DNA of 64,000 nt from Bacillota bacterium (GTDB lineage Bacteria; Bacillota; Clostridia; Saccharofermentanales; DTU023). Under the pieces are notes generated by a model, which was not told where the DNA came from, did not search any database, and saw only the letters and a program-made list of their open reading frames with translations. This document shows positions 1 through 64,000 of the stretch, piece by piece; the first letter of the stretch is position 1; each line of letters begins with the position of its first letter. The position numbers and the translations under genes were made by a program. The stretch is from the NCBI GenBank assembly GCA_029570375.1, contig JAKPXB010000040.1, forward strand, positions 155,464 through 219,463. The letters are read 5' to 3'.

Positions 1-1
1 C

Positions 2-2176
2 GGTTTATCGCCGCTTCAAAATGATGTCATCGACGCCTTTGAGAACGCGGCGCTCGCCCTCGGCTGGACTTCCGCCCGCGATTTCCGGAATCTGGAAGCT
101 TCCCCTGCTTTAATCGAACGTGAACTCACGGACCGCTATCATGTGAGCGGTATTGAACGGAATCAGATACACGCCGCCTTAGACGATGTTTTCCATCTCC
201 TCGCTGTTACGTCAAAAATGCGCCGTGTCAGAAACGGACATGGCAAGTGTGAGCTGCTTCTCGATTTTATGTTTGAAGGAACACCCTCCGGGGAGAAAGC
301 ACATAACCCGGCCGCCGGAACTTCCCAAAGAGCAGTCCATTCAACGCTTCCAGCCGGCCCGGCATTTCCCGAGCCAGTTTTTTCTCCCGGTTCACTGGCG
401 GAACGTGTCATGGCAAGGCGCGACCTCCTCCTCTCCTATGGGCGCGCGGACAGTGTTTCACTCCTTGTTTCTTCGTGGAACGCAGCCGTCGATTTCTTGA
501 CGGAATCCGGAGAACTCCTGGGGAAAACGCGCCTCTCACAGGAGCACTTTACTGAGCTCCTGCTCGCCGGCCTTGAGGGGCTTTCCCTCTCCTCCGTCCC
601 GTTCGGCGTCGACCGCGTGCGCGTCGGCTCACTCCAATCCATGGCGGCATGGCCATGCCGCGTTCTCTTTATCCTCGGCACGAAAGAATCTGTATTCCCC
701 CCGGAGGTGCGGCAGCAAGGTTACCTCTGTGATGAAGAACGCGATTTTCTCTCGGAGCAGCTGGGAAAACCTTTCCCCAATCGAAGAAAAGACCAGCCGG
801 CCTCCCAGGCATGGCTCGTCCACATGCTGCTCGCGCGCCCGTCAACAGCGCTCTACCTCTCCGTCCCGTCGCTCGGGGAAGAGCAGTCCCATGTCTTTGA
901 TGAACTGCGCCGCAGAGCATTCGGAACCGTGACTGTGTTCTCCGAACCGTGCTGTGAACCGGATGTCCGGTGGAACGCGCTTCCCGCTGCCCTGCGCATC
1001 ACGCGCTGGAACACCGAGGCACCGCCTGCCTGGAAAGCGGCCGCCGCTAAACTGTCAAAAACAGAACACCGTCTGCGGGCGCCTGCCGATGAGATCGCGG
1101 AGCATTATACTGTTCCGGAAAATCTTGCCAGAGAAGTTATCATCTGCAGAGACGGTGTCAGCGCCTCTTCGCTACAGCAGTACAATACCTGTCCTTTCCG
1201 CTTTTTTACCGCTTATGTGGCGCGGGCGCGCGACCGCGAGATCGCGAGGGACGATCCCGGAGCGCAGGGGACGATGCTGCATCGGCTGATGGAGCTCGCG
1301 GCAAGGGATTTAACGGACCGCCTTCACCGCGCCGGAACGCCGGAAGAAACGGAAAAAATGACCAGGGAATGGCTTCAGGAATCTGTCGTTAATCCTGCGT
1401 ATATGCGAGAACTTTACGACCTCGCGGCAGCAGGCCGCGGGCTCGGCTGGTACGCGCGCCCTTCGCTCTCCGGAAGCATTGGAGAGCGATTGAGACTGTA
1501 CGCCGCCAAAACCTTACAGGTACTCACCGCTTTCGGAGACAACGGCTCCTATTCCCCACGCTTTCTGGAATGGTATTTCCCCAGTGACAGCTCAAAGCCC
1601 TACCGCTTGCGGGCAGGAGGCGCCTCCTTTACGCTCCGGGGGCTGATCGACCGCGTCGAAGAGAATCAATCGGGTGACGTTCGGTTGATCGACTACAAGA
1701 GGTCCGGCAAAGATTTTTCATGGCTTGCCCTCCGCGACGGCACCGACCTTCAGCTCCCGCTCTACAAGCGCGCTTTTGAGGCCGCTTTCCCCGACAGAAA
1801 AATAAAGGAGTTTTACTTCTGTGGTTTTGACAGCCCCGACTCAAAAGACTTTCTGTCATACGACAGCGATCCAGCCGATAAAAATGAAGCGATGGCCTCG
1901 TTAATGAAACAAAAGAAACGATGGGAGACCGGAGAAATAGAGGCTGTAGCGCGATTCGCCGAGCAAAAAGCTGTCCGGACAATCGAAAACATGCTCTCCG
2001 GAGACTTCTCCGCCAAACCGAAGATCCGGAGTGAAAAGGACAATCCGTGCCGTTATTGTGTATGGCGGGCTGCCTGCGGTTATGACGGCCGGCTCGCGAG
2101 AAACGCGCCCCTTCCGTCCGATCGGGCGGCTGTTGCACGTGCGCGGGATATGATCATATGTGAAGAGGGCGAATAA
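2..2176 (+). CDS. addB: AddB/RexB-type helicase-nuclease subunit B, C-terminal ~724 aa (5' end outside window)
   Basis: The frame of ORF 143..2176 stays open back to base 2. The C-terminal region carries the Cys pattern YNTCPFRFF ... NPCRYCVWRAAC (C ... CxxCx5C), typical of the AddB Fe-S nuclease domain. An AddA partner is present at 6854. Confidence 0.8.
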   Translation, partial: GLSPLQNDVIDAFENAALALGWTSARDFRNLEASPALIERELTDRYHVSGIERNQIHAALDDVFHLLAVTSKMRRVRNGHGKCELLLDFMFEGTPSGEKAHNPAAGTSQRAVHSTLPAGPAFPEPVFSPGSLAERVMARRDLLLSYGRADSVSLLVSSWNAAVDFLTESGELLGKTRLSQEHFTELLLAGLEGLSLSSVPFGVDRVRVGSLQSMAAWPCRVLFILGTKESVFPPEVRQQGYLCDEERDFLSEQLGKPFPNRRKDQPASQAWLVHMLLARPSTALYLSVPSLGEEQSHVFDELRRRAFGTVTVFSEPCCEPDVRWNALPAALRITRWNTEAPPAWKAAAAKLSKTEHRLRAPADEIAEHYTVPENLAREVIICRDGVSASSLQQYNTCPFRFFTAYVARARDREIARDDPGAQGTMLHRLMELAARDLTDRLHRAGTPEETEKMTREWLQESVVNPAYMRELYDLAAAGRGLGWYARPSLSGSIGERLRLYAAKTLQVLTAFGDNGSYSPRFLEWYFPSDSSKPYRLRAGGASFTLRGLIDRVEENQSGDVRLIDYKRSGKDFSWLALRDGTDLQLPLYKRAFEAAFPDRKIKEFYFCGFDSPDSKDFLSYDSDPADKNEAMASLMKQKKRWETGEIEAVARFAEQKAVRTIENMLSGDFSAKPKIRSEKDNPCRYCVWRAACGYDGRLARNAPLPSDRAAVARARDMIICEEGE

Positions 2177-2314
2177 ACCGCCCTCCCCGCCGCGCCTCCG
2201 GAAAGGCTTCTGCCGCCGGTGCCCTTTTTTATAAACAGTCTGGCTGGCAGGGGATTCCCGGCCGATGTGCGTTTACGGCGCAGGAACCGGTATCTGTCCG
2301 GATTCCGAGCCCTC

Positions 2315-4942
2315 TTAAGTTCCGGCGTCCGTTTCCGGAATGATCGCCGGAGGCCAGGGGTTCTCCTTCATCCAGTTAATGTAAGGTTCGGCTATTTTCT
2401 TCCAGTCGTCAGACGAAAGAAGGTCGCGGTAATAATCGGAATCGACGATGAGTTTAGCTGTCTCGAAACGAATCTTGACCTCACGGTTAATCCGTTTCAC
2501 ATACTCATTCTCGTCCTCTTCGAGTGTCTTTCCTTCGTGCAGTGTAAATACGCCCGTCTTCGCGTCGTATTTCCCGTAGTCCGTAATCCAGCTCCTCCCA
2601 AGAAAGATAACAAGCGCGTCATGATCGGAGAAGATATCCCGGCCGGACAGCATACGCGAATCAAACGGAACGCCCATATAGTTGTATGCGGTGGGGAGAA
2701 GGTCCGCGCTGCAGCAATATTTATCGACGACCTCCGGTTTGATACCGTCATGATAGAAGAACGCGGCGCTCTTGTAGATACCGAAAGTCTTGTCGAGCTC
2801 CATGCCGGCCATCGCGTCCAGATTGCTCTTCTCCATTCCGTAAGGGTAGTGGTCCGGATTGAGCACGATCAGTGTTCTGTCGGCAATCCCCGCCTCACGC
2901 AGCTGCTGCAGCAGATTGGCCATGGCGAGTTCTAAATCGTAATTGGCCGCCTTATAGCAGATCGCCTCATCCGGAAGGTCGAGGTGCTTATAGACGCTGT
3001 AGTGGCGAGAAGCCATCATATTGCCGATGCGGGTATAAGCGGCATGGCCGCTGACAGTCAGATAGTAGACGTGGAACGGTTCTTTGCCGATGAACTCTCC
3101 TACAGTCTTTTCCATCATCTCGAGGTCGGACTCCGGCCATGTCCGTTTGACTTCAAGGCCATGTCCCAAACCTCTGTACAAGTAGCCTAGGTTGGGGTGG
3201 GACAGGTCGCGCGAATAATAACTCCAGGTGTGATTGTGCCATGCGTAAGTCGTATAACCGAGCTTCCGGAAAAGATTCCCGGGCGCCATGGCGAGATCAT
3301 TCTTGTGCGCTTCTTTCAGTGTCCAGACACCCGGTTTCGGGATCATGCCGCACAGGCCGGCGTATTCCCCGTCGAGCGTTGAGACTCCCCACACGGGGTT
3401 ATAGAAATTTGTGAAATGCACGCCTTCATGCCACATTTTCCACAAGGTCGGCGTCAATTCGGGATCCATCGCGTAAGGGGAAAAACTCTCAGCCGTCACG
3501 AAGATCAGATTAAAACCTTTGCCTCTTCCCGTATGGTCATTCGTATAGGTCGGCACTGTTCTCGAGAAGACTTTGTCGAGATAGCGGATCTGGTCGGTGC
3601 GTGTCTTGCCCTGAAGAACGGCAGGAGTGCCGTCATCAGGCTTCTGGTCGCCGAGCCTCGCGTCGAAATCAACGGGGAGAATGTTTGGGAGCCGCTCTAC
3701 AACAGATCCCGGATCAGTCTGTGATGGTTCAGGTTCGGAACCGGAAGAGGATGTCGACTCAACCGGCTTCGCGGTAAAGATGGGATCATCGGGGATAAGA
3801 TCGGGATCAATCGGCGCTGACCTCGGAAAGATGAGATGGCTTATATCGACACCCATCGCCGTCAGAAGACCGAACTGGTTCGCGCCCATCTGAATTTCAT
3901 TCTCGTAGAAGAAATTCTGCCAGGGGCTGTTATAGGTACGGTTGAATACCATGCTCCCGATGGAAACAAAAAACATAGCGACGGAAAGGGCGACGCAGAT
4001 AAGTGAATCGCGCCAGCGGACGTGTTTAGCCATGCACGGAGCGAAAAGGCGTTTCCGAAGATAGGCGAAATAGGTAATAACAGGAACAAACATCAGTAAA
4101 ATCCACGGCAGATTGCGCAGAATTTTGAGTATGATGTCTTTCGTAAACTGAGCGAGCTGCCCGCCATGTCCGATCGAATAGAAGACAAAGAATGTCCGGA
4201 AAAACCGGTAATAAATCAACTGAGCGCTGTATATGAACGGGAAAAAAATCATCGCCGCGGCGAACAGAATATAACGCCCTCTCCGCGGGAATAAGCTGAC
4301 CACACCCGCCAGCAGAAGCGCATTCGCCGCGACAAACAATGGCGTATGGATCAGACCGATACTGAAGAAATTTTCACTTGTCGTTACGCGGAGTACAAAT
4401 TCGCAGAGACCCTGCTGAACAAAAAACATGATCGCAAAGATCGCGAGACAATGGATCCGCTCCCGGATGCGCCATCCGCTTTTCTGACGGAGATCGGCCG
4501 CCAGATCAAATTTGCCTGTCGCTTCGCGTCCGGGCGCACCGTGACGCTGACCGGATGACTGGGAACCCTCCACCTGTGCCCGGCGCGGCCCCGCTTTCGC
4601 CGAAGGCGGTGCATATCCGGCGGGGTGGATCCGCCGGGGCGCGATCAGCCGCCCTTCCTCAGGGCATACGCCGGAGCGCGGATGCTCATTGCCTTCCGCT
4701 TCCCGGCAGCCAGTCTCATACGCGATTTGAATACGCGGTTTGCGGATGCTCGCGGATTTCGCAGAAGAACTGTTGCGGCCGGGGGAAGCTTCCTCTGCCC
4801 CCTGTTCATTCTGTTTCGGATATCCGGCAGTCTGCCCGTTATTGTATTCAGTTTTCGCGCCGGTGCTCTCTTTCAGGTGCCGGCGTCTATAAGCACCGGA
4901 GTACGATTCAATCGATTCCGGCGCGTTGTTTTGTTCACTCAT
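2315..4942 (-). CDS. LTA synthase / sulfatase-family membrane protein with a long low-complexity N-terminal extension
   Basis: Multi-TM N-terminal half followed by a sulfatase-type domain (FNLIFVTAESFSPYAMDPELTPTLWKM, HAAYT...). I chose the ATG at 4942 because GGGAGG lies 9 nt upstream; the ORF track starts at a GTG at 4966. Confidence 0.75.
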   Translation of the reverse strand: MSEQNNAPESIESYSGAYRRRHLKESTGAKTEYNNGQTAGYPKQNEQGAEEASPGRNSSSAKSASIRKPRIQIAYETGCREAEGNEHPRSGVCPEEGRLIAPRRIHPAGYAPPSAKAGPRRAQVEGSQSSGQRHGAPGREATGKFDLAADLRQKSGWRIRERIHCLAIFAIMFFVQQGLCEFVLRVTTSENFFSIGLIHTPLFVAANALLLAGVVSLFPRRGRYILFAAAMIFFPFIYSAQLIYYRFFRTFFVFYSIGHGGQLAQFTKDIILKILRNLPWILLMFVPVITYFAYLRKRLFAPCMAKHVRWRDSLICVALSVAMFFVSIGSMVFNRTYNSPWQNFFYENEIQMGANQFGLLTAMGVDISHLIFPRSAPIDPDLIPDDPIFTAKPVESTSSSGSEPEPSQTDPGSVVERLPNILPVDFDARLGDQKPDDGTPAVLQGKTRTDQIRYLDKVFSRTVPTYTNDHTGRGKGFNLIFVTAESFSPYAMDPELTPTLWKMWHEGVHFTNFYNPVWGVSTLDGEYAGLCGMIPKPGVWTLKEAHKNDLAMAPGNLFRKLGYTTYAWHNHTWSYYSRDLSHPNLGYLYRGLGHGLEVKRTWPESDLEMMEKTVGEFIGKEPFHVYYLTVSGHAAYTRIGNMMASRHYSVYKHLDLPDEAICYKAANYDLELAMANLLQQLREAGIADRTLIVLNPDHYPYGMEKSNLDAMAGMELDKTFGIYKSAAFFYHDGIKPEVVDKYCCSADLLPTAYNYMGVPFDSRMLSGRDIFSDHDALVIFLGRSWITDYGKYDAKTGVFTLHEGKTLEEDENEYVKRINREVKIRFETAKLIVDSDYYRDLLSSDDWKKIAEPYINWMKENPWPPAIIPETDAGT

Positions 4943-5116
4943 CCGAGCTCGCCTCCCGCTGCTCACTGTAAAATATCATATTCCCGGGAAGAGTAAAAAG
5001 CTGCCACTCAGCCGAATTTTCCACCCGCCCATCATATCACAAACTTCGGATTTGCAAACAAAGACCGGAAATAAGGACCGCCGGCTGAACATCAGCTTCG
5101 CTTTCAACGGCGGATG

Positions 5117-6565
5117 TCAGTTATCCGTGTATCTGACCTGTTCGGGCACAGAAGCCTCTACAATAATAACTCCGGCCCCGCCGTACTGTTCTTTAAACTG
5201 CGAAACGGCGGACAATTCAATATCATCATGAATTTTCAGATTAACCTCTTTGAAATCATCAACCCGCTCTGTGTCATACATGATTGAGTCGACGACATAG
5301 ATAAGGTAAAGCGTCGAAAACACCCGGTCCCCTTCGCTGTAATGACTCTGATAAGGAATCGCTTCAGCGCACGTCCCCTCGATCGAAACCTTGTAGATCA
5401 GCGCGACGAAATTATCCGCGCGGTTCGCCTGGGGATAGCCGTAAAAAATGCGGACGACACCATGCCTCTCGAGATAATCCCAGCGGCTGAGAGGATCGCC
5501 CGCCCGCGAATCATCATTCCAGTAATTGTGAATCAGACGTGCCTGAATATCCTCCTCCAGCCGACCGCCCAATTTGTCAAAAAGCGGCATCAGATCGACA
5601 TGATCCAGGTTGCGGGGATATTCTTTCAGCCCGCTGACCGTAAAATCCTTCGATACAACAGACGATGCCATCCCGTGATCGGCAAACCACTCATGATCAG
5701 CCTGAGCGACAACATTCACCTTATCCCCGTTCGACAGGTTCACGGCAGGCGTCACAGAAAAGAGGAGGGGCGGTTCGGCGTTCGCGCGCGGTTCAACCCA
5801 TTCAGCGGGCAGCCTCGTCGTATCGATGGAAACTGTGCCCTGATCACTCACGCCATCGTAGATGAGAGCAAGGTTTTCAAAAAAATCAACATTTCTCAGC
5901 GGTTGAAGCCCCTCGACTGTAAAAGGCAGAACCACTTCTTCCGCGATACAGCCTTTTGACGTCAGCCCGCTGTTATCAGGCATCACGCGCAATTCGACGC
6001 GCTCCCCGTTCGAGAGGTTCGTCTTCGGCGTGAGAAAGGTGAAACTGAAATGCTCGCGGTAACGCTCCGTATTGCCCGAGAGCTCGATCTCCGCCGTTCC
6101 GCGGCTTTCAAAGCCTGAGAAGACAAGCTTCACTTCAGATTCAATGTCAATCTTTTCCGCCTCTTCAAGATGATCGACGCGGTAAACAAATTTATTGTTC
6201 CTGAACCGGACATGGCCCGCCTTGGCTAGTTCCTCGTCATGGCTCGCACGGATCGTAATCTCATCTCCATTTTTCAGCCCTGTCACCCGGTCAGCTGTAA
6301 AAATAAGTGAATTCAAGGCGGCTTCCCTGATAAAGAGCCGTCTGATTCCTTCCTCATCCGTTTCGCGGAGAGAATCACCTTCTTCTTTGATCAGCTGAGC
6401 GATTCGTTCCGCGTTTGATTTCACGGTAAGTGTCCCGTATCCGTTCGCCCCGGTCACGACAACAGCCGCGAGTTCGCGCGCGTCAAAAGAGCGGGTGCCG
6501 CAAGCTGTGCCGCCAAGAACCAGCAGTCCGATCAAAACGCAGATACGAATCAATTTCGTTCTCAA
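5117..6565 (-). CDS. Secreted lipoprotein of unknown function with internal repeats
   Basis: TTG start 8 nt after GGGAGG. Signal peptide MRTKLIRICVLIGLLVLGGTAC ends in Cys. Repeated modules are visible (TPKTNLSNGERVELRV / TPAVNLSNGDKVNVVA / GLKNGDEITIRA; FTVEGL / FTVSGL). Confidence 0.6.
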   Translation of the reverse strand: MRTKLIRICVLIGLLVLGGTACGTRSFDARELAAVVVTGANGYGTLTVKSNAERIAQLIKEEGDSLRETDEEGIRRLFIREAALNSLIFTADRVTGLKNGDEITIRASHDEELAKAGHVRFRNNKFVYRVDHLEEAEKIDIESEVKLVFSGFESRGTAEIELSGNTERYREHFSFTFLTPKTNLSNGERVELRVMPDNSGLTSKGCIAEEVVLPFTVEGLQPLRNVDFFENLALIYDGVSDQGTVSIDTTRLPAEWVEPRANAEPPLLFSVTPAVNLSNGDKVNVVAQADHEWFADHGMASSVVSKDFTVSGLKEYPRNLDHVDLMPLFDKLGGRLEEDIQARLIHNYWNDDSRAGDPLSRWDYLERHGVVRIFYGYPQANRADNFVALIYKVSIEGTCAEAIPYQSHYSEGDRVFSTLYLIYVVDSIMYDTERVDDFKEVNLKIHDDIELSAVSQFKEQYGGAGVIIVEASVPEQVRYTDN

Positions 6566-6853
6566 CCGTGAATCCTCCCATACGGAACGGAACAGAACAG
6601 ACCGGCCGGACGAACACAGCCTTCCCTGTTTGTCTTCCTGTTCTCTTGAATCATATCACGTCGGCGGGATGATTCGATCGCGGAGGAGTTTTTTCTCTTA
6701 TCTTTAAGGGTAGAATGATAAAGCAGGAACATAGTCAGGCGGATCCCGCTCCTTACCGCGGGATGCCCCGCCGGTTACCGGATTGAAGCCGATCCGCTTC
6801 GGAGAAACCGGAATCGCGCCTGTCTAGGAAAACAGAAGGACGAAGTAAGGGCA

Positions 6854-9800
6854 ATGTCAGATCTTCCGTGGACACCTGAACAGATTTTCGCCATAAAGTT
6901 TGATGAACCACACCGGCTGCTCGTATCGGCCGCAGCCGGTTCAGGAAAAACAGCTGTCTTGACTGAGCGCATTGCGGAGCGCTCGCTAAAAGGATTCATC
7001 AGCCCGGCACGGCTGCTTGTTATGACGTTCACAGAACTCGCGGCCAAACAGATGAAGAATAAAATTATATCCCGGTTTCGGGAACTTCATGCTTTATCGG
7101 ACAGCGAAGGAGAGCGAAAGCACATTGAACGGTTGGTCCGGGAATTCCCTCTCGCGCAGATATCGACGATTCACGCTTTCTGCAATTCTGTTCTATCTTC
7201 TCACTTAACAGAATTCACGGACGGAGAAGGCAATCCCCTGCTTGAGCCGGGATACCGCATTCTTGAGGGGTCCGAGGAGCAGAACCTGCTCAGCGAAGCG
7301 GTGGAATCCGTCCTCTCGCGCCTGTACGCCCAGCTTGACACGCTGGAAAAATCTGAGACTGAAGGAAATCCGATCTCTCAATCCCCCTCTCGCATGGAAT
7401 CGACCAAAGAAATCCGCGAGAAGGATACCCCCTGTTTCAGCGAGGCTGTTCCGCGCGGGATCCCCGCTTGTGCGGACGAAGCGGCGCCTTTTGTACTCGC
7501 GGGAGACGACTGCACAACCGCCCAGTGGCTCCGGGATTTCAAAGCCGTCTCATTCGCCTACGCTCCCGGCCTGGATGACCGCCCGCTCCGCGAGGCGGTT
7601 TCGGCTATGCTCGAACAGCTGCGGAATCTGCCGCGATACGAAAAAGTCATCGCCGCCGCCTACGATGATTTCGCGGACAGCGTTTCTTCTTTTCCGAACG
7701 GGCAAACTTACGCCTATTGGTGGGAACTGTTTGAAAAAACATCGGAAAGGGCGAGGCGTGCACTCGGCGAGCTGCAGTACACGGATCACTACGCCCGCAT
7801 GTTCGATCAAACCCCCGGCCGCAAAAAACCGAAACACCTCGTGGATATGGCTGACGCCACACGGGAAATGGAGAGAATCGTCACAGCTCTCGGGACATCA
7901 GTCGATCGGTCCGAAGAGCGCTGGAACGAAATCGTCACGTGCGGCAAAACACTCCCTGCCCTGGAGCTCCCCGGTTTTGGCTCCCGCTCCTCAGCGAATG
8001 AAGAAGTCATCGCAAAGAACGCTTACCTGGAGCAGTTCTTCCGCGAAGTCTTCCCTCTCGCCGCGCTCATTTCCAACAAAATCAACCGCGGTTCCGAACG
8101 AAACAAGAAATACATCTCGCAGTATCCCCCTGTTTTCACCGTATCCGTGGAGGAAGCGAGAGAATCCATGCGTGCGACGCTCGGGCCGGTTGCCCGTTTC
8201 CTGGAAACAGTCCTCCTCGTCGACGCCGCGTTTAAAAAAGCCAGATTTGCGAAGAATGCCATTCTCTTCAGCGATATCGAGCATGGGGCGCTCGCCATCC
8301 TCGACAAAAGCGATATCGGCGGCATCGTCAGCCAGCAGTATGATGAGATCTATATCGACGAATACCAGGACACAAGCAGTATTCAGGATGCCATCATCGC
8401 CTCGATTGACCGCGAAAATGTCTTTATGGTCGGAGACGTCAAGCAGAGCATCTACCGTTTTCGCTATGCGAATCCACAGCTTTTCTCTGCGCGTGCGGAC
8501 GCTTCGCTCCTCTGCCGCCCTGACCGGCCTGCCGGAGAATTATCACCGCGTCACGCCGGCTTTCTCGCGCTTCTGAACAGGAATTTCCGCAGCCGACCCG
8601 GCATTATTGACTTTGTAAACGGGTTTTTCAGCGCGTTCCTGACAAAAACCGCGGGCGAGATCGAATACGACGATACACAGGCGCTTGAAGCCGCGCGCCC
8701 GCATGCCGGCGCGGACAAAACGCCGCGATGCCTGCGCGAACCGGAGGTCGTCTGGGAAATCGCGTCGCACACCGATGCCGGCGCAGCTATAGAAGAAATC
8801 TCCGTCGCGGAGGAAACAGAACCCGTCTCCCTTCCGACAGATTTGCCTCCTGACATCCCCCGATCCGCCATAAAAATAGAAGCCTGGATGGCAGCGCGTA
8901 TTATTGGCAATCTGCTGGACGCCGGAGCAAAGCCGGAGGCCATCGCCATCCTGCTCCCGACAAACGATTACTGCCGAATCTATGAAGACGTGCTGCTGTC
9001 ATTCGGTATCCCTGTCACAAGCCGTTCGGGAAAAACTTTCCCCGATAACCTCGTCAGCCGCCAGGTGGAAGCGCTTCTCTCTGTCCTGGACAATCCCCGT
9101 CAGGACAACCCTCTTCTCTCTGTCATGATCGGTCCGTTCGCTCCGGACCCTTTTACCGGCGAGGAACTGATCACCATCGCGCGGGAAGATGCCTGCCCTG
9201 CCGGATCAGCGTCATCTGAAGACCGGTCCGGGGAGGAGAGCGCCGGGCAGCGCGCCACGGCATTCTTTCACGACCGCCTGCGGCACCTGTGCGCAAGAGA
9301 CAGCTTGTCGCCGCTTTCCGGGAAGGTGCGTACATTCAATGAGCGGATGGATCGCTGGAGAATACTGGCGACGGAACTGAACGCAGGCGAATGGCTCGAC
9401 ACCGTTTTTCTGGAATCAGATTATCCCTCCTATATCGCCCGCGGTCCGCTGGGTGCGAGCCATTACGCGGAACTGGAACAGCTGGCGGACTGGCTCGGAG
9501 CATCCGGCCAGGCCGGCCGGCCGGGTGTCCGCGCGATGCTCCACCGGTTGCGGGAATCGCTCAACAGACCTGTCCGGCTGGATGCTGAGGCGGGGGCTTC
9601 GCCGGAGGGGTCCGTCCATCTCCTGACCAGGCACAGCAGCAAAGGACTCCAATGGGACTACGTTCTTCTGGGCGGGCTGAACCGCCGCGATACGGGAAAC
9701 CGTTCAGAGCAAATCATCTCCTATTCCGAACAGGATGGGCTGTCGAGTTTTACGATCGGCCGACATGGCCTCGCTGTCTACAATAATGCCCTTAACCAAT

Positions 9801-11098
9801 CTTTCCGTTTATCTGAGGCGAAGCGGTGCCGGGCGGAAGCATGGCGCCTGTTCTATGTCGCAATGACAAGAGCCCGGGAACGCCTCTTTCTGCTGTCAAC
9901 CGCGAGGAAAAAACTGGCTGACATGTCAAACATAAAAGCGATTCTCGAAGAAACGGATTATCTGACCTCGGGGTTAACTCCCTCTGACCGCCGGATGCGT
10001 GCCGTTGTCCCCGAGAGCCTTGCCACGGCGGCGTCCAATGATCTGGAACTTCTCTTCTCTGTCCTCGCCGTGAGGGAACCGGATATGGCGGAAGCGGTGG
10101 CTATGGCGGACAGCGGGACATTCCAGTTCCAATCCCTTGAGACATCCGTCACCCCCTGGACGGAGGTGGCCGCTGACGTTTTGAGCCGGCATAACGGACA
10201 GAATCTTTCAGAAGCAGACAGTGAAAACTCTCAGGATTCGACCGGTCAGGCGGCGTCCGGGGAGGCTGCCGACGAGATCGCAGAACAGCTGCTGGCAGAA
10301 ATCCCGCGGCGTATGGCAGCCGACACTCCCGCAAAAATTACCGTCACCGAACTGAGCCGGATGGGCGATGAGCCACGCCACAAGCCTCTTCTCAGCAGCG
10401 AGACAAGCGAGCCTCCGGCCTTGTCACTTGTCGGTTCCGATGACAGCGCGAGACTGGGACCGACCGCACTCACTATCCCGGAGATGTCACGGGCTGATAT
10501 CGCGCTAACCATGCGCGGAAGAGAAGAGACAGAAGTTATCCGGGGGGCATCGCTCGGCACCCTGATGCACAGAGTTTTCCAGTTTATTCGCCTGGAAGAG
10601 CTCGCTCATCGAACAGATGCCGAAGCACAACAAGCCTGCCGCGCCCAGCTTCGTGAACTGGTGCGGAACAAGATCATCACAGAAGAACAGGAAAAAGAGG
10701 CAAGGGCTTTCGCGGGTCAGATCACCGCCTGGGCAAAAAGCCCGCTCGCAGGCCGTCTTCTGAAAACCGAACAATCAACCGGCAGAGTCTACCGTGAGAT
10801 GCCTTTCACCATGGCGCTTCCTTCGTCCCGCCTCGACGATTCATTTCCCCCCGACGAGGTCACGCTTATTCAGGGCATGATCGATCTGTGGTTTATCGAA
10901 GACGATGAGAGGGTGGTCCTTGTCGATTTCAAGACAGACGCGCTTCCCGACGACACGGCGTCCGCTGAAGCGATCGTCCGAAAACGCTATGCGGCGCAGC
11001 TGAAATACTATGCGGAAGCGATCAAACGGGCGACGGGGCGCGGGGTCGACGACATAATCGTCTGGCTTATTCGTTACGCAAAAGCGGTAACATTTTAA
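6854..11098 (+). CDS. addA: AddA-type ATP-dependent helicase/nuclease subunit A (UvrD/PcrA superfamily 1), 1414 aa
   Basis: N-terminus MSDLPWTPEQIFAI and Walker A AAAGSGKT. Helicase motifs IYIDEYQDTS and VGDVKQSIYRFRYA are present. C-terminal RecB-type nuclease motif GMIDLWF...VLVDFKTD. Confidence 0.9.
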   Translation: MSDLPWTPEQIFAIKFDEPHRLLVSAAAGSGKTAVLTERIAERSLKGFISPARLLVMTFTELAAKQMKNKIISRFRELHALSDSEGERKHIERLVREFPLAQISTIHAFCNSVLSSHLTEFTDGEGNPLLEPGYRILEGSEEQNLLSEAVESVLSRLYAQLDTLEKSETEGNPISQSPSRMESTKEIREKDTPCFSEAVPRGIPACADEAAPFVLAGDDCTTAQWLRDFKAVSFAYAPGLDDRPLREAVSAMLEQLRNLPRYEKVIAAAYDDFADSVSSFPNGQTYAYWWELFEKTSERARRALGELQYTDHYARMFDQTPGRKKPKHLVDMADATREMERIVTALGTSVDRSEERWNEIVTCGKTLPALELPGFGSRSSANEEVIAKNAYLEQFFREVFPLAALISNKINRGSERNKKYISQYPPVFTVSVEEARESMRATLGPVARFLETVLLVDAAFKKARFAKNAILFSDIEHGALAILDKSDIGGIVSQQYDEIYIDEYQDTSSIQDAIIASIDRENVFMVGDVKQSIYRFRYANPQLFSARADASLLCRPDRPAGELSPRHAGFLALLNRNFRSRPGIIDFVNGFFSAFLTKTAGEIEYDDTQALEAARPHAGADKTPRCLREPEVVWEIASHTDAGAAIEEISVAEETEPVSLPTDLPPDIPRSAIKIEAWMAARIIGNLLDAGAKPEAIAILLPTNDYCRIYEDVLLSFGIPVTSRSGKTFPDNLVSRQVEALLSVLDNPRQDNPLLSVMIGPFAPDPFTGEELITIAREDACPAGSASSEDRSGEESAGQRATAFFHDRLRHLCARDSLSPLSGKVRTFNERMDRWRILATELNAGEWLDTVFLESDYPSYIARGPLGASHYAELEQLADWLGASGQAGRPGVRAMLHRLRESLNRPVRLDAEAGASPEGSVHLLTRHSSKGLQWDYVLLGGLNRRDTGNRSEQIISYSEQDGLSSFTIGRHGLAVYNNALNQSFRLSEAKRCRAEAWRLFYVAMTRARERLFLLSTARKKLADMSNIKAILEETDYLTSGLTPSDRRMRAVVPESLATAASNDLELLFSVLAVREPDMAEAVAMADSGTFQFQSLETSVTPWTEVAADVLSRHNGQNLSEADSENSQDSTGQAASGEAADEIAEQLLAEIPRRMAADTPAKITVTELSRMGDEPRHKPLLSSETSEPPALSLVGSDDSARLGPTALTIPEMSRADIALTMRGREETEVIRGASLGTLMHRVFQFIRLEELAHRTDAEAQQACRAQLRELVRNKIITEEQEKEARAFAGQITAWAKSPLAGRLLKTEQSTGRVYREMPFTMALPSSRLDDSFPPDEVTLIQGMIDLWFIEDDERVVLVDFKTDALPDDTASAEAIVRKRYAAQLKYYAEAIKRATGRGVDDIIVWLIRYAKAVTF

Positions 11099-11144
11099 CC
11101 CTCTCAGTTGACAAACGGATCAGAAACGTTGAGAATACACCGTG

Positions 11145-11241
11145 GAGATAGATGGGTTCTGGTGTGCCCCGCGGTCTTCAAAACCGTTGAGGGGGGTTCA
11201 TAGCCTCCCGGGTGAGTTCGATTCTCACATGTCTCCGCCAC
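11145..11241 (+). tRNA. selC: tRNA-Sec (anticodon UCA), 97 nt with encoded CCA
   Basis: Hand fold: acceptor GGAGATA/TGTCTCC (7 bp plus a G.A), a 6-bp D stem with 4-nt loop (GGGTTC-TGGT-GTGCCC), and an anticodon stem GCGGT/ACCGT with loop CTTCAAA, identical to the E. coli selC loop. The long variable arm is GGGGGG-TTCATAG-CCTCCC. The T arm is 5 bp, GTGAG-TTCGATT-CTCAC, with discriminator G + CCA. Confidence 0.9.
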
Positions 11242-11277
11242 CGAAACGCGCTGGCTTTCTATCACCGAAGGCAATAG

Positions 11278-11298
11278 AGCCGGCGCGTTCGGCTTTTT
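11278..11298 (+). terminator. Weak intrinsic terminator after selC
   Basis: AGCCG-gcgcgtt-CGGCT followed by TTTTT. The stem is only 5 bp. Confidence 0.4.
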
Positions 11299-11406
11299 AT
11301 CTGACAGACACAATATCTGCAAAGATGATCTCGGGACACAGACCGAGAACGGAAACGCCCCCGTGGCTTTCTGTCGCGAAAGGAGACGCGGCTATCCGCA
11401 TACCGC

Positions 11407-12597
11407 ATGATCAGACGCACAGGCACAACCTCCAGAGGAATACGCACTCCTATAATCAGAAGCGGAGACAACCTTATCCGCATAATTGTCGACAGCGTGA
11501 TACAGGCGGCTGAAGACGAAGGTTTTGAACTCCACGACCGCGACGTAGTCGCGGTGACTGAGTCAGTCGTCGCGCGCGCGGAAAACAATTACGCCACATG
11601 TGACGACATCGCGGCCGATGTACAGAGGCTTTTCCCCGAAGGGGAAGTGGGGGTCGTCTTTCCCATCTTAAGCCGCAACCGGTTTGCTATCAATCTGCGC
11701 GGGATCGCGCGGGGTGTGAAAAAAGTCGTGCTGCAGCTCAGCTACCCCTCTGACGAAGTGGGCAACAGCCTGATGGATCTCGAACAGATGGATGAAAAGG
11801 GTGTGGACCCTCTCTCCGATTGTCTGACGGAAGAGCGCTATCGCGAGCTCTTCGGCGTTAATCCGCATAAATTCACAGGCGTCGATTACGTCGAATTCTA
11901 TAAGGGGATTATTGCGGCCGAAGGAGCGGAAGCGGAAATTATTCTGGCGAACAATCCGGTCGCCATTCTCTCAAAAACACCTTACGTGATCGCGGCTGAT
12001 ATACACACGCGCCATCGCACCAGGCGGCTGCTCGAACGGGCAGGCGCCAAAAGAGTTCTCGGGCTCGATCATATTCTGGCGGCTCCCGTCAACGGAAGCG
12101 GTTACAACGAAAAGTACGGGCTTCTCGGCAGCAATAAAGCGGGCGAAGAGCGGGTCAAACTCTTTCCGCGCGGTGGCAGCGAGCTGGTCGGGGCGATCGC
12201 GTCGGAACTTCTGCGGAAGACAGGCAGACACATGGAAGTCATGATTTACGGCGACGGCGCGTTCAAAGACCCTGTGTGCAAAATATGGGAACTTGCGGAC
12301 CCCGTCGTTTCCCCTGCCTATACGAGCGGACTCCGGGGGCGGCCGCGCGAACTCAAACTGAAATACCTCGCCGACAATGAGTTTGCCGCTCTATCCGGCA
12401 GGGAACTCGATGAAGCCGTCAGGAGTGCCATTCGTAAAAAAGAACTCAATCAACAAGCTGACGATAAGGCAGAGGGAACGACACCTCGCCAGCTATCCGA
12501 TCTGCTCGGCTCTCTCGCCGATCTCACCTCCGGAAGCGGCGATAAAGGCACCCCTGTCGTTCTCATTCAAGGATACTTTGACAGTCTGTCCGACTGA
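11407..12597 (+). CDS. CofE-like (F420-0:gamma-glutamyl ligase family, PF01996-like) protein, 396 aa
   Basis: N-terminus GIRTPIIRSGDNL...DRDVVAVTESVVARAENNY and later YGLLGSNKAGEERVKLFP resemble the CofE fold motifs (SK..EGR, G.D.SN...LLP). This is family recognition by eye only. Confidence 0.55.
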   Translation: MIRRTGTTSRGIRTPIIRSGDNLIRIIVDSVIQAAEDEGFELHDRDVVAVTESVVARAENNYATCDDIAADVQRLFPEGEVGVVFPILSRNRFAINLRGIARGVKKVVLQLSYPSDEVGNSLMDLEQMDEKGVDPLSDCLTEERYRELFGVNPHKFTGVDYVEFYKGIIAAEGAEAEIILANNPVAILSKTPYVIAADIHTRHRTRRLLERAGAKRVLGLDHILAAPVNGSGYNEKYGLLGSNKAGEERVKLFPRGGSELVGAIASELLRKTGRHMEVMIYGDGAFKDPVCKIWELADPVVSPAYTSGLRGRPRELKLKYLADNEFAALSGRELDEAVRSAIRKKELNQQADDKAEGTTPRQLSDLLGSLADLTSGSGDKGTPVVLIQGYFDSLSD

Positions 12598-12642
12598 TAT
12601 CCGAGACGGGCCTTCCCTGTCATCAGCGAAAGGAGGGTTTAC

Positions 12643-13443
12643 ATGTCAGGATTAACCGTATTGATTCGAGGCGGCGGAGACCTCGCTTCGGCCGCCGTTT
12701 ACAAACTCAAACGATCCGGGATGCGTGTCGTCGTGTGCGAGATTGCCCGCCCGACTTGTGTCCGCCGAACCGTTTCCTTCTGCAACGCCATTTATGAAGG
12801 CGATTGGGAGATTCAGGGCATCACCTCGCGTCATATTGAGCATCTCTCCGCTATCGAACCGACATTGAAAGCCGGCTTTGTCCCCGTTCTGACGATTCCG
12901 GACCGGGAAGTACGCGACTTTCTCAAACCGGATGTATTTATCGACGCGACCATTTCGAAAAAAACGCCGGACTACGACACCTCATGGGCGCCGCTGGTTA
13001 TCGGGCTTGGACCGTCGATCGTAGCCGGTGTGCACGCCCATGTTGTCATCGAAACACAGAGAGGACATGATCTCGGAAGTTTAATTTATGCCGGCGAAGC
13101 GTCCCCCAACACCGGCATCCCGGGCGATATCGCGGGATATCAAATGGAAAGAGTCCTGCGCGCCCCCCGGAACGGTCTCGCCTGTCACCACTTTCGTATC
13201 GGCGATCATGTCAACGCCGGCGACACCGTCATGACGGTCGGCGGGGCAGAGGTCAAAGCCGCCATCTCCGGCGTCCTCCGCGGACTTATCGCCCCCGGCC
13301 TCACTGTCTCGGAAGGGCAGAAAATCGGCGATATCGATCCCCGCGACAATGACCGCTATTGCTGGTCTATCAGTGATAAGGGGCGCAATATAGCGGGCGG
13401 CGTTCTCGAAGCGATTATGGCTTTTTTCGCCTCTCCGAATTAA
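12643..13443 (+). CDS. yqeB: YqeB-family selenium-dependent molybdenum hydroxylase system protein
   Basis: RBS GAAAGGAGG. N-terminus VLIRGGGDLASAAVYKLKRSGMRVVVCEIARPTCVRRTVSF is characteristic of the YqeB/EF2563 family (TIGR03309-like). It is adjacent to yqeC. Confidence 0.75.
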   Translation: MSGLTVLIRGGGDLASAAVYKLKRSGMRVVVCEIARPTCVRRTVSFCNAIYEGDWEIQGITSRHIEHLSAIEPTLKAGFVPVLTIPDREVRDFLKPDVFIDATISKKTPDYDTSWAPLVIGLGPSIVAGVHAHVVIETQRGHDLGSLIYAGEASPNTGIPGDIAGYQMERVLRAPRNGLACHHFRIGDHVNAGDTVMTVGGAEVKAAISGVLRGLIAPGLTVSEGQKIGDIDPRDNDRYCWSISDKGRNIAGGVLEAIMAFFASPN

Positions 13444-13501
13444 TGCCGATACTTCCGCGATACAGGTCAGGCTCGACGCAGGAAAGTGCAGGCTGTCATC
13501 G

Positions 13502-15019
13502 GTGATTCACCCAGAAGATAAAAAAGGAACGGATACTTCCGCACATGAGGATTCACTCGAAGGTTACATCCGCTCACTGTTACAGGAGCGGGCGCGGCGC
13601 TATGCGTCCCCTTTTGTGGTAAGTGCGGTCGGCGGAGGCGGCAAAACGACAACACTCGTCCGCCTGTTCATGGAAAACTTCAAGCCTCGCTCTGTCCTGA
13701 CCACGACAACCGCCATGTTCGCTCCCGATTTCCGCGGCGACGCGATGAATCCTTACCTTCCGTTTCAGCCGCTCGATGCGGCGCTTCTTGAGATCACCGC
13801 CCGTCCGCCGGATAAATCCTGCGTCTGGTTCGGAGCCCCTTTTGGTGATATCCCGGGGAAATACCACGGCATCACGCCACAGGAACTCGACGCGTTTGTC
13901 CGCGGCAGACGCGACCGGGAGGACAGAAGCTGGATACTGCTCTGCGAGGCGGACGGATCGAAACGGAAGCCTTTGAAAGCTCACGCAGCGCATGAGCCGG
14001 TCATCCCCCGGACAACTGATCTGACCTTGATCGTCTTCGGCCTCTCAGGCGTCGGGAAGCCTCTGTCAGAACAATATATCCATCGTTCCGAACACTTCGC
14101 GGAAGCGGTAGGAAAACGCGAAGGTGATATCATCTCTTTTGACGACTTGATCGGGCTCCTGCGAAACGAACATTTTCTGAAGGGAATTCCTCCCACGAGC
14201 CGCGTCGTGGTTGTCTTCAACCAGATGGATTCTCTGCCGTCCCCGATGCGCGATACAAGCGCCGTCCTGCATCGGATGGACGAAGTGCTGCAAGTCCCGC
14301 GGATTGACGCCGTCTTTTTCACGGGCGGCGCGGGTACGGCTCACGGCACCGCCGCGGGAAAGGTCAGGAACAGAACAGGTTCTCCCCTTTTCTCCGCCAT
14401 AATTCTCGCCGCGGGATTATCGACACGCATGGGAACGGAGAACAAGCTTCTGCTTCCGCTCGACGGAAAGACAGTCATCGGACACACTGTTTCGCGTGTG
14501 CTCGCCAGCGATATCCGTGAACTCATTGTGGTTGTCGGCCATGAGGCCGCGAAAGTCAGACAGGCTGTGCTGGCCGAGACATGTAAAAACAAACGCCCGG
14601 ACACAGAGGTTAAAATCGTGTTCAACGATTCTTATGAAAACGGACAGGGCACATCTGTCTCGTGCGGCACACGCCGGCTGGACGGGGACAGCGCCGCCTG
14701 CTTTTATATCCCTGGCGATCAGCCTTTTATATCCCCCGCTGTTATGAGAGCGTTGGCCGAATCATCTGAACCGGGGAAGATCGTTGTTCCGGTCGTCAAC
14801 GGGAGGCGCACTTCACCCGCACTCTTCGACCGCTCTCTCTATCCGGAACTCGCCTGCCTTAGCGGCGACAGAGGCGGACGCCAGGTGATTGACTCACATG
14901 AGAGCGACGCCGTCGCGGAGATTATCTGTCACGACGAGCTCTCCGGCTTCGACCTCGACACCCGGGAATCGTACGAGGCAGCGATAATTAAGCGGGCAGA
15001 AATGAGAAGGAGCGAATGA
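13502..15019 (+). CDS. yqeC: Fusion protein: YqeC-family selenium cofactor biosynthesis domain + MobA/MocA-like Moco nucleotidyltransferase domain
   Basis: GTG start. N-terminal half has FVVSAVGGGGKTTTLVRL (YqeC P-loop). C-terminal half has SAIILAAGLSTRMGTENKLLLPLDGKTVI...IPGDQPFISP (MobA-like NTP-transferase). Confidence 0.75.
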   Translation: MIHPEDKKGTDTSAHEDSLEGYIRSLLQERARRYASPFVVSAVGGGGKTTTLVRLFMENFKPRSVLTTTTAMFAPDFRGDAMNPYLPFQPLDAALLEITARPPDKSCVWFGAPFGDIPGKYHGITPQELDAFVRGRRDREDRSWILLCEADGSKRKPLKAHAAHEPVIPRTTDLTLIVFGLSGVGKPLSEQYIHRSEHFAEAVGKREGDIISFDDLIGLLRNEHFLKGIPPTSRVVVVFNQMDSLPSPMRDTSAVLHRMDEVLQVPRIDAVFFTGGAGTAHGTAAGKVRNRTGSPLFSAIILAAGLSTRMGTENKLLLPLDGKTVIGHTVSRVLASDIRELIVVVGHEAAKVRQAVLAETCKNKRPDTEVKIVFNDSYENGQGTSVSCGTRRLDGDSAACFYIPGDQPFISPAVMRALAESSEPGKIVVPVVNGRRTSPALFDRSLYPELACLSGDRGGRQVIDSHESDAVAEIICHDELSGFDLDTRESYEAAIIKRAEMRRSE

Positions 15020-15054
15020 CCGCGGCAGAGCCTTCGCGGCCATTTTGTTGAAGG

Positions 15055-16587
15055 ATGAATCATTGTCAGAAAAGAACACCCGGCAGGAGGAAACTCCCCC
15101 CGGCTGTGAAAATTGTTTCCTTTTTCGCGGTGAGTGTTATGCTCTTCGCCATATTGTGGGCGGCATTAACTTACGACCATGTCAGTCTCTCGGAGATCAT
15201 TTTCCACCTGCATGTCCCGATGACAGGTACGGACAAAAACCTCACCCTCAAGGGGATCCTGTCAACATTCATTCCCGCTGTCGGTGTAACGCTGCTATTC
15301 GCTTTTCTGATCCTCCCGCGCCGCGGCAGAACAGATGCTCACAAAAGGCGATGGTATGAATGGCGGGGGAAACCCTGGATGGCGCGCGCGCTCACCATGG
15401 CTGTCATCGCCGGTCTCCTCTTCCTTTTGCACTTTAACCTCCATTTTCTGAACTATATTACTTCCCAGTTCAACTATTCTTCATTCATTGAATCCCACTA
15501 TGCCGACCCCAATTGCGTCAATCTGAAAGCGCCGGAGAAAAAGCGAAACCTGATCTTTATCTATATGGAATCGATGGAAGCGACTTACGCCGACATCGAA
15601 TCGGGCGGCATGATGCCGGAGAACAGAATCCCGCATCTGACAGACATGGCGAAGAACAATTTATGTTTTTCTCATCACGATCAGGCAGTCGGCGGTTTCA
15701 GGAACAGCATCGGGACAAGCTGGACAGTGGGAGGCGCTTTCGGATCGATGTCGGGACTTCCCCTTTGTATTCCCGTCTCACAGAAAGTGACAGCGAAACT
15801 CGAATCTTTTTTCCCGGGAGTCACGGCACTCGGCGATATCCTGGAGAGAGACGGGTATCGGAATGTGCTGCTGGCGGACAACAAAACTGAATTCGGCGGC
15901 CAGAAATTACTCTTTCAGAAACACGGTAACTACGAAATACTCGATTACGACTGGGCGCATGAGAACGGTAAAATACCGAAAGGATACTTTACTTTCTGGG
16001 GATTTGAAGATTACCGCCTGTACGAGATAGCCCGTGAAAAACTGACGGCTCTCGCTGAGTCGGACAGACCTTTTAACTTGACATTGTTTACGCTTGACAC
16101 GCATTTTGAAGATGGATTGCTCTGCCCGAAATGCAGGCATGATTTCGACGATCAGTATTCGCGCGTGATCGCCTGCGCCGATCGCCAGGTGTACGACTTT
16201 GTTCAATGGATCCAACAACAGGATTTCTATAAGGACACGACCATCGTCATCGTCGGGGACCACCTCACGATGGATAAAGATTATTGCAAGGATATCGAGC
16301 GCGAAGACCGCGCTGTCTACAACTGCCTGATCAACTCTGTCGTACAGGCGGAGAGGAAAAACAACCGCGAATTTATGATCATCGATATGTTCCCGACAAC
16401 GCTGGCCGCCCTTGGCTACACTTTTGACGGGAACCGCCTGGGGCTGGGCACCAATCTGTTCTCCTCCGGGGAAACATTGTGCGAACAGTACGGCACCGCA
16501 GAAGTGGATAAACAATTCTCGTACCGTTCGGGATTTTACGAGAGAGAACTCCTCTACGGCCTCAGAACAGCCCCTACGACCGATTGA
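15055..16587 (+). CDS. LTA synthase / phosphoglycerol-transferase (sulfatase) family membrane protein
   Basis: N-terminal TM helices, then NLIFIYMESMEATYAD...TSWTVGG...TLDTHF...IVIVGDH, a sulfatase-type core. Confidence 0.75.
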   Translation: MNHCQKRTPGRRKLPPAVKIVSFFAVSVMLFAILWAALTYDHVSLSEIIFHLHVPMTGTDKNLTLKGILSTFIPAVGVTLLFAFLILPRRGRTDAHKRRWYEWRGKPWMARALTMAVIAGLLFLLHFNLHFLNYITSQFNYSSFIESHYADPNCVNLKAPEKKRNLIFIYMESMEATYADIESGGMMPENRIPHLTDMAKNNLCFSHHDQAVGGFRNSIGTSWTVGGAFGSMSGLPLCIPVSQKVTAKLESFFPGVTALGDILERDGYRNVLLADNKTEFGGQKLLFQKHGNYEILDYDWAHENGKIPKGYFTFWGFEDYRLYEIAREKLTALAESDRPFNLTLFTLDTHFEDGLLCPKCRHDFDDQYSRVIACADRQVYDFVQWIQQQDFYKDTTIVIVGDHLTMDKDYCKDIEREDRAVYNCLINSVVQAERKNNREFMIIDMFPTTLAALGYTFDGNRLGLGTNLFSSGETLCEQYGTAEVDKQFSYRSGFYERELLYGLRTAPTTD

Positions 16588-16630
16588 CTCCTAAACTGAC
16601 GATCGGATAAACGAAAATGCCGCGGACTGT

Positions 16631-17524
16631 TCAGTACTGTTCCCTCTCCGTCACACATTCTGACTTTATCTTCCCGACGAGAAATTCCAGAGCGTTTATA
16701 ACGTGCGGGCGTATATCGCCTCCGACCATGACACGCATGATGTGATCACCCACGGAAAGCATGCCCTCATTCGTCCAGACACGGACATAATAGATCCCGG
16801 GCATTTCCCGGACCTCGGCCATGGCGGCGTCGACTTTTTCCCTGTCGCAGGAAAACAGCATGCCGGTGACCGGCGGCGCGTCCTTCTCTCCCCAGCGCGC
16901 CGCTGCCCGCGCCGTCCCGCGGACGATACCGCTGTGGGTCAGAAACATGCCTATCTTCCCCGCGTTCTCGCAATATTTTGCTTCTTCGAGCCACTCATCC
17001 ATTGACGGAGCCGTCTTCTGGTCACCGGCGGACGCCGCGCAATCGGCCGATCCGGAAGAAAACAACATCTCCAGTCCGTGATCGATAGCGCCCAGCACCG
17101 CCGCCAGGTTTTCCTTTGCCGCCTTCTCGCTTCCGGGGAGGTTGACAATAAGCGTTCGGCCTCGGATGCCTGCGGCTGCCCTGGACAGGCAGGCCCGCGG
17201 CGTAAATTTCAGGCTCTCCGCCCGCATGGCTTCCGGGATACCGCGCGTCTCGCGCTCGACGACCGCCAAAGTCGCTTCAGGCGTCACGTCACGTGGGGAA
17301 AAACCGGTTCCTCCTGTTGTCAGAACAAGAGCGACGCGCAGGTGGTCGGCACATTTGACGAGCTCTTCTTTTATGATTTCCGTTTCATCGGGGATGATGC
17401 CCCTGTACGCGATTTCATATCCCGCCTTTTCCAGAATGGCGCAGACAGCCCGGCCACTCGTGTCAACGCGTTCACCACGCGCCCCCTTATCGCTTACGGT
17501 GATCACCGCCGCTGTGTATTTCAT
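16631..17524 (-). CDS. MogA/MoaB-type molybdopterin adenylyltransferase domain fused to a C-terminal MoaE-like domain
   Basis: I chose the start MKYTAAVITVSDKG (ATG 17524), which overlaps the moaC stop as ATGA. The MoaB/Mog core is LVLTTGGTGFSPRDVTPEA. The C-terminal ~130 aa (GMFLTHSGIVRGT...VGDHIMRVMVGGDIRPHVINALEFLVGKIK) is MoaE-like and that call is tentative. The upstream 87 codons of the track ORF overlap moaC and are discounted. Confidence 0.7.
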   Translation of the reverse strand: MKYTAAVITVSDKGARGERVDTSGRAVCAILEKAGYEIAYRGIIPDETEIIKEELVKCADHLRVALVLTTGGTGFSPRDVTPEATLAVVERETRGIPEAMRAESLKFTPRACLSRAAAGIRGRTLIVNLPGSEKAAKENLAAVLGAIDHGLEMLFSSGSADCAASAGDQKTAPSMDEWLEEAKYCENAGKIGMFLTHSGIVRGTARAAARWGEKDAPPVTGMLFSCDREKVDAAMAEVREMPGIYYVRVWTNEGMLSVGDHIMRVMVGGDIRPHVINALEFLVGKIKSECVTEREQY

Positions 17525-18009
17525 GCTCTGCCATCCTCTCTGTGAAAATCCCCATGAATACCGCCGGTTTTGTCCAGCAGGCGTATATCTGTGATGAGCA
17601 TGTCCCTCTGCACCGCTTTGCACATGTCGTAGATGGCCAGCGACGCGACGGACACCGCTGTCAGCGCTTCCATCTCCACTCCGGTACGCCCCCCGCAGGA
17701 GACTTTTGCGGTTATCTCGACAGAACAGCGCGACTCGTCCAGTGAGAGTGAGATATCCACGCCGTCTATCATAACCGGATGGCACATGGGAATGATATCC
17801 GGTGTGCGTTTCGCGCCCATGATGCCGGCTACCTGCGCCACCGTCAGCACATCGCCCTTCCTGACGCCGCCGGTTTTTATTAGTTCCAATGTCTCACGGC
17901 TGACCAGCACCCGCGCCGAGGCAGCCGCGGTGCGGCGGGTGGGAGTTTTGCCGCCGACATCGACCATTTTCGCCCGGCCTTCGGCGTTGAAATGTGTGAA
18001 ATCGCTCAT
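17521..18009 (-). CDS. moaC: Cyclic pyranopterin monophosphate synthase MoaC
   Basis: MVDVGGK..T.R.A.A...TGGVRKGDVLTVAQVAGIMGAKRTPDIIPMCHP...GVEMEALTA is the canonical MoaC core. Confidence 0.9.
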   Translation of the reverse strand: MSDFTHFNAEGRAKMVDVGGKTPTRRTAAASARVLVSRETLELIKTGGVRKGDVLTVAQVAGIMGAKRTPDIIPMCHPVMIDGVDISLSLDESRCSVEITAKVSCGGRTGVEMEALTAVSVASLAIYDMCKAVQRDMLITDIRLLDKTGGIHGDFHREDGRA

Positions 18010-18013
18010 CCTT

Positions 18014-18967
18014 TTATCCTCCGATCGTGTTCATGCCGCGCCCGGCCAGGCTTCGGCTGTGGCTCGACAGTTCCGCATGGCGGACGGGTTTGGCGCCAAT
18101 GGCTCTTTTGAACTGTTCCGTCATTTCTTCAAGATTCATGCCCTTTATCGGGAGCTCCTGCGCGGAGTGCAGACAGGGCTTCAGCTTGCCGTCGGCCGTC
18201 AGGCGGATCCGATTGCAGCTTCCGCAGAAATGAGCGCTGACAGGGCTGATCATTCCGACATCTCCCTTCGCGTTCGGCAGGCGGTAAAGCTTCGCCACAC
18301 CATCGTTCGAAGGCCGGGGAACTGCTTCCGGCAGCGCCTCCAACACAGCGGAGCAGGGGATATAGGCGCTCTCGCCAAAATCACCGCCGCCCGGCATGGG
18401 CATCAGTTCGATAAAACGCACATCAAGAGGGTACTGCAAGGTGAGTTCCGCCAGGCGGCGTATCTCCGTGTCATTGAATCCGCCGATGAGGACTGTATTG
18501 ATCTTCACTTGATTAAATCCGGCGGAGAGCGCCGCGTGCAGGCCGTTAAGTGCTTGAGAGAGTGAGCCGTGTCTCGTGATATACGCATACTTTTCCTCAT
18601 CCAGCGTATCGAGACTGATATTGACGCGGCTTACGCCCGCCTTGCGCAGCGGTACGGCCATCTCTGCCAGCCGCGTCCCGTTTGTCGTGATGCAGAGCTC
18701 TTTTATGCCGTCGACCGCCGCGGCGCGGCGGCAAATGGAAAGGAGGTTCTTCTTCACCAGAGGTTCTCCCCCCGTGATACGCAGCTTTGTGACACCCAGC
18801 GAAGCTGCCGCTTCCACCGCCCGGATCATTTCATCCTCGGTCAGCATCTCTTCATGCCGCTTCTTGCAGACGCCGTCTTCCGGCATGCAGTAAAGGCAGC
18901 GGAGGTTGCAAAGCTCCGTCACCGATAACCGAAGATAAGTAATGTCACGTCCATAACTGTCACGCAT
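18014..18967 (-). CDS. moaA: GTP 3',8-cyclase MoaA (radical SAM)
   Basis: LRLSVTELCNLRCLYCMP (CxxxCxxC) and the C-terminal second cluster region HFCGSCNRIRLTADGKLKPCL. Confidence 0.9.
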   Translation of the reverse strand: MRDSYGRDITYLRLSVTELCNLRCLYCMPEDGVCKKRHEEMLTEDEMIRAVEAAASLGVTKLRITGGEPLVKKNLLSICRRAAAVDGIKELCITTNGTRLAEMAVPLRKAGVSRVNISLDTLDEEKYAYITRHGSLSQALNGLHAALSAGFNQVKINTVLIGGFNDTEIRRLAELTLQYPLDVRFIELMPMPGGGDFGESAYIPCSAVLEALPEAVPRPSNDGVAKLYRLPNAKGDVGMISPVSAHFCGSCNRIRLTADGKLKPCLHSAQELPIKGMNLEEMTEQFKRAIGAKPVRHAELSSHSRSLAGRGMNTIGG

Positions 18968-19094
18968 CGATGACCCCCGATCTCATACAGACAAAAGCTC
19001 AATGATCAGTACGGAACGGACACTCCCGCCGACAAAACGAGAGAGCGAGCCACTGCGGAAAATGCCGCCGGCTCCCGGATGATCATTTTCATAT

Positions 19095-19616
19095 CTATTC
19101 TATGATTTCAATCTGGCACATACGCATCGCGTCAAGCGCTCTCCGATGGCTCTCAGGCGTCACGCCCGCGCAGCCGCGCGCGTCAACCGCGATGGGCACC
19201 TCCGGGAAGAAAGCTTTGATCAGGAGAGCATTTGAAATCACGCAGATATCCGTGCAAAGGCCGACGAATTCAATCGAACGGATCGGATCCTGCGCGTCTA
19301 ACTCTTTCAGAATTTCGACGAGATCACTTGATCCGAATGTCTCCTTCAGAACCGCCGGTTCCTCTCGCAGGGCTTCGACCTCCGGGACGAGCTTCCAGCC
19401 TTCCGTACCCTGAATACAGTGCTTCACCGGAAGATTCTTCCCCTCCTGCGTCTCCAGATAATCGCCGCGGTGCGTATCCTGCGTAAAGAGTACGCGCCCA
19501 TCGAAACCCGCCGCCTTTTCGACGACATGCCCGACAATCCGACGCGCTTCCGGTGTCCCGAGAGAACCGTCGACAAAATCATTCTGCATGTCCACAACAA
19601 TTAAAATATTCTGCAT
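19095..19616 (-). CDS. Isochorismatase-family cysteine hydrolase (nicotinamidase/pyrazinamidase-like)
   Basis: MQNILIVVDMQNDFVDGSLG ... GLCTDICV. I chose ATG 19616 because it lies 7 nt after AGGAGG; the track begins at a TTG at 19634. Confidence 0.75.
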   Translation of the reverse strand: MQNILIVVDMQNDFVDGSLGTPEARRIVGHVVEKAAGFDGRVLFTQDTHRGDYLETQEGKNLPVKHCIQGTEGWKLVPEVEALREEPAVLKETFGSSDLVEILKELDAQDPIRSIEFVGLCTDICVISNALLIKAFFPEVPIAVDARGCAGVTPESHRRALDAMRMCQIEIIE

Positions 19617-19630
19617 GAAATACCTCCTAG

Positions 19631-19664
19631 ACAAAAGCCCCGGAAACGGTGTGTCCCCGGGGCT
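19631..19664 (-). terminator. Intrinsic terminator after tuf
   Basis: On the minus strand AGCCCCGG-(13 nt)-CCGGGGCT (8-bp GC stem) is followed by TTTTGT, 35 nt after the tuf stop. Confidence 0.7.
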
Positions 19665-19698
19665 ATTCTGTCAACGATGCATACCTTGTCTTCGGCGA

Positions 19699-20904
19699 TT
19701 ATTCGTCGAGAAGGCGGACGACTGTCCCTGATCCAACGGTCTTGCCGCCTTCGCGGATAGCGAATTTCAGACCGGGTTCAATAGCGATCGGCGTGATGAG
19801 CTCAACAGAGATCTCCACGTGGTCACCGGGCATGCACATTTCAACGCCTTCCGGCAGTTTCGCGACACCGGTCACATCCGTCGTACGGAAGTAGAACTGC
19901 GGGCGATAGCCATCAAAGAAAGGCTTATGGCGTCCGCCCTCGTCCTTCGTCAGGACGTAGACCTGTCCGACAAAACGCGTATGCGGTTTGATGGAGCCGG
20001 GCTCAGCGACGACCTGTCCGCGGCGGACTTCGTTGCGGGCGACACCGCGGAGCAGAAGACCGACATTATCGCCGGCTTCCGCGTGGTCCAGCATCTTACG
20101 GAACATTTCAATACCGGTGACAACAGTCTTTCTCGGCTCGTCCGCGAGGCCGACGATCTCAACGGGCCTGTTGAGGTCAATCTGACCGCGCTCCACACGG
20201 CCGGTGACAACGGTCCCACGGCCGGTGATGGTCATGACATCCTCGATCGGGCACGCGAAAGGCTGATCGGTCGGACGCGTGGGTGTCGGGATGAACTCAT
20301 CGACGGCTTTCATCAGCTCAAGGATCGGAGCGTAAACGGGATCGTTCAGATCGGTGCTGGTGGATTCAAGCGCTTCAAGGGCTGAACCGCGGATGATCGG
20401 CGTATCGTCGCCGGGGAAATCATACTCATTCAAGCGCTCGCGGATCTCCATATCGACGAGCTCCAGAATCTCTTCGTCATCGACCTGGTCTGTCTTGTTC
20501 ATGAAGACGACGATAGCCGGAACGCCCACCTGGCGGGCGAGCAGAATGTGCTCACGCGTCTGGGGCATCGGGCCGTCGACAGCGGAGACGACGAGGATCG
20601 CGCCGTCCATCTGCGCGGCGCCGGTGATCATGTTTTTAATATAGTCGGCGTGCCCGGGGCAGTCGACGTGGGCGTAGTGACGGGAAGCCGTCTCATACTC
20701 AACGTGAGAGGCGTTGATTGTGATACCGCGCGCTCTCTCTTCAGGCGCCTTATCGATGGCCGCGTAGTCTGTGAAACTGGCGAGACCTTCGCTGGCGAGA
20801 ACCTTCGTAATGGCGGCTGTCAGTGTCGTTTTGCCGTGGTCGACGTGACCAATGGTGCCGACGTTGACGTGCGGCTTGGTTCTTTCAAATTTTTGTTTTC
20901 CCAT
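19699..20904 (-). CDS. tuf: Elongation factor Tu
   Basis: [33 protein letters not shown]... matches EF-Tu over its full length. Confidence 0.98.
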
Positions 20905-21042
20905 TAAGATATCCTCCTGCTGGTAGATCGTAATCCGAATCTAAAATGATAAGTTTTGCAATACCTCTTTATCTTCTCACAAAACTCGCTTATGCGCAAT
21001 GAATCGCGCTGTGCGACGGCTTTCTGTCAGCCTTTCGCGGTT

Positions 21043-23124
21043 TTAATAGTGTTTTTTCGCAATGAGCGCGCGGACGCTTTCAGGCACCTGTTCAAAGTGG
21101 CTGATCTGCATCGTAAAAACACCGCGCCCCTGTGTTCTCGATCTCAGGGAAGTCGCGTAGCCAAACATCTCTGACAGGGAGACAAAGGCGTCGACAACCT
21201 GAGCGTTGCTTGTCGCTTCCATCCCCTGGATCTGACCGCGCCTCGCGCTGATGTCCGAGAGTACATCACCGAGGTATTCACCCGGTGTGATAATGTCAAC
21301 CTTCATGATCGGTTCCATGAGAATCGGACCGGCTTTTTCGAGCGCGTCGCGAAGGGCCATCGACCCGGCGATACGGAAAGCGATTTCCGACGAGTCGACC
21401 TCATGGTATGATCCGTCGAGGACCGTCACCTTGATATCGACAACGGGATAGCCGGCGACAACGCCCGCATTCATCGCGTCGCGGATTCCTTCTTCGAGCG
21501 GTTTCATGAATTCCTTCGGAATCACGCCGCCAACTGTTTTATCCTCGAAAACGAAACCTTCGCCCGCTTTGAGCGGTGAAATCTCGATGACAGCGTGACC
21601 GTACTGGCCGTGACCGCCTGTCTGGCGGACGAACCGTCCCTCACCCCTTGCGGTCCTGGTAATCGTCTCGCGGTACGCGACCTGCGGCTGCCCGACATTC
21701 GCCTCGACTTTAAACTCGCGAAGCAAACGGTCGACTATGATCGCGAGATGCAGTTCACCCATCCCGGAGACGATCATCTGGCCGGTCTCTTTGTCAATGC
21801 GAGTGCGGAACGTGGGATCCTCTTCAGACAGCTTTGCGAGGGCGGTTTCCATCTTCTCCTGGCTCGCTTTCGATTTCGGCTCTATCGCGACGGAAATGAC
21901 CGGTTCGGGGAATTCCATGCTTTCGAGGATGATCGGCGCCTGCTCCACACACAGCGTATCACCTGTTGTCGTGTTGCGAAGTCCTACCGCGGCCGCGATA
22001 TCGCCCGCGTAAACCTCGTCCACATCCGAGCGGTGATTGGCGTGCATCATGAGAATGCGCCCGATACGCTCCCGCTTGTCTTTCGACGCGTTCAATACGT
22101 AGGAGCCCGCTTTCAATGTGCCGCTGTACACGCGGAAAAAGCAGAGCTGTCCCACGAAGGGATCTGTCATCACCTTAAACGCGAGCGCTGAGAAAGGCGC
22201 TTTATCGTCCGTGTCGCGCGTCGTTTCCTCTTCCGTCTTCGGGTCAATGCCGGCGACGGCGGGGATGTCGACAGGGGACGGCAGGTACTCAACCATCGCG
22301 TCCAGTAGCATCTGCACACCCTTGTTCTTATAGGATGAACCGCAGGTGACAGGAATAATCTTCGTCGCGATGGACGCTTTCCGCAACGCTGTTTTCAGCT
22401 CCTGCACCGTGATTTCCTCATCCATGAGAAATTTATCGGCCAGATCTTCATCTGTTTCGCAGATCGCCTCGACCATGCGCGCGCGCCATTCTTTCGCTTC
22501 CTCGAGCTGACTCTCGTCAATATCCGATTCGGTGATCGTCTTCCCGAGATCTTCATCCTGATAGAGTTCCGCTTTCATTGACATCAGATCGATGATGCCG
22601 ATGAATGAATCCTCTTTGCCGATAGGTAATTGAATCGGGATGGCGTTGGCCCCGAGGCGCTCTCGCATCATCTTCACGACATGGAAAAAATCGGCGCCGA
22701 GAATGTCCATCTTATTGATGTACGCCAGACGCGGTACGCCGTAATTGTCCGCCTGTCTCCAGACAGTCTCAGTCTGCGGTTCCACGCCGCCCTTGGCGCA
22801 GAGAACCGTCACCGCTCCGTCTAACACGCGAAGAGAGCGCTCAACCTCAACCGTAAAGTCGACGTGACCCGGCGTATCGATGATGTTGATACGGCAGTTC
22901 TTCCATTGAGCGGTCGTCGCTGCAGACGTGATCGTAATCCCGCGTTCCTGTTCTTCCGGCATCCAGTCCATCGTAGCGGCCCCCTCGTGGGTTTCGCCCA
23001 GACGGTGGATGCGCCCCGTGTAGTACAGAATGCGTTCCGTCGTGGTCGTCTTGCCAGCGTCAATATGAGCCATGATGCCGATATTTCTTGTATTCTCAAG
23101 CGAGAATTCTCTTGGCATCGTCAA
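21043..23124 (-). CDS. fusA: Elongation factor G
   Basis: [24 protein letters not shown]...[19 protein letters not shown]. The true start may be the second Met (MPREFSL). Confidence 0.97.
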
Positions 23125-23222
23125 ACCTCCTGATTATTATCTTCCTTCTTCTAAGCTGTATACTTACTTATTGTTTTTATAAACCTTAATGTTCACTGTT
23201 CAGCGAACGATCCGCCGGCGGA

Positions 23223-23693
23223 TTACCACCGGTAGTGAGCAAACGCGCGGTTTGCTTCTGCCATGCGGTGAATTTCTTCTTTTCTCCTGAAAGCCGAACC
23301 AGACTGTTTCGACGCGTCGATCAACTCATTGGCGAGACGTTCTTTCATCGTACGTTCGCTTCTGGAGCGCGCAGCCTGGACAATCCAGCGCAATGCGAGC
23401 GTCTGGCGTCTTTCCGGGCGCACTTCCATCGGGACCTGATAGTTCGATCCGCCGACACGGCGCGCTTTGACTTCCAGCACGGGCATCACATTCTCCATGG
23501 CTTGGTTGAAAACTTCCAGAGGCGGCTGCCCGACGCGGTCTTCCATCAGATCGAACGCGGCATATACAATCGTTTGCGCGAGTTCTTTCTTGCCGTCCAG
23601 CATGACGTTATTGATCAGCTTGGCGACGCGGATGTCGCCATAGACGGGATCCGGCAGCACTTCTCTCTTGGGTACATGACCTTTCCTTGGCAA
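23223..23693 (-). CDS. rpsG: 30S ribosomal protein S7
   Basis: [19 protein letters not shown]...AFAHYRW. Confidence 0.97.
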
Positions 23694-23845
23694 TGGTCTT
23701 CCCTCCTTTCATGATTATGCGGGTTCTTTTCCGGGAACCCGAAACCACAGGTACTCACGATATGGACACGTGTCATGCGCAAAAACAGGCCTGAGAATAG
23801 CGGAGGCGTGTATTTGACTGCATGTTTGTCCAACCGCTGGCTACA

Positions 23846-24271
23846 CTACTTGGTTTTCGCGACCTTCGGGCGCTTGGTACCGTATTTCGAACGGCCTTGT
23901 TTGCGATTCGCGACGCCGACTGTGTCGAGCGTTCCGCGAATGACATGGTAGCGCACGCCGGGCAAGTCCTTCACACGGCCGCCGCGGATGAGCACCACAC
24001 TGTGCTCCTGCAGGTTGTGGCCGATGCCTGGGATATACGCGTACACCTCGTGCTGATTTGTCAGACGGACACGGGCGACCTTGCGCAAGGCAGAATTCGG
24101 CTTTTTCGGTGTCGTCGTCTTGACCACCGTACACACGCCGCGCTTCTGTGGCGACGCATAGAATGACGGACGCCTGCGCAGCGTATTGAGCCCCGAAGCC
24201 AGCGCAGGGACATGAGATTTACTCTCCTTCTGTTCCCGCCCTTTCTTAACCAACTGGTTGAACGTAGGCAT
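23846..24271 (-). CDS. rpsL: 30S ribosomal protein S12
   Basis: [12 protein letters not shown]...[18 protein letters not shown]...[13 protein letters not shown]. Confidence 0.97.
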
Positions 24272-24300
24272 TCACACTCCTCCTTTCTTTCATTGCTCGA

Positions 24301-24329
24301 AAAAGTCACCCGTTCACAGACGGGCGACC
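24301..24329 (-). terminator. Stem-loop + U-run between moeA and rpsL (moeA terminator and/or rpsL leader hairpin)
   Basis: Minus-strand RNA GGUCGCCCGU-cuguga-ACGGGUGACU (10 bp including 2 G.U) is followed by UUUU. It starts right where a transcript from the candidate promoter would begin. Confidence 0.45.
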
Positions 24330-24336
24330 GAAGTAG

Positions 24337-24365
24337 ATAATAGCAGGATTGCGCCCGCTTGTAAA
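24337..24365 (-). promoter_or_regulatory. Sigma-70-type promoter candidate upstream of rpsL
   Basis: The minus strand reads TTTACA-17 nt-TATTAT. It lies between the moeA stop (24390) and the rpsL start (24271). Confidence 0.5.
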
Positions 24366-24389
24366 GTAAGGAATTACCTGAACTCCTTT

Positions 24390-25589
24390 TCACAATTCCC
24401 GCAGAAGCGTCACTTCGATGAGGTCGCCGTCTTTCCACGCGGGTGTGCCGGGTGTCAGCCGGATTATCCCGTCGGCTGCCAGGCAGCGCGGAACGCCGGC
24501 TTTTTTGAAATTGATCAAAGAGGCGGACAGCTGGCCGTCCTCAGAGCGCTCGAGTTCGGCGGCAAGGAGAAAGGCGATGCCGCGCGGACCTTCGACATCT
24601 CCTCGCACGGGTACTTTGATTTTGTGCACCGGCACTTCCGGCAGATGAAGCCAGTACGCAAGGCACGGCATCACGAGCCATGACAAAACATTGAGGCAGC
24701 CGTAAGGCGGACCGGGGACAACGATCACCGGCTTGCCCGCGACGCTCGCAAGCGCTGTCGGTCGGCCGGGGCCGCACTGTGACCAATGGAAGAGAATGTC
24801 TCCCTGCTCATCGAGCAGGCGGAGCGCCTGATCTTCAAACCCCTTGGAAGATCCGCCGTTGATCAGGATGAGATCGTTGTCGGTCAATGCCGCTTCCAGC
24901 GCGCATCTCATCTGATCGCGGTCATCCCTGATAATCGGCGACAGCACCACCTCCGCGCCCTGATCTTCGAGCAGCGCCCGGGCCATGAGGCTGTTGCAGT
25001 CGACGTTCTGCCCGCGCTCAAGCGGCTGTCCCACAGGGACAAGCTCCGATCCCGTGGGAATAAAAGCGACGCGCGGTTTCCGGAAGACGGGCACCTGTTC
25101 GAGGTTGCCGATGGCGAGCACCGCGAGATCGGTGGCGCTGAGCTTGCGGGGCGCCGGGAGCAGAAGCTGTCCCTCCCTGACGACGCGCCCCGACGGCGAG
25201 ACGTACATGCCGGGGTGAATAACGAGGTCATCGGAAAAGGCAACACCCCGGTCCGATGCGTCAAGGGTCACCTGCTCAATGGGAACGACCGCGTCATATG
25301 CGTCGGGAAAATCGTCTCCCGTGTCGGCGAAATCGTATTCCTCTCCACACCGCCATGTGTCTGGGGACAGGGGCTTCCCGTCGGGGCAAAGAGCGCTCTT
25401 AACACAAATGCCGTCCATCATGGCGGCGCGCACCAGAGGGATATTGGACTGCGCAAACTGCGGTTCGGCCAGAATGCGCCCTTTTGCCTGCGTGAGCGGC
25501 ACCCGCTCTTCCTTCATCCTATCCGGCCAGTGTGAGCGAAACAGCTCAAGACCTTCATCCATCGTGACATTTTCTCTTTGTACTTTCAT
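24390..25589 (-). CDS. moeA: Molybdopterin molybdenumtransferase MoeA
   Basis: MoeA architecture is present: ...IPLVRAAMMDGICV..., PRVAFIPTGSELV, LILINGGSSKGFED, ...PVIVVPGPP. I chose the start MKVQRENV (ATG 25589) rather than the longer track ORF. Confidence 0.85.
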   Translation of the reverse strand: MKVQRENVTMDEGLELFRSHWPDRMKEERVPLTQAKGRILAEPQFAQSNIPLVRAAMMDGICVKSALCPDGKPLSPDTWRCGEEYDFADTGDDFPDAYDAVVPIEQVTLDASDRGVAFSDDLVIHPGMYVSPSGRVVREGQLLLPAPRKLSATDLAVLAIGNLEQVPVFRKPRVAFIPTGSELVPVGQPLERGQNVDCNSLMARALLEDQGAEVVLSPIIRDDRDQMRCALEAALTDNDLILINGGSSKGFEDQALRLLDEQGDILFHWSQCGPGRPTALASVAGKPVIVVPGPPYGCLNVLSWLVMPCLAYWLHLPEVPVHKIKVPVRGDVEGPRGIAFLLAAELERSEDGQLSASLINFKKAGVPRCLAADGIIRLTPGTPAWKDGDLIEVTLLREL

Positions 25590-25813
25590 GACGCCACACT
25601 TTCTTTCACAGTGATTCCGCCGCGTTTCACGCGTGTGCAACAGGAAGCGCAACCGGTATCTTCGGGCAGGAGCCAAATAACGGCATTTCATACGCGTACG
25701 GCAGGACGCGCTTCGCCGCTTATCGCAGCAGCACGTCCTGCCGTCGGCGTGTCCGCCTTTTATAACAGGCGCTTAAGGCTGCAGAGACGGGGAGCAGCCT
25801 TTTCTTGTTGCTT

Positions 25814-26974
25814 CTAAGCTCCCAGCAGAGCTCTGACATCTTCTTCTGTCAACGGCAGCTGGTAAAACAGACTGAAGAATTCCTGAACCTCTTTCTCCAT
25901 GTCGTAGTTGAATACCTCCGGGTAAAGGATGTTTGCGACATAGCGGAGTCCGAGATACTGCTGAGATGACGGAGGCCGGTCGATCCAGCTGAACGGCAGG
26001 CGCGGCGCCTCATACACGCGGCCGTCCTTGACAGCCTTAATGTTGGCCCAGTTCTCATTCGTTGTGATCTCCTTGTACGGGCTGTTCCCGCCGCTTCCCA
26101 TAAATATAACCTCCGGATTCCACGCGATGACCTGTTCAAGAGAAACAGGCGTCATGCCGGATCCGGGCGTCAACTCAACCGCGGCGACGTTTTTGGCACC
26201 CGCGTAACGGAAAACAGCGGCGTGCGAGGACATCTCCGGTTCCGTCGCGAGGCCGTTCGGTTTTTCTGCGTAGTAAAGCGTGACGCGTTTGTCTTCCTCA
26301 ATCGACGCGACTTTTTCCTCCACGTCTTTCAGTGTGGCTTCACAGTATTGGGCCATTTTCTCGCAGCGTTCTTCCTCGCCGAAAACTTTGCCGAGGAAGC
26401 GGTAGGCTTCCGCGCGCTTCGGGAAAAGCCCGTTGACAACGAGGACGGGAATGCCGAGCTTATTTTGCAGTTCATCGGCTTTTTCCTTGGTCGTCTCATC
26501 AATTTTCATCGGCCCCATCGAGATAAAAACCTGTGAGCCGGACGCGAGCACTTCCTCCGGATTGATGGCTTTGCCCCCGTCAAAATTGCCGAATACTTTC
26601 AGCCCTTTGGCCAGAGGCATATATTTCAGCTGCTCTTCCGACAGTTCCGATACAAGGCCGGCCATGCGCTCCGGATTTATCGTATAGATCATCAGCTGCG
26701 CCAGCGGGCTGGGGTAGTAGACCTTCATCAGTTTGGCGGGGCTCGGTATTTCCACCTTCCGCCCGCTCATGTCTTCGATCGTGACGGTATCGCTCTCCGG
26801 TTCTGTCTCCGGTATCGTCGGGGGCGGGAGTGTCACATTTTCCGACGGCTGCGTCTGGAAAGATGTCGGGTCATGATTCGATTCATCCGGCGTTTTTCCG
26901 GGTTGGCACGCGGGAAGAATCAGAAGAGCCAGCACCAGCAACAGGGCCGCGGCAGTCAGTTTCATCTTTTTCAT
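25814..26974 (-). CDS. ABC transporter substrate-binding lipoprotein (Fe-siderophore/corrinoid PBP family, PF01497-like)
   Basis: I chose the start MKKMKLTAAALLLVLALLILPAC (lipobox LPAC) with an upstream AAAGGAA. A Pro/Glu/Thr-rich linker is followed by a PBP-type domain. It lies next to FecCD permease and ATPase genes. Confidence 0.75.
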   Translation of the reverse strand: MKKMKLTAAALLLVLALLILPACQPGKTPDESNHDPTSFQTQPSENVTLPPPTIPETEPESDTVTIEDMSGRKVEIPSPAKLMKVYYPSPLAQLMIYTINPERMAGLVSELSEEQLKYMPLAKGLKVFGNFDGGKAINPEEVLASGSQVFISMGPMKIDETTKEKADELQNKLGIPVLVVNGLFPKRAEAYRFLGKVFGEEERCEKMAQYCEATLKDVEEKVASIEEDKRVTLYYAEKPNGLATEPEMSSHAAVFRYAGAKNVAAVELTPGSGMTPVSLEQVIAWNPEVIFMGSGGNSPYKEITTNENWANIKAVKDGRVYEAPRLPFSWIDRPPSSQQYLGLRYVANILYPEVFNYDMEKEVQEFFSLFYQLPLTEEDVRALLGA

Positions 26975-27126
26975 ACGCCATTCCTTTCTTTTTTCAAGCA
27001 TATTTCCTGATCTATCTTAATCACTTCCTGCGAAGTGAACTGTACGCGTTATGTGTCTTCACCCGTGCGAGGATTCGGCGTACTTTGCCTGCGGCAGATA
27101 CCATACGGCCGGTTCGGGTGGCCGTA

Positions 27127-27972
27127 TTATTCTGAAGACTGTTTCTCCGAGTTCAGCGGAATACAGACGTGCTGCTCCCCATGATGCGGAAGGCTGATTC
27201 CCTGCACATGGACAGCGAGATCGTAGAGCCCGCTCAAGCTGTCCGAAGTCATCACCTCTGCCGGCGACGCGTCCTTAACAATTTCGCCCTTTTCCATGAG
27301 CATCACCTCATCCGCGGCATGGAAACAATGGGCGGGATCGTGTGTCACCATCAGAATTCCCATCCCATAAGCGCATAGTTTTCGGATCTGGTTGAGAACC
27401 CGAAACTGATTGCCGTAATCCAGGCTGGTCGTCGGCTCATCCATGATCAGAAACGACGCCTGCTGGGCGAGGGCGCGCGCGATCAGCACAAGCTGCTTCT
27501 GTCCCCCCGAAAGCTTGGTGTAGGGGTGTTCCGCGAAGCACTCCATATGAACCTGCTCCAGGCACGCATGCGCGACGGCTAAATCTTCCTGCTTTTCAAT
27601 GCCCATCCGGCCGAGATAAGGCGTTCTCCCCATACGGACGACATCGCTGACCTTATACGGAAACGGCGGCCTGTGCGCCTGCGGAATATACGCGAGGTGG
27701 AGCGCGCGTTTCTTCTCGTCAAGGCTCAGGATATCGGTACCGCCGCACTCAACAGAACCGCTTCGCGCCGGGAGCAGCCCCAGAAGCGTCTTCAGCAGGG
27801 TCGTCTTCCCGCACCCGTTGGCGCCCAGGATCGCGACGAAAGAACCGGGGCGGATGGTGAGAGAAACCTTCCTCACAATATCCGGCCCTTTTTCGTACCC
27901 GCTGACCAGACCGCGCACGTTAAGAGGCGATGAAGCTATCTGACGCGGTCTTAACATCAGAGAGTCTTTCAT
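27127..27972 (-). CDS. ABC transporter ATP-binding protein (FepC/BtuD-like)
   Basis: Walker A GANGCGKTTLLKTL, signature LSGGQKQ, Walker B FLIMDEPT. Confidence 0.9.
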   Translation of the reverse strand: MKDSLMLRPRQIASSPLNVRGLVSGYEKGPDIVRKVSLTIRPGSFVAILGANGCGKTTLLKTLLGLLPARSGSVECGGTDILSLDEKKRALHLAYIPQAHRPPFPYKVSDVVRMGRTPYLGRMGIEKQEDLAVAHACLEQVHMECFAEHPYTKLSGGQKQLVLIARALAQQASFLIMDEPTTSLDYGNQFRVLNQIRKLCAYGMGILMVTHDPAHCFHAADEVMLMEKGEIVKDASPAEVMTSDSLSGLYDLAVHVQGISLPHHGEQHVCIPLNSEKQSSE

Positions 27973-29045
27973 GCTTTACCTGCTCTCTGCTTGAAAATCA
28001 CGGCAAAAAAAGGAATCCCCATCACGGAGGTCAATATGCCGATCGGAAGTTCTACAGGAAAAGCATTCCGGCAGATCGTGTCACAGATGACAAGATACGC
28101 GCTGCCGAGAATAGCGGAGATCGGAAGAAGCGTGCGGTAGTTCGGCCCCGCCAGGGCGCGGGCGAGATGCGGAATAACGAGGCCAACCCAGCCGATCTGT
28201 CCGCAGATCGATACACTGGACGCTGTGATGATCGTGCACGCTAGAATGGTCGTAAAGCGCACGCGCCTTGTGTTGACCCCCATTGACCGCGCTTCCTCTT
28301 CGCCAAAGGAGATCACATTCAGCTTCTGGCGGTTAAAAAACAGAATGGCGGCCGCGAAAATGAGCGGGATCAGCACCTGCAGCACGTGCTTTCGCTCGAC
28401 ATCGTTAAAGGATCCCATGAGCCAGAAGGTAATCGCGGGCAGGCTCTGGTCGGGGTCAGCGAGAAATTTTATGATGGAAAGGCCGGCGTTGAAAAGCCCC
28501 TTGACCAGCATCCCCCCGAGTACGAGCGCGAGAATGGGGTCCGACGGCATGAAGCGTTCGAAACGCGCTGACAGGAACACGGCAAGCAAGGCAAAGACCA
28601 GAGCCGTCACCTGGATCCTGCTGATCGTCTCCGACTGAATGATGGCGAGAGCCGCGCCGAAGCTCGCACCGGCTGTCACCCCGAGGATATCCGGTGAAAC
28701 GAGAGGATTGCGAAACATCCCCTGATAGGCGGAACCCGCGATACTGATACCGGCGCCGACGATAAGGACAACGATCACCCGCGGTAAACGGACATTGAAC
28801 AGAACTGTCTTCATGTTCTGATCCGCAATCTGTGATGGATCTTTGAAGCGCCAGTATATCGTCCGGAAGAGGTCCTGCAGGCTGATCGGATAGCGTCCCA
28901 GAGTAAAGGACAGGACGAAGAGAGCAAGAGGGATGAGAATGAGAATCGGCCACCACTGCTGAAAGATACGCAGGCGCCTCTGCTGTCTCGTCAGGAGAAG
29001 CGGCTGTCCGCCGGGAGTACCGCTGTTCTCGGAGGTTTTCTTCAT
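27969..29045 (-). CDS. FecCD/BtuC-family ABC permease
   Basis: About 9-10 TM helices and ...SPDILGVTAGASFGAALA... typical of FecCD. The start ATG 29045 overlaps the upstream stop as ATGA, and the gene's 3' end overlaps the ATPase start by 4 nt. Confidence 0.85.
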   Translation of the reverse strand: MKKTSENSGTPGGQPLLLTRQQRRLRIFQQWWPILILIPLALFVLSFTLGRYPISLQDLFRTIYWRFKDPSQIADQNMKTVLFNVRLPRVIVVLIVGAGISIAGSAYQGMFRNPLVSPDILGVTAGASFGAALAIIQSETISRIQVTALVFALLAVFLSARFERFMPSDPILALVLGGMLVKGLFNAGLSIIKFLADPDQSLPAITFWLMGSFNDVERKHVLQVLIPLIFAAAILFFNRQKLNVISFGEEEARSMGVNTRRVRFTTILACTIITASSVSICGQIGWVGLVIPHLARALAGPNYRTLLPISAILGSAYLVICDTICRNAFPVELPIGILTSVMGIPFFAVIFKQRAGKA

Positions 29046-29803
29046 CGGTTGTCGCCTCCGCGATCCCCGGCTTCTCCATATTCTGCACATTTTACGGAGG
29101 GAAAACCTCGGCCTCCGTCTATGGCCTCAGAAGATTTCTGCCAGCAGAACCAGTGTCCGTCTCCGGTATGGGAAAAAATGTGATAGCGATCTCCCCACGC
29201 GTTGAAAAGCGCTTCATACGCCGCGTCGTCCAGAATATGCATCGGCAGGGTGCGCAGGAACCGCCTCTCCTGCTCCTGAACTGTTGCGCACCACTCCCCG
29301 TCTTCGCGCAAACGAAGCTCCTGAAAGGCTGTGCTCCCCCGGCCGCCCCCGATATAGGCGATACCTCCTTTTTTTAATACGCGCCTCAATTCGCTGAAAG
29401 CTGTGCGCTGATCCTCCCAGAACCTCTGCGAACCGCGGCTGAAAATGAAATCGAATTGATTGTCTTTCACCGGGATGGCATGCACATCCGCCTGAAGAAG
29501 ATGTACAGGCAAGTCGCCATCGTGAGAATGTATACGATCAGCAGCCCGCTCAAGCCCTTCTTTTCGGAGATCGAGCAGACTCACGCTCGCGACGCGCGTC
29601 TGCCTCAACAGCGCGAGCGTCATTCCGCCCGGACCACATCCGACATCCAGAATATGCGCTTGTTCAATGGAAAAAGATGAACCGTCAGAGAAAGGCGCAC
29701 AGCGCTCCAGCATGGTCGATACAATATCGTCATACATCCGAACGTTCCAAATCGACTCGCTCGCGCGGTCGAAAGCGCTGTAATCTCTTACCGTTTGATT
29801 CAT
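29042..29803 (-). CDS. Class I SAM-dependent methyltransferase
   Basis: Motif I ILDVGCGPGGMTLAL. I chose the start MNQTVRDY with GGGGGT upstream. It is translationally coupled to the permease. Confidence 0.75.
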   Translation of the reverse strand: MNQTVRDYSAFDRASESIWNVRMYDDIVSTMLERCAPFSDGSSFSIEQAHILDVGCGPGGMTLALLRQTRVASVSLLDLRKEGLERAADRIHSHDGDLPVHLLQADVHAIPVKDNQFDFIFSRGSQRFWEDQRTAFSELRRVLKKGGIAYIGGGRGSTAFQELRLREDGEWCATVQEQERRFLRTLPMHILDDAAYEALFNAWGDRYHIFSHTGDGHWFCWQKSSEAIDGGRGFPSVKCAEYGEAGDRGGDNR

Positions 29804-29969
29804 CTCACATACCCCCGAATAGTAAATAAATGCTAATCGTTGGCTGTTTGAGACTAACACAATCAAGGCGAAAGTTCAATAAAAACAAATCGATTCTGTA
29901 TAATTCTGACAATTTTTTGTATGTATACGAACAAAAACGACCTGCCCGGTTCAGGGAAAACCGCTGCGA

Positions 29970-31721
29970 TCACGCCTCTTCGAATTGACTCCTGTACAGG
30001 AAGGCGTACTGGCCGTTTCTTTCGAGAAGTTCGGCATGCGTTCCGCGCTCGGCAATACCGTTTTCGGAGAGGACGAGAATCTCGTCGGCGTTCCGGATGG
30101 TCGACAGGCGGTGAGCGATAACGAGCGTCGTGCGGTCGCGCGACAGTTCGTCGAGGGCCGCCTGGATGGCGCGCTCGCTGATGTTGTCGAGGGAGCTCGT
30201 CGCTTCGTCGAGAATCAGAATCGGCGGATTGCGGAGAAAAGCGCGCGCAATCGAAACGCGCTGGCGCTCGCCGCCGGAGAACCGGACGCCGCGCTCGCCT
30301 ACAATCGTCTCGTATCCCGCCGGCAGCGATTCAACAAATTCGTCGATGTGCGCTTTTTTCGCGGCGTCGCGTATCGCGTCATCCGATGCCTCGCGGTCGC
30401 CGTAACTGATGTTATCTCGGACAGAGCTGTTGAACAGGTAAACATCCTGCTGGACGACAGCGATATTCCGACGAAGGGAACGGAGCGTGAAATCGCGTAT
30501 ATCGATACCGTCGACGAGAACACGACCGCCCGTCACATCATAAAACCGCGGAATGAGAGAGCATATCGTCGTTTTCCCCACACCGGAAGGACCGACGAGG
30601 GCGACTGTTTTTCCCGCTTCGATTGAAAACGACAGATCAGTCAGAACTTTCTCGCCGCCGTAAGAGAACGACACATGGTCAAACTCGATGCGTCCTTTCA
30701 ATACGCCGGCATCAACGGCCTCCGTCAGGTCCTTTACATCCGGCTCCGTGTCGATAATTTCGACCATCCGCCGAAACCCCGTCATCCCCTTCTGAAACTG
30801 CTCATTAAATTGAATCAGCGTGCGGATCGGCACGAGGTACATGTTGATATACAGGACAAAGGCGATGGCATCGCCAGCCCGGAGCGTCCCCCGGATGACG
30901 AAAAAGCCCCCCGCGATCAGCGTTGTCAGATAGAGCATTCCCTGCATGAACTGATTCAGCGTGAAGTATTTTCCCATGAAGAAATACATGCGTTTCTTCG
31001 AGTAATAAAAAGCTTCGTTCCCGTGATGGAACTTCTCCATTTCGATCGACTCGTTTGAAAAAGACTGCACGGTGCGGATTCCCGACAAGCTGTCCTGGAC
31101 GATCGCGTTCACATCGGCGATCTTGCGGCGGTTATCCATAAAAACATTCGTCATTCTTGCCCGATACCCGAACATGACAATAACGAGCAGTATTGTAAAG
31201 AAAAGCAGGATCAGTGACAGATAGATATGGATGCGCGCCAGAATCACAAAGGAGCCGATAATTTTGAACAGTGAAATAAATACATTCTCCGGACCGTGAT
31301 GCGCGAGTTCCGTGATATCGAACAAGTCGGTAATCAGCCGCGACACCATCTTCCCGGTACTCGTCTTGTCGAAGAAGGAGAACGACAGCTTTTCCATATG
31401 ACCGAAGAGCACGCCCCTCATGTCCGTCTCGATGCGCGCGCCGAGAATATGTCCCCACGATGTGACAAAGTAAAGGGACGCCGCTTCCACAAGGTAAAGG
31501 ACGAACATCAGCGCTGCCGTTTTTATGAGAATCGGTGCGATCAGCGACTTGTCCTGAAGCGTAAACACATCGTTGACGAGATAGCGGATCAGCGCGGGGA
31601 ACGCCAATCCCGCGCCGCCGGTAATCGCCGCGCATAGCAGATCCGCGGCGAAAAGACCTTTGTACGGGATATAGTATGCGACAAATCGCCGGAGCAGCGA
31701 TTTGTCCTTCTCCGCTTTCAT
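29970..31721 (-). CDS. ABC exporter, fused permease/ATPase (MsbA/type I exporter family)
   Basis: Six-TM N-terminal domain, then GPSGVGKTT, LSGGERQR, ILILDEATSSLD. Confidence 0.9.
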   Translation of the reverse strand: MKAEKDKSLLRRFVAYYIPYKGLFAADLLCAAITGGAGLAFPALIRYLVNDVFTLQDKSLIAPILIKTAALMFVLYLVEAASLYFVTSWGHILGARIETDMRGVLFGHMEKLSFSFFDKTSTGKMVSRLITDLFDITELAHHGPENVFISLFKIIGSFVILARIHIYLSLILLFFTILLVIVMFGYRARMTNVFMDNRRKIADVNAIVQDSLSGIRTVQSFSNESIEMEKFHHGNEAFYYSKKRMYFFMGKYFTLNQFMQGMLYLTTLIAGGFFVIRGTLRAGDAIAFVLYINMYLVPIRTLIQFNEQFQKGMTGFRRMVEIIDTEPDVKDLTEAVDAGVLKGRIEFDHVSFSYGGEKVLTDLSFSIEAGKTVALVGPSGVGKTTICSLIPRFYDVTGGRVLVDGIDIRDFTLRSLRRNIAVVQQDVYLFNSSVRDNISYGDREASDDAIRDAAKKAHIDEFVESLPAGYETIVGERGVRFSGGERQRVSIARAFLRNPPILILDEATSSLDNISERAIQAALDELSRDRTTLVIAHRLSTIRNADEILVLSENGIAERGTHAELLERNGQYAFLYRSQFEEA

Positions 31722-32173
31722 CAGCTTTGGGACGGCGATTCCGCGCCGCCGGCCGGAAAGACCATCAGATTGATGCCGATCCCGGGGTCCATCTCCCGTT
31801 CAATGGTGCCCTTCAATAGACTGATCACAATCTCACATGTGACGGCAACACGCGCTTCGCTGAGATGCCCGCCGACAACGGCGCCTGTTTCATCACTGAT
31901 TGTCATATGCATATGGATATAGGGAGCGCCTTCCTGCGCCGTGATATTCCCGATGAGACTGGTAATCTCATATTCGCCTTTGAATTCGTTCACGAGATAG
32001 CGGCGCTTCTCAAGCGAATAGAGGCCGAGCCTGGCGTAGTCGACGGCTCCGATGCCGCTTAAAAAGCCGAGACCGATCTGCTCTTTCTGACAAAGATCAT
32101 GAATGGCTTTTACAATCTCTTCCCCGCGGTCGATACGCAGGATATACGCGCTGTCAGTTTTCAAATAGTTCAT
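31721..32173 (-). CDS. PPC/DUF296 domain protein
   Basis: ...ILRIDRGEEIVKAIHDLCQKEQIGLGFLSGIGAV...GAPYIHMHMTISDETGAVVGGHL is the typical PPC (DUF296) pattern. Confidence 0.7.
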   Translation of the reverse strand: MNYLKTDSAYILRIDRGEEIVKAIHDLCQKEQIGLGFLSGIGAVDYARLGLYSLEKRRYLVNEFKGEYEITSLIGNITAQEGAPYIHMHMTISDETGAVVGGHLSEARVAVTCEIVISLLKGTIEREMDPGIGINLMVFPAGGAESPSQS

Positions 32174-32244
32174 CGCAGGGACACTCTTTCTATGCCGTAA
32201 ACATCGCCATCGGTGAGCGGCAAAACGCTTAATTACGCTTTCTG

Positions 32245-32919
32245 TTACAGCGTTTCTTCAAGATAAGGGCGGGCGAGTTTAATGAGAGCACTGGCGCCGA
32301 GGCGTGACGCGCCGATCCTGAGATAGGTGAGCGCGTCCTCCAGCGAGCGAATCCCCCCCGAAGCTTTTACGCCGATGTGCGGACCGACATTGGCGCACAG
32401 GAGCCGGACATCGTCCGGTGTCGCTCCGCCGGACGCAAACCCGGTAGATGTCTTGATGAAATCGGCTTCACAGGCGGTAACAATCTCAGAGAGGCGTATT
32501 TTCTCGTGTTCGTCGAGTTCGGACGTTTCGATAATGACTTTCAGGATCGCGTCATCGCAGAGATCCCGGATTTGCTCAATCTCGTCCGTGATAAAATCCC
32601 AGAGGCCGTCTTTGACCCAGCCGAGATTGATGACCATATCGATCTCTGAGGCGCCATTTTCTAGCGCGTCCTCTGTCTGGTACAGTTTGGAACCCGTCGT
32701 GTCATACCCGTTCGGGAACCCGATCACCGTACAGATAGGAAGAGCACCGTCCACATAGTTGACGGCCTCACTGACATAAGAGGCGGGAATGCAGCAGCTC
32801 GCGCACCCGAATTCCATCCCCTCTCTCAGCAGCTTCGTTATCTCATCATATGTGGCTGCCGGCCGCAAAAGCGTATGATCCGTCGCCCTCAGAATACGTT
32901 CGACATCTGCTCTTTCCAT
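32245..32919 (-). CDS. deoC: Deoxyribose-phosphate aldolase
   Basis: ...DHTLLRPAATYDEI...CCIPASYV...ADFIKTSTGF...VGVKASGGIR has the catalytic Lys context of DeoC. Confidence 0.9.
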   Translation of the reverse strand: MERADVERILRATDHTLLRPAATYDEITKLLREGMEFGCASCCIPASYVSEAVNYVDGALPICTVIGFPNGYDTTGSKLYQTEDALENGASEIDMVINLGWVKDGLWDFITDEIEQIRDLCDDAILKVIIETSELDEHEKIRLSEIVTACEADFIKTSTGFASGGATPDDVRLLCANVGPHIGVKASGGIRSLEDALTYLRIGASRLGASALIKLARPYLEETL

Positions 32920-32990
32920 GGTCAGTCCTCCTTCACTGCGCTCGATTGCCCTGCTCTATTGTCGCACATTTTATTGTGCGATATCCATCC

Positions 32991-34205
32991 TTATTGCTTT
33001 TCAATGGGCGATGTCTTCTTTTTGACTGTGTCATCCGGTTCTGTCGCCGGAACGCTTTCCTGATCGAAGAACCCCCGCATATCACTCAGTATAAATGCTT
33101 CCGGAGGAAAAGGGACGGTTCTTTTCTCTCTCCCCGCCTGAAAAACAGCGAGAATGTGGCGAAGTGCCGCAAGCCCAGCTTCTGCGGAGGCAAGCGCCGG
33201 CCGCCCTTCCTCAATAGCATCGAGAATGTCTCCATACATAAACGTATACGGATTCCCGAGCGCTTTCAGTACTCCGATACCTTCACGTTTCACGCGGTTC
33301 ACCACTGCGTCCGCCAGCAGCTTCCGGTGGTATTTTCTCCCGCCGTCGCCGAGAATTGTAACTTTCGGTATACCGCCTGATACAGACGCGTTCACTGTCC
33401 CGCGCTCACAGCGGAGAAAGAAAGACGCTTCCCGGCGCCGCGGGTCGCTGTTTGTCGTGCCTTCAATAAGCAGGAGACGGTTGTTCTTCAGAAGCAGTGT
33501 CCCGACGGCGAGATCGGCGGCTTCGATCTGATGGCACTGGCGCAGCAGCGTGCCTGTCGCTTCGACCGGCACCGCGTCCATCAGCCATGTCATCAGATCG
33601 ACGGCGTGAATACTCTGATTCATGAGTGCCCCGCCTTCACTCTCCCAGGTTCCAAACCAGGGAGCCTGATCGTAGTAAGCCTGGCTGTGTCCCCAGCGGA
33701 CAGCCACCGAACCGTAGAGAACCTCTCCCAGGACACCGCTGCCCACCAGGTCTTTCATCTCCGGAACACCGGGGATATAGCGGTATTTCATACCGACAGC
33801 CATAACGCGCTTTCTCTCCCGCGCGTACTCAATCAGCTGCTCGGCTTCGCCGACATCGAGTGTGAATGGCTTCTCGACGATGAGATGCGTGCCGGCACGG
33901 AGCGCCTTCTCCGCGATCGAAAAGTGCGTCGCCGGCGGTGTGGCGATCACCGTCAGATCAATCGGCGTCTTTCCCAGTATTTCATCGACCGAGTCAGCCC
34001 GGAGGGGAACGGGGAAGCGCCGGCCACGACCGGCTATGACCGCTTCCAATGCTTCCCTGTTTCTGTCGGCGATGGCGGCGAGCTCAACATAACCCCGTCT
34101 CTCAAAAAAGCGGATGGCTTTCAGGTGGCCGGCAGAGGCGCGGCCACAGCCGACGAGCGCTATTCTCAAACGTTTATAGGGTTTTTTCCGCCTGTCTGTA
34201 TTCAT
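32991..34205 (-). CDS. Gfo/Idh/MocA-family NAD(P)-dependent oxidoreductase
   Basis: LRIALVGCGRASAGHLKAI... Rossmann N-terminus and ...HLIVEKPFTL.... Confidence 0.85.
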   Translation of the reverse strand: MNTDRRKKPYKRLRIALVGCGRASAGHLKAIRFFERRGYVELAAIADRNREALEAVIAGRGRRFPVPLRADSVDEILGKTPIDLTVIATPPATHFSIAEKALRAGTHLIVEKPFTLDVGEAEQLIEYARERKRVMAVGMKYRYIPGVPEMKDLVGSGVLGEVLYGSVAVRWGHSQAYYDQAPWFGTWESEGGALMNQSIHAVDLMTWLMDAVPVEATGTLLRQCHQIEAADLAVGTLLLKNNRLLLIEGTTNSDPRRREASFFLRCERGTVNASVSGGIPKVTILGDGGRKYHRKLLADAVVNRVKREGIGVLKALGNPYTFMYGDILDAIEEGRPALASAEAGLAALRHILAVFQAGREKRTVPFPPEAFILSDMRGFFDQESVPATEPDDTVKKKTSPIEKQ

Positions 34206-34248
34206 CCTCTCCCATTGTCCCGCGCTTGTCCGTCCTTCCCGGAAGTCC

Positions 34249-36516
34249 TCAGACCGACAGGCCCGTCCTGTAACCCGCCCGTACCGCCTGCGCGATCATC
34301 CCCGCGTCCGCCGCGTCGCCGAGGAGATGGATCTCCGGCGTGATGTACTCGTCTTTGAGCAGACGATAGAACGAATCGTCCGGCTCGCTCCCGACAGCGA
34401 GAACAACGAGATCCGCCTCGATTGAGCGGGTGCGGATCTCCTGTCTGATCGGTTTCGCCAGAGGGTTGGGAATATTCTCGGGGAGAACCGGCGTCCACGT
34501 ATTGTAAGGATCCGGTACCGTAGCAGACTCGTTTACCCTGACGGAAACGCTTCCTTCCCCGATGCTCTCCAGCCGCGCGCAATTCATCAGTTTGACACCG
34601 CGCTTCTCAAGCTCATGGATGATATGGGTCCGGTTGGCCGTACAAATACCGCCCATAAAGACAGGGAGCATTTCAACTACGGTGACTTCCATATCGTGTT
34701 CGGCGGCAAGCATCAGCGCCACTTCAGATCCGACTGTCCCGCCGCCCACGACAACCGTTTTCCGCTTATCCTGGAGGAGCGTCAAATCTCCCAGAAGCGA
34801 CCGGGCGAGGACAGCCCGTTCGATTCCGGGGATGTCTGGAACCGTCTCACGGCTTCCCGTCGCACATACGATCACATCGTAGTGACCGTTCGCAAGCATA
34901 GCGAGTGTCGCCTCCGTATTCAGAAGGAGCTTGAAGTCGGGGTTGTCCCGGTCACATATTTCGACAGTGCGCTCCATCCATTCGAGGTAATTTCTCACAT
35001 CGCGCTTGAACAGCGGAACAGACGCGAGCCGCACCGTGCCGCCGACACCTTCCTGCTGATCGATCAGGTGTACCTCGTGGCCGCGGCTGAGAGCAGCCAT
35101 CGCGCATTCGAAGCCGGCGGGGCCCGCTCCCACGACCGCGATTTTCTTCCTGACGGGCGCCTTGGGCGGCTCCGCGGGAAGCGCCGACTCAAAGGAAGTC
35201 CGCGGATTGACAGCGCAGCACGGATGGCCTCCTTCGACAAATTCATGGATACAGGCTTCCTGACAGCCGATGCACGGCCGGATGGCGTCAACCCTGCCGG
35301 CGTAAGCTTTCTGCGGCCACGCGGGATCGGCGAGCAACGGCCTTCCAAGCATCACCATATCGCACATTTCATCCGCCAGAGCCTTCTCCGCGAGGTCGGG
35401 ATAACCGAGTTTGCCAACGGCGGCGACGGGGACGGGAAGTCCTTTGTTTGAGACGATTTTATGCTCAGCAAAATAGTCTTTGACCAGCTTGGATACATGA
35501 AGAAAAACACCGGGTTTCATTGTCACAGGCGGATGCGGGAGCCACCAGTTGTCGTAACATCCGAGGTCGACATCGAACAGATCGACGCCTGCCGCGACCA
35601 GGTTCTTCATATAGTCGAGCGTCTGTTCGATTGTCCGCTCATTTCTGAATTTCCGCAGTGTCTTTACCGTCCGCATACGCTCCCCGTAAGTCGCGTTCAG
35701 AGCCAGTGACAAATCGATCCTGTACATAATCGGATAATCGGGGCCGGTGCGCTTCCGGATCTCGCGGACGACGTCCAGTCCGAAGTTCTGCCAGTGGGCG
35801 TAGCGGCCGAGCCTGCGGCGGTTGAACGCGGGGTTTGTCAGCTGCTCCAGGAGATACCCCTCATGTCCGTGCAGATAGACGCCGTCAATCGTCGCGGCTT
35901 TGGCATCAGCAGCCGCCTGGCCGAAGTTCCTGATCATTTTCTTCAGTTTTCTCCCGGAAAGCCGGAGACACGGAACGCCGGGGAGATAGTAATTCGGATT
36001 GAGCGAAGCCGAAACGGGGAATTTATGCTGGTTTACCAGACACTGCGGATTCCCGACGCGCCCCAGGCCGGCAGTCAGCTGGATAAAGAAGCGGGCGCCC
36101 GCCGCGTGCGTATTATGCGCGATGTCGCGCCACCCTGAATAGTATGTCCTGCTCCCCAGAATTTTCGGGAAATACGTGAGGTCTCCCGGTTCTTTCAATG
36201 AATGATCGATTCCGAACGAGACAGGAACGAGCCCCGAAGTGATCAATCCGACGCCGCCTTTCGCGCGCTCTTCGAAATAGGCGATCATCGATCGATCCGG
36301 CCGGCCCGTCTCTTCCGCCTGCGAGATATTTCCCATCGGCGCCATGATCAGTCTGTTTTTCAATGTGAGGCTGTTGACGCGGATCGGGGAAAAAATTGAC
36401 TTGTAAGGGTAAAGCATCTGCGTCATACGGCCGCCGGCGATTTTTCCCTCATCGAGGAACCAGTCTCCGGAATCTTTTAACCAGTCCGCGAGCAATGTTT
36501 CCGGGTATTTTGACAT
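34249..36516 (-). CDS. OYE-like FMN oxidoreductase fused to FAD/NAD(P)-binding domain (2-enoate reductase / 2,4-dienoyl-CoA reductase family)
   Basis: LKNRLIMAPMG, then the Fe-S motif RPCIGCQEACIHEF...CCAVNP, then KIAVVGAGPAGFE and VVVGGGTVGSE dinucleotide folds. I chose the start MSKYPE (ATG 36516) with an upstream GGAAGG; the track ORF starts at 36552. Confidence 0.85.
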   Translation of the reverse strand: MSKYPETLLADWLKDSGDWFLDEGKIAGGRMTQMLYPYKSIFSPIRVNSLTLKNRLIMAPMGNISQAEETGRPDRSMIAYFEERAKGGVGLITSGLVPVSFGIDHSLKEPGDLTYFPKILGSRTYYSGWRDIAHNTHAAGARFFIQLTAGLGRVGNPQCLVNQHKFPVSASLNPNYYLPGVPCLRLSGRKLKKMIRNFGQAAADAKAATIDGVYLHGHEGYLLEQLTNPAFNRRRLGRYAHWQNFGLDVVREIRKRTGPDYPIMYRIDLSLALNATYGERMRTVKTLRKFRNERTIEQTLDYMKNLVAAGVDLFDVDLGCYDNWWLPHPPVTMKPGVFLHVSKLVKDYFAEHKIVSNKGLPVPVAAVGKLGYPDLAEKALADEMCDMVMLGRPLLADPAWPQKAYAGRVDAIRPCIGCQEACIHEFVEGGHPCCAVNPRTSFESALPAEPPKAPVRKKIAVVGAGPAGFECAMAALSRGHEVHLIDQQEGVGGTVRLASVPLFKRDVRNYLEWMERTVEICDRDNPDFKLLLNTEATLAMLANGHYDVIVCATGSRETVPDIPGIERAVLARSLLGDLTLLQDKRKTVVVGGGTVGSEVALMLAAEHDMEVTVVEMLPVFMGGICTANRTHIIHELEKRGVKLMNCARLESIGEGSVSVRVNESATVPDPYNTWTPVLPENIPNPLAKPIRQEIRTRSIEADLVVLAVGSEPDDSFYRLLKDEYITPEIHLLGDAADAGMIAQAVRAGYRTGLSV

Positions 36517-36576
36517 ACAACCACTTCCTTCCTCTGAGTTCACCTCAACCATACCACGCAGAGGGCTTCTTTTATT

Positions 36577-37269
36577 TTACTCTTTGAAGTCATCCGCCCC
36601 GCAGCCAGAGGCAAGCGTCACCCCCAGGCCGCGGCAGATGAAATCGACATTCGCGCGGACGAGGCGTTCGCGGTCGCCATCCGCCTCGTCGCCGAGATAG
36701 TGCTTCATCTTCAGATGATAGTAGCGGGACGTAAGGGCGAGCTGGAGCATCACGACGGCATTATCGATATAGAGAGCGGCCATATCCAGGTCGATATCCT
36801 CGCGAACCTCTCCGCGTTCAACCGCCCGCTTCAGAACCGTTTTATACATCGAACGGAAACTCATCTCCGCCTGGTCGGACAGCCGCTCTGTCTGAACTTT
36901 CATATTGTCCGTTGTAATCAGAAGATAAAGCCGGCACATGTCGGGGTGTTTCTCTGTATACCGGATAGCGACCCGGAATAATCGCTCCAGAACATCCGTA
37001 ATAGTCCCCTGATCCGGACAGCACTCACTCATCGCCCGGTCGAGGAGCTCCAGTCCTTTCTCAACCAGGGCGAGAAAGAGATCTTCTTTCGAATCGAAAT
37101 AACTGTACATCGATCCGATGCTGATCCCGGCGAGTTTCGCGATTTCATTGATATTCGCCGCATCAAATCCACGCTCCGCAAACACGGAGATGGCCGTTGT
37201 GAAAATGATGTCCTGCTTTTCCGGCGCGATCTTCTCGAATGTCTCTTTATAAAAGCGGGAAGACGCCAT
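36577..37269 (-). CDS. TetR/AcrR-family transcriptional regulator
   Basis: The N-terminal HTH is FAERGFDAANINEIAKLAGISIGSMYSYFDSKEDLF. Confidence 0.9.
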   Translation of the reverse strand: MASSRFYKETFEKIAPEKQDIIFTTAISVFAERGFDAANINEIAKLAGISIGSMYSYFDSKEDLFLALVEKGLELLDRAMSECCPDQGTITDVLERLFRVAIRYTEKHPDMCRLYLLITTDNMKVQTERLSDQAEMSFRSMYKTVLKRAVERGEVREDIDLDMAALYIDNAVVMLQLALTSRYYHLKMKHYLGDEADGDRERLVRANVDFICRGLGVTLASGCGADDFKE

Positions 37270-37414
37270 GAACGAACCTCCAATGCATCAGGGCGGGCAG
37301 TTCCGCAATGGCCGCAGAACCGCCCGGCATCCTTCTATTAAGCCGCTGTTGCTATGCCGACACAGACCTCCCACGAATCGAAGTCCGGCCGGTCTCCCTC
37401 CGGTTATCTCCGCG

Positions 37415-38206
37415 TTAAGGCTGCGCGTACGAACCGACGAGCAGCATGTAGTCCCCGAGCATGCTCCCGAACTCAGGGCCGCCCTCCATCACCATCTTCC
37501 CCTGAGCGACGAGCTCTACCATATCCCCCGTTGAGAGAAGTGTCGCGAGCGCGCTTTCGAGATCGACAAACCGCATCGTGAAGAATGGCTTCGAGCGCAT
37601 ATAGCGGCCATGCGCCGACTTTGTTTTCCCCGCTTTCACACGCAGATACGCCGCGACATCCTCATACCCGTCAACCGTCCACGCATACACGCGGTTCGGA
37701 CTCGTTTTCGTCCATGCGTTGATCGACGGATGACCTTCGCGGTTCAGCTGGCTGATGCCGGAAGACAGGAGATAGAAATACAGTTTAACGAGCAGCCGCT
37801 GTGTCGGTTCATCTTTCGGCGCTTCCTTCATTTTAAGAAGCGAGGCCATCTTCAGCAGCGCTTTCATAAAGGGAATCAGAATACCGACCTTCAGCAGCCC
37901 CCGGATAGCCGGCAGTTTCTTCGATGTGCCCTTCATAAAACTGTTAAAATCCTGAAGGCTCCTGAAGAAAAGCTCAACAGTCGGCTTTTTCGAAGACGCG
38001 CCGAGCGTTGTGGTCACCTCTCCTTTGTCGACAACAAAATGTGTCGCCCAGAGCCCCGTGTCAGTTTGGGCGCTCACCTGGAATATCCCGGATTTTCCTC
38101 TGAGTTTTGAGCCGATACCCGGGGTATCATCCAGGATGACGCGGACGAGAGGAAGGACGGCATTGAAGAAAATCTTACCCGCGTAACGGTCATCTTTCGT
38201 ATCCAT
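37415..38206 (-). CDS. Unknown protein, SCP2-like C-terminal region; paralog of 41367..42125
   Basis: I chose the start MDTKDD (ATG 38206), one nt after the tktC stop and preceded by GAGGTG. It shares its layout with the other paralog (central K/L-rich amphipathic segment; C-terminal F..F.DLESALATLL..GDM...A.GKM.M.G). Confidence 0.5.
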   Translation of the reverse strand: MDTKDDRYAGKIFFNAVLPLVRVILDDTPGIGSKLRGKSGIFQVSAQTDTGLWATHFVVDKGEVTTTLGASSKKPTVELFFRSLQDFNSFMKGTSKKLPAIRGLLKVGILIPFMKALLKMASLLKMKEAPKDEPTQRLLVKLYFYLLSSGISQLNREGHPSINAWTKTSPNRVYAWTVDGYEDVAAYLRVKAGKTKSAHGRYMRSKPFFTMRFVDLESALATLLSTGDMVELVAQGKMVMEGGPEFGSMLGDYMLLVGSYAQP

Positions 38207-38207
38207 C

Positions 38208-39209
38208 TCACACCTCATCCGCCCAATCGTCATCGTCTTCGAAATCGAGCTGCAGGAGGTCGTGAACAGCTTTCACGATACCGTTCGTATCGATGCCGTG
38301 TATCGCCATCAGATCTTCGTGGTAACCGATCGGCGAGAAGCAGTCCTGCAGGCCGAGCCGGCGGAATGCACAGCTCATGCCGCTCTCGGCGAGAACTTCG
38401 GCGACCGCGCCGCCGAGACCGCCGATGATCGTGTGGTCTTCCACTGTAATAATCCTGCGTGTATCGTGACACGCTTTCAGGATTGCTTCTTTGTCGATTG
38501 GCTTGATCGTATGCATGTCGAGAACCCGCGCGCTGATGCCGTCCGCGCTGAGCTCAGAGGCTGCCTGAATGGATTGAAAGACAGCGGATCCGCAGGCGAT
38601 AATCGTGACATCCGTCCCTTCCGCGAGCTGTACCGCCTTTCCGATCTCATACCCGTAATCGAGATCTTTGTAGACGAGCTGGTCAAAACCGCGGTTGATG
38701 CGGATGTAGACAGGGCCCTCATAGCCGACCGCCGCGCGGACGACATTCGCCGTCTCCATACCGTCGGCGGGAACGATCACGACCAGGTTGGCCAGTGACC
38801 GCATGATCGCGATATCTTCCGTCGAATGGTGCGTGGTTCCCGCCTGGCCGAAAGATGTCCCGGCATGGGAAGAGATCATCTTCACATTCGCCTTCTGATA
38901 GCAGATATCGGTGTGCACCTGGTCGAGGGCACGGCACGACGTAAAGATCGCAAAGGAAGATGTAAACGGGATGAGGCCGGCTTTGGCCATGCCCGCGGCC
39001 GCGCCGTACATATTCTGCTCCGCGATGCCGAACTGATAGAACCTGTCAGGGAAGCGCTTCATGAAGTCGCCGATCTTTGACGATTTCCCCAGATCAGCCG
39101 TCAAGGCGACGATACGGGGATTCTCTTCAGCCAGTTCACACAATGTCTCACAATAGACTTCACCGGTCGACAGCCTCGTCTGATTGATGCTCGTAAATGA
39201 AATACCCAT
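38208..39209 (-). CDS. Transketolase, C-terminal (pyrimidine-binding) subunit
   Basis: FPDRFYQFGIAEQNMYGAAAGMAKAGLIPFTSSFAIF.... Confidence 0.9.
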   Translation of the reverse strand: MGISFTSINQTRLSTGEVYCETLCELAEENPRIVALTADLGKSSKIGDFMKRFPDRFYQFGIAEQNMYGAAAGMAKAGLIPFTSSFAIFTSCRALDQVHTDICYQKANVKMISSHAGTSFGQAGTTHHSTEDIAIMRSLANLVVIVPADGMETANVVRAAVGYEGPVYIRINRGFDQLVYKDLDYGYEIGKAVQLAEGTDVTIIACGSAVFQSIQAASELSADGISARVLDMHTIKPIDKEAILKACHDTRRIITVEDHTIIGGLGGAVAEVLAESGMSCAFRRLGLQDCFSPIGYHEDLMAIHGIDTNGIVKAVHDLLQLDFEDDDDWADEV

Positions 39210-40081
39210 TATTCCGCTCCTCTCCGTTCAATCGCGGCTACTCTGCTTTCGTAGTACTGATCGAGATCGCGCAGCGCCTCGTCGCCCATTTCCCGTGTGA
39301 TGCCTCCGTAGTGCCAGTGGTAGTCACCGGCACAGAACCCGACGCCTTTGCCCTTGCATGTGTCGAGAATAATACACGTCGGCTTGTCTGTGCGATCGAG
39401 AGCAGCCTCAATCGCTTCACTCATCGCCTCAAAGTCATGTCCGTCGACTGTCACGGCGTGAAATCCGAATGCGCGCCACTTGTCTTCGAACGGTTCGATC
39501 GGCATGACATCCTCTGTCATCCCGTCAATCTGCGCGTGATTGCGGTCGACCAGCGTGACGAGGCGGGGAGGATTGAAGTGCCCGATCGCCATCGCCGCTT
39601 CCCAGACGGCGCCCTCCTGGCATTCACCGTCACCGAGCAGACAGAATGTCCGGTAGCTTTTCCCTAACTGCTTCGCGGCGAGTGCGGTTCCGAGCGCGAT
39701 TGAAAGGCCGTGGCCGAGCGAACCTGTGGAAGCGTCAACTCCGGGGACTTTATTCGCATCCAGGTGGATGCCGAGCTTTGAACCCGTCAGGTTGAAAATC
39801 TCCAGGTCTTTTTTCGCGATATACCCGATGTCCGCGAGAATCGCGACAAATCCGATCCCCGCATGTCCTTTCGACATGATGAAGCGGTCACGATCCTCCC
39901 AGTCGGGCTTTTCCGGATCGATTCGCATAAAACGGCTGTACAGAAGCGTCGCCACATCAATCATGCTGAGTGCGCCGCCGAGATGGCCGCTGCCGGCGCA
40001 GAGTGTCGTTTCAATGATGGTGCGTCTGTGTTCGTGCGCTTTGGCTTCGATCGCGAGCAATTCCTCTCTTGTCAATGGCAT
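39209..40081 (-). CDS. Transketolase, N-terminal (TPP-binding) subunit
   Basis: GSGHLGGALSMIDVATLLY...DRFIMSKGHA...GSLGHGLSIALG...LLGDGECQEGAVWEA. Confidence 0.9.
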   Translation of the reverse strand: MPLTREELLAIEAKAHEHRRTIIETTLCAGSGHLGGALSMIDVATLLYSRFMRIDPEKPDWEDRDRFIMSKGHAGIGFVAILADIGYIAKKDLEIFNLTGSKLGIHLDANKVPGVDASTGSLGHGLSIALGTALAAKQLGKSYRTFCLLGDGECQEGAVWEAAMAIGHFNPPRLVTLVDRNHAQIDGMTEDVMPIEPFEDKWRAFGFHAVTVDGHDFEAMSEAIEAALDRTDKPTCIILDTCKGKGVGFCAGDYHWHYGGITREMGDEALRDLDQYYESRVAAIERRGAE

Positions 40082-40093
40082 AGCATACCTCCT

Positions 40094-41353
40094 TTAACGG
40101 TACATTTCAGGGTGGCGTTTGCGAACAGCTTCAAAGGCCTCGTGAGCGGCTTCAAACGTGTACACAAGATCCTCTTCACCCATTGCGCAGTTCATAAAAT
40201 GATTGTGGTGGTTGGCGAGGAAGACTCCGCGCATCACCATCTCGGCGACCCACTCCTGCAGCAGCACAGAGGAATCGTCATCTCCCAATGTCAGGAAAGG
40301 CATCGCCTTTTCACCTGTGACGCGGAATTCAAACCCGTGCTGCCTGGCCGCCTCCGTCAACCCTTCCGCGAATTTCTCACCTGTTTTCTTCATAACCTCC
40401 GGCGCGTTGATCTCCCGCATAATCTCAATGCAGCGGATCGCGGCGGCGATCGGAACAGCTGACAGCCAATAGCTGCCCGTCGCGAAGACCGAACTGATTG
40501 ACGGGCGAAGCGACGCGTCGCCGCACAGAGCGGAGATGTTATAACCGTTTGCCAGCGCTTTGCAGAAACAGATCAGGTCGGCGCGGAAACCATAATAATG
40601 ATCCGATCCGCGCACATCGAGGCGGAATCCGCAGCGGACATCGTCGAGGATCAGCACGATGCCATTCGCCGTGCAGAGTTGGCGGACATCATTCCAAAAA
40701 CCGGGTTCAGGGAGATGATTCTCATAGAATGCCTGATGATCATAGGGCGTCGAAATCACACCCGCGATATCGCCCCGGTATTCCTCAAGGACCCGCTTGA
40801 ACAGTTCGATACTGTTGAAAGGAATCGTGATGGTATTCTCAACATCTTCGAGCAGGACACCGGGATACCCGGCATCCAGCATCCAGGGGAGAATACCGTG
40901 ATAACCGCCTTTGAATTTGATGATTTTTTTCCGCCCTGTCGCGGCTCTGGCGGTCAGCATCGCGAGGTTTGTGACGTCTCCGCCGTTTTTCGCGAACATC
41001 GCCCAGTCAGCGCTGTCGACAGTATCGACGAGCAGCTCCGCCAGCTCGATCATGAGGGGAGAAGGAACAGTCGTGCAGTTCGATTTTTCCATCTGTGCGC
41101 GCGCCGCGGCGTCAACTTCCGGGTGGTTGTATCCGAGGATATTGGGGCCGTAGGCACACATATAGTCGATAAAGCGGTTTCCGTCAACATCCCAGAAATG
41201 AGCCCCTTTCGCGGTTTCACAGAAAATAGGATAGGCAGAAACAGGGATAAAGCAGCCCGCGGCCGGTCCGAGATGACCCGGGACGCCGGCAGGAATTACT
41301 TTTGCGGCTCTGTCGAACAAAGCGTTACTTTTCGGATATTGGTATAACTGCAT
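40094..41353 (-). CDS. Class-III (GSA-aminomutase-like) PLP aminotransferase
   Basis: I chose the start MQLYQYPKSN (ATG 41353) after AAAGGAG. Family pattern: ...GAHFWDVDGNRFIDYMCAYGPNILGYNHPEV...LILDDVRCGFR.... Confidence 0.8.
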   Translation of the reverse strand: MQLYQYPKSNALFDRAAKVIPAGVPGHLGPAAGCFIPVSAYPIFCETAKGAHFWDVDGNRFIDYMCAYGPNILGYNHPEVDAAARAQMEKSNCTTVPSPLMIELAELLVDTVDSADWAMFAKNGGDVTNLAMLTARAATGRKKIIKFKGGYHGILPWMLDAGYPGVLLEDVENTITIPFNSIELFKRVLEEYRGDIAGVISTPYDHQAFYENHLPEPGFWNDVRQLCTANGIVLILDDVRCGFRLDVRGSDHYYGFRADLICFCKALANGYNISALCGDASLRPSISSVFATGSYWLSAVPIAAAIRCIEIMREINAPEVMKKTGEKFAEGLTEAARQHGFEFRVTGEKAMPFLTLGDDDSSVLLQEWVAEMVMRGVFLANHHNHFMNCAMGEEDLVYTFEAAHEAFEAVRKRHPEMYR

Positions 41354-41366
41354 AGCGAGACTCCTT

Positions 41367-42125
41367 TCACGACAGGAAGCGCGGGACCATACCCAGCAGC
41401 TTGTCGAGACTGTCAATCATGGGAATACGGCCGCGCATAGCGATATTCCCTTTCCCGATACACGTATAGCTGTCGAGATCTCCGTTCAGCAGGCCAAAGG
41501 CCGTCTCGAACGAATCGAACATCATCGCGGCCCGCGCGTTCGCGTTTCTGCCCTTTGCCGCGCGAAGACTGCCTTTTTCCGCGATAAGATGGAGTCCGAA
41601 ATCATCACCGACTGTCACATTGACAATTCCTTCTTCCATTTTTCCGGCAATCCGCTGCCCGGTTTCATCGTAACGAGAAATCTCCGGTACGGCGAAAAAG
41701 GCTGTATAGGCAGTCAGAATCGTGCTTTTCTCGAGGAACCCCTGTTCTTTTTTTATCCTCTCCCGATCAGGTTTCAGATAGCTCTCCAGCTGTCCCGCCA
41801 GAAATGTAAACGTTTTTTTCAGAAATCCGATATGCCGAAACCCTTTGGTCGGCAGCGGGTTCTTCTCGCCGGCGACCATCAGATTCAGGTGTTCCGGAGA
41901 TGAAAACCGAAGATTCATGTCGCAGGGAATATTCTCCCCCCGACGGGCACTGCATTGTCCGTCATGGAAAGTCAGCACCAGCCGGTCAATCCCGGGAACG
42001 GAGAATCGGATCGCGGCCTCGTGGCCGCGTATGGCGTTCGCAGACGCCTCATCGAGCTGACAGAGATCTTCCATGTTCCGGAGCAAAGCGTGCAGATTAA
42101 TCGCCGCTTTTACCGCTTCATTCAT
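41367..42125 (-). CDS. Unknown protein, SCP2-like C-terminal region; paralog of 37415..38206
   Basis: I chose ATG 42125 (MNEAVKAA), downstream of GAAGGAGG. The C-terminus AAMMFDSFETAFGLLNGDLDSYTCIGKGNIAMRG resembles the SCP2 sterol-carrier fold. Confidence 0.5.
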   Translation of the reverse strand: MNEAVKAAINLHALLRNMEDLCQLDEASANAIRGHEAAIRFSVPGIDRLVLTFHDGQCSARRGENIPCDMNLRFSSPEHLNLMVAGEKNPLPTKGFRHIGFLKKTFTFLAGQLESYLKPDRERIKKEQGFLEKSTILTAYTAFFAVPEISRYDETGQRIAGKMEEGIVNVTVGDDFGLHLIAEKGSLRAAKGRNANARAAMMFDSFETAFGLLNGDLDSYTCIGKGNIAMRGRIPMIDSLDKLLGMVPRFLS

Positions 42126-42219
42126 AATAATCACTCCCTCCTTCGCAGATCGTATGACTTTATTACATTAAGATTGTCTGCAAACCTTGATACGCTCATG
42201 TTTTACAGATAATGGATTA

Positions 42220-42241
42220 ATAGAGCGAGTACTCGCTCTAT
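42220..42241. promoter_or_regulatory. Perfect 22-bp palindromic operator candidate
   Basis: ATAGAGCGAGT|ACTCGCTCTAT is its own reverse complement (checked base by base). It begins 5 nt downstream of the leftward -10 element. Confidence 0.6.
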
Positions 42242-42246
42242 CTCTA

Positions 42247-42274
42247 AATATATATAAATATTAGGAATTGTCAA
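42247..42274 (-). promoter_or_regulatory. Near-consensus sigma-70 promoter for the leftward operon
   Basis: The minus strand reads TTGACA-16 nt-TATATT, inside the AT-rich divergent intergenic region. Confidence 0.55.
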
Positions 42275-42357
42275 TCATTTTTTCAAAAACCCCCATCAAA
42301 CTGCCTAAATGAATCGCTCTCTTAGCGGATTATTTGAGAAGATATCCCCATTTCTCG

Positions 42358-42386
42358 TTGTCACAATACATAAAACCTGATAATAT
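42358..42386 (+). promoter_or_regulatory. Promoter candidate for pntAA
   Basis: TTGTCA-17 nt-TAATAT, about 40 nt upstream of the pntAA start. Confidence 0.5.
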
Positions 42387-42428
42387 ACAGTCGTATCGAT
42401 AACTAAGTTCACGCAGGAGGTGCAAAAT

Positions 42429-43595
42429 ATGATTATCGGTGTTCCAAAGGAAATCATGGTTGGTGAAAGACGCGTTGCGGCTTCGCCCGAAACGGTAAAG
42501 AAAATGGTCGGCGACGGCTTGACTGTCCTTATCGAAAAAGAGGCCGGAGAAGGCGCTTTTTACCATGATCCGGAATATGTGGCAGCAGGAGCGGAAATAG
42601 TAGAGAACGTGGCTGATCTCTTCGATCGCGCGGATGTCATCCTGAAAGTAAAAGAACCGCTCTTCAATGAGAAACAAGGTAAGCACGAAGTCGACCTCAT
42701 GCATGAAGGCCAAGTCATTATTACATTCATTCACCCCGCCGCGCCGGTCAACCATGACATGGTGAAACATATGGCTGAATGCGGCATTACAAGCATCACG
42801 CTCGACGGCATCCCCCGCATCACGCGCGCGCAGGCGATGGACGCGCTGACCTCCATGAGCACATGTGCAGGCTACAAGGGCATGCTGATCGCGGCCAATG
42901 AACTGCCGAACTTCGTCCCGCAGATCTTCACAGCTGTCGGTATGATTAAGCCGATCAACGTCCTCGTCATCGGGACAGGTGTCGGCGGACTCCAGGCGCT
43001 CGCCACAGCGAAACGCCTCGGCGCCGTCGTTTACGCCGCGGATATCCGCCCGGCTGCCGCTGAGCAGGCGATGTCACTCGGCGCGAAGGTCGTCGACCTC
43101 GGCGTCCCTCCTGAGGAAGCCATCGGCGAAGGCGGATACGCCCTGATGCTTTCACCGGAGCGCCTCGAAGCCGAGCGCGAGATCCTCGCCGAGAAAGTCA
43201 AGGATATGGACATTATTTTCCTTTCCGCGCTCGTCCCCGGCAAACTCGCCCCGATCCTCATCACCGAAGAGATGGTCAAATCCATGAAGCCCGGATCCGC
43301 GATCGTCGATATCTCAATCGACCAGGGCGGCAACTGCGAGATCACCCCTTCCGGCACGATCGAAGTGAAACACAACGTGACACTCATCGGCATCAAGAAT
43401 ATCCCCGGACTGCTTCCGAAGAGCTCGACATGGATGTTCTCCCAGAACATCTACAACCTGTTGAAGTACCTGATCAAGGACAACCAGATTTACCTCGACA
43501 TGGAGGATCCGATCGTCCAGCAGGCGCTCACAACGTACCAGGGCAAAGTCGTCCACAAAGGTGCGCTTGAGGCCTTCGCCGCGCTTGGTCATTAA
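42429..43595 (+). CDS. pntAA: NAD(P) transhydrogenase subunit alpha part 1 (dI, NAD(H)-binding)
   Basis: MIIGVPKEIMVGERRVAASPETVKKM..., VLVIGTGVGGLQALATAKRLGA. ATG 42429 lies 8 nt after AGGAGG; the track begins at a GTG at 42420. Confidence 0.9.
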   Translation: MIIGVPKEIMVGERRVAASPETVKKMVGDGLTVLIEKEAGEGAFYHDPEYVAAGAEIVENVADLFDRADVILKVKEPLFNEKQGKHEVDLMHEGQVIITFIHPAAPVNHDMVKHMAECGITSITLDGIPRITRAQAMDALTSMSTCAGYKGMLIAANELPNFVPQIFTAVGMIKPINVLVIGTGVGGLQALATAKRLGAVVYAADIRPAAAEQAMSLGAKVVDLGVPPEEAIGEGGYALMLSPERLEAEREILAEKVKDMDIIFLSALVPGKLAPILITEEMVKSMKPGSAIVDISIDQGGNCEITPSGTIEVKHNVTLIGIKNIPGLLPKSSTWMFSQNIYNLLKYLIKDNQIYLDMEDPIVQQALTTYQGKVVHKGALEAFAALGH

Positions 43596-43610
43596 TCACT
43601 CCGTCAGCCT

Positions 43611-43643
43611 AAGTGCCGCGTCCTGACCGGACGCGGCACTTTT
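43611..43643 (+). terminator. Strong terminator-like hairpin inside the pntAA-pntAB spacer
   Basis: AAGTGCCGCGTCC-tgacc-GGACGCGGCACTT forms a 13-bp perfect stem running into TTTT. It sits 16 nt after the pntAA stop and 145 nt before pntAB. Confidence 0.55.
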
Positions 43644-43787
43644 CACTCCAGGCGTTAAGCTGAAGAGGGAACGGAGCGGACCGCCATTCACGGAAGTCCA
43701 GAGTGACAAGCTTTATCAGTTTACAGGCGCCGCGATTCCAAGCGGCGTTGCCTTGTCAAAAGAAATATTGAAAAAGGAGACACGTAC

Positions 43788-44090
43788 ATGACAACTACAC
43801 AGGCCATCCTTCTGGGCGTCTTCGTTGTGGCGACGCTGGTTGGCTACAAAATTATCACGCGCGTCCCGAGTCTGCTGCATACGCCTCTGATGTCAGGCAT
43901 GAACGCCTTTTCCGGCGTCACCGTCCTCGGATGTCTCGCCGCGACAGCGGCCGCGGCGCACTGGGGCAGCAAAATCCTCGGCTTTCTGGCGATCGTCCTC
44001 GCGATGATTAACGTCGTCAGCGGATTCGGTGTGACACACCGTATGCTGAGAATGTTCCACAGCAGTTCGAAGAAAGGGGCAGAAAAATGA
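43788..44090 (+). CDS. pntAB: NAD(P) transhydrogenase subunit alpha part 2 (membrane dIIa)
   Basis: 100 aa with three predicted TM helices, ...LLHTPLMSGMNAFSGV.... RBS AAAAGGAGA. The stop overlaps the pntB start (ATGA). Confidence 0.85.
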   Translation: MTTTQAILLGVFVVATLVGYKIITRVPSLLHTPLMSGMNAFSGVTVLGCLAATAAAAHWGSKILGFLAIVLAMINVVSGFGVTHRMLRMFHSSSKKGAEK

Positions 44091-46711
44091 TACATACCAT
44101 CTCCCGCATGGTTCTCGAAGCCATGCCTGCCCTCACAGTGGTTAATACAGGATCACAGACGTTCTACTACATCGCCGCGGGCGTGTTGACTGTTCTCGTC
44201 CTCGTCGGGATCTCCATGATGAGTAAAGTGGAAACCTCCGTTGTCGGGAACGCGCTTGGCGCGACAAGCATGTTTCTCGCTATTGTGCTGACACTCTGGT
44301 ATTTCGACATTCTTACGGTCTGGCTTCTCTATGCCGCCATGCTCGTCGGTCTTCTGATCGGTATTGTCGCGTCGATCCGCGTCAAGATGATTCAAATGCC
44401 GCAGATGGTCGGCCTGCTGAACGGATTCGGCGGCGCGGCCTCCATGCTCGCGGGTATTCTCACGCTGATTGCCGCCAGCCCGGATGAAACCGTCTTCTCA
44501 CTTCTGACATCCGGTCTCGCCATTTTCGTCGGCTCACTGACGCTGACAGGAAGCCTTGTCGCCGCGGGCAAACTCCACAAAGTTCTCCCGCAGCGCCCGA
44601 TCGTCCTGAGGAACCACCAGCTCTGGACGGCTCTCTCGCTCATCCTCTCGCTTGTAACCGTAGTGCTTCTCGGTATTCCCACTCTGCTGGATATCGCTGT
44701 TCTGAAGATCGTCTTGCTAATCGGGTGCGCGGTTTTTTCCGGCGCGTTCGGCGTGATCTTCGCGATCCGCGTCGGCGGAGCCGATATGCCGATCACGATT
44801 TCTCTCCTGAACTCTTTCTCCGGTGTCGCCGGCTCCATCGCCGGTATGGCGATCGGCGATCCGCTCCTCGTCGCGGTCGGCGGTGTGGTCGGAGCGTCCG
44901 GCCTCCTGCTGACGCAGATCATGTGCCGAGCGATGAACCGCAAGCTCTTCGACATCCTTCTCGGCAAAACGTCGGTCGCCGGCGCGCCTGCCGCGAAGAA
45001 ACCGGAACAGCCGAAAGCCGAGAAAGCGGCTCCCGTCAAAGCGGAAAAAGCGGTCCTTTCTCCGGAAGAATGCTGTGGCTGCTGGCTGCGTGACGCTGAG
45101 CGCGTCATCATCGTGCCCGGGTACGGCATGGCCCTTTCTCAGGCGCAATCGACGGTGAAACAGCTCATGTCCGAACTCGAAGCGGCAGGTAAAGAGGTCA
45201 AGTTCGCGATTCACCCGGTGGCCGGCCGTATGCCCGGCCATATGAATGTGCTCCTGGCTGAAGTCGATATCCCCTACGACAAACTCTATGAGATGCAGGA
45301 TATCAACGATGAGTTCAAAGACACCGATGTCGCGATCGTCATCGGCGCGAACGATGTCATCAATCCCGCCGCGAATACAGCGGAAGGCACCCCGATCTAC
45401 GGCATGCCGATCCTCAACGTCGTGGAATCGAAACACGCGGTCATCTGCAACTTTGACAAACTCCCCGGCTACGCCGGCGTCGACAACCCACTCTATGAAG
45501 AGGGCAAAGAAGACCGAATCGCGCTGATGCTCGGCGATGCGAAAGAGACACTCAACGCGATTATGAAATCCTATCGTTCATCAGGCGAAAAGACCGCCGA
45601 AACAGCGGCCGGCTCCGATGCCGCGATGACGCCGGAACTCCATTGCGGACAATGGCTCCGCGACGCGGAACGGGTCATTATCGTTCCCGGATACGGCATG
45701 GCGCTCTCACAGGCGCAGTCCATCGTCAAACAGCTCATGATGGATCTCGAAGCAGAAGGCAAAGACGTCAAATTCGCGATTCATCCCGTCGCCGGCCGCA
45801 TGCCCGGACATATGAACGTGCTGCTCGCCGAGGTCGATATTCCATACGACAAACTCTATGAGATGCAGGATATCAACGATGAGTTCAAAGACACCGACGT
45901 CGCGATCGTCATCGGCGCGAATGACGTCATCAACCCCGCCGCCAACACCGCGGAGGGCACACCGATCTACGGCATGCCGATCCTTGATGTCGCCGACGCC
46001 AAGCACGTGATCATCTGCAACTTCGACAAACTTCCCGGCTATGCCGGCGTCGACAACCCGCTCTACGACGAGGGACAGGAAGACAAGATCGCGCTCATGC
46101 TCGGCGACGCGAAAGAAACGCTTCAGTCGATTATCGGGGCTTTCCGCGTCTGCGAAGTCCCGCAGCCCGCCGCTGACGGCGGACAAACGGCTGAGCAGAT
46201 TTGCGGCTCGTGGCTGAACGACGCGAAACGGGTCATCATCGTCCCCGGTTACGGCATGGCGCTCTCACAGGCGCAGTCTATCGTGAAGCAGCTCATGGCA
46301 GAGCTCGAATCGGCGGGAAAAGACGTCAAATTCGCGATCCACCCCGTCGCCGGCCGTATGCCCGGCCACATGAACGTGCTGCTCGCGGAAGTCGACGTCC
46401 CCTATGACAAACTTCACGAGATGCAGGACATCAACGGCGAATTCAAAGACACGGACGTCGCGATCGTCATCGGCGCGAACGATGTCATCAATCCCGCCGC
46501 GAATACCGCGGAAGGCACGCCGATCTACGGCATGCCGATCCTTAACGTCGCCGACGCGAAGCACGTGATCATCTGCAACTTCGACAAACTCCCCGGCTAC
46601 GCCGGCGTCGACAACCCGCTCTACGACGAGGGACAGGAAGACAAGATCGCCCTGATGCTCGGCGACGCGAAAGAAATGCTGAACGCGATCATCAACGCCT
46701 ACCGCTGCTGA
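44087..46711 (+). CDS. pntB: NAD(P) transhydrogenase subunit beta with THREE tandem dIII (NADP(H)-binding) domains, 874 aa
   Basis: The N-terminal ~300 aa form the multi-TM dII. The block WL.DA.RVIIVPGYGMALSQAQ...HPVAGRMPGHMNVLLAEV...IGANDVINPAA...LPGYAGVDNPLY then occurs three times, separated by short Ala/Glu/Pro linkers. Confidence 0.85.
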   Translation: MIHTISRMVLEAMPALTVVNTGSQTFYYIAAGVLTVLVLVGISMMSKVETSVVGNALGATSMFLAIVLTLWYFDILTVWLLYAAMLVGLLIGIVASIRVKMIQMPQMVGLLNGFGGAASMLAGILTLIAASPDETVFSLLTSGLAIFVGSLTLTGSLVAAGKLHKVLPQRPIVLRNHQLWTALSLILSLVTVVLLGIPTLLDIAVLKIVLLIGCAVFSGAFGVIFAIRVGGADMPITISLLNSFSGVAGSIAGMAIGDPLLVAVGGVVGASGLLLTQIMCRAMNRKLFDILLGKTSVAGAPAAKKPEQPKAEKAAPVKAEKAVLSPEECCGCWLRDAERVIIVPGYGMALSQAQSTVKQLMSELEAAGKEVKFAIHPVAGRMPGHMNVLLAEVDIPYDKLYEMQDINDEFKDTDVAIVIGANDVINPAANTAEGTPIYGMPILNVVESKHAVICNFDKLPGYAGVDNPLYEEGKEDRIALMLGDAKETLNAIMKSYRSSGEKTAETAAGSDAAMTPELHCGQWLRDAERVIIVPGYGMALSQAQSIVKQLMMDLEAEGKDVKFAIHPVAGRMPGHMNVLLAEVDIPYDKLYEMQDINDEFKDTDVAIVIGANDVINPAANTAEGTPIYGMPILDVADAKHVIICNFDKLPGYAGVDNPLYDEGQEDKIALMLGDAKETLQSIIGAFRVCEVPQPAADGGQTAEQICGSWLNDAKRVIIVPGYGMALSQAQSIVKQLMAELESAGKDVKFAIHPVAGRMPGHMNVLLAEVDVPYDKLHEMQDINGEFKDTDVAIVIGANDVINPAANTAEGTPIYGMPILNVADAKHVIICNFDKLPGYAGVDNPLYDEGQEDKIALMLGDAKEMLNAIINAYRC
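45083..45580 (+). repeat. pntB dIII copy 1 (aa ~333-498)
   Basis: First unit of the intragenic tandem triplication. The conserved Trp codon is at 45083. Confidence 0.85.
45653..46150 (+). repeat. pntB dIII copy 2 (aa ~523-688)
   Basis: The equivalent Trp codon is at 45653 (570-bp offset). It differs from copy 1 at many synonymous third positions. Confidence 0.85.
46211..46708 (+). repeat. pntB dIII copy 3 (aa ~709-874)
   Basis: The equivalent Trp codon is at 46211 (558-bp offset). The unit runs to the natural C-terminus. Confidence 0.85.
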
Positions 46712-46780
46712 TGAGCCGCCCCGGCAGCGCCTCCCGCGCTGCCGCTGAAACACGGCCCCCGGGCCAACAAAACCAACAGA

Positions 46781-46819
46781 CCGGCACAGGAGGAAAAACG
46801 CTTCCCGTGCCGGTTTTTT
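46781..46819 (+). terminator. Intrinsic terminator after pntB
   Basis: CCGGCAC(a)GGAGG-aaaaacg-CTTCC(c)GTGCCGG followed by TTTTTT. Confidence 0.8.
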
Positions 46820-46951
46820 CTTCTACGAGGGGGAACGTGCCGTCTCTCATCTTTTCACAGCCCGAGGCAGTTCCCCGCTCCATTAACGTATAATAGAATT
46901 GGCGGCGAACAGGGACGTATCAGCCAATGCCAGAAGAGGAGAGGTACGAGT

Positions 46952-49006
46952 ATGAAAGAGATTTATAAACCGCTGTTTACCCCATGGAAAATCGGCAATG
47001 TCGAGATGAAGAACAGGATTGTCATGACATCGATGGGCGGCACCTCCATCTTCGGCTGGATGGAACCGAACCATTTTGACCGGGAGGCCGCCCGTTTTCT
47101 ACTGGAGCGGGCGAAGAACAACGCCGGCCTGATCCTTCCCGGCATCGCGCCGGTCCGCAACATTCTTTTCGGCCAATGGCTTTACAAGGGTCAGCGCAAA
47201 TTCGACCAGCTCGCGGCATACATGCAGGAATTTCACAAGACGGGCGCGAAGATGTTCATTCAGCTCACGGCGGGGTTCGGCCGCTCGCTCGCGATCAACG
47301 ACATCATGATCAAAGCGCTGAAGAACAAGGCGCTCGCCGCCGTGATGAAACCTTTTCTCGACGTCAGCTATCTAACGGCAAGCGCGAGCGCGACGCCGAA
47401 CCGGTGGTATGACGGCGTCCATTCCCGGCCGCTGACAGTCGGGGAGATCGAGGAAATGGTCGACGCGTTCGCCCGGACGGCAAAGCTTTGCATGGACGCC
47501 GGTGTCGACGGCATCGAAGTACACGCGGTGCACGAGGGATACCTCCTCGACCAGTTCACCATGAAGTACACGAACCTCCGCACGGACGAGTACGGAGGCA
47601 CTTTTGAGAACCGCTACCGCTTCCCCGTCGATATTGTCCGCGCGATCAAGGCGGCGTGCGGAAACGACTTCCCCGTATCGCTCCGCTATTCTGTCGTTTC
47701 CAAAACGAAAGGTTTCGGCAAGGGCGCGCTTCCGGGCGAAGACTATGAGGAAGCAGGACGCGATATGGAAGAGAGCATCCGGGCGGCGAAGTATCTGCAG
47801 GACGCGGGCTACGACATGCTGAACTGCGACAACGGGACGTACGACGCCTGGTACTGGAGCCATCCCGCGCCCTATATGCCGCAGAACTGCAATCTCCCCG
47901 ATGCCGAATACCTCAAACCTCATATCCACATTCCCATCGTCTGCGCCGGGCGCATGGAACCGGACGCGGCGGCGCAGTCGATCGGCGCGGGAAAGATCGA
48001 CGCCATGGGCGTCGCGCGCCAGTTCCTGTGCGACAGCGAGTGGGTTACAAAGCTCATGAACGACGACGAAGATTCCATCCGTCCCTGCATCTGCTGTCAT
48101 AACGCGTGTTTCAACATGGCGCATTACGAGGGCGTCGGCAACGACCAGACGCTATCCGACAACGCGGGCATGGCGCGCTGCGCGCTCAACCCCGAGACGA
48201 TGCAGTCGAAGAAATACCGCATCCGGCAGACGGCGCACCCGAAGGATGTCGCCGTCATCGGCGGCGGCATCGGCGGCATGGAAACGGCGCGCGTCCTGAA
48301 ACTCCGCGGGCACAACCCGACTATCTACGAAAAGACAGACAAGCTCGGCGGCGTCTTCGTCTGCGCTTCGACGCCGTCATTCAAGGAGAAGGACCGCGAC
48401 CTGCTCAAATGGTATGAGAAAGAAATCAGCGATCTGAATATCCCCGTCGTTTTCAATACGGAAATCAGCTCGCTCGATAAGATCCGCGCGGATGAGATTG
48501 TCATCGCCACGGGCAGCCGCCCGCGCCGGCTCCCGGTCCCCGGCGCAGAAAAAGCGATCGAAGCGTGCGACTATCTGAGCGGCGCGGCACAGACGGGAGA
48601 CCGCGTCATCATCATCGGCGGCGGGCTCACCGGCTGCGAAATCGCGCTTGACCTTTCGCTGAAGGGCAAGACGCCCGTGATCGTCGAGATGAAGCACGAC
48701 CTCATGGCCGTCCGCGGCCTCTGCCTCGCCAACTCCTCCTATCTGCGCGACTATTTCGCGCTGAACGGAACCGAAATCCACCTCAATACAACCCTTGCGG
48801 AAGTCACCGATACAGGCGTGATCGTCCGGAACAAGGACGGCAGGACCTTCCCCATCGACGGCGACACCGTCCTGCTGTCTGTCGGCTATCTCCCCGACCC
48901 GCTTATCAAGAAATCGCGCCGCGTCCGCCTTGTGGGCGACTGCAAAGACGTCGGCAACCTCCGCACCGTGATCTGGCGCGCCTGGGATGCCGCCATGGCC
49001 ATCTGA
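46952..49006 (+). CDS. OYE-like FMN oxidoreductase fused to FAD/NAD(P)-binding domain (2-enoate reductase family), paralog of 34249..36516
   Basis: MKNRIVMTSMGG, HAVHEGYLLDQF, the Fe-S motif RPCICCHNAC...CALNP, VAVIGGGIGGME and VIIIGGGLTGCE. Confidence 0.85.
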   Translation: MKEIYKPLFTPWKIGNVEMKNRIVMTSMGGTSIFGWMEPNHFDREAARFLLERAKNNAGLILPGIAPVRNILFGQWLYKGQRKFDQLAAYMQEFHKTGAKMFIQLTAGFGRSLAINDIMIKALKNKALAAVMKPFLDVSYLTASASATPNRWYDGVHSRPLTVGEIEEMVDAFARTAKLCMDAGVDGIEVHAVHEGYLLDQFTMKYTNLRTDEYGGTFENRYRFPVDIVRAIKAACGNDFPVSLRYSVVSKTKGFGKGALPGEDYEEAGRDMEESIRAAKYLQDAGYDMLNCDNGTYDAWYWSHPAPYMPQNCNLPDAEYLKPHIHIPIVCAGRMEPDAAAQSIGAGKIDAMGVARQFLCDSEWVTKLMNDDEDSIRPCICCHNACFNMAHYEGVGNDQTLSDNAGMARCALNPETMQSKKYRIRQTAHPKDVAVIGGGIGGMETARVLKLRGHNPTIYEKTDKLGGVFVCASTPSFKEKDRDLLKWYEKEISDLNIPVVFNTEISSLDKIRADEIVIATGSRPRRLPVPGAEKAIEACDYLSGAAQTGDRVIIIGGGLTGCEIALDLSLKGKTPVIVEMKHDLMAVRGLCLANSSYLRDYFALNGTEIHLNTTLAEVTDTGVIVRNKDGRTFPIDGDTVLLSVGYLPDPLIKKSRRVRLVGDCKDVGNLRTVIWRAWDAAMAI

Positions 49007-49047
49007 CGACGCCGTCTCTGAACGCAAACGCACAAAGGAGCTAACAC

Positions 49048-50319
49048 ATGGAACTGACAAAAGAACAACAGGCCATCCTTGACGGCAGCCAGGGAGAGGT
49101 CATGAGCAAAATCATGAAAACGCTCGTGATGTACGGCGAGACTTTCGGCGCGACGAAGATGGTCCCCGTCACGTCCACCTACGGCCACATCGTCACGAGT
49201 TTCGGCGTCATCGTGCTCAAGGGCGTCTTTGAGCTGATGGACGAGCTGATCGCGGGAGGCGTGAAATCCAAACAGCTTTTCTCCGCCGACCCCCGGCCGC
49301 TCGATAAGAAAGTCCCGAAGAACCTCCTGCAGGATCTCGTGTTTCACGTCATGTACGGGCCGCAGAAGCGCTACGAAGAACAGCTGCGGAAGATCGGGCT
49401 GCTCTCCGACGACGCGTTTACATGCGCGTGTTATTTCCCGGAAGTCGGCAACAGGCCGAAGAAAGGCGACATCCTCTCCTGGGCGGAATCGAGCGCCGTC
49501 AACTACGCGAACTCCGTCCTGGGGGCGCGCTGCAACAGAAACTCGGGGATCATCGAAATGTTCGGCTCCATCGTCGGCTACGTGCCGTATTTCGGACTTC
49601 TCACCGACGAAGGGCGCATGGCCTCGTGGATTGTCGAGGTCAGAACGGAGAAAATGCCCGAAGCACAGCTCCTCGGTTCCGCCGTCGGCATGAAGGTGCT
49701 GGAAGACGTGCCTTACGTCAAGGGCCTCGACCGCTGGATCGGAACGGAGCTCAACGACGCGGCCACTACCTACCTCAAGGATTTCGGCGCGGCCACTGCC
49801 TCGAACGGCTCCGTCGGCCTCTACCACATCGACAGGCTGACGCCCGAAGCCGTCGAACACGGCGAGAAACTCATCCGCCCCGACGCAAAGGTTTACGTCA
49901 TCGACGACGCCGAGCTCGAGCGTGTGAAGGCCTCCTATCCCGTTATCTGGAAAAAGAAGGACGCCAAACCGAAGCTCTGTTTCATGGGCTGTCCGCACAT
50001 GACGCTCGCGCAGCTCAACGACTGGACAGACCGCCTGGAGAAAAAACTCCGCGAAAAGAATCTCTCCAAAGTCAGGATAAAAACCGTCTTCACCTCCGCC
50101 CCCGCGGTGATCGAAGCCTTTAACAAGACGGAGCGGAGCCGGAAGCTGAAGGACATGGGCGTCGTTCTCTCCTACATCTGCCCGCTGATGTACATGAACA
50201 ACCCGCTCTGCGCCAAGATGCCCGTCATCACAAACTCCAACAAGCTCCGAACCTACACGTCGTCACGTTATTACACAGACGCGGAAATTCTCGATCAGAT
50301 CACGGGAGGAACAAAATAA
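49048..50319 (+). CDS. Aconitase X catalytic (large) subunit, DUF521 family
   Basis: MELTKEQQAILDGSQGEVMSKIMKTLVMYGETFGA... is typical of the DUF521/AcnX N-terminus. It is followed by an overlapping DUF126 partner. Confidence 0.75.
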   Translation: MELTKEQQAILDGSQGEVMSKIMKTLVMYGETFGATKMVPVTSTYGHIVTSFGVIVLKGVFELMDELIAGGVKSKQLFSADPRPLDKKVPKNLLQDLVFHVMYGPQKRYEEQLRKIGLLSDDAFTCACYFPEVGNRPKKGDILSWAESSAVNYANSVLGARCNRNSGIIEMFGSIVGYVPYFGLLTDEGRMASWIVEVRTEKMPEAQLLGSAVGMKVLEDVPYVKGLDRWIGTELNDAATTYLKDFGAATASNGSVGLYHIDRLTPEAVEHGEKLIRPDAKVYVIDDAELERVKASYPVIWKKKDAKPKLCFMGCPHMTLAQLNDWTDRLEKKLREKNLSKVRIKTVFTSAPAVIEAFNKTERSRKLKDMGVVLSYICPLMYMNNPLCAKMPVITNSNKLRTYTSSRYYTDAEILDQITGGTK

Positions 50320-50756
50320 TGGAAAAAATATTCAAAGGCCGCGTCGTCGTCCCCGGCGAAGCGACGCTCACCGCGCTCGTTTCGCACGGCGGCTTCAACA
50401 CACTCGCCTCCTACAAAGACTGCAAAGAAGGAAAGAACATCTGCACGGATCAGAACAACCCTGATCTCTTCGGCAAGTCGACCGTCGGCGTCGCGCTGTG
50501 CCTCCCCCAGACGATCGGCTCCACGACGGGCGGCATGGTCTTCTTCAACGCCGCCGTCATCAACTGCAACCCCGGCGCCATGCTCTTCTCGAAGCCAATC
50601 GATTCGCTCGCCGCGGCCGGCGCGATCCTCGCCTCGGTCTGGACACCCAACAACATTCCGACCGTCGATCAGCTCGGCGACGAATTCCTCGACTACGTGA
50701 AAGACGGCATGACGATTGAGATCCGGCCGGACGGCGAAGTCGTCGTCCGGGACTGA
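50319..50756 (+). CDS. Aconitase X swivel-domain (small) subunit, DUF126 family
   Basis: 145 aa, GRVVVPGEATLTALVSHGGFN...LPQTIGSTTGG.... The ATG overlaps the stop of the large subunit. Confidence 0.7.
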   Translation: MEKIFKGRVVVPGEATLTALVSHGGFNTLASYKDCKEGKNICTDQNNPDLFGKSTVGVALCLPQTIGSTTGGMVFFNAAVINCNPGAMLFSKPIDSLAAAGAILASVWTPNNIPTVDQLGDEFLDYVKDGMTIEIRPDGEVVVRD

Positions 50757-50890
50757 CGGCGGCTGCCGTCGCTTTATCCAACGGCGCGGCGCCGATCCTT
50801 TCCACCCTTACGTTAACTAAAGGCGGTAAGTATCGACACGAAGCTTTTCAAGGACTGATGCCGAAACGAATAGCAGTGACTTGCTGATAA

Positions 50891-50932
50891 CCGCGGCGGT
50901 CGAAATCAGCCGGCCGGTTGCGACCGCCGCGG
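50891..50932. terminator. 12-bp GC hairpin between convergent genes
   Basis: CCGCGGCGGTCG-(18 nt)-CGACCGCCGCGG lies immediately downstream of the peptidase stop (50939). The flanking U-run is poor. Confidence 0.4.
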
Positions 50933-50938
50933 CACGAC

Positions 50939-52963
50939 TCAATCCTGCATACCCATTTCGTAGAACATGAAGGCATAGGTATCCGCCTGTTCGTCGATCA
51001 GCTTGGTCAGTGACTTGCCCACGCCGTGGCCGGCCTTTCGGTCGATGCGCAGCAAAATCGGGTGCTCCGAGCGGTTCTTTTCCTGGAGCGTCGCGCCGAA
51101 CTTGAACGAGTGGGCGGGGACAACGCGGTCGTCGTGGTCCGCCGTGCGGATCATGACGCTCGGATAAGGCTTTTCTTCAATGTTGTGCAGCGGCGAGTAC
51201 GCGAGGAGATTGCGGAAATGCGCTTCCTCGTCCGGATGGCCGTATTCCGGAATCCACCCCCAGCCGACCGTGAACAGATGATAGCGAAGCATATCCATGA
51301 CCCCGACGGTGGGGATAACGACGCGGTACAGTTCCGGGTGCTGATTCATGACCGCTCCCATCAGAAGCCCGCCGTTCGACCTCCCTTCAATGGCGAGCGT
51401 CTCACTCGAGCAGTACTGATGGCTGATCAGGTATTCGGCGCACTCTCTGAAATCATCGAATACCCGCTGTTTATTCAGAAGCATGCCCGCCCGGTGCCAC
51501 GCGTCGCCATATTCATTACCGCCGCGGATATTCGCCTGGGCGTACACGCATCCTCTTTCCATGAGATAGGCCGCCTGCGGACTGAAGCTGAGGGGCAGGG
51601 AAATACTGAAACCGCCGTACGCGTAGAGGAGCGCGGGATTCTTCCCGTCCCATTTCAACCCTTTCCGGTAGCTCAGGAAAAGAGGAATCTTCGCGCCGTC
51701 CGAGGCTTCGACAAAATGGCGTTCCGTGACAAAATCCGACATATCCAGCGCCAGTTTCGACTTTTTGAGAACCGTCGACCGCCCGTGTTCGAAATCGCAG
51801 AAGTAAAGCGTGAGCGGCTCGATAAAAGAGCCGAAGCTGTAGAGGAATCCGCCCAATTCCGCCGAACCGGCGAACTGAAGGACATTCCCCAGCCCGGGCA
51901 GAGCGACCTCCCGGCGCGCGCCTGACTTCAGGTTCAGGAGAATGAGCCGCGACGCGACATCCGCGAGATATTCCAGAATCAGATATTCGCAGGACAGGCG
52001 GGCGGATTTCAGGCCGTTCTCCCCCTCCGGCACAAGATCCGTTATCTCCATTGTCGCGGGACGGAAGGCGGCGATTTTTCCTTTCGGCGCGTGCTCATCC
52101 GTCAGGAACAACAACTGACCGTCATACTTCCCGATGAAAAAGCGGTTCGCGTGAAAACCCCCAAAAACGGAGCGGTAGTCTCCTTCGTCTCTATCGTACC
52201 AGAGCACCTCGTTGCCGTAGGTTCCCTCGCTCACATGGATGATTCTGTCCTGTTCATCCTTTGAAGTCACCGGCCGGTAGTAGCGCAGGGGGTGCCCCGG
52301 GTCGTTATAGATGAGCTGATCCTGAGCCTGATCCGCGCCGAGTTCGTGATAATAAACGCTCTGATATTCATTCCTGGCCGAGAGCTCGCCGCCCTCGTCC
52401 GGAGCGGCGTAGCGGGAATAATAAAAGCCGTTCCCTTCCCACGCGGCGTTTGTGAATTTCACCCAGCGCAATGCATCCGGGAGCGGCTTCTTCGTATCCA
52501 TATCGAGAATTCTCAGCGTCTGCCAATCCGAACCGGACTGAGAAATCAGATAGGGCAGATATTTCCCGTTCTTCGAGAACGACAGCAGCGTCACCGAGAC
52601 GGTACCATCCTCCGAAAGCGTGTTGGGATCGAGCAGAAGCTCGCTTTCACCGTCCAGTCCCTTTTGCACGTACCAGACTGGCTGATTCTGCAGCCCGCTG
52701 TTGTATTGATAGATGATCGTATCCTCATGCAGATCAAAGGCCATATATTTCTCATAATTGTGTAACGCGGTCAGGCGCTCGCGAACCTGTTCTCTGCCGG
52801 GAATGCGATCCAGATAGGCTCTCGTAAAGGCATTCTGCCGCTCCACAAACTGTGCCGTCTCCGCACTCTGATCATCCTCCAGCCAGCGGTACGGATCGTC
52901 GATCGCGATGTCGAAACGCGTTTCGGTCAAATCTTCTTTTCTCGTAACAGGATATGTATACAT
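50939..52963 (-). CDS. Prolyl oligopeptidase (S9A serine peptidase)
   Basis: I chose the start MYTYPVTRKEDL (GGAGGA upstream). DPYRWLED is the N-terminal signature, followed by a beta-propeller region. The catalytic region has GRSNGGLL ... DHDDRV.... Confidence 0.9.
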   Translation of the reverse strand: MYTYPVTRKEDLTETRFDIAIDDPYRWLEDDQSAETAQFVERQNAFTRAYLDRIPGREQVRERLTALHNYEKYMAFDLHEDTIIYQYNSGLQNQPVWYVQKGLDGESELLLDPNTLSEDGTVSVTLLSFSKNGKYLPYLISQSGSDWQTLRILDMDTKKPLPDALRWVKFTNAAWEGNGFYYSRYAAPDEGGELSARNEYQSVYYHELGADQAQDQLIYNDPGHPLRYYRPVTSKDEQDRIIHVSEGTYGNEVLWYDRDEGDYRSVFGGFHANRFFIGKYDGQLLFLTDEHAPKGKIAAFRPATMEITDLVPEGENGLKSARLSCEYLILEYLADVASRLILLNLKSGARREVALPGLGNVLQFAGSAELGGFLYSFGSFIEPLTLYFCDFEHGRSTVLKKSKLALDMSDFVTERHFVEASDGAKIPLFLSYRKGLKWDGKNPALLYAYGGFSISLPLSFSPQAAYLMERGCVYAQANIRGGNEYGDAWHRAGMLLNKQRVFDDFRECAEYLISHQYCSSETLAIEGRSNGGLLMGAVMNQHPELYRVVIPTVGVMDMLRYHLFTVGWGWIPEYGHPDEEAHFRNLLAYSPLHNIEEKPYPSVMIRTADHDDRVVPAHSFKFGATLQEKNRSEHPILLRIDRKAGHGVGKSLTKLIDEQADTYAFMFYEMGMQD

Positions 52964-53075
52964 CGGGCAAATTCCTCCGCTTGTCATGATACCGCAACCG
53001 TTTCCGCACACAATAACCGTTTTGTTTGATCCGCGCGCTGAACGCCCTCCGGGTTTTTCCGGAAAATCCCCAAAA

Positions 53076-53134
53076 AGTACTTGACAAATAAGTTTGTCAG
53101 TACTAACATGTTTCAGAGTTAGAAATAGCTAACT
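53076..53134 (+). promoter_or_regulatory. feo promoter with two inverted repeats (candidate metalloregulator operators)
   Basis: TTGACA (53081-86), 17 nt, TAACAT (53104-09). The -35 lies within the near-palindrome AGTACTTGACAAA-taag-TTTGTCAGTACT. AGTTAG-aaatag-CTAACT (53117-53134) sits just downstream of the -10. Confidence 0.5.
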
Positions 53135-53208
53135 ACATGACCGCCGCTTATCTCTCAATCTCGAGAGACCGCCGACCGGTCAATTCCAACACGAAAGAGG
53201 GTGACACC

Positions 53209-53508
53209 ATGATGCCTTTGAACTGGTTACGGCCTGATACAACTGGGTATGTCAAATGCATTCGCGGCCACGATGGCACGTGCCGTCATCTGCGATCTCT
53301 GGGCATAACAGAAGGCGAGCCCGTCCGCCTCACGCATCGAAATGGAAAAAACGTGATTATCGCCGTACGCGGGTGCCGCCTGGCGCTGGACGAAAGCCTG
53401 GCGCTCCGGATTTTCGTCTCTGAAGAATCGCCGGAAGAAGAGCTGTGCTCCTGCCCGGCGTGCCCTATGTCCAGCGGAAACAGCCCGGACCGTACGAAAA
53501 GCAGATGA
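53209..53508 (+). CDS. feoA: FeoA-domain protein with Cys-containing C-terminal tail
   Basis: I chose the start MMPLNWL after AAAGAGGG. Pattern: ...VKCIRG....RHLRSLGITEGEPVRL...IIAVRGCRLAL.... The tail reads CSCPACP. Confidence 0.75.
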   Translation: MMPLNWLRPDTTGYVKCIRGHDGTCRHLRSLGITEGEPVRLTHRNGKNVIIAVRGCRLALDESLALRIFVSEESPEEELCSCPACPMSSGNSPDRTKSR

Positions 53509-53536
53509 AAAAGAAACAGAAGGAGATATAGAAGAA

Positions 53537-53797
53537 GTGCTGACATTGAATGATTTGAAAGTCGGAGAAACAGCCGTCGTTGTGAGACTCCACGGCAAAG
53601 GCCCCGTCCGGCGCCGGATGATGGACATGGGGATTACAAAAGGGGTTCCTGTTCTTGTCAGGAAGTTAGCTCCGCTGGGCGATCCCGTCGAACTTACAGT
53701 GCGCCATTATGAGCTTTCGCTTCGAAAAGACGACTGCGCGCTGATCGAAGTCGAAAGACAAACGGATGCCGGCTCCCGTGCCACCCCATCGCGTTAA
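53537..53797 (+). CDS. feoA: FeoA-domain protein (second copy)
   Basis: GTG start after AGGAGA. LNDLKVGETAVVVRLHGKGPVRRRMMDMGITKGVPVLVRKLAPLGDPVEL. Confidence 0.8.
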   Translation: MLTLNDLKVGETAVVVRLHGKGPVRRRMMDMGITKGVPVLVRKLAPLGDPVELTVRHYELSLRKDDCALIEVERQTDAGSRATPSR

Positions 53798-53823
53798 AGA
53801 GAAGAGAGACAGGAGAAGAGACT

Positions 53824-55986
53824 ATGGTACAAAAAGGAATAAAAATCGCGCTTGCCGGAAACCCCAATTCGGGGAAAACAACGCTCTTTAACAAGCTCAC
53901 GGGGAGCCACCAGCACATCGGCAACTGGCCGGGTGTCACCATTGAGAAGAAGGAGGGCTCCATCAAAGGCCGGAAGGATCTGATCGTTCAGGATCTCCCC
54001 GGCATTTATTCTCTCTCCCCCTATACGCCGGAGGAGGAGATCTCAAGAGGCTACCTGCTGAACGAAAATCCTGATGTGATTCTCAATATCGTCGACAGCT
54101 CCAACCTCGAGCGCAACCTTTATCTGACGACACAATTGCTGGAACTGGGTGTTCCGGTCGTGGTCGCCCTCAACTTCATCGACATCGCGCGCCGCGACGG
54201 CGATAAGATTGATTCAAAAAAACTTGAAAGTCTCCTCGGCTGTTCCGTGATCGAGACGTCCGCGCTGAAAGGCGAAGGCGTGGACGCGTGTGTTGAACGA
54301 TGCATCCTCGCCGCAAACGGAGAAGACCCACACTACGAACGGGACAAAATCCGCACATCCTTCAGTGCACCTGTTGAAAACGCGCTCCGGGAGATTGAGA
54401 CTCTGATCGGAAAAACCGCGAAAGAGAGACACCGTTGGCTCGCGGTCAAGGCATTCGAACGCGATGAAAAAGCGCTCGCCGGCATTCCTCTGGCACCCTC
54501 CCGGAAGAAACAGATTGCGGAGATCATTGACCGCTGTGAAAAAGATCTCGACGACGACAGCGAGAGCATCATTACCGCGGAGCGGTATACGGCGATTAAA
54601 GCGATCACGGAAACGTCGATTGAACGCGCGAAACGACAGGATAATCTGAGTAAATCGGACCGCATTGACAAGATCGTGACGCACCGCTTCTGGGCTTATC
54701 CCATTTTCATTGTCATCATGGCTGCCGTCTACTATATCGCGATCAGCCTCGGAATCAACACACAGGATATGGTCGACGGGTGGTTCGGCGACGGTCTGAT
54801 CCCGCTCGTCCAGGGATGGCTCGAGAACGCCGGAGCGGCCGAATGGCTCACCGGTCTCGTGTGCGACGGCATCATCGGCGGTGTGGGCGCTGTACTCTCC
54901 TTTGTGCCGCAGATGATCATCCTGTTTGTCCTCCTGGGTATTATGGAGGATATCGGCTATATGGCACGTATCGCGTTTATCCTCGACAGGTTGTTCCGTC
55001 GTTTCGGGCTCTCAGGAAAGAGCTTTATTCCCATGCTCATCGGCACAGGATGCTCCGTCCCCGGTATTATGGCTTCACGGACGATTGAGAACCAGCGCGA
55101 CCGGCGCATGACGATCATCAACACGCCGATGATCCCGTGCGGTGCGAAGCTGCCTATCATCGCGCTTGTCGCGGGCGCTGTCTTCGGTGGCGCGTGGTGG
55201 GTGGCCCCTCTCGCTTACTTCCTCGGCTTTTTCGCTGTGATCGTCTCCGGTATTATCCTCAAGAAGACGAAAATGTTCCGCGGCGACCCGTCCCCATTTG
55301 TGATGGAGCTGCCCTCTTACCATATCCCCGCCGTCGGGAATGTCGCGCGGAGCACGTGGGAGCGTTCCTGGTCTTTCATCAAACGCGCGGGAACCATCAT
55401 CCTGCTCTCGAGCATCGTCCTCTGGTTCCTGCTGCACTTCGCTGTTATTGACGGCAGACTTACCATGATTGAAGATGAGATGATCGCTGACAGCATCGCG
55501 GCAAAAGTCGGAACCGTCCTCGGGTTTATCTTCGCCCCGCTCGGTTTCGGCGGATGGCAGGGATCGCTCGCGACCGTTACCGGCCTGATCGCAAAAGAAG
55601 AGGTCATCTCCACTTTCGGCGTCATCTTCAGAATTGAAGACGCGCTGGGGCTCGTCGAAGAAGGCCATTACGAGGGCGTCGCCGCCATCGCGCAGCATTT
55701 CACAAAACTGTCGGCCTTCTCATTCATGATGTTCAACCTGTTCTGCCCGCCGTGCTTTGCCGCGATGGGCGCGATCAAGCGCGAGATGAACAGCGTGAAA
55801 TGGACATGGTTCGCTATCGGATACCTGTTCGTCTTCGCCTATATCCTGTCCTTCATCGTCTACCAGATCGGCGTCCTCTTTACGGGTGCCGCGTTCACCG
55901 TTCTCTCCGGCGTGGCAGTCATTCTGCTGACGGGGTCGCTCTATCTCCTGTTCCGGAAACAGAGCGAAAAAACAACGCTTTCGTAA
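53824..55986 (+). CDS. feoB: Ferrous iron transporter FeoB
   Basis: IALAGNPNSGKTTLFNKLTG..QHIGNWPGVT (G domain), then a polytopic membrane domain. Confidence 0.95.
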   Translation: MVQKGIKIALAGNPNSGKTTLFNKLTGSHQHIGNWPGVTIEKKEGSIKGRKDLIVQDLPGIYSLSPYTPEEEISRGYLLNENPDVILNIVDSSNLERNLYLTTQLLELGVPVVVALNFIDIARRDGDKIDSKKLESLLGCSVIETSALKGEGVDACVERCILAANGEDPHYERDKIRTSFSAPVENALREIETLIGKTAKERHRWLAVKAFERDEKALAGIPLAPSRKKQIAEIIDRCEKDLDDDSESIITAERYTAIKAITETSIERAKRQDNLSKSDRIDKIVTHRFWAYPIFIVIMAAVYYIAISLGINTQDMVDGWFGDGLIPLVQGWLENAGAAEWLTGLVCDGIIGGVGAVLSFVPQMIILFVLLGIMEDIGYMARIAFILDRLFRRFGLSGKSFIPMLIGTGCSVPGIMASRTIENQRDRRMTIINTPMIPCGAKLPIIALVAGAVFGGAWWVAPLAYFLGFFAVIVSGIILKKTKMFRGDPSPFVMELPSYHIPAVGNVARSTWERSWSFIKRAGTIILLSSIVLWFLLHFAVIDGRLTMIEDEMIADSIAAKVGTVLGFIFAPLGFGGWQGSLATVTGLIAKEEVISTFGVIFRIEDALGLVEEGHYEGVAAIAQHFTKLSAFSFMMFNLFCPPCFAAMGAIKREMNSVKWTWFAIGYLFVFAYILSFIVYQIGVLFTGAAFTVLSGVAVILLTGSLYLLFRKQSEKTTLS

Positions 55987-56305
55987 CACTGTTTACGACA
56001 CTCGCACAGCGCGCTTCCGGCTGCGGCGACATGCGTCAGCCAGCCGGAAGCTCCGCAAAGCCCCCGGCGCATCGATTTATCCGCCGGAAACAGAATCTTC
56101 GGCGCGGCTTCGCGAGAACAGCCGAAGGCGGCGCAGAAGACAAGAATCGCCGGCACTCGCCACACTCCGACGGCGCCGGCATAACACAGGATGTACCGGT
56201 GCCGCGGATTTGTATCCGCAGACATCGTCATCAACCATTGAGTCCCGGGGATCGCGGGTCTTACTCTCCTTCCTGCCGGTCCCCGGGGAATACAGGAGCA
56301 ATACC

Positions 56306-56578
56306 ATGTTCCACACAGGCTTTTTATATATCATGTCACATACGCTCACACATACCCTGTCTCTTTCTTGCGCCGCCGCAAAACTGCACGGCATTGACTA
56401 CGCGGTTATCGGTGTCATCCTCCTCATCGCCGGTGCGATTCTCTTCTCCATGATCCGCCATAAAAAAAGAGGCGGCGGCTGCTACGGCTGCCCCTACGGC
56501 AAAACATGCGGCATGGCGCGCCGGGGCGGGTGTCCGTCCGCCGGCCAAAACCACAATCCCCCGAACAGCGCTGCGTAG
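56306..56578 (+). CDS. FeoB-associated Cys-rich small membrane protein (start uncertain)
   Basis: One TM helix (YAVIGVILLIAGAILFSMI) followed by RHKKRGGGCYGCPYGKTCGMARRGGC. I chose ATG 56306 because it lies 7 nt after AGGAG. Confidence 0.5.
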   Translation: MFHTGFLYIMSHTLTHTLSLSCAAAKLHGIDYAVIGVILLIAGAILFSMIRHKKRGGGCYGCPYGKTCGMARRGGCPSAGQNHNPPNSAA

Positions 56579-56705
56579 AGGATCTGCTCTGGCAATTCCC
56601 CGGAATGGCTGCATAACCACCTTCGCATACCGGTTCATAGACGGTACTGCCCTTTGCTGATAGAATATGGCTAATGAGTACCAGCGGCGGGAAGGTGTTG
56701 ATGCC

Positions 56706-57116
56706 ATGAGTCAAGTGACAGATTCAGCGGAAAATTATCTCGAAAGCATTTTCGTTCTGAAAAAGAGAAAGGACTGCGTTCGTTCGATCGACATTGTCAG
56801 GTTTCTCGATTTCAGCAAACCCTCCGTCAGCATCGCGATGCGCAAACTGCGCGAATCCGGTCACATTGAAATGGCAGGTGACGGATGTATCACGCTGCTC
56901 CCCAAAGGAGAAAAGGTCGCACGGGAGACATATGAACGCCATGTTCTGATGCGGGCTTTTCTGCAGCATATCGGCGTCAGCCCCGACACCGCCGATCAGG
57001 ACGCCTGCAAAATCGAACATGTGATTTCCAAAGAGACTTTCGAGGCTATGCAGGCGTACGCGGCGAAGATCCGCCTCCTTCCCTGCGGGAGAATCGGCCG
57101 CGAGGGCGACTGCTGA
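56706..57116 (+). CDS. DtxR/MntR-family metal-dependent transcriptional regulator
   Basis: MSQVTDSAENYLESIFVLKK....SIDIVRFLDFSKPSVSIAMRKLRESGHI... has the typical N-terminal wHTH. Confidence 0.8.
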   Translation: MSQVTDSAENYLESIFVLKKRKDCVRSIDIVRFLDFSKPSVSIAMRKLRESGHIEMAGDGCITLLPKGEKVARETYERHVLMRAFLQHIGVSPDTADQDACKIEHVISKETFEAMQAYAAKIRLLPCGRIGREGDC

Positions 57117-57295
57117 GAACGCCGTTTTCCCCTCTCCATCTGCTTCAGGAATTCCACAGTCCGCTATGATCCTGAACGGCGACCGGAATTTCCGCTTCCA
57201 TATGCATCAGCGGCGTCCGGATTCTTCAATTCCGTGAGCGTCAGCAGAGGCCGGAATCTCCGCTTCCATTCCTTTCGACAACAAAAAAACGGCTG

Positions 57296-57350
57296 TTGAC
57301 AAAATAGAGTGCGCTGTTCTATACTCCAAGTGTACTAGTTATGATAGTAC
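57296..57350 (+). promoter_or_regulatory. Promoter plus inverted-repeat operator candidate for the GntR/YtrA operon
   Basis: TTGACA (57296-301), 18 nt, TATACT (57320-25), then GTACTA-gttatga-TAGTAC (57332-57350). Confidence 0.5.
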
Positions 57351-57382
57351 GGTATTAACACTCAAAAGACGAGGAGCGAGCG

Positions 57383-57763
57383 ATGGTCTACCCCGAAGTG
57401 AATCTCCAGAGCGGCGTGCCGATCTACCGGCAGTTGAAGAACGCTTATCACCGCATGGCCGCTCTCGGAATTATTCAACCGCACGAACAGCTTCCTTCTG
57501 TCCGCCAGCTGGCCACAGAACTCGGCATCAACCCCAACACGGTCCAGAAGGCTTACCGGGAGCTTGAGCAGGAAGGGCTCATCTACGCCGTTCCCGGCAG
57601 AGGCAACTTCCTTGGAAGCGTCAGGGAAGACCTCGCCGTTGAACGCGAGGAGATCCTCCGGAATTTCCGGCCGGCCGTCCATGTCGCATGGACAGCCGGT
57701 ATCACGCGCGAAGCCCTGCACAACCTTCTCGACGAATGCATCAGCGATCAGCTGACGGATTAG
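57383..57763 (+). CDS. GntR-family (YtrA-subfamily-like) transcriptional regulator
   Basis: 126 aa, PIYRQLKN...LPSVRQLATELGINPNTVQKAYRELEQEGLIYAVPGRGNF. Confidence 0.85.
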   Translation: MVYPEVNLQSGVPIYRQLKNAYHRMAALGIIQPHEQLPSVRQLATELGINPNTVQKAYRELEQEGLIYAVPGRGNFLGSVREDLAVEREEILRNFRPAVHVAWTAGITREALHNLLDECISDQLTD

Positions 57764-57806
57764 GAAGCGATCGCGCCGACACTGACAGGAAAGGTTAAGA
57801 ATCAAG

Positions 57807-58829
57807 ATGAGCGAGCAAGAACGTACCAGACAGGAAGGCTTATTACAGGATTCCCCGGCGGCTTTCCCCGGCGGGGGAACGACGGCGTCGGATCAGCCGC
57901 AATGGCCTGCCCCCGCAGAGGAAGCGGTCATCGACGCCGAAGACCTGAAAAAACACTTCGGCGCGGTGAAAGCGCTCGATGGCGTCAGCTGCCGGATCAT
58001 AGGCGCTTCCATTTTCGGGCTGATCGGCTCAAACGGCGCCGGGAAATCGACCTTTCTGCGGCTCGCTGCCGGCGTGTACAAGCCGACAGCAGGCCACATG
58101 CTCTACCGCGGACAGCCTGTCTTCGAGAACACGGCCGCGAAGAGTGAGATCCAGTTCGTGGCGGATCAGCCGTATTTTCATTTCGACAATCTGAAAAAAA
58201 TGGCGTCTTTCTTCCGGTCGCTGTATCGGTCGTGGGATCAGCCGCTCTACGAAGAACTGCGGCGCATCTTCCCGCTCAGGGAGGAACAGCGCCTCGACCA
58301 TATGTCAAAAGGCATGCAGCGGCAGGCGGCGCTGATCCTCGCAATCGCCGCGAAACCGCGTCTTCTCCTGATGGACGAGGCGTTCGACGGCCTCGACCCG
58401 GTCATGCGGCAGAATCTGAAACGTGTGCTGGCGCGACAGGTCAGCGACAGCGGGATGACAGTTCTCATCGCGTCCCAAAACCTGCGCGAACTCGAGGATT
58501 TCTGCGACCACGTCGGGCTGCTGCACGAGGGCGGGCTGCTCTTCGTCGAAGAACTCGACAAACTCCGCCTCAGCCTCGTTAAAGCGCAGATCGCCTTCCG
58601 CGAACCCGTCTCGGAAAACGCGCTGAAAGACCTCGGGCTCGATATTCTGCGCTTCAGCGCCCGCGGCTCGCTGATCGAGATTCTGTCGCGGAACACGGAA
58701 CAGGAGCTCCGGTCCGTGGTCATCCAGCAAAACCCGCTCCTGCTCGACGTCCTTCCGCTGACGCTTGAGGAAGTCTTTATTTACGAGCTAAGCCGAAAGT
58801 CGTATGTCGTCAGCGAATTGCTGGCGTAA
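57807..58829 (+). CDS. ABC transporter ATP-binding protein with ~45-aa low-complexity N-terminal extension
   Basis: GSNGAGKSTFLRL, MSKGMQRQ, LLLMDEAFDGLD. Confidence 0.85.
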   Translation: MSEQERTRQEGLLQDSPAAFPGGGTTASDQPQWPAPAEEAVIDAEDLKKHFGAVKALDGVSCRIIGASIFGLIGSNGAGKSTFLRLAAGVYKPTAGHMLYRGQPVFENTAAKSEIQFVADQPYFHFDNLKKMASFFRSLYRSWDQPLYEELRRIFPLREEQRLDHMSKGMQRQAALILAIAAKPRLLLMDEAFDGLDPVMRQNLKRVLARQVSDSGMTVLIASQNLRELEDFCDHVGLLHEGGLLFVEELDKLRLSLVKAQIAFREPVSENALKDLGLDILRFSARGSLIEILSRNTEQELRSVVIQQNPLLLDVLPLTLEEVFIYELSRKSYVVSELLA

Positions 58830-58857
58830 ACGCCGGGAACTCCGAAAGGATCACACG

Positions 58858-60084
58858 ATGACAGCCGAACAACACAGCGATAAACCGAAAATAGCCGACC
58901 GCCGGCGCGTGCCGGGAACGGGCTGGGCTTTTTGCAAGTCCTTGTCCGACATCCGGTCGCTCGTCGCTATTTTTACCTTTCTTTTTCTCCTGGCGATGCC
59001 GATCGCGCTCCTGCTCATCGGCCGGGAGAATTTCGCGGCCATGGCAGACGCATTCGCGCCACAATCGTCAAGTTCCGGCATGACGGCAACGCCGTGGATC
59101 GGCAACACCATTTTCGGGAAACCGCTGCCGTTCAACGCCGCGCTCCTTCCGTTCCATCTCGCCGTGACGTCGCTCGCGGCCGTCGGCGTTCTCATTATGG
59201 GAAGCGCTCTCTTCCGCCGTATGTACCGCCGGGACGCGGTCGACGCCGAATGGAGCATGCCGCTGACGAAAAACAGCTGGTCCCTCGGCCGCGCGCTCGC
59301 TCTTGCCGCCGGAATCGCGATCCCGTTCGCCTCCAACGCCGGAGCGGCGGCTGGCATTTTGGCGGCATGGGGACGGAATTTCACAGATCTGCTCCTCGCT
59401 TACAGTCAGGCCTATCTGCTGTTATTCCTCGCGTCGTTAAATTTTGCCGGATTTACCGTACTCCTTTTATCGCTTTCAGGACGGCTGTTTGACGCGCTGG
59501 TCATCCTGTTTACGCTGCATTTCGCGTGGCCTGTTCCCATCTACGGCATCTCGCTCCTGGCAACGGAAAACGCTCACCACGAACCTATCTATACGTGGCT
59601 TCTCGCTCCGGCCGCCGATATGTTCAGGCTTCCATTCATCCGGCAGAATCTTCCGCACATGATAATCCTCCCTGTTTTCTGGTTCGTTCTCGCCTGGTTT
59701 TCCGCAGTGAGGCGGCCGGCCGAACGGGCAGGAATAAAAACAGGGAACCTCCGGTGGTTCCGATGGATTCAGCCTGTCTACTCCATGGCGGGCGGATGGA
59801 TGCTGGGCGCTTTTTTCAGCACAATCTTCCGCTTTGGCGTCACCCAGCCGGGATGGGCATTCTTCCTGTCGCCGTCGTTCGTCCTGGGGATGCTGCCGGG
59901 CGCGTTCCTCGGCCAGATTCTCTCCTCCGTCATCACGGGGAAACGCCTCCGCCGCGATCCTCACGGAGAGACGGGAAGCAGGACGCTCCATCCGCTTTTG
60001 GCCGAGTGGCTGTGGAGCCTCCTCGGCATGGCTCTCCTGTACGCGCTTGTACTGCTGAACAACGCCCCTCCGCTCCGGCGCTGA
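58858..60084 (+). CDS. Polytopic membrane protein (putative ABC-2-like permease component), unknown family
   Basis: I chose the start MTAEQH after AAAGGA. At least 8 hydrophobic segments. It lies directly downstream of the ATPase. Confidence 0.5.
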   Translation: MTAEQHSDKPKIADRRRVPGTGWAFCKSLSDIRSLVAIFTFLFLLAMPIALLLIGRENFAAMADAFAPQSSSSGMTATPWIGNTIFGKPLPFNAALLPFHLAVTSLAAVGVLIMGSALFRRMYRRDAVDAEWSMPLTKNSWSLGRALALAAGIAIPFASNAGAAAGILAAWGRNFTDLLLAYSQAYLLLFLASLNFAGFTVLLLSLSGRLFDALVILFTLHFAWPVPIYGISLLATENAHHEPIYTWLLAPAADMFRLPFIRQNLPHMIILPVFWFVLAWFSAVRRPAERAGIKTGNLRWFRWIQPVYSMAGGWMLGAFFSTIFRFGVTQPGWAFFLSPSFVLGMLPGAFLGQILSSVITGKRLRRDPHGETGSRTLHPLLAEWLWSLLGMALLYALVLLNNAPPLRR

Positions 60085-60223
60085 CGGCGACGCAAAGCGA
60101 AGCGGCAGATATTTCCGGCAAGAACGGCGGCGCAAAGCGAGGCGGCAGATAACCGGTACGGAACGACCGTAAAGGAAGACAGAAAAGAACAACAACGCGC
60201 TTAACAGGCGCACACGGAAGAAC

Positions 60224-62191
60224 ATGATCAGAAAAGGGAGAGAAACAGTGAAACGCGCATTGAATACAGAGTCTGACTATCGGGGAGGCACCTTGCGGAC
60301 GCTCATCTGGAAGCGCCCCGTCACGCTGTGGCTTCTGCCCGCCGTCTTCCTCTTCCTCACCACAATCGTTCCGCTCGCAGGAAACCATTACTGGTTCATC
60401 GATCCCATGCCGCGGGTTCACGGATTGGTTCTTCTGCTCATGAGCTTCATTGTGGCGCACCAGTATTTCAGCTTCATGCACCGGGTGCCGGCGTCCGACT
60501 TTTATTTCTCGCTTCCGGCAGGCCGGACCCGGCTGTTTTTCGGCCTCAATCTCGGCGCTCTCGCCTGCCTGCTCGGCCCCTCGTTTGTTACGGCGGCTCT
60601 TCACTTCGCTCTGCGGCTCCTTCGGGACGAGAACATGCCTTCGCTCCCCTTCGCGGTTTCACACGGATACGCCGCGTACTGGACGCCCATCCTCTCGCTG
60701 TGGATCAGGATGCTGATTTTCTTCTTCATGATGCTGATCTTCTACCTTATCACCGAGAAGACAACGACGGCCGTCACGCTGTTTCTTCTCGTCAACGCCT
60801 TCTGGCCGGCGGTCATCCTGCTCTTCACCGACGCGACCGCGAGCTTCCTGCCCGGCTTCATCGCGCCGTCGCTGACATCTGAGGCTGTGATCTCCCCCTG
60901 GATCGCCCGCGTTATTCAGATCTTTTCGCCGGTTTCGGCTTTCTTTCAGGAATCCGACACGGCCTTCAGCTGGTTCACGCTTCTGCTGCTCGCCCTGACA
61001 TTCCTGACCGCCTGGGCGCTGTTCAGAATAAGACCGGCGGAGAATTCAAGGCAGTCCGGCCGGTTCAACTGGCCGCAGACCATCACGCAATGGATGGTTG
61101 TTCTCGCCGTCTCCCTGCTCGGCGGCTACGCCGGTCACTACCTGCGGGTGATCACCACGCTGTCGGCCGCCGGACAGACGGCTGTTTCCTCGCCTCTTCC
61201 CTTCCTGATCGGCGTGTTTCTCGGACTGATCCTCTCTCTCTGGGCGTTCAACCTCTTCCAAGGAAAAGGACGCATCCGGTGGAAAGCGCTGATCCTGCCC
61301 GCGGCGGCGACCGCCATCCCCCTCGCCGTCTGGCTTGCCGTGGTCATCACGGGTGCTTCCGGCTTCTCGACAGAACTCCCGCTTGCCTCCGATGTGGCGC
61401 GCGTAACAATCACATACAGCAACATGGACGTATGGCCTCTTCGGGAACACGGCTATTCTTCCGTGAAAGTGACGCTGACAGACGAGAAAGAGATCGAGCT
61501 TTTCACCGCCCTGTACAGACAGATCCTCACGCCGGAAAACCCCGGCCTCTCCCTGCCGAGAACGCTGTCAAGCAATCAGCAGGTTCGCCAATTCGCGGAG
61601 AACCAACGGCAAACGCTCTGGCCAGAGAAGGCGAAAACCGGAGAAGGCTTAACCTCGAACTATCCCGATACCGTCTTCACGTTAGAGACGAAAGACGGGA
61701 GAAAGATCAGCCGCCGCCTTCCTTTGAATGAAAACATTCGGAATGACTGTTTCCGCGCTCTGATCGCGCGGAACCGCGACTACTTCCTTGCGGAATACAG
61801 CTTTAAAACGCTCGTGGACCCCTATGCGGTTACCGGTTATGCGACCCCAGCCCAATACAAACTCGAGATACGGCCAGCACAGAATATCCCGCCCTCCGAA
61901 TGGCCGCGCTGGGTTTTTGACCTCCAGAAAGATATGGGAAAAGGGGAATACATCTCTCCCCATGATTTTTTCCAGATGAGGGGTCTGATCGCGGGCTATC
62001 TCCTCTCCTCGTCAGAGGCTGAACGCGGGCTATACACGGAGACAGCGCCGTGCGTCCTCCGCGTAACGCTGTTCAGCGGCGGCGAATCTGAGAGCCCGGA
62101 CGCGTCTCTCATCCTGGATTACCCCGTCAATCCCGACCGTTTGAAGCCGCTCGCCGATTTTCTTAGGCAAATGAATCAAAGGATGCGTTAG
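60224..62191 (+). CDS. Large membrane protein: ~9-10 TM N-terminal half + ~270-aa soluble C-terminal domain, unknown function
   Basis: Hydrophobic segments run through ~aa 380, followed by a polar domain (VTITYSNMDVWPLREHGYSSVKVTL...). An alternative GTG start at 60248 follows AAGGGAGAG. Confidence 0.5.
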   Translation: MIRKGRETVKRALNTESDYRGGTLRTLIWKRPVTLWLLPAVFLFLTTIVPLAGNHYWFIDPMPRVHGLVLLLMSFIVAHQYFSFMHRVPASDFYFSLPAGRTRLFFGLNLGALACLLGPSFVTAALHFALRLLRDENMPSLPFAVSHGYAAYWTPILSLWIRMLIFFFMMLIFYLITEKTTTAVTLFLLVNAFWPAVILLFTDATASFLPGFIAPSLTSEAVISPWIARVIQIFSPVSAFFQESDTAFSWFTLLLLALTFLTAWALFRIRPAENSRQSGRFNWPQTITQWMVVLAVSLLGGYAGHYLRVITTLSAAGQTAVSSPLPFLIGVFLGLILSLWAFNLFQGKGRIRWKALILPAAATAIPLAVWLAVVITGASGFSTELPLASDVARVTITYSNMDVWPLREHGYSSVKVTLTDEKEIELFTALYRQILTPENPGLSLPRTLSSNQQVRQFAENQRQTLWPEKAKTGEGLTSNYPDTVFTLETKDGRKISRRLPLNENIRNDCFRALIARNRDYFLAEYSFKTLVDPYAVTGYATPAQYKLEIRPAQNIPPSEWPRWVFDLQKDMGKGEYISPHDFFQMRGLIAGYLLSSSEAERGLYTETAPCVLRVTLFSGGESESPDASLILDYPVNPDRLKPLADFLRQMNQRMR

Positions 62192-62287
62192 GGACGGAGC
62201 CGCGATGCACGCATAAGGGAAAGCCCGGATCATTTTCTCACCACGCCAGACTTCCGGTCCCTGTCTTGATCTGTCGGCAGCGGCGGG

Positions 62288-63175
62288 TCAGATATTACCC
62301 AGAAGCACCGTTTGGAGATACTCCCTCGCGATGTCGCGCAGCCGGCACAACGTCTGCCGTGGCGTCGCCGGCTCCTTGCAGCGCCAGCGTGGAAAATAGC
62401 GCGAGAGATGCAGGACGATCTCCCGATCGACGGACGCGAGGAACGCCGCTTCCCGCCTCATCTCTTCCTCGCCGTCCGACAGCCCGGGAACGACGAGTGT
62501 CGTCACTTCGACGTGCGAGACCGCGGCCGCGCGCTGAATCGTCCGCCGCGCCACATCGAGCCGTCCTCCTAGCTTTTTGTATGTGTCCTCATGAAAGGAT
62601 TTGAGATCGATATTCCAGGCTGTGATGAGCGGAAGCAGCTCCTCCAGCGGCTCTTCCTCAATCTGCCCGTTCGTGACAGCGACCGTCTCAAGCCCTTCCA
62701 GGCGGGCGAGCGCGGCTGTATCTCGCACATACTCGTATCCGACGAGCGGTTCATTGTACGTGAAAGCGATCCCGATATTGCCGCGGCGGCGAAGGCTGTG
62801 CGCTTTCTCCACGAGTTCCACGGGGGAGACGAAGACCGTATGCCGCCCCGCGTCGGCGTCCTGCGCGATCTCATGGTTCTGGCAGAACGGACAGGCCATG
62901 TTGCACCCGTAGCTGCCCGCGGAGAGAATCATGCTCCCCGGATGAAAATGCGACAGCGGTTTCTTCTCAATCGGGTCGAGCGCGAGACTCGTCAGCTTCC
63001 CGTAATTCTCCGCTGTCACAACGCCGCCCCGCGCCGTACGCGCGCGGCAGAAGCCGAGCCCGCCCTCCGGAATACGGCAGCGCCTCCAGCAGACCCCGCA
63101 TTCCGTCCGCTGGCGCTCGGTTGTCGAAGGAACTGTCATCTCAGCCTGCTTTCCTTTCCCCGTCACCGAAAACAT
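62288..63175 (-). CDS. amrS: AmmeMemoRadiSam system radical SAM enzyme (PflA-like activase family)
   Basis: N-terminal CGVCWRRCRIPEGGLGFCRAR and the radical-SAM cluster GCNMACPFCQNHEI. The true start may be the internal Met (63139), which has an AAAGGAAAG RBS. Confidence 0.8.
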   Translation of the reverse strand: MFSVTGKGKQAEMTVPSTTERQRTECGVCWRRCRIPEGGLGFCRARTARGGVVTAENYGKLTSLALDPIEKKPLSHFHPGSMILSAGSYGCNMACPFCQNHEIAQDADAGRHTVFVSPVELVEKAHSLRRRGNIGIAFTYNEPLVGYEYVRDTAALARLEGLETVAVTNGQIEEEPLEELLPLITAWNIDLKSFHEDTYKKLGGRLDVARRTIQRAAAVSHVEVTTLVVPGLSDGEEEMRREAAFLASVDREIVLHLSRYFPRWRCKEPATPRQTLCRLRDIAREYLQTVLLGNI

Positions 63176-63181
63176 GAGGTA

Positions 63182-63721
63182 TCAGTCCTTGTGCCGGACA
63201 ACTTCAAAGCGCTCGAGCTTGTACTCTCCGCCGTAGATCCCGGCTTTGCGGAGCGCGATGGCGACCTGCTCTTCCGGCGTGTCGATCCCTTCCAGATTCG
63301 GAAGCAGAAGTCCGCGCCTGAACCGCTGTGTTACGATCACCCCGTACCGCAAAGGGTCGAGTTCTTCGATCGATTCAATCGGTTCCGCGTCCCCCAGCAC
63401 ATCGACACTGATAACGAGGTCCGACAGCTCATCCGCCGTGACGGGAGAAAACCTCGGATCCTCGGTGGACGACGAAATCGCGTTGTGGATAATCTCATCG
63501 GCGAGCGTCTTGCGGACAGGGCTGATTGTCCCGATGCAGCCGCGAAGCTGCCCGTTCTTGTAAAGTGTGACGAAAGCGCCCGCCCGCGCGGAGAGAAGTT
63601 CCTCCGGTGTATCCTCAGGGATTCGAAGTACTCTCCCTTCGCGCACATACAGATCAATCGTCTGCCGCGCAAGCGCGACACAGGGGTCCTTCTTCGGAGT
63701 CATGTGTTGATATTCTGTCAT
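63182..63721 (-). CDS. amrA: AMMECR1-domain protein (AmmeMemoRadiSam system protein A)
   Basis: I chose the start MTEYQHM after GGAAAGGAG. GAFVTLYKNGQLRGCIGT...ISSSTEDPRFSPV...RRGLLLPN is the AMMECR1 signature. Confidence 0.85.
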   Translation of the reverse strand: MTEYQHMTPKKDPCVALARQTIDLYVREGRVLRIPEDTPEELLSARAGAFVTLYKNGQLRGCIGTISPVRKTLADEIIHNAISSSTEDPRFSPVTADELSDLVISVDVLGDAEPIESIEELDPLRYGVIVTQRFRRGLLLPNLEGIDTPEEQVAIALRKAGIYGGEYKLERFEVVRHKD

Positions 63722-63878
63722 CGTTCGCTCCTTTCCGTACAGGTCAAAAGACAGACAAGGCCGCCCCGCCGCCGAAACATCCTGGCAGCCGCACGTTCCC
63801 TCCGACGCAAAACAGCCTCGAAAACCGCGGCGGCCCATCCGCTCCCGTGTCTTCGAAAACCGCGGCGGCCTCCCCTGC

Positions 63879-64000
63879 TCAGAGCGGTGTAAAAGCGGCC
63901 ACGGCGTATCCGACGCCGAAAGGACCTTCGTATGAATAGAGTTCCGACTCAAAAGCGGTTCCGTCGAGCGCGCCTGTCATGATCTGGAAAGAACGGTGGC
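63879..64000 (-). CDS. 3' end of a gene running off the window; possibly Memo-like AmmeMemoRadiSam protein B
   Basis: The open frame ends ...SYEGPFGVGYAVAAFTPL* (stop 63879-81). The GYA..A C-terminus is reminiscent of the Memo family, and the gene context fits. Only 40 codons are visible. Confidence 0.35.
   Translation of the reverse strand, partial: HRSFQIMTGALDGTAFESELYSYEGPFGVGYAVAAFTPL

What the first reader, a model, noticed from the sequence alone, without database searches (positions are those of the whole stretch)
37415..42125. Uncharacterised operon: two paralogous SCP2-like unknowns bracketing a class-III aminotransferase and a split transketolase
Leftward gene order is: unknown A (252 aa), class-III aminotransferase, transketolase N subunit, transketolase C subunit, unknown B (263 aa). 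This is followed by the TetR gene and an OYE/2-enoate-reductase-like flavoenzyme. Intergenic gaps are tiny and there is stop/start coupling (TGAgATG at 38206-38210, and a stop codon inside the next RBS at 41367). The two unknowns look like paralogs: similar length, a central Lys/Leu-rich amphipathic segment and an SCP2-like C-terminus. Combining a two-carbon ketol transferase, an amine transferase, an ene-reductase-type flavoenzyme and putative small-molecule carrier proteins does not match a pathway I can name. Downstream in the same orientation are Gfo/Idh/MocA and DeoC genes, which hints at amino-sugar or aminopolyol-phosphate chemistry. That last point is speculative.
Basis: inference. Interest (0 to 1): 0.6.

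Follow-up and report, generated by a model that had tools for sequence, protein, structure and literature searches.

The report
Conserved aminotransferase–transketolase–SCP2 lipid-amine operon
This is a real five-gene operon, uncharacterised and found in several bacterial phyla, that most likely removes the amino group from a greasy sphingosine-like amino-alcohol and then cuts its carbon chain with an unusual transketolase, a route not described before.

Summary
On the minus strand lie unkA (252 aa), a class-III aminotransferase, a split transketolase (N and C subunits) and unkB (263 aa). The genes are tightly coupled and are followed by TetR and a FadH/OYE-type flavoenzyme.

- **unkA and unkB** are true distant paralogs (hhalign E 1.5e-14). 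AlphaFold models (pLDDT 94) show each is a tandem of two SCP2 lipid-carrier folds.
- **Conservation:** the five-gene order is kept in about 80 inspected genomes, out of at least 582 that carry unkB. These span Bacillota, Chloroflexota, Spirochaetota and Actinomycetota.
- **TetR** is the dedicated repressor. The palindrome GAGYGAG…CTCRCTC occurs only upstream of unkA, in 14 loci and in the window.
- **The aminotransferase's** closest solved relative is FumI, which deaminates C2 of the sphinganine-like fumonisin backbone.
- **The transketolase** keeps all ketol-transfer histidines. In 73/73 orthologs it has lost the phosphate-binding Arg (EcTK R358) and the hydroxyl-binding Asp (D469).
- **Variable neighbours** handle aldehydes: class-3 ALDH, aldehyde:ferredoxin oxidoreductase, ene-reductase, SDR and glyoxalase.

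Best model, inferred: long-chain 2-amino-1,3-diol → ketol → fatty aldehyde plus a C2 unit.

No experiment exists.

The parts
42247..42274 (-). Sigma-70-type promoter of the operon (TTGACA, 16 nt spacer, TATATT)
   Evidence: Matches 11 of 12 consensus positions and is the best promoter-like site in 32800-42500. It is a consensus match only and the transcription start is not mapped.
42220..42241 (.). Perfect 22-bp palindrome ATAGAGCGAGT|ACTCGCTCTAT, the candidate TetR operator, lying directly after the -10 box
   Evidence: The 20-nt core of the palindrome (TAGAGCGAGTACTCGCTCTA, 42221-42240) is unique in the window, with 0 matches expected by chance. The core GAGYGAG-N0-6-CTCRCTC occurs 14 times in 1.29 Mb of related loci, and 13 of the 14 lie 2-176 bp upstream of the called unkA start (the other overlaps it by 18 bp). 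Thirteen of the 14 are in loci that carry the TetR gene, and half-site changes are symmetric.
41367..42125 (-). unkA: 252-aa tandem-SCP2 protein, an uncharacterised family
   Evidence: Pfam SCP2 hit of 20.0 bits against a cutoff of 21.3. About 40 homolog clusters, all named 'hypothetical'. AF2 model pLDDT 94. Foldseek hits to SCP2, UbiJ-SCP2 and the alkylsulfatase C-terminal domain, E about 1e-5. N and C halves are homologous (hhalign 88.5%).
40094..41353 (-). Class-III (fold type I) PLP aminotransferase of the FumI-like branch
   Evidence: Pfam Aminotran_3. Best PDB hit is 6HBS 'aminopentol aminotransferase', E 4.7e-91, 40.6% identity over 397 aa. The best glutamate-1-semialdehyde aminomutase hit is E 4e-50. 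All HemL NCBIfam scores are far below cutoff.
39209..40081 (-). Transketolase N subunit (ThDP/PP domain)
   Evidence: Pfam Transketolase_N E 3e-45. Equivalents of EcTK H26, H66, H100, H261 and the GDG..N motif are invariant in 74 orthologs. Family signatures are GSLG-H-G and W-H-Y.
38208..39209 (-). Transketolase C subunit (Pyr + TKC domains) with a remodelled substrate channel
   Evidence: Pfam Transket_pyr and Transketolase_C. The EcTK R358 position is A/G/T/S in 73/73 orthologs. E468-D469 is Q-A in 72-73/73. Equivalents of S385, H461, H473 and R520 are kept.
37415..38206 (-). unkB: 263-aa tandem-SCP2 protein, distant paralog of unkA
   Evidence: No Pfam or NCBIfam hit. More than 630 homolog clusters. 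AF2 model pLDDT 94.8. Foldseek hits to SCP2 folds. hhalign to the unkA family E 1.5e-14. It is always adjacent to TK-C and is fused to it in P0400.
36577..37269 (-). TetR-family repressor, a frequent accessory of the cassette
   Evidence: Pfam TetR_N E 1.6e-16. Present in 31 of about 80 loci, usually just downstream of unkB. It co-occurs with the conserved operator.
34249..36552 (-). FadH/enoate-reductase-type Fe-S flavoenzyme (Oxidored_FMN + Pyr_redox_2), an occasional accessory
   Evidence: Pfam. Best PDB hits are 2,4-dienoyl-CoA reductase 1PS9 and 2-naphthoyl-CoA reductase 6QKG, E about 1e-50. Orthologs follow the cassette in 11 loci.
32991..34205 (-). Gfo/Idh/MocA oxidoreductase, a lineage-specific neighbour that is probably not part of the module
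   Evidence: Pfam. Found next to the cassette only in the three closest relatives L004-L006.

Best explanation
This is a self-contained, TetR-repressed module for breaking down or detoxifying a hydrophobic 2-amino-1,3-diol. The most likely substrates are sphingoid bases such as sphinganine, sphingosine or phytosphingosine, or close analogues.

Proposed steps:
1. The two tandem-SCP2 proteins take the lipid from the membrane, keep it and its products soluble, and hand it to the enzymes. unkB works at the transketolase.
2. The FumI-like aminotransferase moves the C2 amino group to a keto acid. This yields a 1,3-dihydroxy-2-ketone, a 'lipid ketose'.
3. The split transketolase cleaves the C2-C3 bond. 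It holds the two-carbon ketol on ThDP and passes it to an acceptor, probably a sugar phosphate, and releases a fatty aldehyde.
4. Variable accessory enzymes dispose of the aldehyde. Class-3 ALDH or aldehyde:ferredoxin oxidoreductase oxidise it. An SDR may reduce it. The FadH/OYE-type ene-reductase saturates the 2-enal or 2-enoate that a 4-ene base such as sphingosine would give.

What is shown: gene content, coupling, conservation, paralogy, folds, the operator, the affinity to FumI, and the altered transketolase residues.

What is inferred: the substrate, the order and direction of the reactions, and the carrier role.
For: - **Fixed cassette.** The five genes keep their order across phyla in about 80 inspected loci, out of at least 582 genomes. 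They often stand alone among unrelated genes, so they form a functional unit.
- **Aminotransferase.** It is far closer to FumI (E 4.7e-91, 40.6% identity) than to any other solved enzyme. FumI converts the 2-amino-3-hydroxy end of the sphinganine analogue HFB1 into a 2-ketone that its authors describe as resembling a simplified ketose (PMC3136697).
- **Transketolase.** It keeps every residue needed for ThDP chemistry and for holding the C1-OH of a ketol donor. In 73/73 orthologs it lacks the phosphate-binding Arg (EcTK R358) and the Asp (D469) that binds the substrate hydroxyl. The roles of these residues, and the propanal-accepting effect of D469T, are documented in PMC11387542, PMC10787763 and PMC7661550.
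- **Carrier proteins.** unkA and unkB are tandem SCP2 folds. A natural fusion of TK-C with an unkB-like protein exists.
- **Accessory genes point to an aldehyde product.** ALDH appears in 6 loci and is class 3; a fatty aldehyde dehydrogenase (4QGK) is among its PDB hits at E 4e-101. AOR appears in 6 loci, SDR in 12, the ene-reductase in 11 and glyoxalase/VOC in 15.
- **Inducible regulation.** A dedicated TetR with a conserved operator over the promoter fits an inducible catabolic or detoxification operon.
- **Independent support for the logic 'deaminate, then cleave like a sugar'.** In metagenomic loci of true FumI orthologs (59-71% identity) the aminotransferase is followed by PfkB kinase plus class II aldolase in 9-10 loci. 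In 6 loci (two of them apparently the same sequence, L156 and L157) it sits beside a split transketolase that also lacks R358 and D469 (T and F-Y) and shares the GSLG-H-G and H-H signatures.
Against: - There is no biochemical, genetic or expression evidence for any member. The substrate is inferred only.
- **Stereochemistry.** Natural D-erythro sphingoid bases (2S,3R) would give a 3R ketol. Canonical transketolase donors are 3S, which matches the threo (2S,3S) configuration of fumonisins (reasoned from established stereochemistry, not tested).
- The aminotransferase is only 40.6% identical to FumI. Proven HFB1 transaminases share 61-74% identity with one another (PMC9858248).
- No ceramidase, sphingomyelinase or lipid transporter is conserved next to the cassette.
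- The proteobacterial AT-TK variant has an Opp/Dpp-type ABC transporter and no SCP2 proteins. That would suit a more soluble substrate.
- unkA and unkB carry several invariant polar residues. This is unusual for passive carriers.
- Cavity shape and complex formation could not be examined.
Confidence: 0.5

Rival explanations
1. The same enzymes run the other way, as a biosynthetic route to a sphingoid-like lipid that does not need serine palmitoyltransferase. The transketolase adds a C2 ketol to a fatty aldehyde. The aminotransferase then aminates the 1,3-dihydroxy-2-ketone to a 2-amino-1,3-diol. The SCP2 proteins hold the lipid intermediates.
For: Both reactions are reversible in principle. 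The engineered transketolase-transaminase cascade makes 2-amino-1,3-diols in exactly this way (PMC5813273). AOR or an SDR could supply aldehydes from acids or acyl thioesters. All active-site evidence fits either direction.
Against: A local TetR repressor with its operator over the promoter is typical of inducible catabolism or detoxification. Class-3 ALDH works towards oxidation. No N-acyltransferase (ceramide synthase), reductase or head-group gene is conserved. The closest characterised aminotransferases are catabolic. Distribution is patchy across phyla, as for an accessory trait.
Confidence: 0.12
2. The chemistry is the same (amine to ketol to C-C cleavage), but the substrate is a different hydrophobic amino-alcohol. 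Candidates are fumonisin or AAL-type polyketide aminopolyols from feed, 1-deoxysphingoid bases, aromatic 2-amino-1,3-diols, or an unknown bacterial aminolipid.
For: The only characterised relatives of the aminotransferase act on hydrolysed fumonisins. The threo (3S) configuration of fumonisins matches canonical transketolase stereochemistry. Many carriers are ruminant and herbivore gut MAGs or anaerobic-digester organisms exposed to feed toxins. A variant locus pairs the TK-unkB fusion with a fatty-acid-hydroxylase (OlsE-like) gene and a glyoxalase.
Against: Hydrolysed fumonisins have no C1 hydroxyl, yet all three histidines that hold the donor C1-OH are invariant. The cassette also occurs in hydrothermal-vent, cold-seep and marine bacteria, where fumonisins are unlikely. 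No carboxylesterase like FumD is linked.
Confidence: 0.2
3. This is the first reader's idea: catabolism of an amino sugar or aminopolyol phosphate. The transketolase acts on a ketose phosphate, and Gfo/Idh/MocA and DeoC complete the pathway.
For: Split transketolases and class-III aminotransferases both occur in sugar pathways. Gfo/Idh/MocA and a DeoC-like aldolase lie downstream in this window. Some FumI-ortholog loci carry a PfkB kinase and a class II aldolase.
Against: Gfo is kept only in three close relatives and DeoC in none. No kinase, phosphatase or sugar transporter is conserved with the cassette. The phosphate-binding Arg and the hydroxyl-binding Asp are lost family-wide. The two extra proteins have lipid-carrier folds. 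The accessory genes handle aldehydes, not sugars.
Confidence: 0.05
4. unkA and unkB are not lipid carriers. They are catalytic or structural subunits, for example a ketol epimerase or isomerase that fixes C3 stereochemistry, or a scaffold that channels a reactive intermediate between the aminotransferase and the transketolase. This concerns their role only and is compatible with the main model.
For: Invariant polar residues are present: unkB H56, H159, R172, Y145, Y202, E245; unkA N10, N17, E19, C58, Y116, D153, K191. unkB is always next to TK-C and is fused to it once. The stereochemical mismatch calls for an extra activity.
Against: All structural neighbours are non-catalytic SCP2 lipid-binding domains. 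No catalytic SCP2 precedent was found. unkA can be lost or truncated while the rest persists.
Confidence: 0.25

Closest known systems
FumD/FumI fumonisin catabolism of Sphingopyxis sp. MTA144 (FumI = aminopentol aminotransferase, PDB 6HBS)
   Same: The aminotransferase is the closest solved relative (E 4.7e-91, 40.6% identity). It belongs to the same class-III fold. It is presumed to perform the same reaction type, deamination at C2 of a long-chain 2-amino-3-hydroxy compound to a 2-ketone. FumI-ortholog loci are also commonly TetR-linked (42 of 76).
   Different: It is not an ortholog, since proven FumI enzymes share 61-74% identity. No carboxylesterase is linked. Here the aminotransferase is locked to a split transketolase and two tandem-SCP2 proteins. 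None of the papers read here or returned by the searches describes what happens to 2-keto-HFB1.
Engineered transketolase-transaminase cascade for chiral 2-amino-1,3-diols (for example ABT; PMC5813273)
   Same: It uses the same two enzyme classes acting in sequence on the same skeleton: aldehyde + C2 ketol, 1,3-dihydroxy-2-ketone, 2-amino-1,3-diol. Laboratory changes at EcTK D469 and R358 that open the enzyme to aliphatic and aromatic aldehydes hit the same positions that are substituted in this natural family.
   Different: It is a man-made pathway with unrelated enzymes, soluble short-chain substrates and a synthetic direction. It has no carrier proteins.
AniP/AniQ/AniN of anisomycin biosynthesis (PMC11387542)
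   Same: It is a natural gene cluster that pairs a transketolase-superfamily ThDP enzyme with an aminotransferase and an SDR. AniP also uses a non-phosphorylated substrate and has lost phosphate-binding residues.
   Different: AniP is a single-chain, DXPS-like enzyme that uses an alpha-keto acid donor and lacks the histidine-rich motif. The enzyme here is a split transketolase with that motif intact. AniP is biosynthetic, is found in Streptomyces, and has no SCP2 proteins.
Pseudomonas aeruginosa sphBCD sphingosine detoxification (PMC11893366)
   Same: It is the only bacterial system for metabolising free sphingoid bases found in the literature searched. It is inducible, protects against an antimicrobial lipid, and its authors suspect the product is a reactive aldehyde.
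   Different: It consists of a periplasmic FMN oxidase, a cytochrome c and a PLP aldolase-like protein under the regulator SphR. No homology or shared architecture exists with this cassette, and its product is still unknown.
Eukaryotic sphingosine-1-phosphate lyase route (S1P to 2-hexadecenal, then ALDH3A2, then enoyl reduction); stated from established knowledge
   Same: The overall outcome would be the same: C2-C3 cleavage of a sphingoid base to a fatty (en)al. The downstream enzymes are analogous, namely a class-3 aldehyde dehydrogenase and an ene-reductase.
   Different: The eukaryotic route uses a kinase and a PLP lyase acting on the phosphorylated amine. Here there is no kinase, and cleavage would be ThDP-dependent after deamination.
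Canonical and split transketolases (for example Carboxydothermus hydrogenoformans 6YAJ/6YAK, PMC7661550)
   Same: Best structural relatives of both subunits (E 1.5e-82 and 5e-70). The alpha2-beta2 split architecture and the ThDP and histidine machinery are the same.
   Different: The C. hydrogenoformans enzyme keeps R358, E468 and D469. This family has A/G and Q-A there, plus the GSLG-H-G and W-H-Y signatures.
SCP2-fold lipid binders (SCP2, UbiJ-SCP2, alkylsulfatase C-terminal domain)
   Same: The fold is the same for each half of unkA and unkB (Foldseek probability 1.0).
   Different: Sequence similarity is at or below Pfam threshold. The tandem two-domain architecture of 250-265 aa forms its own compact family of 279 clusters at 50% identity among 1.84 billion representatives. 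The context is fixed, beside a transketolase.

Membership tests
Canonical sugar-phosphate transketolase (EC 2.2.1.1) | PP, Pyr and TKC domains with the ThDP/Mg motif GDG...N | tested here: met
   Pfam Transketolase_N, Transket_pyr and Transketolase_C. D151 and N181 are invariant in 74 orthologs.
Canonical sugar-phosphate transketolase (EC 2.2.1.1) | Histidines that bind the donor ketol (EcTK H26, H66, H100, H261, H473) | tested here: met
   H33, H73, H106 and H257 of TK-N and H127 of TK-C are invariant.
Canonical sugar-phosphate transketolase (EC 2.2.1.1) | Full phosphate-binding set R358, S385, H461, R520 | tested here: not met
   The R358 position is A (62), G (8), T (2) or S (1) and never R. 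Equivalents of S385, H461 and R520 are kept. Residue roles are from PMC11387542.
Canonical sugar-phosphate transketolase (EC 2.2.1.1) | Asp (EcTK D469) that binds the substrate hydroxyl and sets stereoselectivity | tested here: not met
   E468-D469 is replaced by Q-A in 72-73 of 73 orthologs. The C. hydrogenoformans and human enzymes keep E-D.
Canonical sugar-phosphate transketolase (EC 2.2.1.1) | Ketol transfer between sugar phosphates | not testable with these tools
   Needs an enzyme assay.
FumI-type aminopentol aminotransferase | Class-III fold with the PLP lysine | tested here: met
   Pfam Aminotran_3. The Lys in 'CFCKAL' aligns with the Lys in FumI 'CWGKCF'.
FumI-type aminopentol aminotransferase | Orthology to proven HFB1 transaminases (61-74% mutual identity) | tested here: inconclusive
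   40.6% identity over 397 aa. It is the best PDB hit by 135 bits over the aminomutases, but falls below the identity range of the proven enzymes.
FumI-type aminopentol aminotransferase | Deamination of hydrolysed fumonisin B1 or sphingoid bases | not testable with these tools
   Needs an enzyme assay.
Glutamate-1-semialdehyde 2,1-aminomutase (HemL), the name public sources give | Score above the NCBIfam equivalog or subfamily cutoffs | tested here: not met
   237 bits against a cutoff of 398 (NF000818), and 225 against 527 (TIGR00713). The public 'HemL' labels are therefore unsupported.
SCP2 sterol/lipid carrier domain (PF02036) | SCP2 alpha/beta fold | tested here: met
   AF2 models with pLDDT 94 and 94.8. 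Foldseek hits to SCP2, SCP2-like, UbiJ-SCP2 and alkylsulfatase C-terminal domains, E 1e-5 to 1e-3, each covering one half of the protein.
SCP2 sterol/lipid carrier domain (PF02036) | Pfam gathering score | tested here: not met
   unkA scores 20.0 bits against 21.3. unkB has no hit. Some homologs carry a precomputed PF02036 hit.
SCP2 sterol/lipid carrier domain (PF02036) | Binding of a lipid in a hydrophobic cavity | not testable with these tools
TetR-family repressor with local operator | N-terminal TetR helix-turn-helix domain | tested here: met
   PF00440 E 1.6e-16.
TetR-family repressor with local operator | Palindromic operator at the regulated promoter, co-varying with the regulator | tested here: met
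   A 22-bp perfect palindrome lies after the -10 box. The motif is found only upstream of unkA in 14 loci, 13 of them with the TetR gene. Binding itself was not tested.
AniP-type alpha-keto-acid transketolase | Single-chain DXPS-like enzyme lacking the TK histidine-rich motif | tested here: not met
   The enzyme here is split and has the histidine motif intact. The AniP description is from PMC11387542.
BaiCD / bilirubin reductase / FadH Fe-S flavoenzymes (for the 767-aa accessory) | Oxidored_FMN + Pyr_redox_2 architecture | tested here: met
   Pfam. PDB hits 1PS9 and 6QKG, E about 1e-50.
BaiCD / bilirubin reductase / FadH Fe-S flavoenzymes (for the 767-aa accessory) | Equivalog-level score to a named enzyme | tested here: not met
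   BaiCD 273 bits against a cutoff of 825. BilR long form 264 against 750.

The most novel reading that the evidence does not exclude
The cassette encodes a previously unknown cytosolic pathway for sphingoid-base breakdown. A transketolase works on a lipid: after FumI-like deamination, ThDP-dependent C2-C3 cleavage releases a fatty aldehyde and feeds the C1-C2 unit into sugar-phosphate metabolism. Two dedicated tandem-SCP2 chaperones (a new protein family) deliver the substrate. This would be the first lipid-cleaving transketolase and the first defined route by which anaerobic and gut bacteria destroy host, dietary or microbial sphingoid bases. With the kinase-plus-aldolase variant seen beside true FumI orthologs, it would establish 'amino-alcohol to lipid ketose to sugar-type C-C cleavage' as a general catabolic strategy.
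Probability: 0.4. Interest if true: 0.85.

Novelty: new variant of a known kind. Interest (0 to 1): 0.72.

Why it matters
**Biology.** Free sphingoid bases are antimicrobial barrier lipids and signalling molecules. They are abundant in host tissue, diet and Bacteroidota. How bacteria remove them is almost unknown: the one studied system, Pseudomonas sphBCD, still has no identified product (PMC11893366). A widespread cassette in gut, rumen, digester and marine anaerobes that degrades them would make that question directly testable. It would also matter for host-microbe lipid signalling and for fumonisin-type toxin removal in livestock.

**Enzymology.** A natural transketolase tuned to long aliphatic, non-phosphorylated substrates would be new. 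It carries changes at the same positions (R358, D469) that protein engineers mutate to obtain such activity. Paired with its transaminase, it could be a ready-made catalyst for long-chain 2-amino-1,3-diols.

**Annotation.** The two tandem-SCP2 families have no annotation anywhere, and the aminotransferase is widely mislabelled as HemL.

Tried and rejected
- **Pairwise BLASTP of unkA against unkB** gave only E 0.004. Profile comparison was needed to show paralogy.
- **Family libraries.** Pfam and NCBIfam gave nothing for unkB, and only a sub-threshold SCP2 hit for unkA.
- **Literature.** Searches for transketolase + aminotransferase + SCP2 and for sphingoid base + transketolase found nothing relevant. 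A search on sphingosine catabolism in gut bacteria found no pathway. One search failed on syntax.
- **Rfam** found no RNA element in 32800-42500, so there is no riboswitch in the leader.
- **Plasmids.** The collection holds no unkB relative.
- **Hydrophobic-moment scan** for a membrane-binding amphipathic helix was uninformative.
- **Third homolog search** (aminotransferase) returned only orthologs at 56-100% identity with generic or 'HemL' names, and no distant informative relatives.
- **Variant locus L083.** The two unknown proteins (341 and 479 aa) match nothing in Pfam, NCBIfam, PDB or the unkA profile.
- **Amidohydrolase downstream of unkB** in L020, L022 and L084 might have been a ceramidase-like step. 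It belongs to one lineage only (86% identity) and resembles Xaa-Pro dipeptidases, so it was not used as evidence.
- **Considered and rejected:** AHBA/kanosamine-type amino-sugar clusters, sulfo-transketolase sulfoquinovose catabolism and bile-acid (BaiCD) chemistry. None of their defining genes is conserved with the cassette.

Full report
**What is in the window**

On the minus strand, from 42125 down to 37415, lie five tightly packed genes:
- unkA, 252 aa.
- A class-III aminotransferase, 419 aa.
- The N subunit of a split transketolase, 290 aa.
- The C subunit of the transketolase, 333 aa.
- unkB, 263 aa.

The gaps between them are 13 nt, 12 nt, -1 nt (TAATG overlap at 39209) and 1 nt (TGAgATG, 38210-38204). 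Each start has a Shine-Dalgarno site. TetR (37269-36577), a 767-aa Oxidored_FMN+Pyr_redox_2 flavoenzyme (36552-34249) and a Gfo/Idh/MocA oxidoreductase (34205-32991) follow in the same direction.

**The two unknowns**

BLASTP between them is marginal (E 0.004). Family profiles built from 29 and 35 homologs align over 223 columns with probability 98.3% and E 1.5e-14. They are real, old paralogs.

AlphaFold models are confident (pLDDT 94.0 and 94.8, pTM 0.90 and 0.91). They show the same secondary-structure pattern twice in each protein. Foldseek against the PDB returns only SCP2-fold lipid binders: SCP2 itself, SCP2-like domains, UbiJ-SCP2 and the C-terminal domain of alkylsulfatases. E-values reach about 1e-5, and most hits cover one half of the query. 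The N and C halves of unkA are detectably homologous (hhalign 88.5%). Each protein is therefore a tandem of two SCP2 domains.

Neither family is named by any source. Together they form a compact group of only 279 clusters at 50% identity among 1.84 billion representative proteins.

**Conservation**

A scan of one genome per species found relatives of unkB in at least 582 genomes. Among the best 80 loci, the order unkA-AT-TKN-TKC-unkB on one strand holds wherever the contig is long enough. The loci include:
- Many Clostridia, among them ruminant and human-gut Acutalibacteraceae and UMGS MAGs, Vallitalea, Paramaledivibacter, Brassicibacter and Oceanirhabdus.
- A bacillus-class MAG (Pseudogracilibacillus, L029).
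- Anaerolineaceae.
- Spirochaetes.
- Actinomycetota.

Two further loci (Vallitalea okinawensis, and an unidentified 2.2-Mb contig) show the same order.

In many genomes the five genes stand alone between unrelated genes, so they are a self-sufficient unit. unkB is always beside TK-C. unkA is occasionally truncated or missing.

One representative protein, P0400 (601 aa), is a natural fusion of TK-C, a Ser/Thr/Pro linker and an unkB-like domain. This argues that unkB works physically with the transketolase.

**Accessory genes**

Clustering of all flanking ORFs shows the recurrent neighbours, placed directly after unkB:

| Neighbour | Loci | Note |
|---|---|---|
| TetR | 31 | |
| Glyoxalase/VOC protein | 15 | |
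| NAD-epimerase-type SDR | 12 | |
| FadH/OYE-type flavoenzyme | 11 | Best PDB hits 2,4-dienoyl-CoA reductase and naphthoyl-CoA reductase |
| Aldehyde dehydrogenase | 6 | Class 3; E 1e-101 to 1e-117 against class-3 ALDH structures, including fatty aldehyde dehydrogenase 4QGK |
| Aldehyde:ferredoxin oxidoreductase | 6 | |

The common theme is handling an aldehyde or an enal.

Gfo/Idh/MocA follows the cassette only in the three closest relatives. DeoC, the PCC-domain protein and the transporters further downstream in this window are not linked to it anywhere else.

**Regulation**

The best promoter-like site in the region (TTGACA, 16 nt, TATATT; 42274-42247) is followed at once by a perfect 22-bp palindrome at 42220-42241; its 20-nt core is unique in the window.

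The core GAGYGAG-N0-6-CTCRCTC occurs 14 times in 1.29 Mb of related loci. Thirteen of the 14 lie 2-176 bp upstream of the called unkA start, and the last overlaps it by 18 bp. Thirteen are in loci that carry the TetR gene. C/T changes are mirrored in the other half-site. It is the only invariant block in otherwise divergent leaders.

This is strong comparative evidence for a dedicated TetR repressor. Binding was not tested. No Rfam element is present.

**The aminotransferase**

Public sources call it glutamate-1-semialdehyde aminomutase or give a generic name, but it misses every HemL cutoff by a wide margin.

Its best solved relative is 6HBS, the aminopentol aminotransferase FumI. The hit is E 4.7e-91 and 309 bits, with 40.6% identity over 397 residues. 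The best aminomutase scores 174 bits.

FumI transfers the C2 amino group of hydrolysed fumonisin B1, a sphinganine analogue, to pyruvate. Its authors remark that the product's C1-C5 part 'resembles a simplified ketose' (PMC3136697).

The window's enzyme is a distinct branch, not an ortholog. Proven HFB1 transaminases share 61-74% identity (PMC9858248).

**The transketolase**

Both subunits are closest to the split transketolase of Carboxydothermus hydrogenoformans (E 1.5e-82 and 5e-70).

Conserved across 73-74 orthologs:
- The ThDP/Mg motif.
- All histidines that hold the donor ketol (EcTK H26, H66, H100, H261, H473).

Changed across 73-74 orthologs:
- The EcTK R358 position is never Arg. It is A, G, T or S.
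- E468-D469 is Q-A.

Equivalents of S385, H461 and R520 remain. Further family-wide signatures are GSLG-H-G (Gln to His) and W-H-Y (Gly to Tyr).

According to PMC11387542, R358, S385, H461 and R520 bind the substrate phosphate, and D469 hydrogen-bonds substrate hydroxyls and selects the stereoisomer. D469T is the known propanal-accepting mutation (PMC10787763). Changes at R358, S385, D469 and R520 open E. coli transketolase to hydrophobic aldehydes (PMC7661550).

The enzyme thus looks like a true ketol transferase. One of its substrates appears to be neither phosphorylated nor hydroxylated next to the carbonyl, meaning an aliphatic chain. Retention of part of the phosphate site would fit a sugar-phosphate partner in the other half-reaction. 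This last point is inference.

**Independent comparative support**

A metagenome scan with FumI itself returned 80 loci of true FumI orthologs at 59-71% identity. Their neighbourhoods fall into a few types:
- TetR plus an Opp/Dpp-type ABC transporter.
- TetR-AT-PhyH-DAO-SDR.
- MFS-TetR-TonB receptor-AT followed directly by a PfkB kinase and a class II aldolase (9-10 loci).
- A split transketolase beside the AT, read in full for L156 as TKN-TKC-TetR-AT followed by an ABC transporter. Six loci carry it, and two of them (L156 and L157) look like the same sequence.

The transketolases in the last type also lack R358 (Thr), S385 (Ala) and E468-D469 (Phe-Tyr). They share the GSLG-H-G and H-H signatures of the window's family.

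So in two unrelated genomic architectures a FumI-type aminotransferase is coupled to a sugar-type C-C cleaving system. The coupled transketolases share the same derived active site. This supports the sequence 'deaminate to a ketol, then cleave', whatever the side chain is.

**Most likely mechanism**

A 2-amino-1,3-diol is the simplest compound on which an aminotransferase and a transketolase can act one after the other. Deamination at C2 gives CH2OH-CO-CHOH-R, the donor motif of transketolase. Cleavage gives R-CHO.

With SCP2 carriers, an aliphatic-adapted transketolase, a FumI-like aminotransferase and fatty-aldehyde-type accessory enzymes, R is most plausibly a long alkyl chain. That makes the substrate a sphingoid base. 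A 4-ene base would yield a 2-enal, the natural substrate type of the FadH/OYE-family ene-reductase encoded here.

I favour the catabolic or detoxifying direction for three reasons: the TetR-operator control, the oxidising accessory enzymes, and the absence of any acyltransferase or head-group genes. My confidence in this model is about 0.5. Confidence in the narrower claim that the natural substrates are the common D-erythro sphingoid bases is lower.

**Open problems**

- D-erythro bases would give a 3R ketol, whereas canonical transketolases use 3S donors. The threo fumonisin configuration would fit. An inverted specificity, an epimerisation step (VOC protein, or the SCP2-like proteins with their invariant His, Tyr and Arg), or a threo substrate are all possible.
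- No ceramidase or lipid importer is linked.
- The proteobacterial variant has an Opp-type transporter and no SCP2 proteins.
- There are no experimental data at all.

**Comparison with what is known**

The module shares its first step with fumonisin catabolism and its chemistry with the engineered transketolase-transaminase cascade (PMC5813273). It shares a TK-AT pairing with anisomycin biosynthesis, whose AniP is a different, single-chain, histidine-poor enzyme. Its presumed outcome matches the eukaryotic S1P-lyase route. The only studied bacterial sphingosine-metabolising system, sphBCD of Pseudomonas, is unrelated and still lacks a known product.

The cassette is not a member of any described pathway. 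It is built from known superfamilies plus two unannotated tandem-SCP2 families. I therefore rate it a new variant of a known kind (an inducible catabolic operon). There is a substantial chance (about 0.4) that it is a new lipid-degrading pathway with a new type of transketolase substrate.

Noticed in passing
window 44087-46711 (+), with 42420-43595 and 43788-44090: The PntB transhydrogenase subunit is 874 aa and carries three tandem, near-identical copies of the soluble NADP(H)-binding dIII domain after its membrane part (Pfam PNTB in 3 stretches; the repeats are visible in the translation). Normal PntB has one. PntA and the 4TM PntA fragment precede it. An 876-aa ORF sits at the same place in relative L004.
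   Followed up: partly
window 46952-49006 (+): A second FadH/OYE-type Fe-S flavoenzyme (684 aa, Oxidored_FMN + Pyr_redox_2) lies on the opposite strand just beyond the pnt genes. It is a paralog of the one that follows the cassette.
   Followed up: no
L083 7138-14035 (protein P0400 at 8001-9806): This variant locus has TK-N, a natural TK-C::unkB-like fusion, two proteins of 341 and 479 aa with no detectable relatives, a glyoxalase and a fatty-acid-hydroxylase family protein (weak OlsE similarity). It has no class-III aminotransferase.
   Followed up: partly
L143, L144, L149, L152, L155, L158, L159, L164, L166 (metagenome loci of FumI orthologs): True FumI orthologs are directly followed by a PfkB-family kinase and a class II aldolase, often with MFS, TetR and a TonB-dependent receptor upstream. 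This suggests an undescribed kinase-plus-aldolase route for the keto product of FumI-type enzymes.
   Followed up: partly
L153, L156, L157, L161, L162, L163: Metagenome contigs (two titled marine or seawater; L156 and L157 look like the same sequence) place a split transketolase beside a FumI ortholog: TKN-TKC-TetR-AT plus an Opp/Dpp-type ABC transporter in L156, with no SCP2-like genes. Their TK-C has T, A and F-Y at the EcTK R358, S385 and E468-D469 positions.
   Followed up: yes
L020, L022, L084 (12432-13781): An amidohydrolase related to the Caulobacter-type Xaa-Pro dipeptidase family, but far below its cutoff, sits directly downstream of unkB in one closely related lineage (86% identity between L084 and the L020/L022 cluster representative). 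The aminotransferase of that lineage (P0235) represents 2199 member sequences, so the organism is very common in public metagenomes.
   Followed up: partly
L010, L013, L040, L056: These are partial cassettes. L010 and L056 lack unkA and the aminotransferase. In L013 only two separate pieces of unkA are detected (query residues 2-25 and 120-251). Austwickia chelonae (L040) has no detectable unkA. In all four, TK-N, TK-C and unkB remain.
   Followed up: partly
window 24390-32919 (-): Downstream of Gfo/Idh/MocA lie a DeoC-like aldolase, a PCC-domain protein, an ABC exporter, a methyltransferase, a FecCD/ABC/periplasmic-binding-protein uptake system and MoeA. None of them recurred among the gene families found next to the cassette in other genomes.
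   Followed up: partly

What the first reader, a model, noticed from the sequence alone, without database searches (positions are those of the whole stretch)
45071..46711. pntB carries three tandem, apparently intact NADP(H)-binding dIII domains
**Seen in the sequence.** After the membrane dII domain, the ~166-aa dIII block occurs three times. The conserved Trp codons are at 45083, 45653 and 46211, giving offsets of 570 and 558 bp. The copies are joined by short Ala/Glu/Pro/Gln linkers. All three keep the motifs I associate with NADP(H) binding and hydride transfer in dIII: VPGYGMA, HPVAGRMPGHMNVLLAE, IGANDVINPAA and GYAGVDNPLY. By eye, roughly nine in ten residues are identical between copies. 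The DNA nevertheless differs at many synonymous third positions. For example, copy 1 reads gtcatcatcgtgcccgggtacggcatggcc, copy 2 gtcattatcgttcccggatacggcatggcg and copy 3 gtcatcatcgtccccggttacggcatggcg. That argues against an assembly artefact or a very recent duplication, and for each copy being maintained.

**Established knowledge.** Characterised PntB subunits are ~460-480 aa with a single dIII, and the enzyme works as a dI2-dII2-dIII2 assembly.

**Inference.** A 1:3 dII:dIII stoichiometry would change the coupling architecture, or would provide tethered NADP(H)-binding modules. I do not know of a described example.
Basis: partly seen in the sequence, partly recalled or inferred. Interest (0 to 1): 0.85.

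Follow-up and report, generated by a model that had tools for sequence, protein, structure and literature searches.

The report
Transhydrogenase with three tandem dIII domains
A membrane enzyme that normally carries one mobile nucleotide-binding head carries three near-identical heads in a row here; homologues in anaerobes of six or more phyla carry two to five, and no paper I could search describes this.

Summary
One uninterrupted ORF (44087..46711, 874 aa) encodes a PntB membrane domain (dII) followed by three 169-aa dIII domains, starting at 45074, 45644 and 46202. The copies are 86-90% identical in protein but only 81-86% in DNA. Pairwise dS is 0.59-1.08 and dN/dS is 0.07-0.11, so each copy is old and under strong purifying selection.

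It sits in a normal pntAA-pntAB-pntB operon. It is not an artefact and not unique. All 120 best database homologues have 3, 4 or 5 dIII. All 79 complete genes among the best 80 species-representative loci have 2, 3 or 4, including cultured Porphyromonas, Desulfovibrio and Anaerococcus isolates. Six literature searches and one survey paper I read found no description.

The K-R-S motif of the NADP(H) site is N-F-D in all three. N-x-D marks a large, structurally uncharacterised PntB subclass that contains every intact multi-dIII protein I examined.

Best reading: dIII is the swinging carrier that shuttles between dII and dI. Tandem copies on flexible Ala/Glu/Ser/Pro-rich linkers would act as extra shuttles, as tandem lipoyl or ACP domains do. 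This mechanism is inferred, not shown.

Verdict: a new variant of a known kind.

The parts
42358..42386 (+). sigma-70-like promoter candidate upstream of pntAA
   Evidence: TTGTCA-17-TAATAT with an extended TG, 9 of 12 matches. This is a consensus match only. The region held 4 such sites against 2.6 expected from shuffles.
42420..43595 (+). pntAA, the soluble NAD(H)-binding dI subunit (391 aa)
   Evidence: Pfam AlaDh_PNT_N (E 6.7e-43) and AlaDh_PNT_C (E 9.5e-59). Asp208 in the D-I-R-P stretch after the G-x-G-x-x-G motif is invariant in 79 of 79 aligned PntAA sequences. It aligns, from memory, with the NAD-specifying Asp at the end of Rossmann strand beta2.
43788..44090 (+). pntAB, the small 4-TM subunit of dII (100 aa)
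   Evidence: Pfam PNTB_4TM, E 8.8e-31. The LHTPLMSGMNA motif containing His31 is found in 68 of 79 related loci. Its stop codon overlaps the pntB start (ATGA), and an AAAGGGG RBS-like run lies upstream.
44087..46711 (+). pntB with one dII and three tandem dIII (874 aa, including the stop codon)
   Evidence: ORF. PF02233 scores 1028 bits with 3 stretches. Best PDB matches are E. coli PntB 9l76_C (E 8.8e-91) and T. thermophilus 4o9u_B (E 1.6e-87), which cover only residues 22-495.
44087..44965 (+). dII membrane domain of PntB (about aa 1-293)
   Evidence: Aligns to dII of E. coli and T. thermophilus PntB. The AF2 model shows about ten long helices between aa 2 and 282.
44966..45073 (+). dII to dIII-1 linker (aa 294-329, Ala/Pro/Lys/Glu-rich)
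   Evidence: Sequence ...KTSVAGAPAAKKPEQPKAEKAAPVKAEKAVLSPEE. AF2 pLDDT is below 50 for aa 293-323.
45074..45580 (+). dIII copy 1 (aa 330-498)
   Evidence: A domain HMM built from the three window copies matches this copy at 372 bits in P0001, a database entry 100% identical to the window protein. The N-F-D motif is at aa 455-457 (nt 45449-45457).
45581..45643 (+). linker 1 (21 aa: SGEKTAETAAGSDAAMTPELH)
   Evidence: AF2 pLDDT is below 50 for aa 500-512.
45644..46150 (+). dIII copy 2 (aa 520-688)
   Evidence: Matches T. thermophilus dIII 4j16_C at E 1.4e-51. The N-F-D motif is at aa 645-647 (nt 46019-46027).
46151..46201 (+). linker 2 (17 aa: CEVPQPAADGGQTAEQI)
   Evidence: AF2 pLDDT falls to about 53 around aa 690-700.
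46202..46708 (+). dIII copy 3 (aa 706-874); the protein ends with the domain
   Evidence: The N-F-D motif is at aa 831-833 (nt 46577-46585). In 66 of 80 related loci the protein also ends exactly at the last dIII.

Best explanation
This is a real, expressed-type pntAA-pntAB-pntB operon for a membrane, proton-coupled pyridine-nucleotide transhydrogenase of the three-subunit (T. thermophilus-like) kind. Its beta subunit carries three equivalent dIII domains on flexible linkers instead of one.

In the accepted mechanism, dIII is a swinging carrier. It docks face-down on dII to exchange nucleotide in step with proton movement. It then detaches with the nucleotide occluded, flips, and docks on dI for hydride transfer.

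I propose that the tandem dIII domains are additional shuttles serving the same two stations. A loaded dIII would then more often be available at dI and at dII. This is the principle known from the 1-3 tandem lipoyl domains of 2-oxoacid dehydrogenase E2 chains and from the tandem ACPs of PUFA synthases.

**Shown:** the architecture, its selective maintenance, the equivalence of the copies, the low-confidence (probably flexible) linkers and the wide distribution.

**Inferred:** that every copy cycles, and that the benefit is kinetic.
For: **Equal and strong constraint on each copy.**
- dN/dS is 0.07-0.11 between copies.
- Across 53 three-dIII proteins, mean between-species identity is 65.1%, 65.0% and 65.0% for copy positions 1, 2 and 3.
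- Residues that differ between copies lie at the N-terminal edge, in one surface helix (LMSELEAAG) and in the C-terminal helix, not in the nucleotide loops.

**Nucleotide-site residues are kept.** Y315, H345, P346, A348, G349, R350, D392, G430, N436, D450 and A451 (E. coli numbering) are present in every copy.

**Linkers look like swinging-arm linkers.** Inter-dIII linkers have a median length of 18 aa (range 9-38). Their composition is Ala 23%, Glu 14%, Ser 11% and Pro 9%. AF2 gives them low confidence.

**Copy number varies while the operon stays the same.** I counted 2, 3, 4 or 5 dIII, always with one pntAA and one pntAB where the contig reaches upstream. This fits a dosage-type benefit better than three specialised roles.

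**The rest of the machine is intact.** dI keeps its NAD-type Asp in 79 of 79 sequences. PntAB keeps the LHTPLMSG histidine. The pntAB and pntB genes overlap in a way typical of translational coupling.

**The arrangement is long-lived.** Copies group by position among close relatives, and homologues occur in six or more phyla.
Against: - There is no biochemical or structural evidence for any multi-dIII enzyme.
- Only dIII-1 is tethered directly to dII. Whether distal copies can reach the dII docking site is untested.
- The (dI)2 dimer cannot engage two dIII at once (PMC13635403), so the gain from more shuttles may be small.
- All copies lack the K-R-S motif. Nucleotide affinity, or even specificity, may therefore differ from the enzymes on which the mechanism is based.
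- Within-protein copies (85-90% identical) are far more alike than orthologous copies between distant species (65%). Part of the apparent equal constraint could reflect gene conversion rather than independent selection on each copy.
Confidence: 0.55

Rival explanations
1. Only the dII-proximal dIII runs the coupled cycle. The distal copies are accessory. They might act as a tethered pool of tightly bound nucleotide (a redox buffer), as anchors that keep the soluble (dI)2 dimer at the membrane, or as regulators.
For: Only dIII-1 has the canonical tether to dII. In three-subunit enzymes dI has no covalent link to the membrane. [quoted passage not shown] Two-dIII proteins with a degenerate second domain exist (P0136 and P0137), which shows that a non-catalytic dIII can be tolerated.
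Against: All copies keep every catalytic-loop and nucleotide-site residue and are equally conserved. An accessory role would be expected to relax constraint on hydride-transfer residues in distal copies. No position-specific signature appears in the active-site loops.
Confidence: 0.2
2. The N-x-D subclass, including this protein, is not a classical NADH/NADPH transhydrogenase. Its dIII has lost 2'-phosphate recognition. It would either bind NAD(H) or another non-2'-phosphorylated dinucleotide, or bind NADP(H) weakly and release it without help from dII. Multiplying dIII would then compensate for, or exploit, that altered binding.
For: K424, R425 and S426 become N, F/Y/L and D. Asn and Asp are invariant in all 461 dIII domains of the 120 multi-dIII homologues, in 74 representative domains and in most single-dIII relatives. 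Loss of two basic residues together with gain of an invariant Asp is the textbook pattern of an NADP-to-NAD specificity switch (my own knowledge). Every solved dIII structure has K-R-S or K-R-G. All intact multi-dIII proteins I examined belong to this subclass.
Against: dI is clearly of the NAD(H) type. An enzyme with NAD(H) at both sites would carry out no useful reaction, yet the operon is widely conserved. Every other nucleotide-site residue is canonical. A Lys, Arg or His often lies 1-2 residues after the Asp and could bind the phosphate. Single-dIII N-x-D proteins are abundant, so N-x-D does not in itself require multiple dIII.
Confidence: 0.2
3. Artefact or decay: the triplication is an assembly error, or two of the copies are recent duplicates on their way to becoming pseudogenes.
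For: The window appears to come from a metagenome assembly. The only other copy of this exact gene that I could read (L081) is identical in DNA over 8.6 kb, so it is not independent evidence. L016 and L021 share 96% dII identity but have 3 and 4 dIII, so some MAG assemblies may mis-count copies.
Against: The copies differ at 14-18% of nucleotides, mostly at synonymous sites. An assembler cannot create that. There is no stop or frameshift, and dN/dS is about 0.08. The same three-copy layout occurs in 23 orthologues 74-81% identical, with copies grouping by position. Isolate genomes also have it: P. uenonis DSM 23387 and 60-3 (3 copies), and P. circumdentaria ATCC 51356, D. falkowii 13CB8C and Anaerococcus AGMB09787 (4 copies each).
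Confidence: 0.02

Closest known systems
Thermus thermophilus transhydrogenase, PntAA/PntAB/PntB (PDB 4O9U, 4O9P, 4J16)
   Same: It has the same three-gene, three-subunit organisation. PntB aa 32-495 aligns at E 1.6e-87, and dIII alone at E 1.4e-51. Asn stands at the position of E. coli beta-His91, and the PntAB LHTPLMSG motif with its His is conserved. That this His is the proton-relay residue of T. thermophilus alpha2 rests on my own recollection. The dIII sequence motifs HPVAGRMPGHMNVLLAE and GANDV.NPAA are shared.
   Different: T. thermophilus PntB is 450 aa with one dIII and has K-R-G before loop E. The window protein is 874 aa with three dIII and has N-F-D.
E. coli PntAB (PDB 9L76, 2BRU) and mitochondrial NNT (6QTI)
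   Same: It belongs to the same family (E 8.8e-91 to 9l76_C). The domain logic dI, dII, dIII is the same, and so are the conserved dIII nucleotide-site residues.
   Different: These enzymes have one dIII per protomer, a K-R-S motif and dI fused to part of dII. The published mechanism assumes a dI2-dII2-dIII2 stoichiometry.
Database homologues annotated only as 'NAD(P)(+) transhydrogenase (Re/Si-specific) subunit beta'. Examples: Saccharofermentanales and Clostridiaceae MAGs (P0011, P0036), Porphyromonas spp. (P0026, P0034, P0052) and Desulfovibrio (P0058)
   Same: They share the multi-dIII architecture, the N-x-D motif, the operon layout and the linker character. The closest are 78-81% identical and have exactly three dIII.
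   Different: Copy number ranges from 2 to 5. None carries an annotation or a publication noting the repeated domain. One is mislabelled as sirtuin-5 (P0058).
Tandem swinging-arm carrier domains: lipoyl domains of PDH/OGDH E2 chains and tandem ACPs of PUFA synthases (analogy from established knowledge, not homology)
   Same: Several near-identical mobile carrier domains sit in series on Ala/Pro-rich flexible linkers. Copy number varies between species. The copies are functionally redundant and serve fixed catalytic stations.
   Different: The fold and chemistry are unrelated. Those cofactors are covalently attached, whereas dIII carries a non-covalently occluded dinucleotide and also gates a proton channel.

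Membership tests
PntB (proton-translocating NAD(P) transhydrogenase beta subunit, Pfam PF02233) | Significant match to the PNTB model covering dII and dIII | tested here: met
   1028.5 bits against a cut-off of 31.7. The best stretch covers aa 33-494 against profile positions 7-455 of 456, and there are 3 stretches in all.
PntB (proton-translocating NAD(P) transhydrogenase beta subunit, Pfam PF02233) | Encoded next to partner subunits carrying dI (AlaDh_PNT_N/C) and the small 4-TM piece of dII | tested here: met
   pntAA is at 42420-43595 and pntAB at 43788-44090, immediately upstream. A pntAA match lies upstream in 78 of 80 related loci and a pntAB match in 79 of 80.
PntB (proton-translocating NAD(P) transhydrogenase beta subunit, Pfam PF02233) | Conserved dIII nucleotide-site and hydride-transfer residues (E. 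coli Y315, H345, R350, D392, G430-Y431-A432, N436, D450) | tested here: met
   All are present in each of the three copies. They are conserved equally in the N-x-D and the K-R classes.
PntB (proton-translocating NAD(P) transhydrogenase beta subunit, Pfam PF02233) | K-R-S (or K-R-G) motif of the NADP(H) site (E. coli K424-R425-S426) | tested here: not met
   It reads N-F-D in all three copies, in an ungapped alignment to E. coli, T. thermophilus and R. rubrum. It is N-x-D throughout the subclass. The motif is defined in PMC9529548.
PntB (proton-translocating NAD(P) transhydrogenase beta subunit, Pfam PF02233) | One dIII per beta subunit (dI2-dII2-dIII2 holoenzyme) | tested here: not met
   There are three complete dIII per chain.
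PntB (proton-translocating NAD(P) transhydrogenase beta subunit, Pfam PF02233) | A protonatable His in the dII channel | tested here: inconclusive
   The position of E. coli beta-His91 is Asn112 here, as in T. thermophilus. PntAB carries His31 in LLHTPLMSG, a motif conserved in related loci. Its equivalence to T. thermophilus alpha2-His42 rests on my recollection of that sequence, not on an alignment made here.
PntB (proton-translocating NAD(P) transhydrogenase beta subunit, Pfam PF02233) | [quoted passage not shown] | not testable with these tools
   This needs an enzyme assay in membranes or proteoliposomes.
Tandem swinging-arm carrier systems (functional analogy only) | Near-identical mobile domains in series on flexible linkers, with copy number varying between species | tested here: met
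   Copies are 85-90% identical within a protein. Linkers have a median of 18 aa and are Ala/Glu/Ser/Pro-rich, with low pLDDT. Copy number is 2-5.
Tandem swinging-arm carrier systems (functional analogy only) | Every copy visits the catalytic stations, and throughput scales with copy number | not testable with these tools
   This needs a truncation and point-inactivation series with activity assays.

The most novel reading that the evidence does not exclude
Multi-dIII N-x-D PntAB enzymes are a distinct, undescribed type of membrane transhydrogenase found in anaerobes. Their dIII modules have given up the 2'-phosphate clamp, so nucleotide affinity or specificity has changed. They work as a chain of diffusing hydride carriers, which breaks the strict two-protomer alternating model derived from the E. 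coli, T. thermophilus and mitochondrial enzymes.
Probability: 0.2. Interest if true: 0.85.

Novelty: new variant of a known kind. Interest (0 to 1): 0.72.

Why it matters
**Challenge to the current model.** The transhydrogenase mechanism rests on a fixed 1:1:1 domain stoichiometry, with two protomers working in anti-phase. A natural family with 2-5 dIII per protomer, kept under strong selection in six or more phyla, shows that this stoichiometry is not obligatory.

**A ready-made experimental series.** Truncating to 1, 2 or 3 dIII, or inactivating single copies, would test how dIII swivelling, nucleotide occlusion and proton gating are coupled.

**A second open question.** The accompanying K-R-S to N-x-D change marks a large PntB subclass with no solved structure and, as far as I know, no biochemistry. 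Its cofactor preference should not be assumed in metabolic reconstructions of gut, oral and digester anaerobes.

**Practical points.** Annotation pipelines hide the feature, because the Pfam PNTB model spans dII plus dIII. Tandem dIII could also serve as a design idea for engineering NADPH supply.

Tried and rejected
- **Tandem Repeats Finder** found nothing, because the 558-570 nt period exceeds its 500-nt limit. The repeat finder and direct alignment replaced it.
- **Independent-assembly check.** The only readable contig carrying the exact protein (L081) is identical in DNA to the window over 8.6 kb. I therefore relied on orthologues and isolate genomes instead.
- **Conserved partner genes.** The OYE/dienoyl-CoA-reductase-like gene, AcnX, the aminotransferase and the split transketolase occur near pntB in at most 5 of 80 loci. 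I found no functional linkage.
- **Sub-functionalisation of copies.** No position-specific substitutions appear in the nucleotide loops, and conservation is equal at each position. Rejected.
- **Swapped cofactor specificity.** The dI Asp after Rossmann beta2 is invariant. Rejected.
- **AF2 model of the whole chain.** With a shallow 20-sequence alignment it gave mean pLDDT 66.7 and pTM 0.36. That is enough for domain boundaries and linker disorder but says nothing about inter-domain arrangement. I ran no fold search, because sequence matches to solved dIII structures are already at E 1e-51.
- **Literature.** Searches on transhydrogenase with dIII, tandem, multiple copies, Porphyromonas, KRS motif and anaerobes, and a eukaryote-focused survey of NTH isoform architectures, gave no description of multi-dIII or N-x-D PntB. 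The library lacks most subscription-journal papers, so this is absence of evidence only.
Full report
**1. What is in the sequence**

The region holds a compact three-gene operon on the + strand.
- pntAA (42420-43595) matches AlaDh_PNT_N and AlaDh_PNT_C.
- pntAB (43788-44090) matches PNTB_4TM.
- pntB is an 874-aa ORF at 44087-46711. It matches Pfam PNTB at 1028 bits with three separate stretches.

The pntAB stop and the pntB start overlap as ATGA, behind an AAAGGGG run. A sigma-70-like site lies at 42358-42386.

In pntB a 300-nt direct repeat occurs three times, with spacings of 570 and 558 nt.

The protein is laid out as follows:

| Segment | Residues |
|---|---|
| dII | about 1-293 |
| Ala/Pro/Lys/Glu-rich linker, about 36 aa | 294-329 |
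| dIII-1 | 330-498 |
| Linker, 21 aa | 499-519 |
| dIII-2 | 520-688 |
| Linker, 17 aa | 689-705 |
| dIII-3 (the chain ends here) | 706-874 |

**2. Is it more than chance or artefact?**

The three 169-aa cores align without gaps.

| Pair | Protein identity | DNA identity | Differences by codon position | dS | dN/dS |
|---|---|---|---|---|---|
| 1-2 | 87.0% | 81.5% | 12/10/72 | 1.08 | 0.073 |
| 1-3 | 86.4% | 83.8% | 11/9/62 | 0.80 | 0.087 |
| 2-3 | 89.9% | 86.2% | 12/9/49 | 0.59 | 0.108 |

Copies this diverged at silent sites cannot come from an assembler, and they are not young duplicates drifting towards loss.

The exact protein is on record on three contigs. The one I could read is identical in DNA to the window, so it adds nothing independent.

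Independent support comes from relatives.
- The 120 best hits among 5.8 billion proteins all carry several dIII: 24 have three, 91 have four and 5 have five.
- A scan of one genome per GTDB species kept the best 80 of at least 512 related loci. pntB carried 3 dIII in 51 loci, 2 in 16 and 4 in 12. One gene was cut by a contig end. A pntAA match lay upstream in 78 loci and a pntAB match in 79.
- Carriers include cultured isolates: Porphyromonas uenonis DSM 23387 and 60-3 (3 copies), and P. circumdentaria ATCC 51356, Desulfovibrio falkowii 13CB8C and Anaerococcus sp. AGMB09787 (4 copies each).
- MAG carriers include Saccharofermentanales/Mageeibacillus, Oscillospiraceae, Acutalibacteraceae, Proteiniphilum, Petrimonas, Anaerolineaceae, Riflebacteria and Treponema.
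- In a library clustered at 50% identity, 21 of the top 150 clusters showed two or more dIII stretches, out of 4217 clusters matching dIII. The form is uncommon but not unique.

**3. Evolutionary behaviour of the copies**

Among the 24 close three-dIII relatives, a neighbour-joining tree of the 72 domains groups them mostly by copy position. The nearest neighbour holds the same position in 62 of 72 cases. The triplication therefore predates those species.

There are local exceptions that look like gene conversion: all three copies of P0045, copies 1 and 2 of P0038 and P0039, and copies 2 and 3 of the window protein.

Across 53 more distant three-dIII proteins, copies within a protein are 85-90% identical. 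The same position between species averages only 65%. Over long times the array is either homogenised or rebuilt.

The three positions are equally conserved between species (65.1%, 65.0%, 65.0%). The few residues that distinguish positions lie outside the nucleotide loops. I take this as equal functional constraint on every copy.

One closely related pair has 96% identical dII but 3 versus 4 dIII (L016 and L021). This is either a recent copy-number change or a collapsed MAG assembly.

**4.

In the ungapped alignment to E. coli, T. thermophilus and R. rubrum dIII, the segment just before loop E differs.

| Source | Segment before loop E |
|---|---|
| E. coli | ...VFKRSMNTGYAGV |
| T. thermophilus | ...VIKRGQGKGFAGV |
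| R. rubrum | ...FIKRSMASGYAGV |
| Window, all three copies | ...ICNFDKLPGYAGV |

K424-R425-S426 is the 'KRS motif' listed as part of the E. coli NADPH-binding site (PMC9529548). From established structural work, and on my own knowledge, it holds the 2'-phosphate.

- All 461 dIII domains of the 120 multi-dIII homologues have N-[F/Y/L]-D.
- Comparing 74 N-x-D domains with 86 K-R domains, every other site residue is conserved in both classes: Y315, H345, P346, A348, G349, R350, D392, G430, N436, D450 and A451.
- Only K424N, R425x, S426D, S404T and F439Y separate the two classes.
- N-x-D is not confined to multi-dIII proteins. Single-dIII N-x-D PntB are abundant in Kiritimatiellae, Anaerolineae, Desulfobacterales, Pirellulales, Phycisphaerae, Prolixibacteraceae and Zixibacteria (110 of 118 hits).
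- All intact multi-dIII proteins I examined are N-x-D. The one K-R-S protein with two dIII (P0136) has a degenerate second domain.
- dI is ordinary. The Asp after Rossmann beta2 (D208 in D-I-R-P) is invariant in 79 of 79 PntAA. A swap of specificities between dI and dIII is therefore excluded.
- No solved structure represents the N-x-D class.

**5. How it most likely works**

In the published cycle, dIII attaches face-down to dII, where its site is open and the proton channel is gated. It then detaches with the nucleotide occluded, flips, and meets dI for hydride transfer. (dI)2 engages one dIII at a time (PMC9529548; PMC13635403). dIII is thus a swinging carrier between two stations.

Three observations fit redundant extra shuttles that raise station occupancy:
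- several equivalent, equally constrained carriers;
- flexible linkers, with a median of 18 aa, a composition of Ala 23%, Glu 14%, Ser 11% and Pro 9% and low pLDDT at aa 293-323, 500-512 and about 690-700;
- copy number varying from 2 to 5 around an otherwise unchanged operon.

The same logic applies to tandem lipoyl domains and tandem ACPs (established knowledge). I give this reading about 0.55.

Rival readings:
- The distal copies are accessory, acting as a nucleotide buffer or as anchors for the untethered (dI)2 dimer (0.2).
- The N-x-D site changes affinity or specificity, and multiplication is tied to that change (0.2). This is not exclusive of the first two.
- Artefact or decay (0.02).

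**6. Comparison with what is known, and novelty**

By sequence, operon and motifs this is a PntB of the three-subunit T. thermophilus type. It fails two features that all characterised members share: one dIII per chain, and the K-R-S/G motif.

Six full-text searches and one eukaryote-focused survey of transhydrogenase architectures gave no description of tandem dIII or of the N-x-D class. That library lacks most subscription-journal papers. Database entries carry the plain PntB name, and one is mislabelled as sirtuin-5.

I class this as a new variant of a known kind. It is real, widespread, under selection and mechanistically informative, but its function is inferred only.

**7. Verdict**

| Item | Verdict |
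|---|---|
| Observation | Confirmed |
| Interest | 0.72 |

Noticed in passing
window 45449-45457, 46019-46027, 46577-46585 (N-F-D in each dIII): The K-R-S motif of the NADP(H) site reads N-F-D in all three copies. N-x-D defines a large PntB subclass, with single or multiple dIII, found in mostly uncultured lineages such as Anaerolineae, Desulfobacterales and Kiritimatiellae. The subclass has no solved structure. Its cofactor specificity is an open question.
   Followed up: partly
L016 6001-8526 versus L021 6001-9084: Two Porphyromonas MAG loci have 96% identical dII but 3 versus 4 dIII. This is either a very recent copy-number change or collapse of the repeat in one short-read assembly.
   Followed up: partly
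proteins P0136 (664 aa) and P0137 (659 aa): Both are two-dIII PntB whose second dIII is degenerate: HPVAGR is changed, GYAG is lost, and K-R-G or N-L-A stands in place of the motif. They are possible pseudo-dIII with a non-catalytic role. P0136 is the only K-R-S-class protein I saw with a second dIII.
   Followed up: no
L024 5557-8481, L042 5542-8604; protein P0160 (619 aa): In these, pntAB (the 4-TM piece) is fused in frame to pntB. This gives a single chain of the whole dII plus the dIII domain(s), which is a further architectural variant.
   Followed up: no
protein P0058 (1023 aa, Desulfovibrio sp. MAG): This four-dIII PntB is annotated in NCBI as 'NAD-dependent protein deacylase sirtuin-5, mitochondrial'. 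I read this as a misannotation. Its cause was not examined.
   Followed up: no
window 46952-49006 and 49048-50319: Directly downstream of pntB lie a 684-aa Oxidored_FMN plus Pyr_redox_2 flavoenzyme (of the 2,4-dienoyl-CoA reductase or NADH oxidase type) and an aconitase-X (AcnX) gene. Homologues of the flavoenzyme occur near pntB in only 4 of 80 related loci and AcnX in none, so I saw no conserved linkage.
   Followed up: yes
window 41367-42134 (-): This 255-aa ORF has no Pfam match. It lies between pntAA and a class-III aminotransferase. The same pair, followed by a split transketolase, recurs in about 5 related loci (L029, L034, L038, L067).
   Followed up: partly

Follow-up and report, generated by a model that had tools for sequence, protein, structure and literature searches.

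An aconitase X–flavoenzyme operon in a Bacillota genome that may remove the β-hydroxyl group of a free 3-hydroxy acid

The window analysed here, a stretch of 64,000 nucleotides from a Bacillota bacterium, contains a gene for an Fe-S flavoenzyme followed by genes for the large and small subunits of an aconitase X (AcnX-L and AcnX-S). An earlier note on this DNA had described this trio with overlapping AcnX genes, and all three open reading frames were confirmed at the same coordinates; the transhydrogenase genes and the convergent prolyl oligopeptidase gene are likewise present as described there. The features are as follows.

34249-36552, minus strand: second Fe-S flavoenzyme, 767 aa from the first ATG, behind a TetR gene and outside the operon
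42420-46711, upstream of the trio: pntAA, pntAB and pntB, closed by a terminator
46778-46822, plus strand: pntB intrinsic terminator, a hairpin (46778-46816; −24.1 kcal/mol, z = −3.9) followed by U6
46889-46951, plus strand: operon leader, read from the sequence, with a TATAAT −10-like hexamer (46889-46894) and no clear −35
46952-49006, plus strand: Fe-S flavoenzyme gene, 684 aa, Oxidored_FMN and Pyr_redox_2
49048-50319, plus strand: AcnX-L gene, 423 aa, AcnX (PF04412, 1.6e-89)
50319-50756, plus strand: AcnX-S gene, 145 aa, AcnX swivel domain (PF01989, 3e-11)
50891-50933, no strand assigned: GC-rich hairpin with a 13-bp stem and without a clear U-tract, between the convergent AcnX-S and peptidase genes
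50939-53011, minus strand: prolyl oligopeptidase, Peptidase_S9_N (4.5e-95)

The upstream boundary of the cassette is set by the pntB terminator, whose presence was confirmed, and the hairpin at 50891-50933 is the likely downstream boundary. In the leader, the Shine-Dalgarno sequence GAGGAGAGG precedes the flavoenzyme ATG; a promoter is only suggested there, because a consensus scan of the leader called none. Each gene of the trio has a Shine-Dalgarno sequence, and the spacing of the genes, with 41 nt between the flavoenzyme and AcnX-L and a 1-nt overlap (TAATG) between AcnX-L and AcnX-S, suggests that the trio is co-transcribed.

In terms of domain structure, the flavoenzyme has the make-up of the 2-enoate reductase/2,4-dienoyl-CoA reductase family, with an FMN barrel (Oxidored_FMN, 5e-51, residues 8-370), a four-cysteine [4Fe-4S] linker (a Cys-x2-Cys-x3-Cys ... 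Cys motif near residues 379-400), and FAD and NAD(P)H folds (Pyr_redox_2, 4e-32) with two GxGxxG motifs. Its best matches among solved structures are Escherichia coli FadH (PDB 1PS9, 1.5e-54) and 2-naphthoyl-CoA reductase (NCR; 6QKG, 3e-54), which align over the full length with the same domain order and Fe-S motif; both are CoA-thioester reductases, so the substrate of the flavoenzyme may be CoA-bound. However, the window's protein, like classical OYE enzymes, has a His-x2-His pair ahead of EGYL that FadH and NCR lack. In addition, an acidic residue (IVE) ends the second strand of the NAD(P)H fold, which we take to be a sign of NADH use. The His pair and the IVE motif lend indirect support to NADH-dependent reduction of a free 2-enoate (EC 1.3.1.31 in the strict sense), and with its OYE-type pair the protein looks like a free-acid ene-reductase. 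The clostridial 2-enoate reductases (FldZ of C. sporogenes and the enzymes of C. tyrobutyricum and C. kluyveri), with which it was compared by description, come from anaerobes and share its length class and FMN/[4Fe-4S]/FAD-NADH make-up; they are enzymes of 665 aa that reduce free enoates with NADH (PMC5882074). Unlike the window's flavoenzyme, they have no described AcnX partner. Assignments as BaiCD (317 bits against an NCBIfam cut-off of 825) and as the bilirubin reductase BilR (311 against 750) were rejected.

The dehydratase belongs to the two-subunit type II Aconitase X enzymes (PF04412 and PF01989), in which the swivel subunit is separate and encoded by an adjacent gene. Its best structure match is the type IIb mevalonate-5-phosphate (phosphomevalonate) dehydratase of Thermococcus kodakarensis, TK1249/TK1248 (PDB 7CNR, 7CNS), likewise two-subunit: AcnX-L matches 7cnr_A at 1.4e-39, against only 1e-16 to 1e-17 for type I, and AcnX-S matches 7cnr_B at 2e-5 with the G-S-T motif aligned, giving the catalytic Ser68-Thr69-Thr70. 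Alignment with this enzyme and with the cis-3-hydroxy-L-proline (C3LHyp) dehydratase of Agrobacterium tumefaciens reveals that Cys126, Cys315, Cys378, Glu147-Ser148-Ser149, Lys399 and Tyr403 of AcnX-L are kept, as is Ser68 of the small subunit. The three-cysteine pattern, including the Gly-Cys-Pro-His cysteine, is that of T. kodakarensis, and its third cysteine does not follow the [2Fe-2S] Cys508/Cys510 pair of the Agrobacterium enzyme. The latter belongs to the same superfamily and shares the core chemistry, 2,3-dehydration of a 3-hydroxy acid, and its catalytic Ser, Glu, Lys and Tyr are conserved here. The roles of these residues are taken from PMC8184944, according to which the carboxyl, the C3 hydroxyl and the C1–C3 backbone are bound by homologous residues in both solved AcnX enzymes. 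With the three cysteines, the Glu-Ser-Ser, Lys and Tyr residues and the catalytic serine all kept, AcnX is expected to form a 2-enoate by dehydrating a free 3-hydroxy acid.

The positions that confer specificity differ from those of both solved enzymes. The type IIb phosphate-binding set, made up of the Gly48-Val49-Ser50 loop, Asn53 and Asn79, is altered (Asn53 is replaced by Ile55, Ser50 by Phe52, Asn79 by Asp81), and no UbiD/UbiX gene occurs among the recurring annotated neighbour families of 86 related loci; the window's AcnX is bacterial and linked to a flavoenzyme rather than to the UbiD/UbiX decarboxylase known from the archaeal mevalonate pathway, and a role as a mevalonate-5-phosphate dehydratase was rejected on these two grounds. 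Among the hydroxyproline landmarks (A. tumefaciens numbering), Asp203, which binds the proline nitrogen, is Val49, Trp35 is Leu29(S) and Ile206 is Phe52, where S denotes the small subunit; only Thr72, as Thr70(S), is kept. With Val49, Phe52, Ile55 and Leu29(S) at the positions for proline nitrogen or mevalonate phosphate, and Asp81 for Asn, the pocket points to a mostly hydrophobic or uncharged substrate side chain, as read from alignment to two structures at ~20-35% identity. Placement against the characterised types, which the earlier note had proposed, puts AcnX-L closer to type IIb than to type I, yet in the tree it stands on a branch separate from the IIb-like representatives; by its sequence, the enzyme is type II of neither subclass a nor b. 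It would fit types IIc-f of Watanabe et al. 2021 (PMC8184944), which are without the landmark residue of either known activity, a placement by description that assigns no single letter.

A close relative of AcnX-L is encoded in >600 species genomes, and the surroundings of 86 related loci were compared (flanks of up to 10 kb a side). A flavoenzyme of this family adjoins the AcnX pair in 62 of the 86, in two gene orders and two subfamilies: the same flavoenzyme type lies on the same strand in 57 (48 upstream, 9 downstream), is divergent in one, and the other paralogue type is upstream in 4. In 14 loci the pair stands without a neighbouring flavoenzyme, although each side offers at least 2.3 kb of flank; therefore, the dehydratase can act alone or with a distant partner. 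The flanking genes vary from locus to locus, no transporter or regulator recurs near AcnX in more than 10 of the 86, and no linked 3-hydroxyacid dehydrogenase or other downstream gene was found in the close clade. The conserved unit is the trio of flavoenzyme, AcnX-L and AcnX-S.

Among the genomes searched (the window's own and 40 relatives), 7 of 41 bear the cassette. Within the genus it occurs in 4 of 22 genomes, in copies that are 70-71% identical to the window's and have the flavoenzyme gene last (L-S-flavoenzyme). Copies labelled Lachnospiraceae, Ruminococcus or Bacillota come closer, sharing the window's gene order at 85-86% identity, and by this comparison the window's copy looks horizontally acquired. 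The hosts are small-genome fermenters of gut and digester habitats, and the cassette is frequent in ruminant gut MAGs.

More distant relatives place the pair in other surroundings. In the sister clade P0129 (46% identity), the partner of AcnX is a third flavoenzyme subtype (37% identical); the trio there, in the order flavoenzyme-AcnX L-S, lies 25 nt downstream of a Pyl-split dimethylamine methyltransferase gene, with several MttB-family genes around it. Its sister P0135 (97/97 support) lies near 3HCDH, BKACE and amino-acid permease genes, enzyme families of aerobic carnitine breakdown. Another context contains SDR, 3HCDH and acetoacetate-decarboxylase-family genes, and yet another an mhp-like aromatic meta-cleavage cluster with an MFS transporter. 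The last three of these sister-clade contexts all concern free β-hydroxy or β-keto acids, which we count in favour of the following explanation.

On balance, the trio probably forms an operon that is self-contained and moves horizontally, and whose two steps would reductively remove a β-hydroxyl group without CoA. In the first step, as suggested by the conserved catalytic residues, heterodimeric AcnX with its [4Fe-4S]-type ligand set would bind the carboxylate and C3 hydroxyl of a free 3-hydroxy-carboxylic acid; Ser68 of the small subunit would take the C2 proton, and the hydroxyl would leave on the cluster iron to give a 2-enoate. In the second, for which family membership and conserved adjacency argue, the FMN/[4Fe-4S]/FAD flavoenzyme would reduce C2=C3 with electrons from NAD(P)H, probably NADH, to yield the saturated acid, and this reduction may act as an electron sink for a fermenting anaerobe. 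We infer the reductive direction of flux from thermodynamics only. That the AcnX product is reduced by the co-transcribed flavoenzyme was already the core idea of the earlier note, and it is strengthened by an adjacency that holds across two gene orders and two subfamilies, with the third in the sister clade. As to the substrate, we can only guess within this explanation: 3-aryl-3-hydroxypropionates, passing through cinnamates to arylpropionates, receive a minor share, short aliphatic 3-hydroxy acids such as 3-hydroxybutyrate a slightly smaller one and amine-bearing 3-hydroxy acids a smaller one still, with the remainder going to something else. A broader proposal, plausible but held with less than even confidence, is that the trio is a complete mobile pathway of CoA-independent reductive β-dehydroxylation, an NADH sink that a hydroxy acid from the diet or the host would feed in hundreds of anaerobes of the gut, the rumen and digesters; among the candidates for this acid are 3-aryl-3-hydroxypropionates, precursors of phenylpropionates released by gut microbes.

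The earlier note had further supposed that the transhydrogenase supplies the cofactor and that the peptidase delivers a proline- or hydroxyproline-derived substrate; AcnX would then dehydrate cis-3-hydroxy-L-proline or a related hydroxy-imino acid, and the flavoenzyme would reduce pyrroline-2-carboxylate to proline. This scheme is now highly unlikely. In its favour, the retained Thr70(S) corresponds to the Agrobacterium Thr72, a residue in contact with the nitrogen of proline; 3 of the 86 loci (L023, L040, L064) have an OPT oligopeptide transporter gene after AcnX-S; and distant members of the AcnX clade (L106, L099) have prolyl-oligopeptidase-family genes 2-6 kb away. The three replaced proline landmarks speak against it, however, as do the greater closeness of AcnX to the archaeal enzyme than to type I and a score of 129 bits for AcnX-L with the NCBIfam C3LHyp dehydratase equivalog model, whose cut-off is 700; in type IIa, the other class acting on hydroxyproline, every residue that binds C3LHyp is conserved (PMC8184944). 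The window's genes are also unfused, unlike those of the Agrobacterium enzyme, with no hydroxyproline catabolic genes nearby. Moreover, within the flanks of the 86 loci pntAB adjoins the AcnX pair in none and the peptidase gene is absent, and neither tracks the cassette among the relatives: the sole same-genus peptidase orthologue lies among different neighbours in a genome in which no cassette was detected, and the same-genus cassette-bearing genomes have none. That pntAB and the prolyl oligopeptidase gene adjoin the trio is accidental; they are not part of the system and should be kept out of the pathway when the window is annotated.

An amine-bearing 3-hydroxy acid, for instance L-carnitine passing through crotonobetaine to γ-butyrobetaine without CoA, or a demethylated relative, is very unlikely as the substrate. 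The methylamine-related genes of P0129 and the P0135 neighbourhood would suit it, as would Asp81, which replaces the Asn of both solved enzymes beside the hydrophobic pocket. Yet those contexts belong to a different clade, with the specificity loop HFVIAHA against HIVTSFG in the window's AcnX; Asp81 also occurs in the aromatic-cluster clade (P0130); BCCT and OpuAC matches are both missing from G009, G019, G023 and G039, four of the seven genomes with the cassette, which are 92-98% complete; and the cassette is frequent in the ruminant gut, where little dietary carnitine is expected. Aconitase-family reactions are reversible, and the sister clades stand beside 3HCDH and β-keto-acid cleavage or decarboxylase genes able to take a 3-hydroxy acid onward, so the trio might instead run oxidatively, the flavoenzyme dehydrogenating a saturated acid and AcnX hydrating the enoate to a 3-hydroxy acid for catabolism, in a CoA-free analogue of β-oxidation. 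We regard this as unlikely: the close clade has no such downstream gene, oxidation of a saturated acid by NAD+ is strongly uphill, and neither the fermentative hosts nor the cassette, which holds no gene for a high-potential acceptor, favours it. Similarly improbable is a reading without a simple relay, in which AcnX catalyses a different step and the substrate of the flavoenzyme is either a CoA thioester or a non-acid activated alkene (steroid or tetrapyrrole, as with BaiCD and BilR). The best structure and NCBIfam matches (FadH, NCR, BaiCD, BilR) and the 14 loci without an adjacent flavoenzyme are consistent with this notion, but the NCBIfam scores fall far under their cut-offs, the His pair sets the protein apart from FadH and NCR, none of the loci has a linked CoA ligase or transferase gene, and the adjacency survives changes of gene order and the replacement of one flavoenzyme subfamily by another.

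Within the aconitase superfamily, AcnX is the branch about which least is understood, with only two activities known and four bacterial subclasses without a substrate (PMC8184944). The clostridial 2-enoate reductases have been studied as biocatalysts; their cellular role is not established in PMC5882074, where that of cinnamate reductase in Stickland metabolism is only 'proposed'. No description of an AcnX–flavoenzyme pairing was found in the literature searched, and a conserved mobile operon in >600 species genomes points to an undescribed two-enzyme, CoA-free route from a free 3-hydroxy acid to a saturated acid. If true, this would be the first function for an AcnX type IIc-f subclass and would provide a physiological partner for clostridial-type 2-enoate reductases. 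Identification of the substrate would assign a function to thousands of genes whose sole annotation is "aconitase X" or "NADH:flavin oxidoreductase", might account for the conversion of a metabolite by gut microbes, and would give a compact, oxygen-sensitive dehydration-reduction module for biocatalysis.

The second flavoenzyme of the window, which the earlier note had called a paralogue of the first, is indeed one, but a distant one, since the two are only 28% identical over their full length; its open reading frame extends to 36552, longer than the 755 aa (34249-36516) given there. Its orthologues (53-64% identity) lie directly upstream of AcnX-L, as its partner, in loci of other genomes (L015, L049, L058, L075, L115).

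The gene anatomy that the earlier note had read from the sequence at 46952–50756 was borne out by ORF listing together with Pfam and NCBIfam scans. The operon and its borders are arranged as follows.

Features of the operon and its borders (window coordinates)
ending at 46711, + strand: pntAA, pntAB and pntB (ORF listing, Pfam/NCBIfam)
46778–46822, + strand: pntB terminator hairpin with a U6 tract, −24.1 kcal/mol
130 nt 5′ of 46952, + strand: operon leader, with a TATAAT hexamer and without a clear −35
46952–49006, + strand: flavoenzyme, 684 aa, with an OYE-type FMN barrel, a Cys-x2-Cys-x3-Cys ... Cys linker and two dinucleotide folds
49048–50319, + strand: AcnX large subunit, AcnX-L (PF04412, 1.6e-89)
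50319–50756, + strand: AcnX swivel subunit, AcnX-S (PF01989, 3e-11)
50891–50933: GC-rich hairpin between the operon and the convergent prolyl oligopeptidase gene
50939–53011, convergent to the operon: prolyl oligopeptidase gene

The spacing within the trio is 41 nt and then −1 nt (TAATG), a Shine-Dalgarno sequence precedes all three genes, and a consensus scan called no promoter in the leader. The source genome (1.73 Mb, 51 contigs, 95.6% complete) contains a single AcnX locus. The upstream pntB (44087–46711) encodes 874 aa, three stretches of which are matched by the PNTB model (1028 bits). Anaerobic digester, manure, and sludge metagenomes contain the DNA of the window at high identity; among those listed, none is recorded as RNA. 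Run X20, for which RNA is only guessed, yields three short exact contigs on 46907–47205 and 48631–48835 and none on the AcnX genes, a pattern that is evidence of neither transcription nor co-transcription.

Close relatives of AcnX-L number in the thousands, and the best 120 listed, labeled Oscillospiraceae, Eubacteriales, Christensenellaceae, and others, share at least 80% identity with it. When a single genome per species was scanned, at least 598 stretches proved to encode a relative, with Lachnospiraceae, Oscillospiraceae, Acutalibacteraceae, Ruminococcus, Faecalibacterium, Anaeroplasma, and Solobacterium among the labels; the best 80 of these (69–86% identical) and six loci from other searches constitute the 86 loci analyzed here. 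An orthologue of the 684-aa flavoenzyme lies directly upstream of the AcnX pair on the same strand in 48 of the 86 loci, directly downstream in nine, and divergent to the pair in one. In four more, the upstream position is taken by an orthologue of the 767-aa flavoenzyme that the window encodes at 34249–36552, a distant paralogue only 28% identical to the 684-aa enzyme. In fourteen loci, at least 2.3 kb of sequence on either side of the pair contains neither flavoenzyme type, and 10 were too short for adjacency to be judged. The 767-aa type also stands beside one further AcnX representative (63% identity), and a sister clade (46% AcnX identity) has a third flavoenzyme subtype, which shares 37% and 32% identity with the two flavoenzymes of the window. 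This adjacency outlasts both changes of gene order and swaps of the partner by paralogues, which is good evidence that AcnX and the flavoenzyme form a functional couple.

The conserved unit is the trio and not the wider neighborhood. The earlier note had joined the transhydrogenase to AcnX and the flavoenzyme in one catabolic module and had taken the prolyl oligopeptidase as a hint of a proline- or hydroxyproline-derived substrate, and neither link is supported: tblastn with PntAA, PntB, and the peptidase gave no match in any of the 86 loci (fetched flanks of up to 10 kb per side). Among 25 genomes searched for the peptidase (that of the window and 24 relatives), a single orthologue was found, in a genome of the same genus where the cassette was not found; this orthologue is 66% identical and has no neighbors in common with the window. 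The cassette itself occurs in four of 22 same-genus genomes. Because cassette and peptidase are both patchy in the genus, the proximity of pntAB, cassette, and peptidase is particular to the source genome. The same-genus copies of the cassette are 70–71% identical to that of the window and run in the order AcnX-L, AcnX-S, flavoenzyme; the window cassette has the order flavoenzyme, AcnX-L, AcnX-S and is 84–86% identical to same-order copies in differently labeled lineages. As judged from these comparisons, it was probably gained laterally.

AcnX-L is much closer to the type IIb mevalonate-5-phosphate dehydratase of Thermococcus kodakarensis (1.4e-39) than to the type I cis-3-hydroxy-L-proline dehydratases (about 1e-16 to 1e-17) among solved enzymes. 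With residue roles taken from Watanabe et al. 2021 (PMC8184944), the three cluster cysteines are kept in the archaeal pattern (Cys126, Cys315 in Gly-Cys-Pro-His, and Cys378), and the alignment shows that AcnX-L retains Glu147-Ser148-Ser149, Lys399, and Tyr403 and that AcnX-S retains Ser68, which serves as general base, with Thr69-Thr70 directly after it. In both solved AcnX enzymes, these conserved residues bind the carboxylate, the C3 hydroxyl, and the C1–C3 backbone (PMC8184944); since the residues that recognize these groups are conserved, the window enzyme would be expected to carry out 2,3-dehydration of a free 3-hydroxy acid.

The remainder of the substrate site differs from that of either characterized enzyme. 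Relative to the type I enzyme (Agrobacterium tumefaciens numbering), Asp203, Ile206, and Trp35 are replaced by Val49, Phe52, and Leu29 of the small subunit, and relative to the type IIb enzyme, Asn53, Ser50, and Asn79 are replaced by Ile55, Phe52, and Asp81. The hydroxyproline-type substrate guessed in the earlier note is thus not supported, either by these three type I positions or by the NCBIfam hydroxyproline dehydratase model, which has a cut-off of 700 bits and gives the window AcnX 129. Subclasses IIc–f lack the landmarks of both activities and have no assigned function (PMC8184944), and the window AcnX fits these subclasses as described there. In a tree built from 31 full-length cluster representatives, AcnX-L grouped apart from IIb-like sequences. 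The closest outgroup of its clade (proteins P0125, P0142, P0162, P0163, and P0203) has most or all cluster cysteines in place and has lost the Glu-Ser-Ser, the Lys, and/or the Tyr; P0125, for instance, has Gly-Asp-Gly and Val instead and a small subunit of only 90 aa. These proteins may be non-catalytic or re-purposed AcnX paralogues.

For the 684-aa flavoenzyme, the best NCBIfam matches are BaiCD (317 bits) and BilR (311 bits), both far under their cut-offs, and among solved structures it is most similar to FadH and 2-naphthoyl-CoA reductase. Its substrate-binding strand shares with classical OYE ene-reductases a pair of histidines before (E)GYL, which FadH and naphthoyl-CoA reductase have lost. 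The second strand of its NAD(P)H fold ends in Ile-Val-Glu, and an acidic end of this strand in a Rossmann fold favors NADH. NADH is accordingly the cofactor favored by sequence, so that a transhydrogenase would not be needed. The clostridial 2-enoate reductases, which have the same cofactor architecture, reduce free enoates in an NADH-dependent manner (PMC5882074). The notion of a dehydratase followed by a reductase holds up as a general mechanism, and on balance we think it somewhat more likely than not that AcnX and the flavoenzyme act in this way. No AcnX–enoate reductase operon is described in the literature searched, whose papers dealt with the two known activities of AcnX, with the archaeal pathway, and with enoate reductases.

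All ORFs of the 86 loci were clustered in search of a clue to the substrate, and beyond the trio no family recurs in more than 10 of them. The recurring neighbors are an ABC ATPase (10 loci, not adjacent), feoAB (six), a MarR regulator gene before the operon (five), MATE (five), DUF5696 (four), and DHDPS-family, OPT, and MFS_2 transporter genes (three each); they are hints toward the substrate and give no answer. The three loci with an OPT-family oligopeptide transporter gene belong to different genera, and in each the gene lies 3′ of AcnX-S in the same orientation (L023:8498–10450, L040:2288–4228, and L064:11871–13046). The feoA/feoB genes adjoin the AcnX pair or lie within a few kilobases of it in loci L037, L047, L078, L081, L086, and L091, and the window's own feo operon (53137–55986) begins 2.4 kb downstream of AcnX-S; this may be coincidence, or it may reflect a weak association of two Fe-S enzymes with the supply of iron.

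The contexts of sister-clade AcnX proteins (41–48% identity) all involve free β-hydroxy or β-keto acids, yet differ from one another.

Contexts of sister-clade AcnX representatives
P0129 (L097:3584–8781; also L098): Pyl-split dimethylamine methyltransferase (348 + 104 aa), 25 nt, then flavoenzyme–AcnX L-S
P0135 (L106:8001–9812), sister of P0129: L-S fused AcnX of 603 aa, with 3HCDH, amino-acid permease, and BKACE
P0130: LysR, AcnX L-S, MFS transporter, and MhpA-, MhpC-, and MhpB-like aromatic meta-cleavage genes
P0139: SDR, 3HCDH, acetoacetate-decarboxylase-family, and AFOR genes

The P0129 cluster, which is surrounded by MttB-family genes, both Pyl-split and unsplit, and by two sigma-54/PAS activators, may represent a route not yet described by which a methylated amino-hydroxy acid is metabolized. 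P0135 is an independent fusion, as type I enzymes have the two parts in the opposite order, S-L; a gene of the prolyl oligopeptidase family is located 2 kb from it. A carnitine-type substrate, considered from P0129 and P0135, is unsupported for the clade of the window: across 41 genomes (that of the window and 40 relatives), the occurrence of BCCT and OpuAC transporters does not follow that of the cassette. The specificity loop of the window enzyme, His-Ile-Val-Thr-Ser-Phe-Gly, is nearest to that of the aromatic-cluster clade, His-Val-Val-Thr-Ser-Met-Gly, and a cassette free of transporters would suit a membrane-permeant weak acid. Because of this loop, the MarR genes, and the lack of a transporter, 3-aryl-3-hydroxypropionates are, weakly, the first-ranked substrate candidates.

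The 767-aa flavoenzyme gene lies in a set of minus-strand genes (31721–37269), after a TetR gene and before GFO/IDH/MocA, DeoC-type aldolase, and PCC domain genes; these neighbors are not linked to the AcnX loci elsewhere. Since its orthologues partner AcnX in other genomes and the window's only AcnX pair is 12 kb away, the 767-aa flavoenzyme may share the product of that pair.
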